The notes below the pieces were generated by a model. That model was not told the origin of the DNA. It was given only the letters and a program-made list of their open reading frames with translations, and searched no databases. A stretch of 63,993 nt of DNA, the filler included, from Reticulomyxa filosa (taxonomy: Eukaryota; Protista; Foraminifera): NCBI GenBank assembly GCA_000512085.1. It is 17 parts of 17 records of this genome, joined end to end, with 100 filler letters (N's around TTAATTAATTAA, not from the genome) between each part and the next. Parts side by side here need not be neighbours in the genome. Positions count along the whole stretch, not along the records: positions 2,362 to 6,296 come from ASPP01011741.1; 16 more parts are not named here. The stretch is one strand, 5' to 3'. How positions within the stretch are numbered: position 1 is the stretch's first letter; each line of letters starts with the position of its first letter. Position numbers and translations under genes: made by a program. Positions 1 to 63,993 of this stretch are shown here, in pieces.

Positions 1-768
1 GAACACGAGCAAAATAAAATCAGTGCTGTAAGTTTAAAAAAACAGTATATCTCTTTCATTTCAAATTGGAAACTTTTCATATGCTGAGGTTCCTAAATTT
101 TTATGGAAGTGAGTGGGACATTGAAAACGTTGAGTGCATCTGAACAAGAAGTGGTGGAGAAAGAGTATCACATTTCCAAAACATACTTACATACCATCTT
201 TATTTGGTGACAATTTTCTTGTCTTTGCACAACAAAAGGATATTTCTATTGTGAAAAAATTTGTGGAACAAGCCGAAAAAGAGCACAAATTGGGATAATA
301 ATTAATTACGGCGTTGAAGAGCAATAAGATCGACTGAGGTCAAAGCAATGCTATGTGAACGAAACAAAGGGGCAGAAGCAATATTTTCACGAACAGTGAT
401 TTTAATGGATGCAACCGGTTCCATGGGTCACTTGTTGCAAAAAGCCAAAAATGCAGTGACCACTATGTTCGAACGCATCACTATCATTTTGAAAGGTCAT
501 GGATTTACCTCCCAATAGCTTTGAAATGTAATTTATGGTATATTGGAATTACAACTCACCAGCAGACATGCTTCTGCAAACATCTCCGTGGGAATCAAAG
601 CCCGAGAATTTACGTACGGATGGGGAAATGAAGCAATCGAAGTGGGACTGGCCCATATTAACAAAGAACACGAAAAAAGCAAATATTTCACAGGTTATTT
701 TGATTGGAGATGTGAATACACTTGTTGATGCTTATAGAACAAAATTTTTCAAGTCTTATACTTTGTGA
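1..768 (+). pseudogene. Decayed vWA-domain gene fragment
   Basis: Frame through 405 reads RTVILMDATGSMGHLLQKAKNAVTTMFERI (MIDAS-like DxTGS). The downstream motifs YNS..LLQTSPWESKPENLR, WGNEAIEVGL and VILIGD are split over different frames (ORFs 535-768 and 543-728), with stops. Confidence 0.65.
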
Positions 769-1118
769 TATTGTCTTACTTTGTTTGTGCAAGTCGTTAT
801 GTAAGAAAGTATTTTTCCATTTTTAAAAAATATTGTTTGCAATGTAAAGCTACTTTCACCAAACTTTCTTCACTATTTTAATTTTGTTGATTTTTGTACA
901 ATCAACAGCTAAAAAAAAAAATCCCTAAAATAAACTCCTATACACATTCATGCGTTTCATCATGAAAAATCAGCATTTATTTGATATTCTTTTTTTAAAT
1001 AATATCTACGTTCTGGTATTAAAAAAAAAACATTACAAAAATTATTTTCAACGGCATCCATCCACATTTATCTATTTCTTTATAAATAAAAAACACAAAC
1101 AAAAAAATTAATTAATAT

Positions 1119-1218
1119 NNNNNNNNNNNNNNNNNNNNNNNNNNNNNNNNNNNNNNNNNNNNTTAATTAATTAANNNNNNNNNNNNNNNNNNNNNNNNNN
1201 NNNNNNNNNNNNNNNNNN
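1119..1218. other. Artificial contig spacer N44-TTAATTAATTAA-N44. Identical spacers start at 2262, 6297, 9732, 24590, 26633, 32149, 45652, 46872, 48974, 50192, 52534, 54445, 58361, 59948 and 62103
   Basis: Same 100-nt pattern 16 times; the 12-mer is palindromic and gives a stop codon in all six frames. Confidence 0.98.
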
Positions 1219-1563
1219 CTGGAAACCATTTTAATTGTATTTTGCTACAACATGAATTTTACCTTTACAAAATATAATGTATTATTGCTTAATGTGAAAA
1301 AATTTCATGCAAATGCTACATTACCTCTTAAATTGATTAAAGTTAGTCTAATAATTATTTAATCTACATATTTCATCTTGATGTTAAGTAAACGAAATGA
1401 CTAAAAGACGTCAAAAAATCTAAACAATATATGATATGCTTCACAACAAGACAATCCAAAACAAATTAAAAAAATGTATTAATTATTTTATTATGCGTGA
1501 TGTCCACCAGAAAAAAAAGGGCCGTCTTTCACATAAGGAGGAAAAAACTGGGGGAAAAAAGAC

Positions 1564-2261
1564 ATGTCCGCTTTCATTGAAAAAGATAAAAATGCACAAT
1601 ATTTTTTAGCTTGGTTGGATAACACCAAAGTGAAATCGTTTGTCAAGCAAATCCAAGCGGTGGAATCTTCAGTGGAAGAATGGTTACTGAAGGACAAATG
1701 GGAATTCCACAAGTCAGTTGACAATTATCAAACGTATAAAGGCGAGTCAGTGAACTTTGAAATAAGAGTGTTTAAAATATGGGACGAAACGGTGCGTATG
1801 TACGCATGGAAAGTGGACGCGATAATTCCAGAAAAAAATGCGCAATCAGTGATCGATTACTACACCGAGCCAAAAAAAAGAATGGAAATCGAGACGGACA
1901 CGATAGAGAGTATGCGCAACATCAACGTGTTTTCCACGCAAGCTTTGAACACAAACGCCAGTAAAGACAAGGCCACCGCAAAAGCGATAGACGTAAGCGA
2001 TGCGGAATGCCGTATAACCGTGGTGAAATTAAAAGGTATCGACATTGGAAAGGTCGGGTTGATATCGCCACGAATGTATGTGAATTTAGGCAAGCTCTCG
2101 TATAATCCCAAGGTGAAGCAGCACACCCTTGTGAGTACGTACTTAGAGTTATCGGAACTGCAGCAATTTCTCAAAGACACTCGATGTGTCCATAAAGTGG
2201 CTGAGTCGATTGCTGACAATATTTCTACGTTTAGTGTCCCCCTTTTTTTTTTTTTTTTTTT
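1564..2261 (+). CDS. START/SRPBCC-like lipid-binding domain protein (3' truncated)
   Basis: Open frame of about 225 codons. Pattern 'WEFHK...AWKVDAII..NAQSVIDYYTEPKKRMEIE...LISPRMYVNL' resembles START-domain motifs (vs.RdfV). Confidence 0.55.
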
Positions 2262-2361
2262 NNNNNNNNNNNNNNNNNNNNNNNNNNNNNNNNNNNNNNN
2301 NNNNNTTAATTAATTAANNNNNNNNNNNNNNNNNNNNNNNNNNNNNNNNNNNNNNNNNNNN

Positions 2362-2395
<34 letters not shown>

Positions 2396-2396
2396 G

Positions 2397-4976
2397 GATT
2401 CGAAATGGAAACTACTTCAACAATTGTGTCGACAATATCTACGTAAAACGCAAGAGGAGCATGAAACTAAACAGCAGATTGACGACGACGACGATGACGA
2501 CGACGACGACGATGAAGAAGAGCCCTTGCGTTCGTACCGTTTGTCCATGTCTGCAAATGCGTTGAAACAGTGTCGACAAGACCATTACAATAATGATAAT
2601 GATGATAATGATGATAATGACAATGGGGTTAGCATAAAGTGCAAGATGAGCGAAAAGGAGATCCTCGAAATGCAAATGGAAATGAAAAGCAGCGACGTGG
2701 ACGTCAATCCCAAGCACGTGTTGGACTGGGATGTGTATTTGAAGGAGCTGTGGCTGCGAGCGCATCAAATGAACGAGTCATTTCAAATGGAAATGAAAGA
2801 GATCTTTAAGCCATGCAAAGGGTGTCGTTGGGAAGAGGGGCCAGTTAAAACGTTGGAAAGCTATCGTCGTAAAGCGCAAATGGATTACGACTGTGAAGTC
2901 TACCCTTTCTCCGCGCACGTGCTCGACATTGTACGTTGTCGCGTCACGTTCGATACGCCCAAGCATTTGGTGGACGGTTTGAAGCACTTTGTGCATGTGC
3001 TTTGTTCGGCGGAATATCAACAGCGATTTCGCATTGTACGTATAAAAAACGCATTTGCAGCAGTCAATCCTTTGCTCTCAACTACTCGCACTCGTACATT
3101 GTACAAGGACATTAAAGTCAATGTTCAATTTCGCAAGATCTGCGCGTATAACCGTAGCCAAGTGGCCATGGTGACCGAAGTCCAATTCACACTGCACGCC
3201 ATTGCGCAGCAGAGACAAGTGCAACAACACTCGCTGTTTCGCTTCCTTCGATCCGAAATGCTTCACTTGAAGTCGTCCAAAGATATCCAACACTGGTTCG
3301 ATTTCCAATTGCAAAGCGCCTGTTTCGAGTCTAAAGACATTGCCAATTTGATGTATCATTGTCCTCGCCAGTTTGCATTGTCGCCCTTGGTCCAACACTT
3401 TCATAGCGCCGGCGGAGATACCTTCCTTTCGCAAATGGCCAACAATGGACAAGTCCAATTTCCTCACGCACAAACGCTCTTGCAAAGTGGCTCTTTCATC
3501 CCTTTTCATGTCGTCCAAACACAGCTCGTTCAAGACAATCACAAAGGGACCTTTCCGCTAATGCACGCCTTGTGGAAGCAACCGTCCATTGATTGCATCA
3601 AGCTGTTCATCCCTTCCTATTCAGAGCATGCCAAAATGGTTTGGTACGCTGCGAACCGAGTTTTGTTTACAAAAAAAATAAATAATAAAATAAAATTGAA
3701 AAGTGAACAGAGAGAAGGAAATTTTTAAATTTTTTTTAAAAAATTTAAAAAAAAAAAAAATTAAAAAAAAAAAGCCCAAATTCCACGAATGCACACACAC
3801 AAATATGGCCAATTTTTTATTGAATTAAGGAAAACGCCTCATGTATCCACTTTGGAGTTCGCAATGTTCATGTGGAAACATCTTTGATTTTGGAGCTGCT
3901 CAAACAAAATATCCAACCTGACAAATGGCAGTCCATTATTGAATCCCACGATTCTGAAGTAAGGATATATGCACTTGCTCTGTTTTTTTAAATACTCCAT
4001 TTTATTTTATTTTTTTTGTCTTCTTCATCCCTTTCTCCCTATTGGATCGTTTGCAACAGCAAGGGTTTTCTCCTTTGATGACTGTCGTTTATTTTCAATC
4101 CACTCTAACTCCTTATGTCATTGAGTCACTCATCCCAGATGATTACAAGCAAAACGAGTTATTTTGGGAACACAGAGCCAATAGAAGATTGGTAATGCTT
4201 TTTTTTTTTTTTTTTTTTCGGCTTTTATGTATATGTATATGCGTGTGTCTAAATTATATATTCACAGACAACTCTACTGTATTGCATTTAATATTTCACC
4301 AGTCTCTTCGAATGTATTGTCCAGATTAAAAGTACTGCATCAGTATATGCCACAAAACTGCTGGGAAAGCTTACTCGTCACTGAGGACGCTGTTAAGTTT
4401 GTGATAACTATTTACTACACATCACAGCACGTTACTTTGAGTCCTTTTTTTCCAGCTCAAATGAAATTATTTCTGACACAGCATGGCAAGACACCATTAA
4501 TGCATGGATTGCTGTGGGGATCAGAAATGGATGACGAAATTATGTCACTGTTAACCCCACAAAACAAAGATTTGGATTTTTGGAGAATGTTGACGCGTGT
4601 TTGTTTTTTGCTAATTTTTTTTTTTGTTTTGTTTTGTTTATTTGTTTTGTATTTGATACAATATTTTTGAACAGGATAGCATCGTTGATCGAGAACAATG
4701 CAACATGTTGCACTTAAGTATTATGAACAAGAAACAAACTGAAAATAATTTGAAGTGCTTGCGCGCAAAAATGCCGAAACAAGTGTGGAACGAATTATTG
4801 CAAATGAAAAATTACACAATTGTATGATCAACAAATTGCATTTTTTCTGCTCATAAAAAAAAGTACATAATTTACCTAACACACTTTTTTTTTAGCTTGC
4901 AGAAACGCCTGTGGAAATTGCCTATCGGCTAAAGAAATCGAACAATGTGCTAGCATTATTGGTTCCGCAAAAATAA
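2397..4976 (+). CDS. RelA/SpoT-like nucleotidyltransferase domain fused to C-terminal ankyrin-like repeats; multi-exon, 5' truncated
   Basis: Motifs in order: GPVKTLESYRRK (2838), LDIVRCRV (2922), RIKNAF, YKDIKVNV (3102), TEVQFTL (3174). Later exons carry ankyrin-like starts GTFPLMHAL, GFSPLMTVV, NSTVLHLIF, HGKTPLMHGL, CNMLHLSI and ETPVEIAY, with stop at 4974-4976. AG acceptor at 2395-2396 is in frame with ORF 2424-3728. Confidence 0.72.
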
Positions 4977-6559
4977 GGTTTATTACGGATCATTGAATTT
5001 AGTTTGTGGCTATGAGAAATATAATGTTGTTACATTTAAGTTTTAATAACCCGGACACAAATAAAGCTTTTTTCGTTTTCAAAAATTTTTATTTTAATTT
5101 TGAAATTACATGAATGTGACCATTTCAAAATTAGGCTTGTTGAAGAAAAACGATAAGCTGAATTCTGTCGTTTTTATTGAGGAAGAGAAGTTTTTTATGT
5201 TCATGAACAAGTCTTGAAAGAACATCACAAACCGATAAAAAAAATCTAAAAACAAAAACGTACCTCAAAATGACACCCAAAACAGGCTTAACAAGTCCAC
5301 AGGCCAAGCCAAGATTAAAAAAAAAATAGAAAAAAATTTGAAGACATCACAACAAACCTGATCGTTTCTCCCTTTTCTTTGCTCAATACTCTTGTGTGCA
5401 TTTGTGTCTCATATGTAAGAAACAAAACAAAAGCTCACCTAAAGCGAGTGGAGCCGTGTTATTCTTCATCCACGAATAATTATATTTGCAAATTGTTCAA
5501 AGATAATTGCAGGCAACTTGAAAACAAAAACCAAAAAGTAACAAAGGATTGCCAGTGCTAAATCCCAATCCCAAACAAAAAAAAACACAAAAAAACAAAA
5601 AATAACATCACTTTAAAAGAAAGAATAAAAATTTAAAAAATATTAGGAAAAAAAATAAACAAAACACTAACACTTAACTAAAATAAATGCATCTCGAAAA
5701 AAAAGGGAGAAGATAAAGTTAATCCAACTACAAAATGTGAGTTAAAAAAACAACCAATTAGCATTTTTAATCTCTTCCTTTTATTTTTGATCAGAAAATT
5801 GGATTAACAATATGATCAAACACGTCACGCACACACAAAGAGCAAAGTCCAGCGTTTTTGGAATTTCATAACTTTGAACAAAAGTAACGCATCAAAGGAT
5901 TGATTGCAAAAAAAAAACTAAGTGTGACCAGCACCACATCTCTACTTTTTCTGGCACACAGAATGAAAAAAAAACAAAAAAGCCAAAAAAAAAAAACAAA
6001 AGCCAAACCAAAAAAATCACTCAAGCAAAAAATGTTATTTTGCGTTTATATTTGTCACCACTACTATTCAACAAATGCACATACGCAAATGCACATATAC
6101 ACAAGTTTGAATAGTCCATAAACTGTCCAAATTTTTTGTGGAAAAAAAAAGTATTACACCATTGCCCGAAGCCTTGGATATAATTTTTAACAGACAATCA
6201 ATAGCATTCTGGTTTCCATTTTGTCAGTTTTTGTTGGTGTTCTTCTCATTTTCTCGTATTTGCAAAGAGGGAAGGAAAAAAAAAAGAAACACAAATNNNN
6301 NNNNNNNNNNNNNNNNNNNNNNNNNNNNNNNNNNNNNNNNTTAATTAATTAANNNNNNNNNNNNNNNNNNNNNNNNNNNNNNNNNNNNNNNNNNNNCTAT
6401 TATATTCGGACTAACAACAAAAACTAAATTAAAAAGGACGCGAGTACACGTTTAATTCCTTTGACCAGAAATTTCCTTGTATCAACATAGTACCTTTTTG
6501 ACCGGTTATATTGTCAGCGGACAACAGTAATTCATTTCTGAAAAATAACTTAAAATCCC

Positions 6560-7263
6560 TTAATATGTAAATCTCAAATATGGGATATATCATCAGGAAG
6601 ATAAATTAAATTAGGGGATGATGTCAATGCTAAATATGCAAAATTCTTGTCAGATGGAAATAGAATTATATTTTTTTCATATAATGGCAATGGTACAATC
6701 AAATTGTGGGATTTGTTATCTAATAAACAAATTCAAATATTTGAAGTATATGAAGGTTTTATACATATAATAAATATTTCACCAGATGATTCTAAATTTG
6801 TATCGTATTCACTGGATAATACAATTTTGGTATGGGATATATCAACTTTTTTCATATAAAGCAAGTGGAAATGCAACTGGAGTAATATTTTCTCCAGATG
6901 GTATTACAATTGCGATTTGTTTAAATAAACAATTGAATTATGGGATGTATTAACTGGAAAACAAATCCAAATATTAAATGGGCATTCTGATCGTATATGT
7001 GGAATAAAATATTTATTGGATGATTCTAAAATTATTTCATATTCAAATGACAAAACGATTCGAATATGAGATACTTCTTCAGGAAAACAAATTCAGTGTT
7101 AGAAGGACATAATAATTACATCAATTGCATTCACGTATCTCCTGATGGTTCAAAACTAGTGTCATGTTCTGACAATAAAACAATTCGATTATGGGGTAGT
7201 GACAACGGTAAAATTGTTGATTTAACTGAGACCAGTATGGTGGATTATATAAGCTTTATGTGA
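6560..7263 (+). pseudogene. WD40-repeat pseudogene
   Basis: Repeats such as ISPDDSKFVSYSLDNTILVWD and GHNNYINCIHVSPDGSKLVSCSDNKTIRLW are interrupted by frameshifts and stops (e.g. IRI*D where W is expected). Confidence 0.8.
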
Positions 7264-8121
7264 AAATAACTTAGCACTTTGTTTTATAAAAACAATGCTA
7301 TTGTATTCCACTTTATTTTTAATGACAAGATTATTTTGAAAAATACAGAATACTATAAATTTGCAATTTCAATTTAACACTATCATATCTTCTAACTTTG
7401 TCACTTTATTCGATTGTAAAGTATATTTAAATCATGCAAATTTTAATAGTTTACGCTGTTTTACTTTTGAACGTTTGCATGACCATGTAGGAATAGTGAG
7501 ACGACTAACTGTAATACGAAAGGAACTTAGTTCCAAAAAGCAACTTCAGTAAAAAGAAATTAAACTATCAAAAATAATTTCAACACAAGAAAGGAAAACA
7601 AGTAAGGAAAAACACAAAAGTGAGTTGCGTTGTGAAGAGGGTTTTAACCCACCGGGGTCCCACCGTTCCATTAGTATTTGAGATTGTATAATAGGGACTG
7701 CCCTACAACCATCATTATATTTCAAATATGTGTGTAAGCATATTTTTGATCAATTGACAGTATTTCGCTTCTGCAAAGTAATGCAAATTTGTTCCCCTTC
7801 AAAAGATTTGTGAAAACTTTTTTCAGGGTTGACAAGATTTTCTTTGGTATGTCATTTCGTATTTTTAAATTCATGTTTGCATGGGCACTCTAAATCTAGC
7901 AAATTGATAACTTTTGCAAACAAATTCATTATGTGTGAAAAGTAATTTATTTAAATTTAAGTATATATTACCGCTTTTGATGAAATTCTAAAGTGAAAAA
8001 TAAATGGCTTTAAAACATTATGTAAACCACAGACTGTTGTGTATTCTGCATTTTCAAACTACTTCTTCTATTCATTATTTTGCGACTTTATGATTCATTT
8101 GTGAAAAAAATCAACTCAATA

Positions 8122-8477
8122 CAGTAGGTTGAATAAAAAACTGAACACCTAAAACGCCACCTTATGAAGATTATTGATTTTCTCCATGAAAAACAGATAT
8201 TTAATCCTAATTTTTTTAAAAATATCCACAAATGTTGTAGTTTTTAAATGTGGAATTGATTTTTGAATAACTTTTTTTTGAGGTGTATAAAATTTTAAAA
8301 GCAACACAAAAAAAAAAATTATAGGTCCACTGAAAAAAAAATTTTAAATGTAAAAAGTACAACATTTGTAGATATTTTTTTAAAAAAATTAGGATTAAAT
8401 GTCTGTTTTTCATGGAGAAAATCAATAATCTTCATAAGGTGGCATTTTAGGTGTTCAGTTTTTTATTCAACCTACTG
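8122..8477. mobile_element. MITE (356 bp) with ~125-bp terminal inverted repeats and TA target-site duplication, Tc1/mariner-type ends
   Basis: TA|CAGTAGGTTGAATAAAAAACTGAACACC...GGTGTTCAGTTTTTTATTCAACCTACTG|TA; arms nearly identical; no credible coding frame. Confidence 0.92.
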
Positions 8478-8639
8478 TATTTCCAAAAAGATTTTTTCTT
8501 CACATTGTCTTATATTTAAAAAAATTACTAAATAATAATAAGAAAATTATGTTTCTTTTTTTTTCTCACAAAGACGTTTTTTTCAAAAGGGCACATTTTT
8601 TCATCCCTTTTTTTTTTAAAAAAAAAAATTACTATAAGA

Positions 8640-9731
8640 ATGAAGAGGATACCAACTAGCAGGATGAGGAAATCCGTTAAAAAATTGAAGGATTTGCCCA
8701 TTCGAATGTTTGATCCTCAATGTGTGCGACACAAACATGAAATCATTATTTGTGGATGTTTTGAAGAAAGAGCTTGTTATTCTTATAATATACTCAAAGA
8801 TGAATACAAGTTAATCTGTGAGTATCCAAGTAATGTTATCTTATCTGGCCACTGTGTGGTAAAATTGGAAGACGGTAACGACAGCAAAGACAGCAATGAG
8901 GTGGCTGTGTTGTCTTTTGGTGGAGATAAGGAGATGAAAAGACATACATTAATAATGAAATATGTAAGTGTTTGGAGTGATGACAATGACAATGACAATG
9001 AAATGAATAAATCAAAGAAATCAGAGAAATTAAACAATTGCAATGAATGGGTCCCTTTCACAGACAATCACAATAATCCAATTCAAATTGCAAGACCAAA
9101 CGAAGATTTTAAAGGAGCACGCGCATTGATTGGTGGAAGCAACAATAATTTGTTATTTATCGTTTATTATCATAAGAATATTAGCGTGTTTAATTTAAAG
9201 ACATTCCAATATATTAAACATGACCGTTTGCCAATTCAAACTGGGCTATCATTTCCATGCTTTGTATTGCATCAAAAACATGGACAAGAAATGACTCAAA
9301 AAAATGAAAAACAAAATCAAACAAACAATGAAATGTTATTGTTTTTTACCAAATCAGCATTGAGAATTGAATATGATGAAGATAAAAACACTTTTCAATT
9401 TCATCAACTAGCTGTTGATATATATGTTGCACAGGTCTGTAGATATGGATATGCGTGTGTCAATGATGTTCTCTGGGTATTTGGTGGATATTGTTGGATT
9501 GCTGGTAAAAGATACGTTTCCAGGATCATATTCAAGTATTACATTCGCGAAAACAGATGGGAAATGTTTCGAAATGCTATACCAGCTCAGATTTTTGAAT
9601 ATGCCACAGTGTTGAGTGAAGACAGAACATATGTGCATTTGATTGGAGGAAGATTTAAATTTGATGAAAATGTGATAAGACATATCACATTGAACATGGA
9701 GGAATGTATTGGTAAAGAAGAAGAAGAAGAA
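8640..9731 (+). CDS. Kelch-like beta-propeller protein, lineage-expanded family (3' truncated)
   Basis: QCVRHKHEIIICG, GHCVVK, LSFGG, ARALIGGSNNNLLFI, WVFGG, YVHLIGG; clear paralog of the gene at 13877. Confidence 0.85.
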
Positions 9732-9831
9732 NNNNNNNNNNNNNNNNNNNNNNNNNNNNNNNNNNNNNNNNNNNNTTAATTAATTAANNNNNNNNNNNNN
9801 NNNNNNNNNNNNNNNNNNNNNNNNNNNNNNN

Positions 9832-9863
<32 letters not shown>

Positions 9864-10969
9864 TATGTATATATTCTTTCATAAATATAATATAATATAT
9901 ATATGTACACATACGTATAACAAAGGCTCAACTTCATGACATAGATCGGTGTGGAGCAAAGTCTCGTCCATGTCCAGCACCAGCAGTTTTTTTTCTTTGG
10001 TGGATGTTTTCTCTTCAACATCCGCAATTCTTTCTTCTTTTTCATCGTCTTCGTCTTTGATTTTGGATTGTTCCAGTTCTGGCTCTTGGTCCACCTCTTT
10101 CTCAAGTTCTGGCTCTGTCTTTGCGTCTTCTTGTTGCGGTGCTGGTGTCTCCTATAGAAATATGATAGCATGACAATTGACACTCAAAAACGCAAAGCGC
10201 AAGGCACAAAGCACAAAGTACAAAAAAAAAAAAAAAAAAGGACATACCTCGGATTGTAGATAGTTGTTGTTAAATCCAAGCCATTTCGGCAGGCACCACT
10301 TCAACGCACATGTTGGCAATACTGCCCTTCTGGCAACTTCATCCTGACCAACTTTCTATTGTTTAGTTGTGTATTTTGCAAAAAAAAAAAAAAAAACAAA
10401 CACCAAATACATATTTTTGTTTTAATGATTGATTGACACTATTGTGATAGCTATTCATTCCACCATGACAACATACCATTACAAATATATACAAAACTTT
10501 GCGTTGTTTTAAATCAGGCTCTCTTCCACTCAAGCCGGCTTCGTCTTCTTGTTGGGATGCACCGAGGCTCCGTTTCTTGCTTCGAGTCTCTTCGGCTTGC
10601 GCTTGCTGCTCTTCTTTCGCCTAATCATTTATTTGGAATTATTTACTATTCAAAATATGGAGTCTTTTCACACAAACAACGATTATATATATACATATAT
10701 TGGAAATGCATTTACCATCCCCAAGTTGAATGGCATCAATGACGCCATATAATTTCCAATTCTCTGGCATATCCCGGTATTGATCTATCATTTGGTTTAT
10801 CACACATTTATATTAAAATTATTATCGAATTTCACTTGGAGTGTGTTATACATACCCTCTGTTTTTTCTGGGCTGGCCCAGAAATAGCATCTTCGAGCTT
10901 GCGCTTGCGTCCGATCGTTTGTCCTGTTTATTTTATTGTGTTATGTGTTAAGACAATACTCAGCTCCAT
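9832..10969 (-). CDS. FCP1/SCP (NIF, HAD-family) CTD-phosphatase-like protein, N-terminal exons only
   Basis: KKLLVLDMDETLLHT (DxDx(T) catalytic motif) at about 9950-9995. Upstream low-complexity exons have GT-AG limits; the start ATG at 10969 is tentative. Confidence 0.75.
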
Positions 10970-12099
10970 CTTTTTTTTTTTTAAATATTATTTTTTTTAA
11001 AAGATACAAATTGGAACTGACTTGCAAAAGAAACAAAAACAAATGTTTGATATGTGTGTATTTATTTATGTTTGACAATCCAACTTTTTGTTGTTTTGGT
11101 TGATTTTTTTATATTAAAAAAAAAAAAAAGCATTGCAAAAAAAAAAACAGCTGCATCAGTGATATGTGCAAGAAAGTGAAAGTGAACAAATGAAAAAAGC
11201 GAAGCAAAAAATTGTTAAAATTGGATATCTGCTGTAAAATCAAACAAGAAAATGTATTATCTATCCTTTTTTTTTTTTTTTATCCCACGCTTGTTTATAT
11301 CCTGTTTTTTTGGTTGTCCCCTTTTGCGTCTAGTTTTTTTTTTTGTTTGCTTGCTTGTCTGTGAATAGAAGACATTACTTGTAATTCCGGTGTCAGTTGC
11401 GTTATTCTCACTATTCTCCATTTTCTTTTCTTCCATTCTTTTTTTTCTTTCCAAATAACTTATTCAATTCAACCTTAGAAGCCTTTAACTTTTTTACTTG
11501 TAACACATTAGAAAAAAACGACCTTCACACAAAAATAAACAACAACAGGAGCAAGAAGCTGTTAATACATTCGTTTCATTTATTGTTCGAGGTGGCAATG
11601 AAAACATACTTTCAACCAATGAATATGGCATCAGTGGAACGAGTAGGACAAATACAAAGGAGATTAAAGAAGCAAAAACTTTGTGATTGGCCATCGAAAT
11701 GAAAGCACTATCTCTTTTGCATTTTTTTTTTTTTTTGGGGGCAGAATTGTTCATTGGACCCATTTTCACCAATGGCTAACTCAATGTCTCTTTTTTATTT
11801 AATGTGTTTATGTCATTTTTATTTCTTTGATGACAACTTGTGTCAATTTTCAAATGCAACGATATGTTTGATATTGTATTTGAATAGTAAAAAAAAACTG
11901 GCAAATTTTATTTTTGATTTACTGTTATATGTCCGTTACAATTGTGAAATTGGAATTATTTAAGCGTATCATCAGCAGGCATATTCTTTGGAACATGGTG
12001 GGAAGGGGGGGGGGTATAAGCGTGTGTGCGTGTGGAAGTGAACAATGGAAGTAAGTATACACTCGAACTTATCAACGCATTGCCAATGACGAGAGTAAC

Positions 12100-13200
12100 A
12101 ATAGGATTCATATTGTTGACGACATTCCACTGGTTATATTTAGATGTTTTGGATGAAGAATAAGAAGATTGACAATTGATAACTTGAAACAAAAATGCAA
12201 ATTAAAAAAAAAAAATTAAGTTCGAACAACTAAATTAAAAAGGTTTTTTGGATTTTCGATATGTTTGTTGATCGTTATTGACTTCATCATTGATTAAAGT
12301 GTGATCAGGATGTTAATAAGGGATTCGAAAGTATTTGGATAATAAATGACCGCTTTTGCAACTTCGGAACTCATCAATCAATTGGGCCCGTTCCACCACT
12401 TCCATCCAATCTTATTTCTGGAAAATAGCTTCATTTTTACAAAATGAAATTTTTTTTTATAGCGAATAGGATATTTACTACATGAAGTAAACTCCCGAGT
12501 ATTGTGAAAGAATCGTTCATCCAAACTCCCAAAACTATCAAATGGCATTGCCAACCGTTCCTATCCTAATCCAAACGCTCATCCAATGCTATCTCCCAAC
12601 TTGCAATTCTCCAATATTTTGGAATGGATAACATGAATGCACGTTCATCTCGGTTGTTTTGACTTGTCAATGCATTACGAACAAACAAGTGAGCGGTTTT
12701 TTGGGCAGATGTAATACCTGATATATTTATACACACATTCTTTATTTATTATTTTTTTTTTTTTAAAAAAAATATAAAAAAAAAAACAAACAAATAAACA
12801 GGAGAATGAGCCGATGGATGGTAGAGCTCACATACAACAACTTTAGAGATAATGGGCTGCATGAAAGAACGAATGACGATTGAAGGAGATGTGTATATGA
12901 TTCTGTTAGATGTAGAGATGGTGGATACATTTTCATCTCCCAGCCCTCCAGCTCTGAAGAATCATCTGAATAGTCTTGCACGTAGTGCCCAGAACAGACA
13001 CTTTTCTCACATCAGATCGGATAGTCGAAGTCACAACAGCGGGGATGAACCAACAAGTAAACATGGTCTTTTTTCGTTGAAAGAATATTCCTCAACGACT
13101 CACATGGAAAGTACCAATGCCAATTATGTCTCTACTTACGAGCACAAATAGCCTATCCCTATCTCCGTTCACACTCGAGTGGTTATGTCACGAATAGCGC
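12100..13200 (-). pseudogene. Decayed gene with a possible DysF/peroxin-like segment
   Basis: Exon-like 12483-12717 reads ...KYWRIASWEIALDERLD*DRNGWQ, then in another frame FDSFGSLDERFFHNTREFTS; several in-frame stops. Confidence 0.35.
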
Positions 13201-13876
13201 CTATTTGCAAAATAATACAAATGGACACATTGATCACTTAACTTAGAAGAGCAGACTTTTTTTGTATTACATTTAGTCCTTCAAAGTAGTTGTTTTAACA
13301 ATAATAACTTTTAAAATTTCTCTTATCAATATTAGAAACGAAAAATGAAAATGACCAGAACATGGAGAAATATATATATAAAGTTTTGAAGTCAATCCAA
13401 TTTTCATATGGAATTGACAATTGTACACCATCAAGTCAAATATTTCCCTTCTTTTTAAACAAAAAAAAAAAGAAATAAAAAATTAAAACACATTTTGAAA
13501 GATACATTCAACAATATCAGAGTTAAGTCAACATTTCAATTGCGGGTAATTAATAAGAACAGATGTGACAACGTTGTATCATTTAACATGAATGGAGTGT
13601 AAATGATGTCAAGTTGCGCAATTAAACAAAACTGGTGAATGATATGAATGTTAGTTGCATGACGAAAAATAGCAATACTTGATTCACCTTTACACATCCA
13701 CTTATGTGAATGTATCTTTGCATTGTCGGCGATTCAAAGTTGTGTTCTTGCATTTTTAATGGAATTATTTTTTAAAAACAAGTGTATTATTTAGTGAAGA
13801 TATTAGAAAGAAGAGTTACAGTAAACGTGGTGTGTTAACGAAAAAAAAACCTAAGTTGATTTTCGATAGTGATAAC

Positions 13877-16101
13877 ATGGATACTATCTCTCCCTTTCAA
13901 ACTTTAGAACCTTTGCCTATCTCACTTTATCAAAGTCAATGTGTAATACATAAGCACGAGATACTCATTTGTGGAGGTTTATACACAACGGACTGCTTTT
14001 CGTACCATACAATCAAAAATGAATACAGGTATATCTGTTCTTACCCAAAAAAAGTAATATTAATTGGACATTGCGTGGTAAAACGTGTGGACACCAATAA
14101 TCCAAATAAAATTACATTGTTATCATTTGGTGGAGTATATAAACATACATTGATAATGAATTACGTGAGCGTTTGGGATGATGTTGATGATGAAAAAGAG
14201 AGTAAGATCCCAAATGACTGTAATAAATGGCTTCCTTTTACTAACAAACGAAACGTACCAATTTGTATTGGAAGAAAAGATGGTAATTATGAAGGAGTTC
14301 GTGCATTAATTGGTGGATATAAAAATAATTTGTTGTTTATTACTTATCGTCCAAAAAACATTGATGTGTTTGATTTAAATACATTACGATATGTCAATCA
14401 TGATGAGCAGCCAGTCGAAAGTGTTATATGTTATCATTGCCTTGTATTAAAACCAAACAATAATGTGTCAAAAAAGAAATCTGAAATGATATTATTTTCT
14501 AGAAGCACTGGACTAGCTATTGATTATGATGAAACGAACAACACATTTCGATATTATCAAATACGCGTTTGTAAATCTATTTTCTCATTCCATTATTATG
14601 CATATGTACTTGTTAATGATAACATCTTGTTTTTTGGCGGAGATGACAATGGATATTCAATTGAAAGTGTATTCAAATATTCAATCAAAGAAAATAAATG
14701 GGTGCATTTTGAACGTACTTTGCCAATTCCATTATCTGGGAGTGTTGGGATATTGAGCGAAGATAACACGTATGTGCATATTCTTGGAGGACGTAGTGGA
14801 GCCACTCAAGTGCAAGAGCATATGAAGACAAGTGTGAGTGAATGGATGAAAAAAGAGACAGGAATCGAGAGAGAACGGATTTTGGAGGAGGCAATAGAAA
14901 TAGAAAAAGAAGGAGTTGTAAAAGAAAGACGAAGAATAGAAAGAGATAAAGAGAAAAAATTTCAAGAAAGACAAAAAAAGTTAGGTGGTATGTATTTTTT
15001 GAAATAGAAAAAAAAAAAAATAAAAAATAAAAATAAAAATAAATAAATAAACATAGAGACGAATGAAAATTGAAAAGATCCTAAATTATTGGACTAGATC
15101 ATTGTTTATCAAAATTGGATGGATTGATGATTTCAACATTATTGTTATACAATATATCATGGTATGTTATGCAAGTGATATTTGATCGCAAACTTCATTT
15201 AAAAAAAATAAACACAAAATAGATGGCATATTTTCGACAATTAAGAATATTACAAAAACAAATTGATCATACAATGAGCGCAAAATTTTCCCCAGACGCT
15301 ACAAAAATTGTTTTTTCCTGTGCAGATAGGACCATTTGCATATGGGATGAAAAATTGGAAATGTTCCAGATATTTTCGGGGCATTTGGACAGAGTAAATA
15401 ACGCACAATTTTCACCAAAAGGAGGTATAATTGTATCATGCTCAGAAGATAAAAGTATTCGATTATGGGACGTAAATACTACAAACGAATTAAACAAACT
15501 TGAAGGACATTCAAGTGGTGTAACAAGTGTTCAATTTTCACCTGATGGTACTACCATTGTATCAGGCTCATTGGATACTACCATTCGATTGTGGGATGTG
15601 AACTCAGCATGTGAAATAAAAAGATTGTGTGGACACGCGAGTGAAGTCAATGATGTACAGTTTTCGCCAAATGGTCAAAATATAGCATCTTCTTCAACAG
15701 ATAAAACAGTTGGAATATGGGATGTGAAATCGGGCCAACGAATACACGAATTAAAAGGACACTCAGATATCGTACGAAAAATACAGTTTGCTCCAAATGG
15801 TGATATTCTTATTTCAAGCTCACGGGATCATAGCATTCGAATATGGAATGTGATATCGGGAGAACAACTGAAACAAATTTCGGGTGAAGCAAATATTTTG
15901 AAATTCCTACCACATAGTCAAACGATTATTTTGTATTCCGGTGAAAACTCAATGACATTATTGGATACAAAGCTTGATATAGAAATACAGAGATTGCATG
16001 GGCATTACCGTAACATACAAGGAATGGATATTTCCTTTGATGGCAATACTATTGTGTCTTCTTCAAACGATACAACAATTCGACTTTGGGTAAAGATCTG
16101 A
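13877..16101 (+). CDS. Kelch-like propeller + charged helix + GWIDDFN linker + WD40 propeller, probably one 3-exon gene
   Basis: Kelch ORF to about 14990; exon about 15059-15161 RMKIEKILNYWTRSLFIKIGWIDDFNIIVIQYIM; phase-0 GT..AG intron 15162-15222; WD40 exon 15223-16101 with GH...WD repeats. Confidence 0.78.
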
Positions 16102-16446
16102 TACATTGCAAATTTTTACTGTTATTTCATATCTACCAAGATTTTTTTTTATTGCGATATTTCAAACAAAAAAGAAAAGAGTTTAAATTATTATAATTTT
16201 TGAGTTTCAAAACATTATTATTCCTTGAAGTATTGTGAGCTCTTTCAAAATTTGAGCGTTAGAGTTTTTTTCTATAAAAAACTTTATTAAAAAATGAACC
16301 TAATATCATAACGAATAAAAAGTGAATAGTGGATACTTTAAGTCTATTCAAGTGAAATAACTTCTATCAAGTAATCATACTTGTCTGAATATATTTTTTT
16401 TAAAGAAAGTGGTGATGTAATTTGTTTGCACAGGCTTTGTGAAGGA

Positions 16447-17626
16447 ATGAATACAAATGACAACAACAAAACTCAAATCCATCTGCAAAACTTGGTGGGT
16501 ATTGTATTATGCTTTGATTTTTTTGTTTTAAACGTTTGTTTCAAATGCTCCTACAAAACATAGACAAAAAAAGAAATAAAAATGATTGTGGAAAATTGGC
16601 TCCGTTTATTGTCCATTAATTTGGGTTGGATCGATGATTTTAACAAGATAATTGAGCGATATGTTTAGTATTGTTTTTTAAACAAAGATTGTTTATGATC
16701 TAATGGATTTTTAAACCTTGAATAACTGCACAAAATAACCTTATTTAATACAGACCAAATATATCAAACAAATAAAAGTATTTCAAATACTTTCGAAGCC
16801 AATAAATTGTGTAAAATTTTCACCAGATGGAACTAAGATTGCTTCATCTTTTAGTGATTTTACAGTTGTGTGGGATATAGAATCTGGAAAAGGTATGCAA
16901 ATGTTGAAAGGGCCACAATTAGTGAATAATATACAATTTTCATTTGATGGAAAATTGGTTCTATCATCTCCCGATAATAATACAATTCGATTATGGGACA
17001 TCGGAAAAGATGTAAAAACTTTAACAGGACATTTACTTGGTGTGACAAAGGCCCAATTTTCATCAAATAATTGTATGATTGTTTCTTCTTCTTCTGATGA
17101 AACTATTCGAATATGGGATGTAAAAACTGGAAGAGAAATTAAACAATTAATAGGACATACAAAGTGTATAAGTGATGTGCAATTTTCTTATGATTGTCAA
17201 TTTATTGTATCATCATCTTACGACAAAACAATTGCAATATGGAATGTCAAAACAGGTAAAAAAATAAAAGAATTAATTGGACATTCTGATAATGTTATCA
17301 AAGCAGAATTTTCTAAAGATGGAAAAATAATTACATCTTGTTCAAGTGATAAAACAATTCGAATATGGGATGTAAAATCAGGACGAGAAATCAAAAAATT
17401 AGAAGTATTTTCTCGTTGGATTACCGATTTTAAATATTTGGTAGATGGTCAAAATATTATCTTTTGCACAAATGACAAAACTATGCAATTATGGGATGTA
17501 AAAGCTGGTGTTGAAATACAAGCATTGGAAGGGCATTCTTCAGCTGTAACAGGATTTGATATTTCACCAAATGGTAATATGATTGCATCATCTTCTTATG
17601 ATAAGACAATCAGATTGTGGGGATAA
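16447..17626 (+). CDS. WD40-repeat protein with N-terminal GWIDDFN motif (3 exons)
   Basis: Exon 2 reads EIKMIVENWLRLLSINLGWIDDFNKIIERY; last exon 16754-17626 is open with about 7 WD repeats. Confidence 0.88.
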
Positions 17627-20547
17627 TGTTTGCAATTGTTTTTTTGTTTTTTGTGTGTCCTTGCCACAATTGATAAAAAATGAAAACTAGTTTGTGTATC
17701 ATCATTCCGTAAATTTTCATATCTCTTATCGTACTTGATCGTTATTCTAAATTTGTCAATTCTCCTTCTGATTGAACATTCCACAACATTTCAACTTTTC
17801 ACCGTCACTTTAATACCTTTCCTGTTCAATATTCAATTGTTGTATTAATGCAATAATACAACTTCAACATCACTGTTAAGCTTATTCAGAGTATTAAGAT
17901 CACATTTATATTGAAAATGGAGCTGCAGAGTATTGATTCTCAGCAAAGCCAAACTATTGACACTTTGGTTGTAGGAAAAGACCTTAAAATAAGATTTTGT
18001 GTCGGTAGAACAACATAAGGTAGTGGTTTGTTTGTCTTGTTCAGGTATTAGGATGATTGTCAATGCTGAAATTAATTCAAATTCACTGGCATTTTTTTTT
18101 ACAAAATAGCAGTTCTTTCGGCTACAATTAGCCACTACAACAGTACCTTTTTGAAATATCTTTTTAGATAATCTATTCATTGAATCAGATATTGTTAAGT
18201 TTTTAATACGTGTTCTGAAAACTATTAAAAAAGTGTAAATTTTATATGGTTTTTCTTTTTTTATAAACTTGAGATAAAGTAAATATTACCCAAAAGAAAT
18301 TTCAAAAGAAAATTATTTGTTTAACGACTAATTTTTGTGATCGATTGCACATTTCTCCATTTTTTGTGACTGGCAATGCAGTAAAAGACATCGTCTATAA
18401 CAAGCCAGAGAAATGCAAGATATCAATATTTACACTCTTGTTTGAAATTTTGAACATTTTTCAATTAAAAACCCATCTAACTCACTAGTGTTTGATTAAA
18501 GTCACCATTTTTTCAATATGTTTGCACGCTAATAAAAAAAAGCTGATTTTTGTCCATCAAATACTTGACAATTTGATTTCACCCAAAGTAAATGTTTTTG
18601 AAGTCTTATCTGTTTGGTATTAATGGTTACTGTGTTATTCTTGTGTAATAAAATTACAATAAAAAGTATATAAGAACCTGAAATTTCGGTTTGTCCTTCG
18701 TTTTCGCTTTTTTTGCCTTCGTCTGGATTGAATTGAGCTTTGTAGTGTCCCTTTTTTCAATCTATTCAAAAGCCTTGCAGCCCATTATATTTAATAATTT
18801 ATTATATACGTATATAGTAATTTATATTTTGCATGACAAACTAATAATTACTACAACATAAACAATAGAAAGTGTAAGCTATTCATTCAAAGAAAGCAAT
18901 AAAAAAAAGATTATAGAAAATAAAGTTAAATAAGAGCAATTAAATGAAGAATTCTATTGAAGCGCATATGAAGAATATAAACTAAAAATAGATAATTACT
19001 AATATCACCAAAGTGGAAGTATAAATTTAAACACGTATTACCAAATTAGATTGATATACAAAAACATTTATTTTACTATAAATCACAATAACAGCAGCTA
19101 AGATAACGATGCAAAATTTGCAATTGAATTCGAACTAGTTGTCCATGTTTCATCATCAAAATAATAACGTCAGTTTTCCAATATCGTGTAAATCACAAAT
19201 ATCAAACACTTTTGGACGCGAACAATGACTTGATCCAACAGACCTTCTTGCGAAACAACATGACACACAAGCAAATAATATATAATGAATATACTCGCAT
19301 CGACGACGAACAAATCTTTATAGTTTAGTATAAATAATTAATTGTTGTTGTTTTTAAAAATGCTGAAATGTTAATTGAAATCTCAGTAGTATAACTTAAT
19401 GTAAATCCAGCACCGATTTGTATGATGAATTTTTTTTATCTTCAGCACACGTAATGTTAAAATAAAATTTGATCCAAAACTCGCTGGAAAAATATTTGAA
19501 AGCGTGTGCTATCCACAAATATGTTACCATTGTGTTCTTATATTTCAAATGATATGCGTTCTTTTAAGCATGTTCCAATCATTGTTAATGCTTGAAACAA
19601 GGTACTTGAAATCTTGGACTTTGTTTTTAGTTTACAAAGTTTCTCCATGTTAAAAAACTGGTATTGTACACAAAGAAGCTTTCGGTCGTTGTCTTTGTAT
19701 TGAAATATCAGCATTTATATTCACTAAGGTACAAAAAAAGGGGAACGCTGTTGACTTTAACACTATTTCAAATCTTACTTTGTTGTTACAGTTTTTCAAA
19801 TGTTTCCAAAATTGACAATTTATGACACATTAGAAGCTTTTTGTTGACGTAAAAAATATTTATAAAGACTTTTTTTGTTTGAGTCAAAAATAAAGATTTC
19901 TTTGATTAAATCTTATTCTCGCTTTATCTTATTTTTTTTCTTTGTCTTTTTTGTTTGAACAGCAGATCCAAATATAAGGATTTATTTCCAATTATCTTTA
20001 TTGATTGTTGATCTTTGAAAGCTTCTAAGGAAAACAAAAACATAAGTAAACTTCATGAACGGATGGAGCGATGCATTGCATAAAAGTATTACAAAAAATT
20101 TGCTTTTGAACAAATATGAAAGTGAAGGTAAGGAAAAAACTCAAAAGAATGTATTTGCTGAAATCGTTAAGCAAACAAAAATTTAGTATAGCATCCAAAT
20201 ACAAATTATGCAGAATTGTAACTACTTTTTGTTTTATTGGCTTTCATTAGCATGCAAAATTGCTGCGACTGCCACAATATTAATATCTATAGTATCTCTA
20301 TACTCGCAGTCGCATATACGTAAAATAAAACTAAGAAAATATTGAAAAAACTCCTCTTCAGCAAGCTAACAGTATTTTCGTTGACGCTTTCTACACTCGA
20401 ATATCACACTCACCAATACGCATTAGTTTTGTTTTTAACTTAGCCAAGAGGCACAAATTATTTTTTGCAGGATACGTAAAAGTAGACTATTTTTTTTAAG
20501 TCTCAGAAACGTTTTTTTATTCCTTGGTGTTGCGGATACAACAAACA

Positions 20548-21422
20548 ATGGCAGACAAAAGCAATGAATACAAGATTGTAGTGTTGGGTGGCGGTGGTGT
20601 CGGCAAAAGTGCGTTGACTATTCGACTAGTCACGGACAACTTCTTGGACGAATACGACCCAACAATCGAAGACAGCTACCGCAAACAAGTGTCAATTGAT
20701 GACAAACCTGCGTTGTTGGATATTTTGGACACTGCCGGCCAAGAAGAGTTTTCATCAATGCAAGACCAATGGATGAGAGAGGGAAAAGGGTTTCTGTTGG
20801 TGTACAACATCACCTCAAAACAAACTTTTGAAGAAATCGAAATGTTGCGTGAGAAAATTGTCAGAGCCAAAGATACTGATAAAGTCCCAATGTTAAGTAT
20901 CTTTTGTAACTCCTCTTTGTCTTTTGCTGCGTAGTGCCCTTCTCTGGCTCATTGTCATACAAGCGTCATAATTCATTTGCAACATCCCTTTTTTTTTGAA
21001 CTTTTTTGGACGTATACAAAACAGCGTAATTGCCGGCAACAAATGCGACTTAGCTCAAAACCGACAAGTTCAAATTAAGGAAGGACAAGGACTTGGTATG
21101 TAACAATTTGCATCACTTGCTCCTTTTTTTTGTTATCTTCATATTCTTTGATTTTTATGTTTTTAGATTTGTTTGAAAATAAAAGGGGTATTTTGGAAGA
21201 ATAATATGTCATATTTATTGACAAAAACCAAATATTGATGATTGAATAGCTCAAAAATGGGGTGAATACTGCGCTTTCTTTGAAACAAGTGCCAAAGACA
21301 AAATCAACAATGAAGAAGTATTTTTTGAAGTAGTTCGAAAAATTCGGTTGACCGAAGAAGGAAATGGAGGAACAAAACAAAAACAAAAACAAGTCAAAGT
21401 ATTCAATTGTGAAATTTTGTGA
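20548..21422 (+). CDS. ras: Ras-family small GTPase (3 exons)
   Basis: GGGGVGKS, effector loop [16 protein letters not shown]; exon 2 GNKCDL; exon 3 FETSAK; C-terminal CaaX CEIL* at 21408-21422. Confidence 0.96.
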
Positions 21423-22056
21423 AAAGTTATGGCAGATTTTTTGTGTTGGTTTTTTTTGTTTCAAAATTTAGCAATTCTGGAGACTACAGAAATTCTTTTT
21501 GTTAATTGAAATTTTGTCACCAACCTTTTAGTTCATCAATAAGAAAATTTTAAAAAGTTGATCATTGGCTCCGTAAGAATTCTGAGAACAATTTTGTTTT
21601 TGAAGAAAAAAAATATCTGCTTATTTTTGTCTTGTAGAGATTCATCACATAAAAAAAAAATGTAGATATATTCTAACATAAACGGAGAAACAAAAAATGT
21701 CACACAACCACAAATTGTATTAGTACAAAAGGTAATGATCTTGTGATTTTTTTGTATGAACGAATTTGTTTGGAGCTCGTTTGTAAAAAAAAAGCTTATT
21801 TCATCGTGTTAGAGTATTGGAAGTCTCACCAAACGCATAATATCGGACCCACGCCACGCCAAAAAAAAAAACACACACAACCCACCTCCGAACAAACAAA
21901 AAATTTTTTTAATAATGACTGGCAAGAAACAATTAAACCAAACTCATGTTCAAGCCAAAAAAAAAAAGTAAAATAAAATAATGTTGATTTTTTAGTAATT
22001 TCCCTCATTTTTTCGTTTCATATACGGCTTTTGTTCACCCCTTTTTCCCTTCCTCT

Positions 22057-24544
22057 CTACAAATCTTTATTTTGCGAGGTTTTAACTTCTTCCAGTGACT
22101 CATCCGGAGCGTCAAGAGTATCAGGGGCGTCAAGAGTATCGGGGGCATCAGGAGGAAGGGACGCGACACTTGATGTAGTGCTATTGGTGCTATTTGTGCT
22201 CATAGCTGGCTCAACGGCAGGAGACATGCGATTATTCTTTTTGCTTCCGCGTCGATTCCACTTTTTAACAAAAGCGCTTCCTTGAGGTTCCAGAGGAGGC
22301 ATTCCAAGTTTCTGACGTAACGAGTTATTTTCCTCTTCCACTTGTTTGACTCGCATTCCCAAAAGTTTTTTCACTTCTTTCAAATGCTTGACATTTTCTT
22401 CTCTGTCAATGACAGTGTCAGCCAAGTCATTGGCGAGCATATGCAGCTGTTGGTTTTTTTTCATCAATGTTTTCACATTTTCTTTGTTTCGAGATTTGAA
22501 CAAAGATCGATGGAAGATATCGCGTTTGTGTTTCGAGATTTCATCTTCAAAAGCTCGTCGATACGTGCCAACCGCGTTTTCTGCTGATTTTTTTTCTTCG
22601 ATTAACTTTTTCACCTCTTTTTCGAGTTCTTTTTTTCTTTCGAGTTGTTTTTGCTATTAAGCAATTGGAGAGTAAAAAAAGAAAAAAAATAAATATAAGT
22701 GTATACATATACGTAACAATACATATGCATATATACATAATATGTACATATATGTATGTAAACATACGTATTTTTTGTATAAAAAAAAAAAAAAAAGTGA
22801 AAAAAAAACGTAACGACGTGCGGATGATTGCCCCCATTGATAGAACTTTTGGAACCTCCCGGTTTCGTTTCTTGTAAAATGCGGTGTAATTCTCGTTGAA
22901 CACTATTGGCGCGACTTCTCCAAAAGTTTTGATACGATTCCAGTTTGCTAATTTCCTCATCTTTTTCGACCATTTCTTTTTTGAGTTTGTCCATTTCATC
23001 GGTCAGTTCAGTTTTTTCGCGCTCCAAAGCGGCCATTTCGCCCGCGACTTTTTCTTTTTGCAAGGTGATGGCATCCAGTGTTTTCTGCAAATTAACGTGA
23101 TCTGCTTGCAACGACTCCCACGTGTCTCGAGGGACCGAGCTTCTCAGTTGCTCTTCCAAGTTGGCGATCTGTTCGAGCAGCCGTGCATTTTTGTCATTGG
23201 CCTGGTTCAATTGGTCCGTCACCATGTGGATCTGTTCGTCCTTGCCTTCTTTCAATTTCGTTTCGTTGCGCAATTGCTCCTGCATTTGCTCCAAGTCGGC
23301 CTTCAGTCGATACATTGCTTCGTCGCGACGAGCGATTTCGAATTTGATATCTTTGTGTGTCTTCATCAAGTCGGTATATTTGTCATGCAACTCGCGACGT
23401 TTCTTTTGCTCGCTGTCCAATAAATCTTTCACTTCCTTCTCCAATCGCTCGTGCTTCGATTTCCATTCGCGCACTTCCGTCTTCAGCTGCAACTTGTCCT
23501 CGTTCAGCTTCATCAAGTCTTGGTCCATTTTCGTTCGCATGTCGGCCACATTCCCCACTTGCTCGTTCAACGTCTTCAATGTGGTCTGCAATTGTAATCG
23601 GCCTTCGTTCGCCTCCTTCGCTTCTTGCTCCAACTGTCCGATCCTCTGGTCCTTTTCTTTCAGCTTTTTGTTCAGCTCGTCCACTTCACTTTTCGCCGAC
23701 TTTAGCGGCCTTGCAAATCCCCACCCAATTTCTCTGTACGTGCACTTTCTTTTTTTTCATCCGCCAATGATCCCTTTTTTTTTTTTTTTTTTTCAACCCC
23801 ACGGATAACAATCCTTTGCACACGTGTTTCATATACATATATATAAAGTATATATGTATATATACCTTGACAGAATCTCTTTCTTTCACGACTTTTTGCA
23901 ATTGGTCATTCAACTCTTTGTTCTCTTTTGTCAGTTTTTGTATTTGTTCGGCTTTCGACTTTGCAACATCTTGCAGTTTTTCTTTTTCCGTTTTCCACAT
24001 TTTCTTATCTTCTAACATTTTCGTGTTGTCCTTTTTTTTATAATAAAAAAAAAAAAAAAAAAGTACGTATAAAAAAGATGTTTTGTTCATTCAAAAAAAA
24101 AAAAAAGAAAGAAAGAGGTTGAAAAGTATTTTAAAAAATTCTACACAAAAGAGATATAGCAGTATATATCGTTGTAACCATTTTGAGTTGGTTGATTTGC
24201 TCACGTGCTTGCTTTAATTTGGCTTCTTTTTCGGAAATGCTTTTTTTGCTTTGGCACTTGATGTAGCCTCGGCGGCTTCTTTTTCACCGCCAATGGGGAT
24301 GATTTCGACTCGGACAACGTCCTGAGTTTGCGCCTGTTCTTCCCTCAGTTCTCTTTTGCGCGAAATCAGCGCATGCAAAATGGTGTACAGCACATCCCGT
24401 TCACGCATGCTCTGTAAATATATGTCCAGCACTGTCACTGTCCCTTCGCTCGAGTGCGACTTGCGTACGATTGTCACTCGTTGCGTGTTGCTTCGAGACA
24501 TTTGAATTTGAAAGTCTTGTTTGATTTTCAACTTTTAAGTGGTT

Positions 24545-24578
<34 letters not shown>

Positions 24579-24589
24579 TTTTTTTTTTT
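22057..24589 (-). CDS. Long coiled-coil protein, multi-exon, 5' truncated; upstream exon resembles the end of a PH domain
   Basis: ORFs 22057-22614, 22611-23684, 23686-24090 and 24214-24531 are E/K/Q/L-rich heptad sequence separated by T/AT-rich introns. Confidence 0.75.
22096..22150 (-). repeat. 18-bp coding tandem repeat (DAPDTL x2 plus DAPDE)
   Basis: GCGTCAAGAGTATC repeated with an 18-nt period on the + strand. Confidence 0.8.
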
Positions 24590-24771
24590 NNNNNNNNNNN
24601 NNNNNNNNNNNNNNNNNNNNNNNNNNNNNNNNNTTAATTAATTAANNNNNNNNNNNNNNNNNNNNNNNNNNNNNNNNNNNNNNNNNNNNAAAAAAAAAAA
24701 AGGCAGAAATGCCAATCCTTTTTTAAAATATTTTCTCAAAAAAAAAAAAAAAAAAAAAAAAAAGAGATAGA

Positions 24772-25732
24772 CTACATTATAAACTCGGCAAAGGTTTTGT
24801 CACAACTATAAAAATTATCGTCAACGGCATAGTCTCGTGGATGAAGGGCAAACTTGAGCAAAAGAGGGAGATAATCGGCATAATGTTTGGCCTGATAAGG
24901 GGCCCGATTAGCCGCGGTTGTAACACCTTGGGAGGGTTTCCAGTTGTCAATCTTGGCTTTGAAGGTGCGAAAATGGTCGACTCCATGAAAGGCGCCCATC
25001 AAACCGCCGACGACACAGCAATTGCTATTGGCAGCGCCGCCAAAGGAAAGAGTATCTTCGATTGCCTGTTGAAAGGAGTTGGCAATGTACAAATGATAAA
25101 AGGCCAGTTGAAGACTAATTTTGAGATGTGTGGGGACGAGTTTGGAGTGTGCAGTTTTCAGTTTGGCTCTATCTTTGCTCCACACTTTGGAGCGAGTAGA
25201 GCGCGGAGAGTTGCTTTCGGAGGACTTTGCAATGGAAATAGCATCGCCAATCCATCGTTCGATCTCGCTGATGGCACGTGTATGTTTCTGCGGGTCATCT
25301 GCAATGCGATGTTGCATTTGCAAGAATTCTTGCGCGAATTTGATGGCATGTCGATGACGACCACATTGGGAAGGAAAGCGAATGAGATATTGAGCCGTCA
25401 AAGCATAAGCCGTGACAGCATAATACACAACATAGCTGGCATGAGTAAGCGAGCTTTCTAAACGAATCAAGTTAAATGTTTTATCCGGTGGCAAACGTAA
25501 AGCATAGACAATCAATGGCATTACACGAACCAAGCTACCATTTGTGGTCACTCCTAATTCGTCCATTTCACTTTGAACATGCTTATTCTCTTGATATGCA
25601 TTTTGTCGAATTTTTTCTACGTCCTCCCCTTTGTCAATGCTACTCATCAATTTACCTTTTTCCAAAGGCTGACTCCGGCTCCAAACTCGATACTCTTGCA
25701 CAATGTACTGCATCGTCAAATGGTGTCTCTTG

Positions 25733-25766
<34 letters not shown>

Positions 25767-26066
25767 CATTAACTTCGATCATTCGCAACAGTCCTCTCGC
25801 CAAACACATGGCCGTCTCCGACGCGTCCGTCGTTTGTCCGCTGCTCATTGTCTGCGCATATCGACAAGTTTTCCCTGTCATCTCCATCGCTTTTTGCACA
25901 ATCTCGTGGTCGGGAGTGCTCTCCGATATCTGCATGTACCGCCGATCGAGTCGCCAATCGCCCCTCCATAGCACAGTCCTTGCGCTCTCGACAACACCAA
26001 TTCTATACTCTTAGTTGAATACTCACTCAATGTCAGCCAAAATGGATTATCTTTCATCTCTTTTTA

Positions 26067-26102
<36 letters not shown>

Positions 26103-26632
26103 TGGTTATTATTTGGTTATTATATATATATATATATAATATTGTGTTATCTTCTTTTCTTTTTTTTTCTCTTCCTTCTCTTGGCTCCACTTTCTAACCT
26201 ATTCCTAAAAAAGGAAGCGAATTAGAATCCTCGATTATACATCCCTTCAAGTGCGTCAAATGGTCACTTGAAAAAACGCTGTCCAAATCAGTCCCATGCT
26301 TTTCCGTTGACACCTTGTCCTCGTCCTCTTCTTTTTCTGTTGTGCTTGAGTCTTCATAGTCATCTTCAAACTCCCTCTCCTCGCTGTCATTGCTATCGCT
26401 CTGAATTGGCTGGCGTTCATTTTTAGGGTCACTCAGTTTCGAAAGGATTTGATTGGATTCGTCTTTTTCATCTTTTTCATCTTTTTCATTTTTTATTTTG
26501 TCTTTGTCTTTGTCTTTATCTTTATCTTTATCGGAAACGTTTTTCTCACTTTGTTTGTCATTACCACTTTTTTTTTGCCCGTCTTCTTTTTCCATCTCAT
26601 TTCCTTTTTCATTCTTATCATCATCATCATCA
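24772..26632 (-). CDS. ADP-ribosylglycohydrolase (ARH/DraG fold) family protein, probably catalytically degenerate, with one apparent frameshift; 5' truncated
   Basis: RAQGLCYGGAIGDSIG (alternate frame, about 25941-25990), SGQTTDASETAMCLARGL, NGSLVRVMPL, SSLTH and GGAANSNCCVVGGLMGA; acidic N-terminal exon; polyQ tract. Confidence 0.85.
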
Positions 26633-26732
26633 NNNNNNNNNNNNNNNNNNNNNNNNNNNNNNNNNNNNNNNNNNNNTTAATTAATTAANNNNNNNNNNNN
26701 NNNNNNNNNNNNNNNNNNNNNNNNNNNNNNNN

Positions 26733-28258
26733 TTTTTTTTTTTGTTTTTTTAATAGACTCAACGGTTTCATGTTGTTTTTTTTTGGAGAGCGTGGACAAT
26801 TTCTCCATCTTTTGAAACACTGCACAAACGATCTGGGTCAACACAGCTCGTGCTTTCCATTTTGCAATTCAAAACAAAACAAAGACATTCAAATGCAGAA
26901 ATATGCAAGTCTAATATACACATACATATGTACATATGCATATGTATATGTATTATGTGCATAACCCTGTTTCCCTTGTAACAATATGAAACATGTATGT
27001 AACAACACATTTCAAAAAAAAAAAAAAAAAAAAAAGCACCTGAGGTTTGGACATCCACATTTTTGGTAGTCAAATAAATGTTATAACATGACCGCATACA
27101 TAGCAATAAACTCTGTCCATGCACTTCACACGTGGGAGAGGTGCCCAATGTCAATATGCTTTTACTACCTTTTGTTTTTTGTTTTTTTTTTTCTCTCTTC
27201 TACACTGCGAAAAAAAAAAAAAAAAAAGAGTGTGCACATACATAGACACAAATACAAGTGACAAAAAATTAACTTGCAAATGCACTTTGTCCGAGTCAAT
27301 TCGGTCACAATTGCAAATAGTCCGAACGATATCATCAATCAAATATTCCCCATTCGCATCTTTTCTGACATGTGTATATGTGTGTTTTAGAAATCCCGGC
27401 AAGATGTAAGTTAAGAGCGCATCGACAACAAGTCTCACACAAAAATGGTAAGGGCAAGGAGAGGGGAGAGAGAGGGGGGGGGAGGAGAAGGTGGTTTAAT
27501 TTTGAAATGTGATCCCTTTTGTTTGTTTGTATTGAATATTATATTCTCTTGTGTTTTAATTCTAATATGCGAGAACTATGTGAAAAGCATTAGGATGTTG
27601 ACATCTCCAATCAATGTCGTAATGCTGGGATGATATACATGAAACAATAATAATAATAATAATAAAAGACAAAAGGAAAGAAAAAATGAGATGATGATAA
27701 AAGTTACATTGATCCTGTAAGTATAGACGTGGCAAGTAATTTTTGAATGCAATCCAAAGCCACTTCGATGACGTGCGGAAGATTAGTGTCGCATGCTTGT
27801 TTGAAGACGGTCCAGTAGGGGTCTGCACTATCGATTGGTGATGAATTGCTGTCCTTTGTTTTCTCCTTTTCTTTTGACTCGACACTAGCCTCGGCGCTGG
27901 ACACTTGTGTGTTAAATACCGCGATCAAGTCTCTCAATTCCCGGTTTTTTCGTGGCAATACATTCAACAGTTTCCCGAAACACTGCAACAGTTGCTGCTT
28001 GGTCATTGCTATTTTTTCTGCCTGTCTCTGCTCCGATTCTTCACGCATTCGGCTCAATACATTGCTTTCTGCTTCTACAACCGCGGAGGATGATGCAGTA
28101 GGAGAGGGGGCGTTCGATTCCATGTCTGAACTGGGCTCTACGAGTTGGCCGTCCTCATGGGCATGTGCACTTTCTACGTCTTCTTTTTCTTCAGAGGGAA
28201 GAGTGACATTCTCGTAAGACACATTGTTTTCTTGAGATTGGGTATCAAGAGTTGACAT
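26733..28258 (-). CDS. BIG/Sec7-family Arf guanine-nucleotide exchange factor, N-terminal DCB region (3' truncated)
   Basis: PYWTVFKQACDTNLPHVIEVALDCIQKLLA; LIDDIVRTICNC..DKVHLQ; KALLTLGTSPTCEVHGQSLLLCMRSCYNIYL. Confidence 0.88.
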
Positions 28259-28599
28259 CTCCTGTATAATGATAAATTTTTGATTATTTGTATTTAATCC
28301 AAAAAATTAACCCCTTGGAAATATCAACTTCATCCAAAAAAAACTTTTGTATCCTTTTCTCAAAAAAAAGATATTTATTTGTTACACTAAAAACTGATGT
28401 TTTGGTCAATCGTGCATTATGATCCGCGAGGCATAAATTTTATCAAGTTGCTGTTGAATTTAACGAGAAATTAACCAAATTTTTCAAATCTACTTCAGAA
28501 ATGAAATAGATTTGAAGTGCATAATTAAAAATTTTAATTATTTGTTATTTTAATGTATATAATAAAGTACTTCGTAAAAATTTAGGAAAAAAAAGTGTA

Positions 28600-29190
28600 A
28601 TGCAAGTAAAATGAAGATGTTGATATGAATAATCTTTTTATTTGAGTGATCAGTATTAATTAACATAAAAAATATATACATAGAATGCCCTTGACTTGGG
28701 CGACAATTAATTATATTTTCACGTTTTAAATTTTGTTATAAATTTTAATAATATCTCTGATTCATGCACATGAATGACACTTTTTATAAAAAATTATTTA
28801 AATAACATCACAACAAACATTTTAAAAAAATTAAATCGTAATCGCTTGTAATATTTCAAAGAATATCATTAAAATGTTTGAAATTGAGCAATATATCACT
28901 ATTGATTAATTTTCAAAATGAAAGGATTATCATTAAAGAAGTTGACAATATGCATTACATTTTTTTATTATTCCAAATATATAAAATGTAATTTTCAAAA
29001 AAAGAATTTTAATGAATGTAAAATGAATGTAGTATATATTTGTTATATTGTAAAGTTTAATTAATGTAAAATAAATGAAATACACTTGACTTGGACAACA
29101 ATTAGATATATTTCGCTACCTGAATTATATCTAAAATTTTATGTATATGTACGACTTAATCACATACATTACACTTTTTATAATGAAATG
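28600..29190. repeat. Degenerate AT-rich direct duplication, period about 395 bp
   Basis: CTTGACTTGGGCGACAATTA (about 28690) versus CTTGACTTGGACAACAATTA (about 29085); each is followed by ACACTTTTTATAA. Confidence 0.6.
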
Positions 29191-29878
29191 TGCTTATTTG
29201 TAATTTAAAAACTTTCAGTTTTGCGAACTAAATTTATACAAAATTGATTTGTTAATCAACTTTCTTAATGACAAATTTAAGAACCTATTGAAATAGTATC
29301 AATCACAGTGACACAACGGCCACATTTACAGTCATACAGACAATAGAAAAAAATGTATATTATATATACTAAGGACAATGAAAAAATAGTAATAATTTCA
29401 TGCTATGGATAGAATTGTATTGAGTGATGAGGCGACTATTATGTGTTGATAATTGTGCTTCAGTGAGTCGCACATCAGACTCAGAACAGTCCAATAATAA
29501 AAGAATCATGCCACTGATGAATTCATAAGTGTTAAAACCACTTCGAATCATAGTCTTCCATATTTTTCGTGATATTTGATTGTAAATTTGGTTTTTCTTA
29601 AATTTTCCTCTGGCGGACAAACAAAAAAAAAGTATAATAATACTGTATTTAAATGCTTCATTTGCAAAAGGCTAGAGCAGAAACAAAAAAACACAATTTT
29701 GCGATTTACAATAAAATTTGGGTGGTAAAAAAGCTTAGATTTGACTTTGTAATGACACATGATATCTGTAAGAATTGGGCTTAGTATTAATCTCTCCGAC
29801 AAACTTAATTCTAGTTATTTATTGTTTGCAATTTTTGGAAAAATTGTGTTGTCAATTTCAAAAAAATGCAAAAATAAA

Positions 29879-32109
29879 TCACTGCAGTCCGAATCCTTGA
29901 GAATATTTAATTGCGAGTGTAAGTTTTTCTTCCATTATCTCTAGCTTCGGGTAAGCAGGCAGCATCAAAGTGTTGAAGCAAGTATGAGCAGTGGGAAGCA
30001 TTTCTCCATCGTAAGGATCAGATCCAACCCGATGGATCACCAATCCTAGTTTCCCCAATCCTCGCAAGGGCGCTCTGTGTGACCCTGTGACAAAAAAGAG
30101 CAATTTTTTTTTGTTTTCTTCATCAAACGACTTGGCCACTCTCCAAAACAAGCGAATCGAAGGATGGTCCGAGTGATATCCACCTTCATATTTCGTTGAG
30201 ACTTCCAAAGCATCGAAATCGAGTACAGTGTTTCCGACAACCAATTTTTCCAACTCTTCGCCCATGAACAATCTAAAGGCATTCTTACCAACGACCATAT
30301 GAAAGCCTTTTGCAAATGGCTCAAATTGTTTAGCAATGCTTTCGTTCAAATACCAATTGACCAACTTGTCAACATAGTTGAGGACATTTTCATTGGTGAC
30401 ATCAATTGACTCTCCATTAGAAATCAGGTCATGTTTTTGAACTTCGCCAAATACTTGGTCTTCGACACAAAAGACCAAGCACAAATCTTTGACATCTCTG
30501 CCGCTTTCTGGCCACTTCATAACTTCTTCCACTGACTTTCCAATGGTAGAATCCATGTCTTTCAACTCATCCAATCCTACTTTTTCGCCACAAAGCTTTT
30601 TGTAAACGACCAAAGGAAAGCGAATGTCAAGCAAGACTCCATTGTAAATGCCCAAGCCAATGATGATACCGAGTAGCCGGAACGTGTTTTCGTCTTCAAA
30701 CGAGTGGCTATTGAACCAATACGTGCACGTGTTTTCATTATAATTGAAACAGCCATACTTGATATCGAACAGCTCTTCAATGATCAGTTGGAAAAACTCC
30801 TTCTTCACACCCCCTTGATCGACAGCCTCTTCGCCCTCAAACACAACTTTCAGTTCTTTGAAAAAGTCGTTGGGACTGTTTGCAATGGTGTGTGTAACAA
30901 TGGCCAGCGTGTCGGGCAGCAAATGAGGTCTTCGCACGCGAATGACAAAATAGGGCTGCGGAATCGGGAAAAATAAGTTGAATCCCATTATCATATTAAG
31001 GTTAAGATTACCATCCAACGCATGCTGTTGTCTCGACAACTGCTGTTCGATTTCAATAACCTCTCGTTTGGCAACCGGATCCAGCAAGAACGGATACATG
31101 CAAAACGCAAATATGTTCCCTCGACCACGACTATTGAGTCCGGCCGTGTTGGTGGTGGTGGTGGTGGCAAACGAGCCCTCGCGCCAACGAATAAAGTCGC
31201 TTCGATAATCGATGAGTCCGCTACGTGTCAATGTCCGATTGTAAAACTCTTTCAACGCCAAGCGGTCTTTGGAACTGGGCAATCGTTGATTGGCACGCCA
31301 AAGATAGTCCATCACCATCACAATACGAAATACGTACATGTCGATTTTTTCTTTCAGTTCCACAAACATGGTAAGACAGTCTTGTAGTCGTTGCAACAGA
31401 AGGCGACGCGAAAATACGTCCCATTGCATGAGCCACTCGACCATGTCTTGCTTCAGATCATCACTTATGCGTGTGATCGAGTCATTCAACAAAGAGGTCA
31501 TTTCGTGATTGAAGGAAGCATTGAGCAGCTCTGGGAACACAATAAGGATAAAGTAATAGCGCAATCGCAACGCTTCTTGTTGGTAATGAACATGACGACC
31601 ACTGTTTTTAACCACGTGCGACATTGCCTTGATAAACGCATTGGACACGCGCGGATCAATATTCAACAGCCGATTATACATCTTTTGCAATGACTCCAAG
31701 TCCACACCTGTACCGGGCAGTAGATGGTACATGTTGCGATTGGTTGGAAACGACCCATTCAACAAACTTGGTGATGAAAATACCATTCGCAACGTCGAAG
31801 ACAGCTTTGCAATGTTGCCACTGCTTAATGCAATGTCACACAAGTACGCAATCGCTCGCTCATCGACATACGTCGGTTTCATGAACAAGTCCAAGTTGCT
31901 CACCTTCGTGATCAAGTTGTCTTCAATCCTCTCCGCCAAAACCAATGTGCAGAAACTGCTTGCACATATCTTGGCCACTCTTTTGTTGCTCTGCTTGTCC
32001 CATGAGACTTCACACGCCTTCCAAATCTTGCTTCCATCGTTCGGGTTCCCTGTGCATTGACCCTGAGAATTGTGGCCAAATATCCACACGTGAATGCCAT
32101 CCGTCACCG
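29879..32109 (-). CDS. HERC-like HECT E3 ubiquitin ligase (RCC1 repeat + HECT), 5' truncated
   Basis: FGHNSQGQC (RCC1), YPFLLDPVAK, LKVVFEGEEAVDQGGVKKEFF, FVTGS, catalytic LPTAHTCFN and a terminal GFGLQ. Confidence 0.95.
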
Positions 32110-32112
32110 CTG

Positions 32113-32148
<36 letters not shown>

Positions 32149-32248
32149 NNNNNNNNNNNNNNNNNNNNNNNNNNNNNNNNNNNNNNNNNNNNTTAATTAA
32201 TTAANNNNNNNNNNNNNNNNNNNNNNNNNNNNNNNNNNNNNNNNNNNN

Positions 32249-32318
32249 TTTCATGGAGAAAATCAATTATCATCATATGATACCGTTTTATGTGTTCAGT
32301 TTTCTTTGCAACCTACTG
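32249..32318. mobile_element. Right end of a MITE related to 8122-8477
   Basis: TTTCATGGAGAAAATCAAT...GTGTTCAGTTTTCTTTGCAACCTACTG|TA at the contig start. Confidence 0.85.
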
Positions 32319-32479
32319 TACAATCGAAAAACTGATCCTTCCTGCTGAGCAAAAGCAATTTAATCGTACCTGATCCAATATATGACATGGTACTCAAAGA
32401 AAACGAAAAATGCAAAAAAAGCCAAGTGGTTTCACAACATAAAGTTTTTTACTAGTTTTTCAAAACATGTTTGATTTCA

Positions 32480-35000
32480 CGAATTTTTTCTTGCATGCCA
32501 ATGGCATTTCACGTTTGCAGGACAGTTCCTGACTGATTCGTTGCCAATGTTTCCTTCTTGTGGCAACAAATTTTGACAATTCTTTTACGGTCTTGGTTCT
32601 TGTGAAAGGTGAACATTTTTTTGTCCCCAATTAATAAATGTTTCAGATTTATCGATTTTACATTCAGGTTCCACATCTGCAAACCATTTCATTCGTATTT
32701 CATTGTAATGTGGACATCAATAATATTACGTATATATTTCTTGTGATGCTTGTTGTGATGTCTTTCGTTCCATTCGTTGGTCCAATGTCTATTCCACAAT
32801 AATGTGAAATATTGATCCAATCAATGCGCATTCAAAAATGAAGTACTTTTGTCATATTTTTGAAATATTTCATACTGTGTTTTTTAGACACTTTCTCGTG
32901 CACACTTTGCAATTTGATCTGCTTTTTCATTGACTGGAATACCTGAATGTCCTTTGATCCAATAAATTTCAGTCACATTTTTAGCATCTATCATTGACAT
33001 AATTTTTTGACAATCACTAACTTGATATTTATACATTTCTGGATCACATTTATTCATAATTGCATTTACTGCAAATTTGCATTCATTCAAAATTATTAAT
33101 CGTTCTTTCTTGTTTTTATAATATTTGTCCAAATAATTTTTATTGATTCAATTCCGGATTCAATACCTGTGGTGATTCTTTTAATTGAAATTTCCAAATC
33201 AACCTATTCAGATAGTGCTGGATCTTGAACTACTAATCTAACACCATCAATCATATGATTGGTCATTGTGCTAGAATATGCAAAAATCACGATACAATTG
33301 TTATCCATAAGCAGTACTTTGAATTATTCCCAATATTATATATAACGCAAGTCTTTAGATATGATTCAGCAGTACTATTCCATAATGCACATGCATATTC
33401 CAAATTCAGTCTGATTATTGTTTTGTATAATAAATTATAAACAGACAAGCTTTCTTGCTGCCTTCACATATACATAATCAATGTCCATAATTAATCGTAA
33501 ATATTTTACTTTATTTATTTCATGAATTTTTGCATCACTGATATAGAATGCTAATGGTGGATACTTTCTTTTGTTCTTGCAACGAAATATAATGAATTGT
33601 GATTTTTCTGACGACAACATCATCTTCCACTTTTATGCATATTATTATATTCCATCAAGACTGTTTTGGAGAATCTGCAATTGATTGTTCATTTTATCTA
33701 TATCAGACGTATAAATTGATGTCCACAATGCGACATCGTCTGCAAACATCACACATTAAATTGGTTCATTGACTGCACTTGTAATGTCATTGATTTACAA
33801 CATGAACATTAATGTGGACAAAGATGACAATTGATTTACTCCAGCTTTGAATTCGTGTATTGATGAATTGATTACATTTAAGACAACGTGTCCAAATATG
33901 TCAGATAGAAAACTATCGATCCACCAATATAATTTTCCACGAAGTTTGAATTTATGTAGCATTTTAAATCGTAGTCCATAACGCCAAACACTACGTAAGC
34001 CGAAGAAATATCAAACATTGCAGCATAAGTAACTCCGTGATTCAAGTATTTGTAAAAATTACAGTACAATATAAATGTTTTCATATGTTGGGAAATTGAT
34101 TGAATGCATTGTGATAATGAAAATAAGATACTTGAATGATCATTGAATGTTGCATCAAAGATAAGAATGATTTCAATACTGAAACAACAAATCTAAATTG
34201 CACCTGAGACTTTCAGAATCAATACAAGTATCACTTAACAAGAACGATCTAGTTTGTGAATTGAAACAGTATTTGCCTTTTTCCATGCTTTGGGAAAATA
34301 TCATATTCTGTTACTCAACCTAAAGATCATCACAATTGAATCAAGCATACTTTGTCCACCATTTTTCAGCATCAAATTATGTATATTATCAGGACCTTGT
34401 GTTTGTATTCAGACACATGTCTGATTGCTTCTATAACTTCTTCTGTAATTTCTGATTGATACCATCAAATTGTAATTGTGTTAATATAATTCAAACTCTT
34501 TTGAGATCTGCACAGCTGACATATTTCATCTCCGACATATTGATAATGTCCCTAATCTTCATTTGATGGTTTTGGAGGCTGTTGTAGTTTAGAAAACCAA
34601 TTTGCAAGTAAATTTGCTTTGTCAATATCATTTTCAGCAATAGAAAGTGTGTTTATACTTTTCCTGGATTCACCAAAGATAGAATTATTGCAATTTTGTT
34701 TGAGTTAAATGATCGAAATTGACAAAACATTTGTTTTGTGTTTCAACTATGCGATTCAATACTTTTTGTAATGTACAATTGTTTTTCACAACAAAGATTC
34801 CTTTTTAGCTTTTGATTTTGCTGGCATCTTCTTTGTACATTTCATAATTTTCTGATTTATTATTTTTTCTAAAGTTTCTTTTCAATCGATGCATATTTTG
34901 CCTTTGCTTATGCAATTTATTACTAATCAAGGCTTATTTCCTTTCTAAATCATTTTTTGCCCGATTGTGGCTTTTCCCGTTTCAACCATACAATGACTCT
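32480..35000 (-). mobile_element. Decayed non-LTR retrotransposon (reverse transcriptase + RNase H)
   Basis: In 5' to 3' order on the minus strand: GPDNIHNLMLKNGG, YAAMFDISSAY, VMFADDVALW (about 33725-33755), KVKYL, IRLNLEYACALW, and RNase H IYWIKGHSGIPVNEKADQIAK; many stops and frameshifts. Confidence 0.9.
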
Positions 35001-35804
35001 ATTCTTTTTCTTTGATTCTGTTTGCATTATATCAAGCAGTAAAATCATGAACTTATAACACATGGATAAAAAAAGTGAAAGTTATATTTGTAGTGTCGCG
35101 TTAGCAATAAATAAGCAAAAAGAAAGTAATGTGAAAATGTTAGAAAGAATTAAAAGCAATGGAATGAATTATTACGAAAGCATATGATGGATGAAAATAA
35201 ATGAGAAGTATAGTAAAATTGCATTTGGATTCATGAATATTGCAAATGTACTAAAAGATATTATAAAAATCTTTATATGTGAATATATGGGAATTGAGCT
35301 ATTCGATAAGAACAATCGCTAGATCACCTATAATATTGTACAAAAGTAATCTTTTTTTCTTTTTTCTTTGAGACTATAAAAGTTATACATATTTTCAATG
35401 GAAGAATTTTATTGCTCAAAATAAAATGCTATCACTACTAATAAATAAGTCATTCTTTGATAGTTAAATTGAAGTTTGGTTTTGTTGTATCGAAGGTATT
35501 GTGAATGTTGTGTCACCGGCTTGAGGAACCACTTCCATTCAAAGAAAATTTTTAGTTTCTTCCATCTTACATTTTTTGATTTAATGAAAAATTCTTAGAA
35601 ACAAATGGGTCAAATCACAAAGCGCCAACAGCGAAAAACAAACACTAAACAAAAAGGATTGATCCCGTCCAAAATGATGTGACTGTAAGAGTGAGAAATT
35701 GCTGGGAGTAAGAATGACTAAGAAATGGACACAAAAGTATAAGAGTATACATCATGCATCGCAATCTTTTTTTAAAATGAATCTATTTAAAGAGGGATAG
35801 CAAT

Positions 35805-38151
35805 TTAATTTGCTGCATCATCAGCATCATCAAAATCATCTGTTTTCGGCCTTTCTCCAACATGTAGTTCAGTTTGATGTCTTGTGGATTGCCACTTTTT
35901 CATTTGCTCCAAATATTTATCAGAGAAGTCACCTTTAATATTAGCCTTGCCCTATGAACCGTCCGACCAAACATATGCAAATGGCGTTTTCGCTTCCATT
36001 TGTGAACCATCAGTGAAAAAAGGAAGTAAAAAAAACTACTTAACAGCAACCCATGGATGCGCCAGTACTTGTGCCGCGGTTAGCCTCTCTTTCGTGTCTT
36101 TGATGAGGCATTTTTTAATAAAGTCCTTGGCATCATCAGACACTTCATCCCAAAACGGAGATGGAAAAGCGTATTTTGCTTTTTTGATTAAATGATACAA
36201 ATTTTTCATATTGTTGTTCGGATCAAAGAATGGAGGGAATCCGCATAGCCTTAATGAGACCATATTACAAAGCACATACAATGCATGTTGCAAGCTATGT
36301 CTCTTCTCACTTCAAATGATAGTATGATACAGAAAAAGTAAAAATAGATCCGAACAAGGTATAAGTGATGACTCCCAGCGACCAAATATCCGCCTCGACC
36401 CCATAGGCATGATTTCCCAAGACTTCTGGCGCAGCATAATGTGCAGTTCCGCATGGAGTGGTACACGGTCCATCATTGCAGTCGCCAGCCAAGCCCAAGT
36501 CGATGATTTTGACCGAACTGTCGTGGGCTTTCGTTAAGTACATGACATTGTCCGGCTTTAAGTCTCGATGCACAAACTTGTGTTGATGAAGATGTTCCAA
36601 GCCACTGGCAACCTGTTGCACCACATGCGCGGCGTCCAGCTCACTAAATTTTTTCATATTCACCACGCGTTCAAACACATCCCCTCCGTCGCAATACTCC
36701 ACCACCATGTAAATGCGTTTTTTCGTGTCACACCAATCCAGCAATTGCACTATATTTGGATGGTTGCACTTGACATATATGTCAAGGTTGGTCATTGGTT
36801 TGTGTCCGATTATTTGTTGAATCAACATTCGAACACAAGTTACAAACAGACATATTTTCACCCTATCTGTTTCCGAGCAATTTCATTTTTTTAAAATAAA
36901 AATTTATTTTAAATAAAAAAAAAAAAAAAAAACATACACTTTGTAAAACGTAAATTTCCTTTTGCAAAGCTCGAATGTCCGATTTCGATTTTCCTTTTTT
37001 TTTAATCATCTTCAATGCAAAAACTTGTTTATCACTCTTTCTCGAAATTTTGCGGATTTTTGAAAATGCTCCTCTATAGGTGACATTATGTTTTTTGTTA
37101 TGTCTATTGTTTTGTTTGTTTTTGTTCATTCAAAAAGATACAACAACAACAAAAATTTTAAAAAATAAAAAAACAGAAACTTACAACTTACACTCAACTC
37201 GCCAATTTTGCCGGCTTCGATCCAATACTTTTTGAAAAAGTCTCGTTCGGTTAATTCATTGGCAGGAAGTTTGATTTCCTTTTCGACTTTTTTGAGCAGA
37301 GCGTCTGTGTTGTCCACGTCGTCGATGTCATCCAACAGATTTTCCTTCGACGTTCGTGAGCCCACTTCCACTGTCTTGGTCGTCCCAGGGCCTCGGTCTG
37401 TTTGTGCTCGACCGAATTCCATTTGATTCGACTTTGAAGCGGGTCTTGTGTCGTTGCTTCCAAGCGAGCGATTCACTTGTGCCTGTGCCATTGCAGCTTT
37501 AATTCATTGATCCCATTCGATTCAAAAAAAAAATAAAATAAAAATTATAGTTTTGTTCTGTCAATGAACAATCTCATTACAAATTGCAGTTGATGATTGA
37601 ACATATTTGTTTGTTTTTTTAATGTGCGATCAAAAGGGTTCAGAATAAGACAATCGATGACACGTACCAGATAGATCAAGCTCTGGACCAGGAGCACGGC
37701 GATATTTGTCAGCTTCGGATGGCTTTTTGTGAGTATTCGTGATCGCATTGTCAGTGGTTTGTTGTTTGCGAGGATCTTCTTCTGGCGGTGGCGGTGGCGG
37801 TGGAGGTACAAAGTTCATACTTCGACTCCATCCGCGGGTGTGACGATTGGCTACTGCTGTGCCCTGAAATGATGGAGAAGTTGCTCTCGGAGAACTTACT
37901 TTTCCATTTTCTTCTGAGGGCTTTGGTGATGACACTTGTGGGGGGTTTGACATATGTCGCTTTGCAGCTGTGCATTTTTTTTTTTTATTACGTATAATTT
38001 TTTTTTTTTTTTTGATGCAACGAAATAGCTTTTTTTTAACTTCTCTTTTTTAAAAAAAATACTATAGCGTACATATACACGTACCATTCTCTACAGATGT
38101 TTCTTCTGGCTTCATTCGTACTTGTACAGTTTCGGTTTTGGGCTGTAACAT
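35805..38151 (-). CDS. CaMK-group Ser/Thr kinase with Pro/Ser-rich N-terminus, multi-exon
   Basis: GAFS, FALKMI, HPNIVQL, HRDLKPDN, DLG, CGTAHYAAPE, DIWSLGVI, LCGFPPF, WDEVSDDAKDFI, HPW; start at 38151 is tentative. Confidence 0.92.
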
Positions 38152-38780
38152 TTCCTTCTGGGTTATTGTTTGGGATTTGTTTCAAAGTTTATGCGAATGC
38201 GATTACAACTCGACAAAAGAACAAACAAAACTGTTGACGATTCATCCCCCAAACCATTGACAAGACCCCGAATTTCGGTTTCAATACCTGTCATTCGCAC
38301 CCGAAGACTTTCAAATTCTTGCATTTTTACTTTCTAGCCAAAACACATGAATCCGTCGTTATCAAAAATACTGAGGAAATAAAATAAATAAGATAATCAC
38401 AATACTCAACTAATGCCTTTAAAGTTTGGCTGTAGTCTTCGCTTTGTTGTGTCATCTTTTGATGGAGGGATGTGAATTTTGATATTTATTATCCTCCTTG
38501 TGTATTTTTTCAAACGGCTCAAAGTACACACTACAACCACTTTTTAAGAGATTCTGGCTGTACTTCTTATCCTTTCGGGATATCATCACTTAAATTGGAT
38601 AATTATTAGGTTGTTAGTTCCTCAAAATCTTTTTGACACGTGCTGATACTGTTCCAGATATCTTTACTGTTTTTTGTTCAAAATAAAGTTTACTTAAAAA
38701 AAAGATTTATGCTTAATCTACAAGGGAAAATAAAAATCCAACAGTCAAAGAGCATTTGTTCATTTAAAAAAAGGAAACAT

Positions 38781-39800
38781 TTATTTAAGGCCATATTTGT
38801 CTTTCATTTGTTGTCTTTTTGTTTCCCTTTCACGCTTTTGTTTTAATTTTTCTTCAGATAAGAGAGTGTTTTTATATTGTTCTTCGGCAGTTTTCCCAAT
38901 GAGGTAGGATCAGGGCAACTCTTGACAGCAAGGTACAATTTTAAGCCTTCACACCATTTGTCACGAAGCTTTTGTGTGTAGTTATCATTAATGTTAATGT
39001 TAAAAACAAAAATTATCCCAATATTTGTTGCAAAAAGACAAATAAACTTCAGCTGTCTCAGCGGCAAATTCAAAAGTGTCTTTGTTTGTAACTATTGCAA
39101 AGCATTTGCCATATTCATGTGAAGATTTTTTCAAATTATTCGTTGTTTTGCCTTCCAAGATATGTGTAATTTGAGAGAGCATTATTTGCTCTTTCGCCGT
39201 GCTTCCAGATTTTAATGGATCGCATATTATGATTTCGTTACCACTTTTTTCTAATTGCACTTTTGTATACAAAAATCAAAGAATTTTTTTTTGTGTACCC
39301 CCCTTTTTTTTTTTTGATAATTCAGCAATTTTTATATAAAATTTCAAAAAATATCTTACCAAGCCGGGAACTGGATGTAAACATTCCAACATGAAGCATC
39401 ATGCTCCCTCTATGTAAGTCTTGTTTTGATATTTCCCATTTCTGACGGATGGACTCTGACTTGAAACAATCACGGCATGCTTTAATTTTTTGTTAATGCA
39501 AACATACAAAACTTTTCATTCGAAAATTGCGTCTTTCAAACATAGACACCTTCATACCTCGTTCTACTTTATTGGACACTTTTGGCAACATTATTCTGTT
39601 GCTGGAGCAACTGTCACAAAATATTCTTCCACAGGCACGACAATGGTGCTACATTTTTTTGTTTGTTTGTAAATTTTTTTTAAATTCTCGTTTTGCAAGT
39701 GTTTGTTCTTTTCTTCCATACTCACTCGGCGGTTGAACATATCGAATCTAGTGTTACAACCAATGCAATTTTTTGTTGCATCATCTGGTAACCACGACAT
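38781..39800 (-). CDS. FYVE zinc finger + PH-domain protein, with one apparent frameshift near the C-terminus
   Basis: WLPDD..CIGC..FNRR|HHCRACGRIFCDSCS..VER|ACRDCF, then PH-like CFAIVTNKDTFEFAAET..RDKWCEGL; tail KRQQMKDKYGLK* lies in a shifted frame. Confidence 0.88.
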
Positions 39801-40423
39801 GTCAACAGAATCCACCAATTGATTATGCAGATAATCGCTAAAAAAAAATCTTCAAAGCTTTTGTTTCTTGTTTAGAGGCAGCACCACAAAACCCTTACAT
39901 TTCATCTCAAGGAGGCTTTTGTAAATTTTGAGAAGTGTACTTCTCAATTTTTCGTACTTTGTCTTAAACAAAATCATCTTTAAATATATGGTTAAAATTT
40001 GATATTTTTGTATTTTCAATTCACCACCCAATTAAAGAAGCATGTATTTTTTTTAGCGCTTTTCCACGGAAAAATTGTTATTTTTGAATATATTTCAAGC
40101 GTTTCCGATGACAAAGTTTTTTGAGAAGCACAACAGCTGTTTGTTCTGAATTTTTACAACAAGATTTACAGTGCCAAAGATATTGCCCCGGTTTCTTGTG
40201 TTTTGTAGTGGTCAATCGGATATAGAAACTTCAAAACAAAACAAAAGAAACTCCCCAAAAAACAACACAACAAATAACCAAAACAAACGTTTTTGCTTTC
40301 TCTTTCTCTTGAGAATTCAGACTGTCTTTTTTTTTTCCTCTGACTCTTTACAAAAAAAATGCTTCTGTATCGCTTTGTTATTCATAGTCATCTCCTATGG
40401 TGTATATTGAAGATGAAGAAGAT

Positions 40424-42293
40424 TTAAGAATTGCCCTTGAATACCCCAGATCCGCCCAATGCAACAATAACAATGATTAATACTACAAGACAACAGCACA
40501 TGAGGCCAAATCGCAACTATAGGATGCAATAGATTGCATATCACACATACACATAAGGGACGAAGTATTTTTTGTTTGTTTTGGTCCTATCGGAAAAAAG
40601 ATGGTATGAAATTAACTTTTCTGGCTTTCTTTTGACTTTTTTCGGCTTCTTGGAGATGAACAGTAGCCTGGGCAACGTAGTCTTTGGTTTGAAGTACGTT
40701 GTTTTCAATCGAGTCCAAGTATTCTTGTTGTTCACTAATCAAAAAGTTTAACTCGTGCCACATTGAACGCAATTCTTCCAAGCTGTCGTAAATTTTTTGC
40801 ATACCTTCTGTTCGCGACTCAATTTCAGCCAATCGATCCACCATCGCTATTATACCACATTATATCAACAACAACAAATCTCAAATGTTTTTCTTCCCTC
40901 ATTTTACTTAAGAGTTTGGCCACACGCATGCACAAAAAAAAAAAAAAAAAAATTGGGGGAAAGGAAGGGAGAAATGGAATACAAATGACCATACCGTCAC
41001 CAATGTCAACTATTTGGAACGATTGTTGAATGAAAGTTTGTGCTTTGGCAGGATCACTGACTAAGTTGTCAATTTCTTCTTCGGATATTTTGTCCTGTGC
41101 GATATGTCCAATATGTCTCTTCTGCGGTTTTTTAATTCTGAGTTGAAACGATTGAGCGACGATTGGAATTTGTTTGATATTTGCTGTAATTGTGTGATTT
41201 TTTTTTTTTTATAATGTTGAAAATCGTTCATCTTCGTCTAGGGAAGAGAAGAAGAGGAAAGGGACCCCTTGGAGGAGAAGGGGGGGGAGAGAGGAAGGGG
41301 AAAAAAAAAAAAAAAGAAAACCAACAAACAATACAAACTTGAAATCTACGAGTGCAACTGTTCAGTTGATTGATTCTCCATTGAGCAACACTCGACCCAG
41401 GTTTGTCAAGACAGAATTTGTCATTTGCTAATTTTTGCTCTTTAAGTTTTATCTTCACCAATTGTACTATTTTACTGTTACCCGCCATTAGCTTGTTCAA
41501 CTGTGTTATTACCTCTTTTTATTGTAATCACACATGTCAACAACAAAAAATCATTTTTATTTTCTCTCTATCTCTTACTGTGTTTGATTTATTTTGTCAG
41601 TAGTTTGTTTTGCAAAAAATGAATGTAAGACCCCCCTTTTTTTTTTTTAAAAAAAAAAAAAGGTAACCTTTTTCGTCGGCATTGGATGTGGCCTTGACCA
41701 ATCGAGCAGTGATACTGTCCACTTTCGAACAATTATCATCGATTTTTTCGATCTCTTGTTTGATATCTTGGAATACATCCATGTACGTGTTCGGCTTCGT
41801 GTCATTCATTTGGTGACAGCGGAAACAGAAAGTGAACAGATAAAAGGGGGGAAGCGGGGTAGTCATAGAGAACAAAAAAAAAAAAAAAAGGCTTGAATGT
41901 GTAAATTGTAATATGCATGTTTCCATATGAGAAAGGGTAAATTATTATTTTTTTAGTTTTGTTAAAAAGTTTGAAAAATGGTAAGACCCTTGCAAACGAT
42001 TACAACGTGTGTGGAGAGCTGAAAGGTTGAAAGAACGAAACATCATCGTTCTCGTCAAATTTGCCGTTTATTGCGTCGATGTCGACAACTACCTCGTCGT
42101 TTCCTTGATTTATATGTTTTTTTCACACGTGCTTTCAAATCAATGTTTTTGTGAAACACAAACAAATGCATGTTCATAAAAAAATACCGTCTTTGACACT
42201 GTCTTCGTATATTTCAAAGCGTTCGCCTGTTCGAGGGTTTACGGCATCCTTCTCATTTCGAATAATCTTCGCCATCAAATTCATTCCTGCCAT
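40424..42293 (-). CDS. Syntaxin (Qa-SNARE, plasma-membrane type), multi-exon
   Basis: Habc helices (WRINQLNSCTRRF), SNARE motif ELNFLISEQQEYLDSIENNV..YVAQATVHLQEA, and C-terminal TM MCCCLVVLIIVIVALGG. Confidence 0.92.
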
Positions 42294-42546
42294 GTTGTCT
42301 TGTGGATGCTCGCTTAAGCTTCAATAATGTCCGAATCCTTTTTCAGGAATGCCAAAAAACCCACGTGCAAAATTTTTTTCGAAAAGGTCGGCACGGCATT
42401 AATAGCAATACGCACAACCAACTGGCTGGTCAATTTCTGCAGTAAGATAAAATCAAATGCTTCAAATACAAAAATTGATTAAATTAAACACAGCTTTTCC
42501 TTTCAAAGATTTAGTTTGTGGTAACCTTTTTTGAAGGCTTTTTTTA

Positions 42547-42601
42547 AAAGTTTACTCACTCTTCGAACAATTTTTTTGAAAGTTTACTCACTCTTCGAAC
42601 A
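42547..42601. repeat. 23-bp perfect direct repeat in the divergent syntaxin/SDR intergenic region
   Basis: AAAGTTTACTCACTCTTCGAACA at 42547 and 42579. Confidence 0.85.
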
Positions 42602-42616
42602 GTTTAGCCATAAGAA

Positions 42617-43583
42617 ATGTCTCAAGCTAAGACGTTGACAGTATTGGTAACCGGAAGCTCTCGTGGGCTCGGATTTGAGTTTGTACGGTCACTATTGACG
42701 AGCCGTAAAGAAAGCGTGGTTTTGGCCACTTGCCGAGATCCAGAGAAAGCAGAAGATTTACAAAAATTGAAGAAAGAACACTCTAACTTACATTTGTTGT
42801 CTTTGGATGTGAACGATGAAAAATCGATAGAAAAACTTCCAAGTTTAATAAAGGATTTAAAAGTGTCATCAATCGATTGGCTGATCAACAATGCGGGTGT
42901 GTATTCTTTGAAAGAGTAGACAAACAAGAGGAGAATGGAAACGTTTTTGGTGTTAATGAGTTTGTTGTGCACATCTTCCCAAAATGTAGGAATTGCAACT
43001 AGTAAGGGCGCTGGAGAGAAACTGAAAGATGCGAATATCGAACTAATGACCGAGTAAAGATATATTTATTTTTGTCTATATTTTGTCCTCTGTTTAATTT
43101 GTTGAACACATTATACGCAAAGGGTATATCGTACTAACGTAGTGGGGCCGTTGCTGATTAGCAATGTATTGTACCCATTTCTGGCGCATGACCTGCCAAA
43201 AAGGAACACATTCCTAGGATAGCAAATCTTTCCTCAGCGTTAGCGAGTATCTCTCTTTTCCAGGAAGGCAAACGTACTGGTAATGTATTCGTTCTTGCCC
43301 CTGCGTATCGTTGCTCCAAGACAGCATTGAATATGTTAACCCAATGCATGGACAAAGATTATAATGATCAAATCCAACATTCCTATCCAAACGGAAAAAA
43401 GGAATCATTGTTTTAGCTTGTGATCCTGGATGGGTTGACACCGATATGGGACGTGGCGGGGGACGAAAACCGCCACTTACACCCCAAGAATCAATCAAAG
43501 GTTTGTTGTCTGTCATTGAGAGTGCCACACTGTCTGACAGCGGAAATTTTATTGCATACAATTCCAAGGTTAATCCTTGGTAA
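42617..43583 (+). CDS. Short-chain dehydrogenase/reductase (CsgA/sniffer-like), 3 exons, two apparent frameshifts in A-runs
   Basis: TGSSRGLG, LINNAG, NLSS, YRCSK, PGWVDTDMG and terminal NPW*. Confidence 0.9.
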
Positions 43584-43856
43584 CATTTTTTTTTTTTAAA
43601 GTGTTAGTTGGATTGATGTAATGGGATCAAAAAATGATTACTAATTAAAAAATATTGAATTTCACAACCGCTTTTCTTTGCGATTGTTGAAGTAATTACT
43701 AAGACGAAATAAATAAAAAAAGACGTTAGATTAAAGTACTCAGAAGTATTGCATCACTTGCACGGTTTTTCGAAAACTAGGAAAAAAAGTAGTAAAAAAA
43801 ATTCAACTTGTCTTACACTGCATTTACAAAAAATATTTAGTAGTAACACTTCCCAT

Positions 43857-45651
43857 TCACACTTGAAATGAACTTTTTGTTTGGGATTTGTTCTGACTAG
43901 TTGTCAAAGTCGGCAGAGTAGTTTCTTTATTTTTTTGATCCGTCTTTAAATTTTCGTCAGCACGTTGTGACACCTTGGATTTGGTGTCAACATTGGCTTT
44001 AGTTTGAAGTTCGCGAAACACTTCATTCAACCCCTCATATTCGACCCACATATCGCTTTCGGTGATAGTCAATCGATGCAAGGCATGATCCATGCGTGTG
44101 GGTCTCATAAACACAGCATAACGAATGTGCGAAGAATAATTTGGACCGGCACGGTGGGGTAACATTGGATGACAACAAATGAAATCTCCAGGTTCGGCCT
44201 CAATTTGTTTGGATGAGCTTTCCCACATGAAAGGAGATTCGTCCATAGATTTGCGAACATTTTCCATGAAAGGCTCTGCCCCACCCATGGACTGAATTGT
44301 CGCAAACATATCAAAATGCTTGCCCGGCCACACTGTGAAATTGCCGACAAAAGTGTTTGACCACGAAGACAGCACAAATCCGCACAATATTGAAAATCCA
44401 CAAATGCCTATTTGATTTGACAGCCGCATTCCGTCAATGTGCCATTCGCCACCAGTCAGCTGTTTCGGAGCCTCTCCGCCATTGGGAATCTCAATGCAAT
44501 TTGTGCTCCAGGGCAATAGCTTCACAATTTTCTCCTGTTCAGTTATTATTATTATTATTATTTTTTTTTTTTTTTTTTAAATTTTCATTGTTTTTTTTTA
44601 AAAAAAAATTGAATGCAATTTCTTAACCCAACAAAGATTGAATCAACGAATACGCATGAGATTGAAAGTACAAATCCAAAATACAAGCTTCGCGACAATC
44701 CCACAAGCCGAACTGTCCTAATCCTTCGCAATGGGCCCCTCTTTCAATCCCACGATTGATGTACTTTAAGGCATTGTTCAGAACGGTCTGATCTACTACA
44801 TTTTTGATGACAACAAAGCCATTGTTATAAAAATCTTGTTTTTCTTTGAAAGTCATTTTTCTGCCTTTCATTGGACTCTCTGATTTTGTCGTCTTGCTCT
44901 TGCTTAGTTCGTCTTCTCTTGTTTGTGATCTTTCATTAATATTCTTGCCAATTTCTTTCATCACCATGGTGGCCCCTTGTTCCAAAAATGGAAAATGGCG
45001 CGCCTTGGTGTTGGCGACTGTGAAATAACAACCTGTCTGTGTCTTGTTGACTCGGTCCATATCCTCGTCACGCAAATCCGTGCTTTGCACTAACCCTTTG
45101 TCATTGACGCATAATTTTTTACCACTTTTCAATCCCTCAAATGCATACCATAACGCCTCCTGTCCTTTCTTCTTCTCATCTCGGTTTATCACTACTCTGA
45201 AGTGAGAAGCCTCGTGGGATGCACTGTCCACACACTGCACTTTCCCAGATTCACTCATACTCAAATATTGATTGTTGTTTGTGTTTTGAATTGTCACCAC
45301 GTTACCACCTTTTTTTCTTTTTTCAAAATAAAAACAAATTCATTAAAAAAAAAAATAATAATAAATTAGATATACGTATATGCATGTATGTACCATGTAT
45401 ACAACTCAACTCAACCCTCTGAATTAGAAAACGTGCATAGGGACCGATCCCACCTTTTGCCATGATATGTCCCGATGGTGCAACATTCACGTTGGCTTGA
45501 GTCTTCATCGATGTAATCACAGTATGGTAGCCGGATGGTGTAATCACGTTGTTTATCATGTTTGTTTCACGTCATTTGTTGACAATATATGGCTTTGTGA
45601 GGTCACTTCGTTTCGATTTCCTTGGGATACTAACATATCCATCCATTTTTC
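43857..45651 (-). CDS. PhyH-family Fe(II)/2-oxoglutarate dioxygenase with N-terminal beta-trefoil (fascin-like) repeats; 5' truncated
   Basis: FYNNGFVVIKNVV, WHIDG (HxD), GNFTVWPGKH, PGDFICCHPMLPHRAGPN..IRYAVF; upstream VTIQNTNNNQYLSMSESGKV..SHFRV-type repeats. Confidence 0.82.
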
Positions 45652-45751
45652 NNNNNNNNNNNNNNNNNNNNNNNNNNNNNNNNNNNNNNNNNNNNTTAAT
45701 TAATTAANNNNNNNNNNNNNNNNNNNNNNNNNNNNNNNNNNNNNNNNNNNN

Positions 45752-46871
45752 GAGGTCTTGAGTTTGATGTGGAATTGAAATATCAGCATTTTTATTCTTT
45801 GTTTTTGTCTTTTTTTCTTTTGCTTTTCTCTTTTGTTATTTGTACTTTTCCTTTTTGTATTGTTATGTTTATCTTGATTTTCATTTGGATTTGAAGTAAC
45901 ATGTTCACTTGCAAGGCGCGTCCATGAGCTGTTATCGCCATTTCCCGCGAAATACGTGCCAGTACTCCCCTGGTACGGACTCGCCGCTCTGTTGCTCGAG
46001 CAACATCGATTGCAATCTGTTCGTCCATGTTTTCTCCGTGTTTGCGACGCCATGGCTCTGGTTGCAATGCAACTGCTGTTGGGCGTTACCAATCCCAAAT
46101 CCGAAAATTCCACTTTCCGCTTGAAAGGCGTTGATCTGATATTGCTATCATTGCTCTCTTCAACTAATGCGAATAGCAACAATAATCACAACAATTGATA
46201 ATAAGAAGAAGTTGCAAAGCAAGAGAAAGAGAGAGAGATAGAGAGAGAGATAGAGATAGAGAAAAAAAAACAAACAAAAAAAGTATTAATCTTAACGAAG
46301 CTCTTTTGGATCCGGTTATGCGAAGATGAAGATGTGATGTCTGGGACAGTGCAGTACTGATTGCTCATTACCCGTTTCTGCTGCTTTTCCTAAAAGGTTT
46401 CATCCCCATTTTTTTTCATAGTCAGCAGATTTTGCACAGTCAGCAAAAAACGTCACCAATTTTTTTTTTTTTTTTACAAAAAAAAATACTTTCTTCTTCT
46501 GATGTCCTATTGCCAGTGTTGTTGATTGGGCCAATGGAAGTGCTCTCTTTTTTTCTTTTGCTGTCTTTGTTTTTGGTTGGAAGCAGATTTGCTTGTAAGT
46601 GATTATCGAATGTGTCCGTTTGTTGAAGTTGATTCGTAGCACCGATTCCAGCTGCTGGCTTTTGTGCAATCGTCACATTTTCAGTGTTGTTGGGCATTTT
46701 ATGCATTATGTTCACAGATATAAACGGTTCCGGAAGTAACGTGTCAGAATTGTCTAGTCGTTTGTATAGCAAATTATATGTTGCATTTTTCAAAGGATTA
46801 ATCGTAATGGCATTAGCTGAAAAAAGGACAAAAAGCAATTGAAACATAATTATTATTTTTTGCAAAGGAAA
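45752..46871 (-). CDS. Fragment of a hypothetical low-complexity protein
   Basis: GC-richer exon-like blocks (46490-46820, 46290-46450, 45890-46170) separated by homopolymer and dinucleotide tracts; no recognisable domain. Confidence 0.3.
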
Positions 46872-46971
46872 NNNNNNNNNNNNNNNNNNNNNNNNNNNNN
46901 NNNNNNNNNNNNNNNTTAATTAATTAANNNNNNNNNNNNNNNNNNNNNNNNNNNNNNNNNNNNNNNNNNNN

Positions 46972-47007
<36 letters not shown>

Positions 47008-47027
47008 GGGAGCGCCACAACTAACAG

Positions 47028-48973
47028 AAATTTAAAAAAACAAAAAATGCTAAGAATGACCCGTGGTTAGAGGAAGACCATATATCCTGGAAGCCAGAGG
47101 GCGTAGCCGAGTGGTTGTGTGCACTAAATGGGGACAAGTATGCACAATATAAGGACAAAGTGAAAGAAGTTGGAATAAATGGCAAAACATTGGAAAAAAT
47201 GATGGACACACATTATTTGGAAACAGAATTGAAAATACGGGCAGAAGATTGCGTTCACATTTCAAAAATAGTGCAAGCACGACTGGTTCGTATGTGTGTG
47301 TGTGTGTGTGTGTGTATGAAACGAAGCATAAGGGAGGGGGGGTTCATGAAATATGAATTAACAACACAAATGTTGTATGATTTTTGTTTGATATCAGCAA
47401 AGACATGCCCAACGCGCAAATGATAAAGACAATAATGCAGTAGCCTCGAACTTGGATTTTGATTTTTTCGACCATAATAAGGAGTTGATCGATGAAAAGA
47501 GCGAAGACGAAATTGTGGAATTAGTTAACAGTAGTGATAATGATAATGATAATGATAATGATAATGATAATGATAATGATAAGAACAAAAAGAATGACAA
47601 TGACGACAACAAAAGTGAAGAAAAATGTGATGACAATGAAAAAAAAGAAAAAGAAAAAGAAGAAGAAGATAATATACCCTATCACGAAAACTACAGCCAG
47701 ATTGACGACCATATGATCAATGGTAGGGCATACCGCAAAGACTGGGGGGGAGGGGGGGGAGGAGGACACGGCGAGGATCAAGGCGAGGATCGGGAAGGGG
47801 TCCTTTCCGGAACGAACATCGACGAGGTCGACGACAGTAACAACGGCGAAGATGACACGGACGACGAAGAAAGCAAGACAGAGCTCAAACATAATCCACG
47901 ACACGAAAAAGATGCAGATGAAAAAAAAGATGCAGACGACGATGACGATGACGATGACGATGAGGATAAAGATGACAATGATGAAGATGAACCCAATCCT
48001 GGAGAACAACGTTACGATCACATTGCATTTGTCAACGCTGATCGAAATGATAAGAACGAACATGAGCATGAGCATGCACATGCACATGAACATGCACACG
48101 AAAATGAAGATGATGAGCAACATTATGCCACGGATAACTCATCCGAATTGGAAGACGGCGCTCTTTATGATTCCATGCCTTTTGATGATCATCCACTACC
48201 TTCGTTAATTCCAATGTCCAATCATTATTACAAAAGTTTGGTTACATTATATACATTATATATATATATATATATATAATGTATATAATGTAACCAAATT
48301 TTTGGAATAACTATAACTACAAAACACTTAACAATAGCGCCACCCCATATTATAATGTTTCCTCCGAAAAATGGCCCCCGTGCATTTGCGCGCCGGTTTG
48401 GACTGGATGAACACTGCCTGCCCGATGTCGACATGGACGACGAACTGACGGAAGATACCATGGAACAGTGTCGCTTGCAATACTCGACACAATTGACCGA
48501 GTTGTATCACATGGGCTACGATGATCTCCGCAACATGCGTAGTCTGATACGACATGGTGGCAACTTGGACAAGGTGATGGAAGAGTATATCACAGAAATC
48601 GAAAATGGCGAGGTTGGAATAGACATCTACATCGGCGATCTTGTTGTGCGAGGCCCGGACTGGAAATGGGGGGATCAAGATGGCAAACCTGGCATGAAAG
48701 GAATTGTTCGTGGTTTGCGACAATGGCATCCCAAAGACAAAGAGACACACACCACTGAAGTGGTCGTCTTTTGGGACATTGGCTTGTATGGAAACTATCG
48801 CTTTGGCTATCGTGGAGCTTACGATGTCAGGGTAGTACAAAGATGGATGAAATCCCAAATCGCTTTTGCTGAAGTCATTTCTTTGGTGCCACATGTTGCC
48901 ATTGGAGATCACGTCAAGCGAAGTAAAAAACATTGGCGATGGGGCGAGTTTGTTTCTTTTTTTTTTTTTTTTT
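47028..48973 (+). CDS. SAM + acidic tract + UBA-like + MIB/HERC2 domain protein, truncated at both ends
   Basis: SAM-like WKPEGVAEWL..YKDKVKEVGINGKTL; UBA-like QLTELYHMGYDDLRNMRSLIRHGGNLDKVMEEY; MIB/HERC2 IGDLVVRGPDWKWGDQDG..NYRFGYRGAYDV; a second copy begins IGDHVKRSKKHWRWG. Confidence 0.8.
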
Positions 48974-51213
48974 NNNNNNNNNNNNNNNNNNNNNNNNNNN
49001 NNNNNNNNNNNNNNNNNTTAATTAATTAANNNNNNNNNNNNNNNNNNNNNNNNNNNNNNNNNNNNNNNNNNNNCCACAACGATAATCCGATCCGCCAATA
49101 TTTGAAAACCGAGTTTTTAAGTTGCGACACGCCCTCCTGGAGTTTACAAAGGAGTCGACATAGTGTGTGTGTGACCACAGCTATTGTCATTAAAGCAAAT
49201 CCATCAAACAATGTTGGTTTCAAAATGGAAAAATCGACTTGTAATTTGGATTGCATATCAAATTAGATTTGTCGGCTATAATCACAAAGAGGATATCCAC
49301 AATCTTCGAGCTCCGTATCTTCAGGTGAACGATCAATGGGCTTTGATGAAATCGACATTGAAGGTGCGGTATTTGAACTGGTTCAAAAAGATCAAGATAC
49401 TAATTACGACATGAATAAAAAGACAACCTCCAACTTTGATTCATAGCTCAAGAACGTATTCATTTCTTTGATCAAGAAGAGTAACATGCCGACATTCAAG
49501 AAATATGATCTGTGTCAAAGTATCCATTCGACGGGGAACTCTTTATTCTCACACTCACGTTTGAGCAAATTCCAAGATGTCTGTGAAGAATTTTTATCCA
49601 ATATTACAAAAGCAGGATTGTCAAATTGTGAAGCAGCTTCCGTTGTGTTCAATGTCAATTGGAAACCCAAAGCATTCAAAAGACGGCACCGGCGAACAAG
49701 AGAAACTCGATTATTGTGAAAATTGGGCGCTAAGTTTATAGCGAGGAACAATAATTGAAATACATACATTAATCGCTCGTATCGAAACTGATTTTGTGCG
49801 TGCTCACATGCATAGCTTTGGATTTTGTATCGTACTCGTGCTGATAGGAAGAATCGTGAGCTCGTGAGACATCGAGTATTGATTATTGGTGAAGAGATAG
49901 AGACAGAAAGAGTTGTTGCACTTTTTGACTCGAATAACCATCGATCATCTTTGCTGGACTGTCTCCGAGATCGAAGATTCAAAAATTGCTCCACAATTTC
50001 ACAAAACAGTGCAATCAATCGCTTCAATGTGTTGAAGACGCTGTTGGGTGGATACGTGGGCAATATCAGTACCAGAAGTCGATTGTAATGCCCTCCCCCT
50101 TCCCAAAGACCTGGTCGCTGTGGATACGAACTAATTGTTCGGTTACCAAAAAAACCGAATCAATCAGATTCAAGAAGTGAAAGAGCCTGCTNNNNNNNNN
50201 NNNNNNNNNNNNNNNNNNNNNNNNNNNNNNNNNNNTTAATTAATTAANNNNNNNNNNNNNNNNNNNNNNNNNNNNNNNNNNNNNNNNNNNNGTATATGGT
50301 CATATATTTCTAACATAATTTTTTTTAAGCGAATTTCAAAATATTATTACAATGATCATTTCTACAAAAAATTTTCATTAATTTTATTTTGTCAACTGAT
50401 TTGGTAAAACTTTTTTAATTTTATTTGAAAATATTTTTGCTACAAAAAGCTTTTTTCGTGCTTTATGTAATAACAAGACGCAATAAGACAGACTGGTGGT
50501 GCACAAAAAGTTTGATATTCGACAAAATTCCAAATTTACTACTGAGTAATAGAATTACTACTAACATTTACTTAACTAAGCGAACTATTTGCACAACTAT
50601 TTTTTTCTAAACAATGGCAGATCTAGTGGCTCTGTTAGGCCTTCAGGAGTTGAACAACAAGTATGACCATCGAATCAAATCACAAGATTGATTGCGATTG
50701 TTTATAGCTGCTGGAGATTTGCTGTTTTTAGCTTTGACTCAAAATGGAGAGTTACAAGGAAAAGCAGACACAACACCAAAAAGCACAAGCACGGATGAGG
50801 AGCAAAATTTACGAATAAATGTCTGTAAGATCAATAATTTTTGTTGAAGAAAGCAATTTCAACAATGTTTGCAGTCAGCAAACTGGTTGATCAAACATGA
50901 ACATAGTTCAATAAATGCATTGCAGTCTTCCTCACAAAAAAATTAGAAAAAGACAAATTTTTCCTCAAAATGTCATAAAATGTCATCAGTACATTGGATC
51001 AATGCCAAATGATCAAACGTTGCTTTGTTACCTACCGACTTTATCAAGAAAAGGATATTTTATACACGAGAATTGGTTCAGGTACAATTGTTCATTTTCT
51101 CAGTGAATTTGAAAAAAAATTCCTTAATTCACAACTTTTCATTTGTTCTATGTGACCAAGCAGCAGACCAAGCAATCAACATTTAATAATAAAAAAAGTT
51201 TATAAAAATGTTA

Positions 51214-52071
51214 CTACTTGAATGATGCCATCGTATTGTTGAAAGGATATTTAGGACCGCGTTCTTGAAATAATTTTGCAACGGCTCCAACACTTTAAAG
51301 GCTTTGTAAAAGCGTGTTAATTCTGGGAATTTTTCATACATCTCACCACACAATTTCGAAGTTTGCTCAATGAATTCAAACAATAAGAAATCTGCATAGC
51401 ATAAATCTTTTCCGCCCAACCTTTTAAATCATATCAATAAATCAAAGCAAACATACGATATTTTTTTTTAATAATAAAAAAAAAACATACCATTTTCTTG
51501 GGGTACGGTCACCCTTTAACCATTTTTCCAAGGGACGAAGAACCAAATCTGGAAATTGTTGAATAAAGCCAGTTTTCTGCGATTCAAAGTTTGGTGAATA
51601 GCACACAATCTTCCCCATTGGCCAAACAAAGTCTTTGAATATATCACCAATCATTTCTTCATATGCTCTGCCTTGACTGTCACTGCTGCCAATCTTTAAC
51701 TCACGTCCCAAATATCTAGTTACAAGTTTATGTAGTTTATGTTATTTGTCAAATTAGTGTGCTTAAAAAAAAAGTAACACAAACACTCAAACCTATAAAT
51801 AGCATGGAACTCGGTAATTCGCAGATCATTACTGTGATTGATCAGATAAGGAAGATTTGGAAATTCCAAACCAAGTTTAAATTTAACATCCAACCATTTC
51901 AAACGATCATAGGTAGGTGCAGGTCCTACTTCGTATGTCATATCCTCAAAATTGTTGTGGCCTCCGTACACCAACATCAGAGTCTCACAATCCTCGGATT
52001 TTCCAGTAACTCAAGGTAAAGCGTGGTTTGCTTGAAGAAGCATCTGTTTTCGCTTCTTCTGTATGCGACAT
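51214..52071 (-). pseudogene. Glutathione S-transferase, mu-like, frameshifted
   Basis: LSYWKIRG, GPAPTYDR..WLDVKFKLGLEFPNLPYLI, GKDLCYADFLLFE and YPFNNTMASFK*; frame breaks at about 51990 and 51260. Confidence 0.85.
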
Positions 52072-54417
52072 TTCAATGGATGCTGTTATTAATTCTCAGG
52101 TTGTGCGTAACCAAAAAAAGTTTAACTGAACAAGTACACGTACTGTGTCTTTTTATTTAAAATATCAAAAATAAGCTTGAATTTTTTGGTTTTTTGAAAA
52201 TATCGTCTTACTAAAAAAATGTATTAAATTATTTTTAAAAAATAGTTTTGTTCTTTTGCGTAAGCAAAATAGTATACATGATTTGATTTCATGTTGAACT
52301 TACTTTCAGACTTTTTTTTTTTATCTTTGTAATGTTTGTGTTTTAAGAGCAAACAACAAAGATTTACTAACAATTGCTTACTCTAAGATTTTTGGCAAAT
52401 ATCTTTTTGTTCAAAGAGCTTTTTTAAAAATACAATCTATTGAACTATCGAACAATTAAGCATCCACACATTCACTTTGAACCAATCCAAATATAGTCGC
52501 AGCATCTTGTGCTGATTGCGATGTGGATACACTNNNNNNNNNNNNNNNNNNNNNNNNNNNNNNNNNNNNNNNNNNNNTTAATTAATTAANNNNNNNNNNN
52601 NNNNNNNNNNNNNNNNNNNNNNNNNNNNNNNNNTCCAAAGTTCACTTGGGTTTTGCGAGAATTGCTTATTACGACATTTGAGTACTACATGTGCATCACC
52701 AAACTAAAAAAAAATTTGCAGCAAAATGCAATCAGTTTAATAACGTCTTTCAATTTCAAAGACGAATTGGTATATCATTGGCTGCCGTAATCAAATGAAA
52801 AGATAATTGATATCGTAACAAAAAAAAAATTTATTACCATAAAAAATAAACTGACATTCAATGAGCAGTAGTGATGACGTTAGTAAGACGTTGAAACAAT
52901 TTAGCGGAACAAGTGTAAAACAAGCAATCAAAGAGAGGCTGACCAAAAGTGAAGCTACAACAAATGAGAAGGCCATTGAAAATGATATCACCAGAAAGGA
53001 ATTGTGCGTACCCTAGTACGGAAGTTATGTGAACGAAACGATGGTACTGACAATACTAGTAAAAGCAACAATGCCAGCTTTGCAAGCATGTGCCAAGAGT
53101 GGTTTTGCTTCGATGCAAACAACATCAGCATCGGGAGCATCTGTATTTGCATTTGCAGGAGTTTTGTCTTGGCTATCTTGCTTCTGTGTGTTTTTCACAG
53201 TTTCCATGCGATAGTGATCCATATCTACATTTTGCTGGGCTAGCCTTGCGACCGTAAGGATACGTGATACTTACATGAAGGCAACTACTCCATTCAATCC
53301 GCATGCGAGGATCGTTTCTGTCACTGTAAGTGTCGTGCCTGCAACAACGTCTCGGCGGCAGAAATAGTACGTTGTGCGGTCTTTTGAATTCGAAAACAGG
53401 AACTTTATATCAAAGTCTGTGCTTTTCCCAATAACCACACAATCACTTGACACTCCAAGCCACACTGGCACGCACAATACCAACAGGAACGAAAGGCCCA
53501 GCGTTCCAAGGATAAGATAAAATATATATTTTTGTATTTGCAGTGACGAATCCTTAAATACAACCGCTTTTTTTTTGTTTTGTTTTCGGCCAAGTTTTCA
53601 TTTGACATAAATCAGTTTGAACCTAAAAAAAAAAAAAAAAATACTACGTACGACAATCGGAAAACTACGTATACATAACAATACATACATTTAAAATACA
53701 ACGTCGTCCTGTTTTTACAAAATTGAACAGTACGTAATATAAACGAACAACATTAACACAATGCCGAGACGTCAAAAAACGTGGATAATTGATGTATTGT
53801 TTAGTATTATTTATTAACTATCAGCTTTTACACTTGAACTCACTGTTAAATTGGAGAATATGTATCAAGAATGATTTATCAATGAAAGATAGATTTGGAA
53901 CTTAAAAATGGTTTAATACGTCAACAAAAATTGTATATGAAACAATGTAGAGGAAAATTTTGATTTTTTGCGTTACTTTATTTGTGTGAATACATTAAGT
54001 TTTGGTATAGATTGTACAATCTTTGTAAATATCGTGTGTATTCCATCTTCAAAGGATTTTCGAACTTTCCAAATTTCTTTTCATAATTATGTTGCACTAA
54101 AAATTGTTTTACTCAATAGCTAAAATGTGTACTCTTTGCATCATTCCAACGGTTACATCATGTATGACTAGTCTTTAGTTGCCTTTTTGGTGTCCTAAAT
54201 TCTTTTTCCCCAAAGCAAAAAAAGGAAAATTAAAATTTTATATCTGACGTCGTTCTACAATGCCGGATATAAAACATTACTTTTCATTTTTTCTTTTTTG
54301 ATCTAGCACGAAAATTTAGCAATATCAATATTAAAAAGTCAATAAGAATTTTCTTATTCAAATCTGCAATATTTACTACGTATAATGTGTTAGTTTTAGC
54401 TGGGTCTGCTGATAATA

Positions 54418-54444
54418 CAGTAGGTTGCAAAGAAAACTGAACGC
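54418..54444. mobile_element. Left end of a MITE related to 8122-8477
   Basis: TA|CAGTAGGTTGCAAAGAAAACTGAAC at the contig end; reverse complement of the terminus ending at 32318. Confidence 0.8.
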
Positions 54445-54669
54445 NNNNNNNNNNNNNNNNNNNNNNNNNNNNNNNNNNNNNNNNNNNNTTAATTAATTAA
54501 NNNNNNNNNNNNNNNNNNNNNNNNNNNNNNNNNNNNNNNNNNNNATTTTTAATCTCATTTTGAAAATATTTTGGTTGGTAAGAGTATAGGCCTTTTTTCT
54601 ATCAAAACATCAGCAAAAACATTTTTTGAAGACAAAAAGCATCAGAAACCTTTTTTTGAATGTTTTATA

Positions 54670-55395
54670 ATGCATACGCACAAAATTTTACATCGTTTTT
54701 ATTATGCACGCGTCCAAATATACATTTTTTTTAAAAATCCGAAACGCGCTTTCATTGAAGATTTATGCTTCGTAGTGTCACTTTTTTTGTGGGGAGGGAC
54801 GTGATTACAAGGAAAATTATGTTATATTTGTAAGCTATTTAGAAGTAATTTTTAGAAAATGATAAAAATATATTTTTTTAACGCGCTGGCCAGAATTGAC
54901 GAATACATCGTAAAAATATTTGTTCATTTTTGGACTGTACATCAACATTAAAAAACGGAAGCAAACATTTTTTTTGATGACTAATGAATTTTTATGCATG
55001 AACAAAACTTGCAACATTAAACTTTTGCGTTGCAAAAAAAGTTTTGTGATGAATAGATGAATTTTTCAAGGCAAAAATGTGAAATAAAAATAAAAACAGC
55101 ATTTGAAATAATTAGTTACGAGCTAACGTTTTGTTCTCAACGAAAAAACCGATAATTTTCTTTTTTTATAAAAAAAACAAGTTTTTTCTTATCTTAAAAA
55201 TGCTTCTATTGCATTTTCTAAAAATTAATTTAACCAGTTGTTACATTATAACATACTTTTCCAGACCAAAAAAAAAGTTGCACTACGAAACGTATATCTT
55301 CAACCGAAGTGCTTTTCGGATTTCCAAAAAAATTATGACAGACATTTTTGGACGCATGCACAAATGAAAAACGATACAAAATTCCTTTTTTATGC
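54670..55395. repeat. Degenerate long inverted repeat (arms about 190 bp, spacer about 350 bp); possible old foldback element
   Basis: ATCGTTTTT..TGCACGCGTCCAAA..AAATCCGAAA..TTGAAGAT..TTCGTAGTG..TAATTTTTAGAAAATG is mirrored at about 55212-55395. Confidence 0.72.
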
Positions 55396-57592
55396 ACGAC
55401 CCAAAATTAAAAAATGTAAGGTCATTACAAAAAATTTGTAGCGTTTTCGGACTCTTGCATCATAAAAACTGAAGAAAAAATTGGTCACGACTTTTTGAAC
55501 AATATTTAGTAAAAATTAAAACATAGAAATTGTTCAGATATTTTTTCCTCGTTTGTTCAACTTTTGAACAATCAGAAAAAGCTGTTTCTGCAAAAAATAT
55601 CTGACAGTTTTTCAAAGCCAAAAAAGTTATTTTAATAACATTTTTGATACAATAAACATGTGTTCAACAAGTTCAAGAATGCCGCTTAAATAAAATTAAA
55701 ATACTTTTGAAACCTCATCCACGTCGACAATAAAAAGGCCGCCAAATACACATACGACCAAAACGTTAAACAATCTTTTTCAATCACAAAAAATTACATA
55801 TGTATTCCACATGTTACTGCACAGACACTGACGTTTCCCTTCCTCTGCACATAATTATATCTTTTTTTCGTAGCAATTTAAGCAGAACATACGATGATTG
55901 TCCATGTCTTTTTGTAAATCTACAAGATACAGTCATTAGCATCCATTATTATCTAGTTTTAATCTTTTTCTTGAACTTGTTATTGCTGATAAATGACTTA
56001 ATCATGGTTTTACATTTAATGTTATTCCATGCTTCTTGTAACATTTTTATTTTACGAATGATATCATTAATGTTATGTTTCCTCATTCTCTTAACTTTAA
56101 ATATTTTCATTTCAACAAAATTTGATCATTTAACATCACATACGATTTAATTTTCTCTACATTTGTGGGTTTCAATACAAATCAAATCAACATTTTCTAA
56201 AGTGCTCAAAGATAAAAAAAGAGATAAATATAGTTTATTATAACATAAATTTTATTTTAAAAAATGATTCAAATTTTAGTCTTTAAAAGCAAACACAACA
56301 AAAATATTCATGATGGTATTTTGGTGTTCAAAATTTTAATGTGGGATTTGTAAAGTATTAAGACAACAGAATTTTTTTAACTAATGAAAATAGTAATTTG
56401 TTTTGAGAGTAATTGAAAATTGTCGAACTATGAAGAAATATTAGTAAATATTTCCACTATTCTATATTCAACCCTTTTCTGTCACTTGTTTTATTTCCAC
56501 AATGACATAATAAGCAAAGTATGAATTGCGCAAAACATTAAATTAACTTTCAAATATCTTAAATGTGAATCTTGTTAAAAAACTAGATATAATTTTTTGT
56601 TTAGAATAATTATAGTTTTTTGATTATTACAACTGATCTTAGACAGATAACATTGAATAAGAGCTCAATTTGGAACTTCATTCCTTGTGTTCTCATTAGA
56701 CAGCTCTTCAATCAAATTAAATTGAATGAATAGAATCAAACAAGAAAAATTAAAATATACAATACAGTCAATTGTACTATCGAAATTATGCAAAGTAAAT
56801 ATATTCTTCCAAATTGACAATGTATTTTCATAACACTTTTAGTGATCCGGTCTCAATTTATCCAATTAAATTTTCAAATATTTTTTGTAATATTCAAATT
56901 ACAATATGACCTTTAATAAATCTTTTATTTTTATAAATAGCTATCAAACTGTTTATGAAATAGAGAAATTATAATACTCAAGCCAATATATTCAAATCAA
57001 TTTTCAAATTTTTTTTATAAACAAATATGTAAGGACAAATCATCTATAATTAATTCCACAGTATATAGACAGCTCCAGTTCAATAAGCACTTTCTATACT
57101 TTGCTCCAGTGAGTATATATTTCTTCCTTTTGATAATCTTTTAATTTCAGTTTGTATGTGACCTGCAAATCGTTTTGATCGATCAATTCATTTTTAATGC
57201 TATTTCCTTTGTCTTTCAAACAATAGATATCATTTCAAATTTCTCTTTCAGTAGTAAACTAATGTTGATATTGGAATATTGTCTGCATCGTTTTTGTTTA
57301 GTAAGTCAACACGCAATAGTAACTTACGGAAACTTGCTTATGATCGAGGATTTCACAACCAGGATATAACTTAAAATGATATTGTACAACTTCGACTCAA
57401 TTAACAATATTTTCTTATAGTTTGTCAACTGGTCAATATCTGTTTATAATGGCCTAGGAGAGGCTCGAATTAAACGATCGTTCTGCAAAAACTTTTGAAA
57501 GTTACGAAGAAATTAAGAAGGCGTTTGATATTAAAATTTTTCAATTTAGAGAATTAAACATTTTTTGTTTGGCTGTTCGTTTTCATTTTTAT

Positions 57593-58360
57593 TCACTGGA
57601 CTTGTTCATCCAGAAATACGTCCCAAGGCGCTGCATCATCAAACTTGTTGAGTTCGCTAAGAGTATGTTCCACAAATTCTTGTCTTAAGAAAGGTTTTGA
57701 ATGGACTCTTAATTGTATTGGATCACTGCCATATTTCAATAATTCTTTGTCCCGTTCCCAGCTGAACAATCCGGCGCCAGTGGATGTTGCATAAGGATTC
57801 AATTCAATCACTATACATTCCCATCGACTTTCATTCAACCACGACTCGTTGCTATTAAAATCTACCTCTTTCATTTCATCGTTTCTTGTGGGATCTTCAC
57901 AACACATGCATAGTACATATAACCGATCATATACAAGAAAGGATTTTGCTTCCTTGTTCTTATTGAGTAATATATTTGTACACAAAGTAGTGAGAAAGGA
58001 GAAGGAAGAGGGAAAAAATTTATTTTTTTTTATTTTTACCTTTCCACAAATCCAAAACGGCAATATCAATGATATAGTTATCAACCAGGTTGACATCTGA
58101 TTTCACATAGTTCCAATACTTGATGATTTTATCCTTTATCATTTCGACAAAGCGTTCATTATGGGCTAACCATGGGAAATAGCAATAGTGATTGTATTGG
58201 GAAATGGCCGTCAGCTGATTGTTATAAACAAAGCAACGAAACTCCAAACTATCTTCCATGCGTGGCTCCCATTTTCGAATTGCCAATTGGACATTGCAAA
58301 AATCAAATCGATCTTCTTCATCTTCTTTTACTTCCACTTTTTTTTCTTCTTTTTCTTCTT
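57593..58360 (-). CDS. Cdc123/D123-like ATP-grasp protein, C-terminal half
   Basis: LAIRKWE, LEFRCFVYNNQLTAISQY, YIIDIAV and IVIELNPY..TGAGLFSW. Confidence 0.88.
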
Positions 58361-58463
58361 NNNNNNNNNNNNNNNNNNNNNNNNNNNNNNNNNNNNNNNN
58401 NNNNTTAATTAATTAANNNNNNNNNNNNNNNNNNNNNNNNNNNNNNNNNNNNNNNNNNNNATG

Positions 58464-58495
<32 letters not shown>

Positions 58496-58521
58496 TGTAT
58501 ATATTGTATCCCTTTGAAATA

Positions 58522-59245
58522 GGCACTAGAACTGAAGATGAACGGCCGGCGACGAAGAGTAAGCGCAAGAAGAGACAGAATAGCGATGACGAAGGCCGAG
58601 TGGGAACACAGAGGCAACAAATGTGCAAATACCGATTGTCGGACGTGATCCAGAACCGTGCGTTGCTGGGACAATTATGTGAAAGCAAATTTGGGAGTCT
58701 ACATGTACAAAAACTGTTGGAAAACGAAAAAACCGGAAACTGGGAAAACGTAGAATTATTTGTATACGTGTTGTGTCGAAAGGGTGTTTTGTTGGAAATG
58801 TCCCAAGATAAGTACGCGAATTACGTAGTGCAAAAAGTGTTGGAGTTGTTTTGCGAAAATGCCCAATGGTACCCTGGCCACACACGCAAAGAGAGTTTGG
58901 CCAAGAGCATTTTGCTCAAGTTGGTCAAAGGCCACGTGGAGAAGTTGGCCACCAATGCGTTCAGTTGTCGTATTTTGCAAAAGATTTTCAAGTATCCGTC
59001 CAAATACATGGCCATTAAATTGGAAATTGTTAATGAAATCATGGGCCGTCCTGATCGATTTCAAGTGTTTTTATTGCATCATTTAGGTCATATCAATGAA
59101 TAAATAAATATATATATATATATACATATATACATATATATATTTATGTGTTTGGATTTGTTTTTATACGTATTTTCCACTGTTGCTCACACTTTTGAAA
59201 TTCGAGCCAAAAAATAAAGTGGTTGTGTGGTGTGTGTGAATTATC

Positions 59246-59295
<50 letters not shown>

Positions 59296-59800
59296 TAATA
59301 ATAATAATAATAAAGGCCAATCATGTGATGCAAGAAGCAATTGAATATGTGCCTTGCGAGTGCATACCACTGCTATGGCGACTAATCGGGTCGAGATTTG
59401 TGGAGTACAGTACTCACAAGTACGGATGCAGAGTGATTCAAAAGGTGCTGATGCACAGCCAGATCGAGCAGTGTGCCGGCATTTACCAGGAAATGCTGTC
59501 GAGTCTCGTGACGCTTGCACGAATCATTACGGAAACTACGTGATGCAATGTGTGCTGCACCATTGCAAAAACGAGTTCGTCATCGATGCCATTGCGCGCT
59601 TCGTGTGCAGACACATCCATATCTTGGCGTTCAACAAGTACTCGTCCAACATCGTGGAGCGCTGCTGCGAGCTCAAATCGCACTTTAGAGACCAGCACAA
59701 CGTGATTATCGAGGCTATTCTCGCATTTGACAAGCAGTCACCATCCAGTTCATCGCGCTTGGTCAAAAAATTGGCTTACGATGAATTCGGCAATTTTGGT
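58522..59800 (+). CDS. Pumilio/PUF RNA-binding protein (8 repeats), truncated at both ends, one apparent frameshift
   Basis: GSLHVQ, ANYVVQ, SCRILQ, ANHVMQ, GCRVIQ, GNYVMQ, SSNIVE and GNF repeats. Confidence 0.92.
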
Positions 59801-62800
59801 ATGCTAATAATAATAATAATAACAATTATTTATTACTAAACAATGACAACATTTATAAGTACATATATAAATATATACATATATATTTATTGCACGCACG
59901 TGCCTTTCGCAAATAAGCTCCTTCCAAAAAAAAAAAAAAAAAAAAAANNNNNNNNNNNNNNNNNNNNNNNNNNNNNNNNNNNNNNNNNNNNTTAATTAAT
60001 TAANNNNNNNNNNNNNNNNNNNNNNNNNNNNNNNNNNNNNNNNNNNNATCTATTTTTTTTTTGTTGAAACAAGTTAAACATATAAAAAAAAAATTTTTAT
60101 TTACTTAACTAGTAGTTGTGCTATCCTCTAGGATAGAAACGATTTTTGGAGTCAATGCTCCAATTATATTTTCCTTATTTTTTTTTCTTCTTTTTATCTA
60201 TTTTTTCTTTTTCTTATTTTTTTTTTTTCTTTTTTGTTACCTTTTTATTTTTTTTTCCCATTTTTTTCAATCATCTTTTTTTTTTAATTTATTTCTATTT
60301 TCCCCTCCTTTTTTCCAATTATACTCCCTTTTCCAATTTTCAATTTTCCCCCTTTTTCCATTATCCTTTTTTTTCCCCTCTTTTTCTATTATCTTTTTCT
60401 CCATTTTTTATTTCTCTATTTTTTCCCACCACCACTTTTTCTAAAAGTTTTTTTTTCTTTTGGATCCTGGTACACCTATTACACAAACAACAAAGTTTTT
60501 TTTATGTTTTCATAGAACACAAGAAAAATATATTTACCTGTAAAAATAGAATTCCAACTTCATCTCGATTTTTTTTCACTGTGCAAACACTCAACATATT
60601 TTTGTTTGTATGGAGGAGGGGGGTACGAAAGAATACAAACATATTTTTTTCTTTGTGAAGGGGAATTCCTATTTATGATATACACACAATCACACTATTT
60701 TAACAAAAGAAAGATAAACATATATATAATATAACAAACCATTATTCCTTATTTTGCACACCGGACGGCATTCGACCCCAATGTTTTGTTTTGTGTGGAT
60801 TGGGTATGTAACTGTTTCTGGCGGGGGACTCCTGTGCACAAACACAACACATTGACATATTTATATATATATATATAAAGATAGAACAAACCTTTTAAAC
60901 TCCTTTCGGAGACGGAGTTGGCTTCTACCCCTCTTTCTTATTGTTGCAACTGGATCATCGTTGGAGCGCTTTGTCTATATATTTTTTTTCAATAATATGT
61001 ATATCATATACACCACCAAGTTATACGTTGTTTTTGTGAATAATTCTACATATAAAAAAAAAGTTTGTCCCATATATACTTATGTTATGTAAATTGTTGA
61101 TATATACAAATTGGTCGTGTCATAGTTTAGTTTGCTTAACTGTTGCTTGTTGCTGTGGGTGCGGACGTCATTGTGTATTGGCAATTTATCCCCTCAATTT
61201 GCGGGCCGTTGTTGTCGCAGATTGGCTCAACACATTACTCCCTTTCAACACTAATTGCAAGTTCTTCAACTTGGATGAACAATTACCTGGTGCATTAGTG
61301 TGCATGGATACATAATATCTCATTCACACCTGGCTCGTTATAAGCCAACATGCTGCCAGGACTATTGAAACAGTCCAAGCCACAACTCACAATATTAGTG
61401 CTCGCATTATCTTGGCTGTTTTGGACTTTGCCAAGTGTTCAAGCACAATGTTGTGCACATGCCATGTCCATGTCTATTTATATTTTATATTTGTATACGT
61501 CTATATAAATTAAAAAAAAAAATTTTCATACTTCTATCAAGCTTTTTCTTGGTTATTTATTTTTTTAATTGAAAAAAAGATAAACAAATTAACTGAAAGG
61601 TGACCACGAATATCCAATGCTACACATTCATTATTTTTGCAAATCCTGTTAAGTATCCACAAATTTGACTGTCCATATTTATGATCGCGATTTGTATTAT
61701 AGTAATTGATTTTAGAGTTGGTGCAATAGTTGGCGCTATATTTTGTTTGATTGCCGGAGTGATCACATGTGAAATTGTTGATATAATTGTTGATGTGATG
61801 GTGGTTGGTTTGGTGAGAAGTGGCCTTGTTTTGAATTGCGAAACGGTAACGGCCAACTTTGAATTGAATGACATGCGCGCCATTCGGGAGTAAATGTTGA
61901 AAAGCGTGGTCAACATCCAACGCCAGCACTAGAGAACTCCAACCTCACCAAGAAAAGAAAAAGAGCCCTTACAACTATCCAACGCACAATATCCATAAAA
62001 AAGAAGTTTGTAATTTAAATTATAATGGTCATATTTTATCAAAATAACATCTTTGATTAAAATATTTTATAAAAAAACTTATCAATATTTTTTTTTACGA
62101 TANNNNNNNNNNNNNNNNNNNNNNNNNNNNNNNNNNNNNNNNNNNNTTAATTAATTAANNNNNNNNNNNNNNNNNNNNNNNNNNNNNNNNNNNNNNNNNN
62201 NNCGTTTTTCTTCTTGTTTTTCTTGTTCGTTCTCTTGTTTCAATTTGTGTTCTAATTCTGGATTTGATTCCTTTTGCTCGCTTTTATTTTCGTTTTGCTT
62301 TGGATTGATTGCTCTTTTTGATAACATTTCTTCAATGCACTTTTTTGTTGTTGCGAATAACCGTGTACATGTGTTAGAAAAAAAGTATCCCTTTTATCAG
62401 GCAAACAAAATTAAACTTCTTGCAGAACCATAACAACTGCTGTTTGACATGGACCCTCTTTCACGTTTTCACATGTCCCTAAAATTATTTTCACGTTTTT
62501 TTTTAAGTTAATCATCCACGGTTTATCCGATATACGCCGTTTCTATTTTTTCAGTGTACCACAGTCTTCTTTGGTCTTAATCGAAGCACAAAAAAAACAC
62601 ACACTTTATGTGGCCTATTATCAGAAACATATTTTCGCTTTTTGGCACGTTTTTGAAGTTTGGACATTTCTGCTATATTTATATTATTGTTTTTTTAATA
62701 AAATCCCCTTGAAATATGTTCAGATATTCACCAGCAAACTGAGTGTAAAGCTACTCAATAAAGGATAGATTGTCCTTTGGTGTGTTTACTTCAGTTTAAA

Positions 62801-63993
62801 GTAGATAGAGTAAAAAGGACAACAACATGAAGCCAAGACGAGATCTTGTGTATGATGATTTATAAAATAAATAAAAAATTCAATTTATCAATTTTATAAT
62901 TAACTCTTTCGAACTTATACATATTAACTTAAAAAACAAATCAAAACAAATAGAAATGTAATTTTGTTCTATTTTATGGCACCACCATATGCAAAAAATA
63001 TTACAAATTTTGAAGACATACAATAAAAAACAATTAGAATAATTGTTGAAAGTGGTTCAATAGATTGCAAGGTTTATCCCAAACGTTAGAAAAATTCAAA
63101 ATGTACATTTACACGAAAAGCTTTTTCACAACTGAAAAAGTCAGTCGAAAATATATAATTACTGCATCGATCGCAGAATGAATAATTTATTGTTTATTGT
63201 GATAAATCTGATGTAACTGCAGGAGAAGTATTATTACAAATACAAGATATAATCCTAGTATATCAAAGAAATTAGATAATAATACGTAATTAGCATAAAT
63301 ATGAGAAAGAACTATATTCAGAAATATGTGCTGTTCAAAAAATAGTCATTATTGCATTATTTAATAACTAATTCAACTATCACTATGGATATTACGATTC
63401 AATGAATTTTCTTTTGAATTAATATACTTTTCAAGTTTGAGTAGTGTGGATGCAGATTATTTATATCGAAACCTTAATACACTAACAAACTTATATCAAG
63501 AATTAGTAGCTACATGACCAAAACACAAATAGTAAATCAAACAAAATATACACTTGTAAGAGAAAATATCTACTAAAAAATTGCGAAATCATTTGAAATA
63601 AGAAATTTTGATCAATTATTTAAAATAAAATAGTATCAAAAAGCTCAATATAATGACAATATAATAAAGGATATTAAGGAAAAATTGAATAAATAAAGTA
63701 AGTACAAAATTGACATTTTACAATTGAGGAAATAATGTAATATGTATTAGTTGGTGGTTGATAAAAGGAATATATTAATACGTGTATTGAAAATAGTATT
63801 TACTAAATCAATGAAATATTATTTATTTCAATATGCACATATTGGCACAACATCATGTAACAAAAAGGATTTGAAGATACAGTAAGATAAAAAAGAAAGT
63901 CGGCACCTAAAATGCCAACTTATATAGACGATTGTGTTTCTACATGAACAAACAACATTTAATCAAAATTTTTTTTTTATTTAAAAAAATATC

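Follow-up and report, generated by a model that had tools for sequence, protein, structure and literature searches.

The window, a stretch of 63,993 nucleotides of the foraminifer Reticulomyxa filosa (filler included), consists of 17 joined contigs, and the contigs beside the gene described here therefore give no synteny information. The gene (Table 1) has seven exons and six GT-AG introns of 74-170 bases each, and is considered nuclear because of these introns. The preliminary description had called it nuclear on the basis of introns and Asp tracts; the introns hold as an argument, whereas the two tracts, one of Asp (2481-2513) and one of Asn/Asp (near 2592), were inserted and have no counterpart in the paralogs. 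Both tracts lie in the lead-in of exon 1, which also contains a conserved RQD motif. The gene had been placed at 2397-4976. Its end is correct, but 2397 is no start, since the gene is 5'-partial: the contig starts at 2362, and the contig of a relative has 1155 letters beyond the last aligned base (2635). The visible part comprises at least 664 codons, and the paralogs are ~250-400 aa longer; the complete protein is likely to have 900-1000 aa.

Table 1. The window gene and its features (positions along the window)
Feature	Position	Strand	Remarks
Contig carrying the gene	2362..6296 (3935 bases)		flanked by two N-TTAATTAATTAA-N spacers
(AAT)10 tract	2364..2393	+	contig edge; poly-Asn codons or intron end (AAG 2394-2396)
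Exon 1 (first visible)	2397..3659	+	421 codons; helical lead-in, synthetase-fold domain, linker, repeat units 1-2
Predicted RelA/SpoT (RSH) synthetase-fold domain	2730..3260	+	AlphaFold model, structure comparison, profile alignment, conservation
PVKTLESYRRK	2841-2873
LDIVRCR	2922-2942
RIKN	3039-3050
YKDIKVNV	3102-3125
EVQ	3177-3185
HSLF	3228-3239
Repeat units 1-2	3408..3659	+	end of exon 1; helix pairs in first structure model, pLDDT 58-70
Exon 2	3830..3958	+	repeat unit 3, B type
Exon 3	4060..4191	+	repeat unit 4, A type
Exon 4	4268..4391	+	repeat unit 5, B type; frame lost within 4268-4307
Exon 5	4482..4598	+	repeat unit 6, A type
Exon 6	4675..4821	+	repeat unit 7, B type
Exon 7	4896..4976	+	partial capping repeat; TAA stop 4974-4976

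One spliced contig of a relative (2924 letters, ~91% identical) holds the enzyme exon together with all six repeat exons and is in frame across every gap. The GT..AG joints 4598>4675 and 4821>4896 are among those it bridges, and the junction 3659|3830 is bridged in two sequencing runs (X3 and X4, presumed RNA from a single study); run X1 does not cover the window gene. The proposal of a spliced nuclear gene with enzyme and repeats on a single molecule is thus borne out by the relative, in which the ankyrin exons do not form a separate transcript.

Direct splicing of the window gene leads to a stop at codon 516 of 664, caused by a break in exon 4. Between 4188 and 4307, exonic sequence amounts to 44 bases in the window and 46 in the relative; furthermore, the paralog P0006 is in frame through the matching stretch. 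Two bases absent from exon 4 are therefore likely an assembly error. Three other solutions were rejected. A splice donor at 3640 disagrees with the relative, whose junction is at 3659; an intron of 11 or 23 bases within exon 4 disagrees with its alignment, which resumes at 4308; and the database model of the gene's own protein (P0012) continues into intron 1 and lacks the repeats.

A predicted RelA/SpoT-like domain with a changed active site

All four motifs read earlier as those of an RSH synthetase (PVKTLESYRRK, LDIVRCR, YKDIKVNV, EVQ) are present in the expected order, in a single exon and a single stop-free frame (2841-3239), accompanied by RIKN and HSLF. A loose motif pattern, composed post hoc with the motifs already known, matches a single frame out of the 1624 that run from stop to stop in the window, and 11 of 20,000 domain shuffles. 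The domain is predicted to have the RelA/SpoT synthetase fold. Its AlphaFold model has a pLDDT of 86.6, and the comparisons were made with Foldseek and VIA, both structure models being built from the exon 1 sequence. Among 48,161 chains, ranks 1-9 are RSH proteins (top Z 13.2, rmsd 3.4, 161 residues aligned); the top seven (Z 13.2-11.1) are alarmone synthetases, the first non-RSH protein has Z 9.1, and Pol-β-type transferases come lower (Z 7-10). RSH proteins also occupy ranks 1-16 of a second structure comparison of the domain model, and all 22 among the Foldseek matches listed. The structural match to the RelA_SpoT fold that the first reading presupposed is thus found.

In profile-profile alignment with 13 bacterial RSH sequences, all motifs fall in register with a score of 31.6, compared with at most 17.7 in 30 column shuffles. 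Sequence families did not link the domain to RSH. RelA_SpoT (PF04607) matched neither the window pieces and nine relatives at E≤1 or 10, nor any of 38 family members at E≤1e-5; NCBIfam and PDB-sequence searches gave no link, and the family-domain HMM scored at most 4.4 bits against the 13 bacterial rows. No HD, TGS or ACT domain was seen in the window gene, which lacks its 5' part, and TGS and ACT had no Pfam match in the window pieces or the 38 members; the repeats run directly after the synthetase domain to the stop, without TGS or ACT.

Numbered from position 2730, the domain residues are K40, S44, K48, D66, R69, R71, R104-K106-N107, Y125-D127-K129-N131, E150-Q152, H167 and R174, with Pro38 replacing the β1 Arg. 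Note that they were mapped onto RSH enzymes by profile alignment, a weak one with an HH probability of 21-38%, and not by superposing coordinates. Ten active-site residues of RelP are named in PMC5794853, and eight of them (equivalents of K80, S84, K88, D107, R112, Y151, E174 and H190) are kept in the window gene. The donor phosphate/ribose ligands K80, S84, K88 and H190 correspond to K40, S44, K48 and H167. The Mg-binding D107 and E174 correspond to D66 (133 of 133 family rows) and E150 (131 of 133), both being present in 131, and the G-loop Tyr (Y151) to Y125, found in 123 rows. An equivalent of R91 occurs in two of the 133 rows, but this site is variable among the bacterial controls too.

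The main finding concerns the donor adenine, which is stacked between two arginines in CapRel (R79/R116) and FaRel2 (R64/R95; PMC11782079, PMC9712102). The first of these, on β1 (R78 in RelP), is present in all 13 bacterial controls and in none of the 133 family rows; the second, on β2 (R112 in RelP), in 12 of 13 controls and in three family rows, as R71 in the window gene. As aligned, the ATP-donor pocket thus departs from that of characterised RSH enzymes, with Pro for the first stacking Arg. Across the family, R-x-K has become P-x-K, Ser has become Arg (R44 in 127/133 rows at the RelP S84 site, which is Ser in the window gene), and Gly/Ala three positions after the Asp has become Arg (R69, invariant in the family). 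Furthermore, Y-x-S-x-H is replaced by Y-x-D-x-K-x-N and E-x-Q-x-R by E-x-Q-x-L, the window gene having Y-K-D-I-K-V-N and E-V-Q-F-T; bacterial controls covering these sites have the His and the Arg in 12 of 12 rows each. In (p)ppGpp synthetases, Ser and His of Y-x-S-x-H have a guanine-reading role. With the acidic pair kept and the stacking arginines replaced, pyrophosphotransferase-like action is likely, in an enzyme that is not a filed SAS.

Two readings of the domain can be weighed against these data. An ordinary bacterial- or plastid-type (p)ppGpp synthetase, or bacterial contamination, would agree with RelP and RelQ as the best folds and with the eight RelP residues, but is very improbable given six spliceosomal introns, no PF04607 match and no HD, TGS or ACT domain seen. 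Neither were relatives found in bacterial or viral sequences by searches of low sensitivity: tblastn gave none in plasmids and only noise (E 4) in phages, and pattern scans gave none in prokaryote genome, metagenome and viral contigs. The family-invariant rebuilding of both donor and acceptor pockets, together with Pol-β-type transferases as the next folds, could instead mean that the fold now serves other chemistry, the acceptor of nucleotidyl transfer being a protein or small molecule or the donor something other than ATP. This is improbable as well: K40, K48, Q152, H167 and the G-loop Tyr are characteristic of RSH enzymes, and only two acidic residues, of RSH type, align with the bacterial profile. 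True transferases have a third acid and a GS/GG motif, both of which RSH enzymes are described as lacking (PMC11646218).

The window gene is an unusual member of its family. While 101 of 133 full-domain rows keep all 20 family motif residues at ~30% identity to it, the window gene keeps 17 (R44S, K162R and Y170F being changed) and lies on a long branch. Its Ser44/Arg71 pair, the bacterial one, is unique among 146 rows, which makes it a useful natural variant. R71 is shared with the two sister paralogs, and R44 persists in one of them; this fits a gain of R71 before the loss of R44, as judged from three sequences only. The sisters, which are its closest relatives among the paralogs, have lost motif residues (P0006 10/20, P0016 7/20). 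Such degenerate sisters, the long branch, the changes at R44, K162 and Y170 and the broken frame of the assembled exon 4 would all suit a pseudoenzyme or decaying paralog acting as a nucleotide-binding scaffold or as a regulator of active members. We regard this as unlikely, because the acidic pair and most motif residues are kept, S44 with R71 restores the bacterial arrangement and the relative's contig is in frame. pN/pS against the relative is 0.12 over 2637-2969 (though purifying selection would suit a scaffold too), with no listed change in the S44 codon and a single silent one in the R71 codon.

Ankyrin-like repeats in a foraminiferal family

Some 50 residues after the end of the domain (3260), eight repeat units of 39-45 aa begin (3408), A and B types alternating and the last one being partial. 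The ankyrin unit is 33 aa long, and we call these repeats ankyrin-like because of their different period. About six repeats on separate exons had been described: exons 2-7 indeed carry roughly one each, but the total was too low, as two more end exon 1. Pfam Ank did not match the window gene (exons searched separately). Three colinear paralogs exceed the Ank_2 cut-off of 27.3 bits (P0063 35.6, P0024 29.4, P0005 28.6), which upholds the ankyrin-like character at the family level. A profile of the family's ankyrin stretches gives the window gene 9.3 bits, a score reached by none of 200 shuffles. A PDB search with a 52-row family profile retrieved ankyrin proteins down to E 1.4e-12, and P0063 alone had no PDB match at E≤0.01. 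Complex prediction for the synthetase of P0005 (45-270) with the repeats of P0063, run without alignments, scored 0.00, which speaks neither for nor against contact between them.

Sixteen R. filosa relatives of the gene are on record, and the family profile matches 761 clusters at E≤1e-10. Of 30 clusters looked up, 15 were named, all of them foraminiferal. The window gene is a fragment belonging to a large, unannotated foraminiferal family in which the enzyme is flanked on either side by ankyrin repeats. The upstream consensus of 103 members has an ankyrin motif and a Trp-rich region and no HD motif; nor did it match a two-sequence HD profile, a weak test. The papers listed in literature searches include none on this family, nor on Reticulomyxa and alarmones, though supplements (e.g., Table S1 of PMC3153485) could list such proteins. 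The main text of PMC6881373 does not mention ankyrin, divRel or foraminifer, and PMC3482391 and PMC7159879 mainly concern bacterial systems.

The family is expanded and has varied repeat partners, which would suit a toxSAS-like effector whose repeats, in the way of bacterial CapRel, detect an invader and trigger pyrophosphorylation of the tRNA CCA end or conversion of ATP to (p)ppApp. Exported SAS 8vx3 (Z 13.2), CapRel (Z 11.5) and Tas1 (Z 11.1) stand alongside RelP and RelQ among the structural matches, CapRel is gated in cis by its own C-terminal domain (PMC9712102), and RelA_SpoT is described as an NLR effector domain in fungi (10.1101/2024.11.26.625400). Nevertheless, such an effector seems quite improbable to us. 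NACHT, NB-ARC, TIR and hydrolase families were absent from the 38 members scanned, and many invariant basic residues lie on the acceptor side. Moreover, the repeat exons are not hypervariable: they differ from the relative at 41 of 627 aligned letters and exon 1 at 101 of 929 (unaligned stretches uncounted), and being less divergent than exon 1 they fit a fast-evolving pathogen sensor poorly.

Possible function and relation to known systems

We tentatively favour a reading in which the domain, with a RelA/SpoT fold and eight ankyrin-like repeats, transfers pyrophosphate from ATP to a nucleotide acceptor and makes an alarmone-like signal, probably not classical ppGpp. The ATP pocket is rearranged, and some other nucleotide signal is the likely product. 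D66 and E150 would hold Mg2+, and K40, S44, K48 and H167 the donor ATP, while R69 with R71 (in the window gene) or with R44 (in most members) may substitute for the lost arginine sandwich. Y125 would stack the acceptor base, and the new D-x-K-x-N motif could read it. The invariant R104, K106 and K129 probably bind acceptor phosphates, which would make a free nucleotide a better candidate than tRNA; according to PMC11782079, an extensive positively charged patch where the acceptor binds sets alarmone makers apart from tRNA modifiers. Most speculatively, repeats on both sides might bind partner proteins and thereby position the enzyme or turn it on and off; foraminifera would then have a set of nucleotide-signalling enzymes coupled to sensors. 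The earlier suggestions that the repeats gate the enzyme and that it acts in defence are unsupported.

Alarmone synthesis beyond bacteria and plastids is a long-standing question. According to PMC3153485, the hydrolase Mesh1 is retained in animals, and the synthetases listed for other eukaryotes are only scattered. Here, a large family has been missed by Pfam and NCBIfam, and its near-invariant active site breaks the two-arginine rule of characterised RSH enzymes; the family is of more importance than the single window gene. With a domain of 180-200 aa, its chemistry is directly testable. Should its product be a new nucleotide, a further signalling or defence pathway would be known from a major marine protist group; otherwise, this would be a family of pseudoenzymes or of a re-used fold. 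It is conceivable, though rather unlikely, that foraminifera possess a native eukaryotic system of nucleotide second messengers, based on an alarmone-synthetase fold that has been rewired, with hundreds of ankyrin-, RCC1- or WD40-coupled sensors, a signal unlike the bacterial ones and inactive paralogs as regulators. cGAS-like receptors and OAS in animals are a parallel to such a system.

RelA/SpoT domains are also known from phage polyvalent proteins (PMC5512222). Large phage proteins gave the highest Foldseek query TM-scores (0.65 and 0.62), and rows of the giant viruses Hyperionvirus and Fadolivirus match as well, but identity is 11-17%, with predicted models on both sides; as there is no sequence link, no donor can be named. 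RelQ/SAS1, RelP/SAS2 (5ded, 5dec, 6fgk, 6ewz) and the exported SAS of Streptomyces albidoflavus (8vx3) share the predicted fold with the domain model (Z 12-13.6, rmsd 3.1-4.3 Å, 150-166 residues) at 12-20% identity. The window domain differs from them by Pro at the R78 site, the invariant Arg three positions after the Asp and Y-x-D-x-K-x-N after the G-loop Tyr. Whereas a SAS is a synthetase alone of ~200-250 aa, the window enzyme belongs to an intron-bearing nuclear gene of at least 664 codons with ankyrin-like repeats.

The fold predicted for the window domain is also that of the toxSAS and related effectors CapRel (7ztb, 9erv), Tas1/Apk1 (6ox6) and FaRel2 (Z 11.1-11.8), and in them, too, a C-terminal module with a possible sensing and gating function is joined to the enzyme. 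However, their partner is a pseudo-zinc finger or Tis1 instead of ankyrin-like repeats, and their donor adenine lies sandwiched between two arginines.

Eukaryotic RSH domains are already known, including on fungal NLRs. Nuclear genes encode the divRel SAS of Dictyostelium, Aspergillus, Gibberella and diatoms and the plastid RSH1-4 (PMC3153485); by their description, these are sporadic synthetase-only genes or long plastid enzymes without a large expansion, and the word ankyrin does not occur in the main text of that paper. In fungi, RelA_SpoT is found, as the N-terminal domain, in 14 NLRs of the T-NACHT type, 82% of those with this domain (10.1101/2024.11.26.625400). These NLRs combine a eukaryotic RSH domain with superstructure repeats in one chain, as the window gene is predicted to do. 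In contrast to the window gene, they match PF04607 and have a NACHT switch, whereas no NACHT or NB-ARC lies between its domain and repeats, and the foraminiferal family has repeats upstream of the enzyme too.

Gene structure and splicing

The gene lies on a contig of 3935 bases (2362-6296); since the window is made of 17 short contigs with N spacers between them, adjacent genes are uninformative. Six GT-AG introns interrupt it. The motifs named for the enzyme domain in the preliminary description were all found in the same frame and in the order claimed, and the same domain contains two further motifs, RIKN and HSLF. A loose motif pattern, composed after the motifs had been seen, occurred once among the window's 1624 frames and in 11 of 20,000 shuffles.

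A contig of 2924 letters from X4, a sequencing run of a relative (RNA, as guessed by the tool), aligns to all seven exons in order and without introns, and thus bears out the claim that enzyme and repeat exons belong to one spliced molecule. It differs from the window in 142 of 1556 aligned letters and bridges the joints 3659/3830, 4598/4675 and 4821/4896 exactly; the remaining joints are bracketed by X4 letter counts in agreement with the exon model, with a single exception: between 4187 and 4308 the X4 contig has 46 letters vs. 44 in the window. Therefore, straight splicing of the window ends in a stop at codon 516 of 664. This frame break in exon 4 is likely an assembly error (paralog P0006 is read in frame over the same stretch), or it may be a true lesion in the sequenced strain. 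The gene is 5'-partial, as the X4 contig continues for 1155 letters past 2635 and the paralogs have ~250-400 additional N-terminal residues. Between 2637 and 2969, the differences between window and relative comprise 21 silent changes and 11 replacements (pN/pS 0.12, based on the 40 of 106 differences that were listed, the list being assumed complete over this interval). A 115-letter contig from another run, X3 (record 2, window 3630-3859), retains part of intron 1 (3783-3829), with 8 letters from this part to 3659; it is an unspliced or genomic copy, the relative's intron 1 being shorter.

Exons of the gene (GT-AG intron model) and other genes in the window
Feature	Position	Strand	Remark
Exon 1	2397-3659	+	GT-AG intron model
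Exon 2	3830-3958	+	GT-AG intron model
Exon 3	4060-4191	+	GT-AG intron model
Exon 4	4268-4391	+	GT-AG intron model
Exon 5	4482-4598	+	GT-AG intron model
Exon 6	4675-4821	+	GT-AG intron model
Exon 7	4896-4976	+	GT-AG intron model
vWA-like pieces	318-768	+	presumably a frameshifted vWA-domain gene; ILMDATGSM motif
236-aa ORF	1537-2244	+	no significant Pfam match; START-like lipid-binding domain is our guess
WD40 text	6605-7263	+	broken in appearance
Kelch look-alike	8532-9731	+	no Pfam match
Kelch-type ORF	13760-15004	+
WD40 repeat ORFs	15223-16098, 16739-17623	+
Ras-family GTPase	20500-20931	+	ordinary eukaryotic gene
Open 244-codon frame	24727-25458	+	overlaps the ADP-ribosylglycohydrolase region on the other strand; no Pfam match
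ADP-ribosylglycohydrolase domain	24775-26010	-	E 4.6e-28
Long ORF	29882-32128	-	C-terminal HECT ubiquitin-ligase domain, E 1.5e-96
Protein kinase	36310-36882	-	ordinary eukaryotic gene
PhyH-like piece	43860-44576	-	ordinary eukaryotic gene
MIB_HERC2 domain	48289-48972	+	ordinary eukaryotic gene
Pumilio (PUF) repeats	58471-59836	+	ordinary eukaryotic gene

Predicted fold and family

Pfam, NCBIfam and PDB sequence searches gave no link of the domain to RSH enzymes. Two AlphaFold models (345 aa, 10 rows, pLDDT 66.7; 198 aa, 52 rows, pLDDT 86.6) had RSH enzymes in 24/24 and 22/22, respectively, among the Foldseek matches listed. In a structure search of 48,161 chains, ranks 1-9 were all RSH enzymes, as in a second, separate search: 8vx3 came first (Z 13.2, rmsd 3.4, 161 aligned), followed by RelP and RelQ (Z 13.1-12.2), Rel (11.7), CapRel (11.5) and Tas1 (11.1), the best non-RSH chain having Z 9.1. 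The RSH-synthetase fold proposed earlier is thus a well-supported prediction, and we regard the locus as a real gene with a putative product. These Z values fail to tell ppGpp, ppApp and tRNA-modifying enzymes apart. As leads only, the ESM Atlas contains nameless look-alike clusters that include diatom or ciliate proteins, as well as a cluster in which PF04607 makes up 34%. In a viral structure library the top TM-scores (0.65 and 0.62) belong to large phage proteins, giant-virus rows being lower.

The closest protein matches are hypothetical proteins of R. filosa (33-45% identity). A ten-row profile matched, among 1.84 billion representatives, 1509 clusters at E 1e-3, 761 at E 1e-10 and 284 at E 1e-30 (best 150 displayed; weak matches may be ankyrin-only), and the domain scored >60 bits in 147 collected proteins. 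An organism is named for 15 of the 30 members looked up, all 15 being foraminifera (7 Reticulomyxa, 4 Nonionella, 3 Bolivina, 1 Elphidium). Sixteen further family records come from R. filosa, some of them fragments or >90% alike; two (P0010, P0161) are labelled "Ras guanine nucleotide exchange factor, partial" at NCBI, probably a mislabel. Usually, ankyrin repeats are followed by a Trp-rich region, RQD, the enzyme and often further repeats. Among 38 members picked by length or repeats for a Pfam scan, 27 passed the Ank_2 cut-off (RCC1 repeats being present as well in 2 of the 27), one has a coronin-type WD40 region and 10 gave no match; PF04607, NACHT and HD family were found in none of the 38 at E<=1e-5. 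The members P0055, P0107, P0116 and P0019 comprise one with a coronin-type WD40 fusion (Nonionella), two with RCC1 repeats (Elphidium and a further member) and one with two full enzyme domains.

Active site and possible reaction

The 147 domain rows were aligned and then compared with 13 RSH sequences of named public records. With a probability of 21-38%, the alignment of the two profiles is a weak one, but it scores 31.6 vs. at most 17.7 in 30 column shuffles and has every motif in register. RelP binds ATP through R78 and R112 (adenine), K80, S84, K88 and R91 (phosphates) and H190 (ribose), with D107 and E174 for Mg and Y151 for the acceptor (PMC5794853); FaRel2 and CapRel rely on the same two arginines (PMC11782079, PMC9712102). 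In the 133 rows spanning all motifs (13 of 146 were dropped as partial; P0012, a partial database duplicate of the window gene, was excluded), the equivalents of K88 and D107 are kept throughout, those of E174 in 131, K80 in 130, and Y151 and H190 in 123 each. S84 and R112 are kept in 3 rows each (Arg replaces S84 in 127), R91 in 2 and R78 in none. Fixed instead are an Arg three after the Asp and R-x-K-N, and Y-x-D-x-K-x-N stands where RSH controls have Y-x-S-x-H. All 20 family motif residues are retained in 101 of the 133 rows; this near-invariance argues for catalysis at the family level, with both pockets rebuilt. An ordinary ppGpp synthetase is very improbable. A Streptomyces RSH-like sequence (L011, 401-736) matches the family in having Arg at +3 from the catalytic Asp but none at +5, its other sites being degenerate.

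The window copy retains 8 of the 10 RelP residues, together with 17 of the 20 in the family motifs, and is the only one of 146 rows to combine Ser44 with Arg71 (counted from 2730), the bacterial pair. Arg71 is shared with its sisters P0016 and P0006, in which 7 and 10 of the motif residues, respectively, are gone (clade support 0.91; FastTree, midpoint root, 141 rows). The copy may be active, its donor site being compensated, or it may belong to a clade relaxing towards pseudoenzymes; that it is itself a pseudoenzyme we consider unlikely, and re-use of the fold for another chemistry rather improbable. Tentatively, we propose instead that the domain would transfer pyrophosphate from ATP to a free nucleotide, that the product would act as an alarmone-like signal, and that the repeats would place or switch the enzyme.

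Repeats and comparison with known systems

The ankyrin-like repeats do lie on separate exons, as described before, with about one unit per exon in exons 2-7 and two further units closing exon 1, but they number eight (39-45 aa each, the last partial) rather than about six. Units 2, 4, 6 and 8 are alike, as are 3, 5 and 7 (within-type z 2.5-4.7 in seven of nine pairs). The one-unit exons and phase-0 introns (apart from one at the exon-4 break) suggest that the repeats arose by exon duplication. The ankyrin signal of the window copy is faint (9.3 bits, 0/200 shuffles); three colinear paralogs pass the Pfam ankyrin cut-off, and the family profile matches NompC and ankyrins. No membrane segment was seen in the gene product. 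Compared with the relative, the repeat exons have changed less than exon 1 and give no hint of an arms race; a toxSAS-like defence effector, a role with precedents in other RSH-fold proteins, is improbable.

RSH synthetases are described in Dictyostelium, fungi and diatoms (PMC3153485), and RelA_SpoT domains on fungal NLRs (10.1101/2024.11.26.625400, 10.1101/2022.03.16.484565) and in phage polyvalent proteins (PMC5512222). A literature search of main texts found no published description of this foraminiferal family. On the features tested, the protein falls outside SAS, long RSH, PF04607 and the fungal RelA_SpoT NLRs; it nevertheless probably works like an RSH synthetase.
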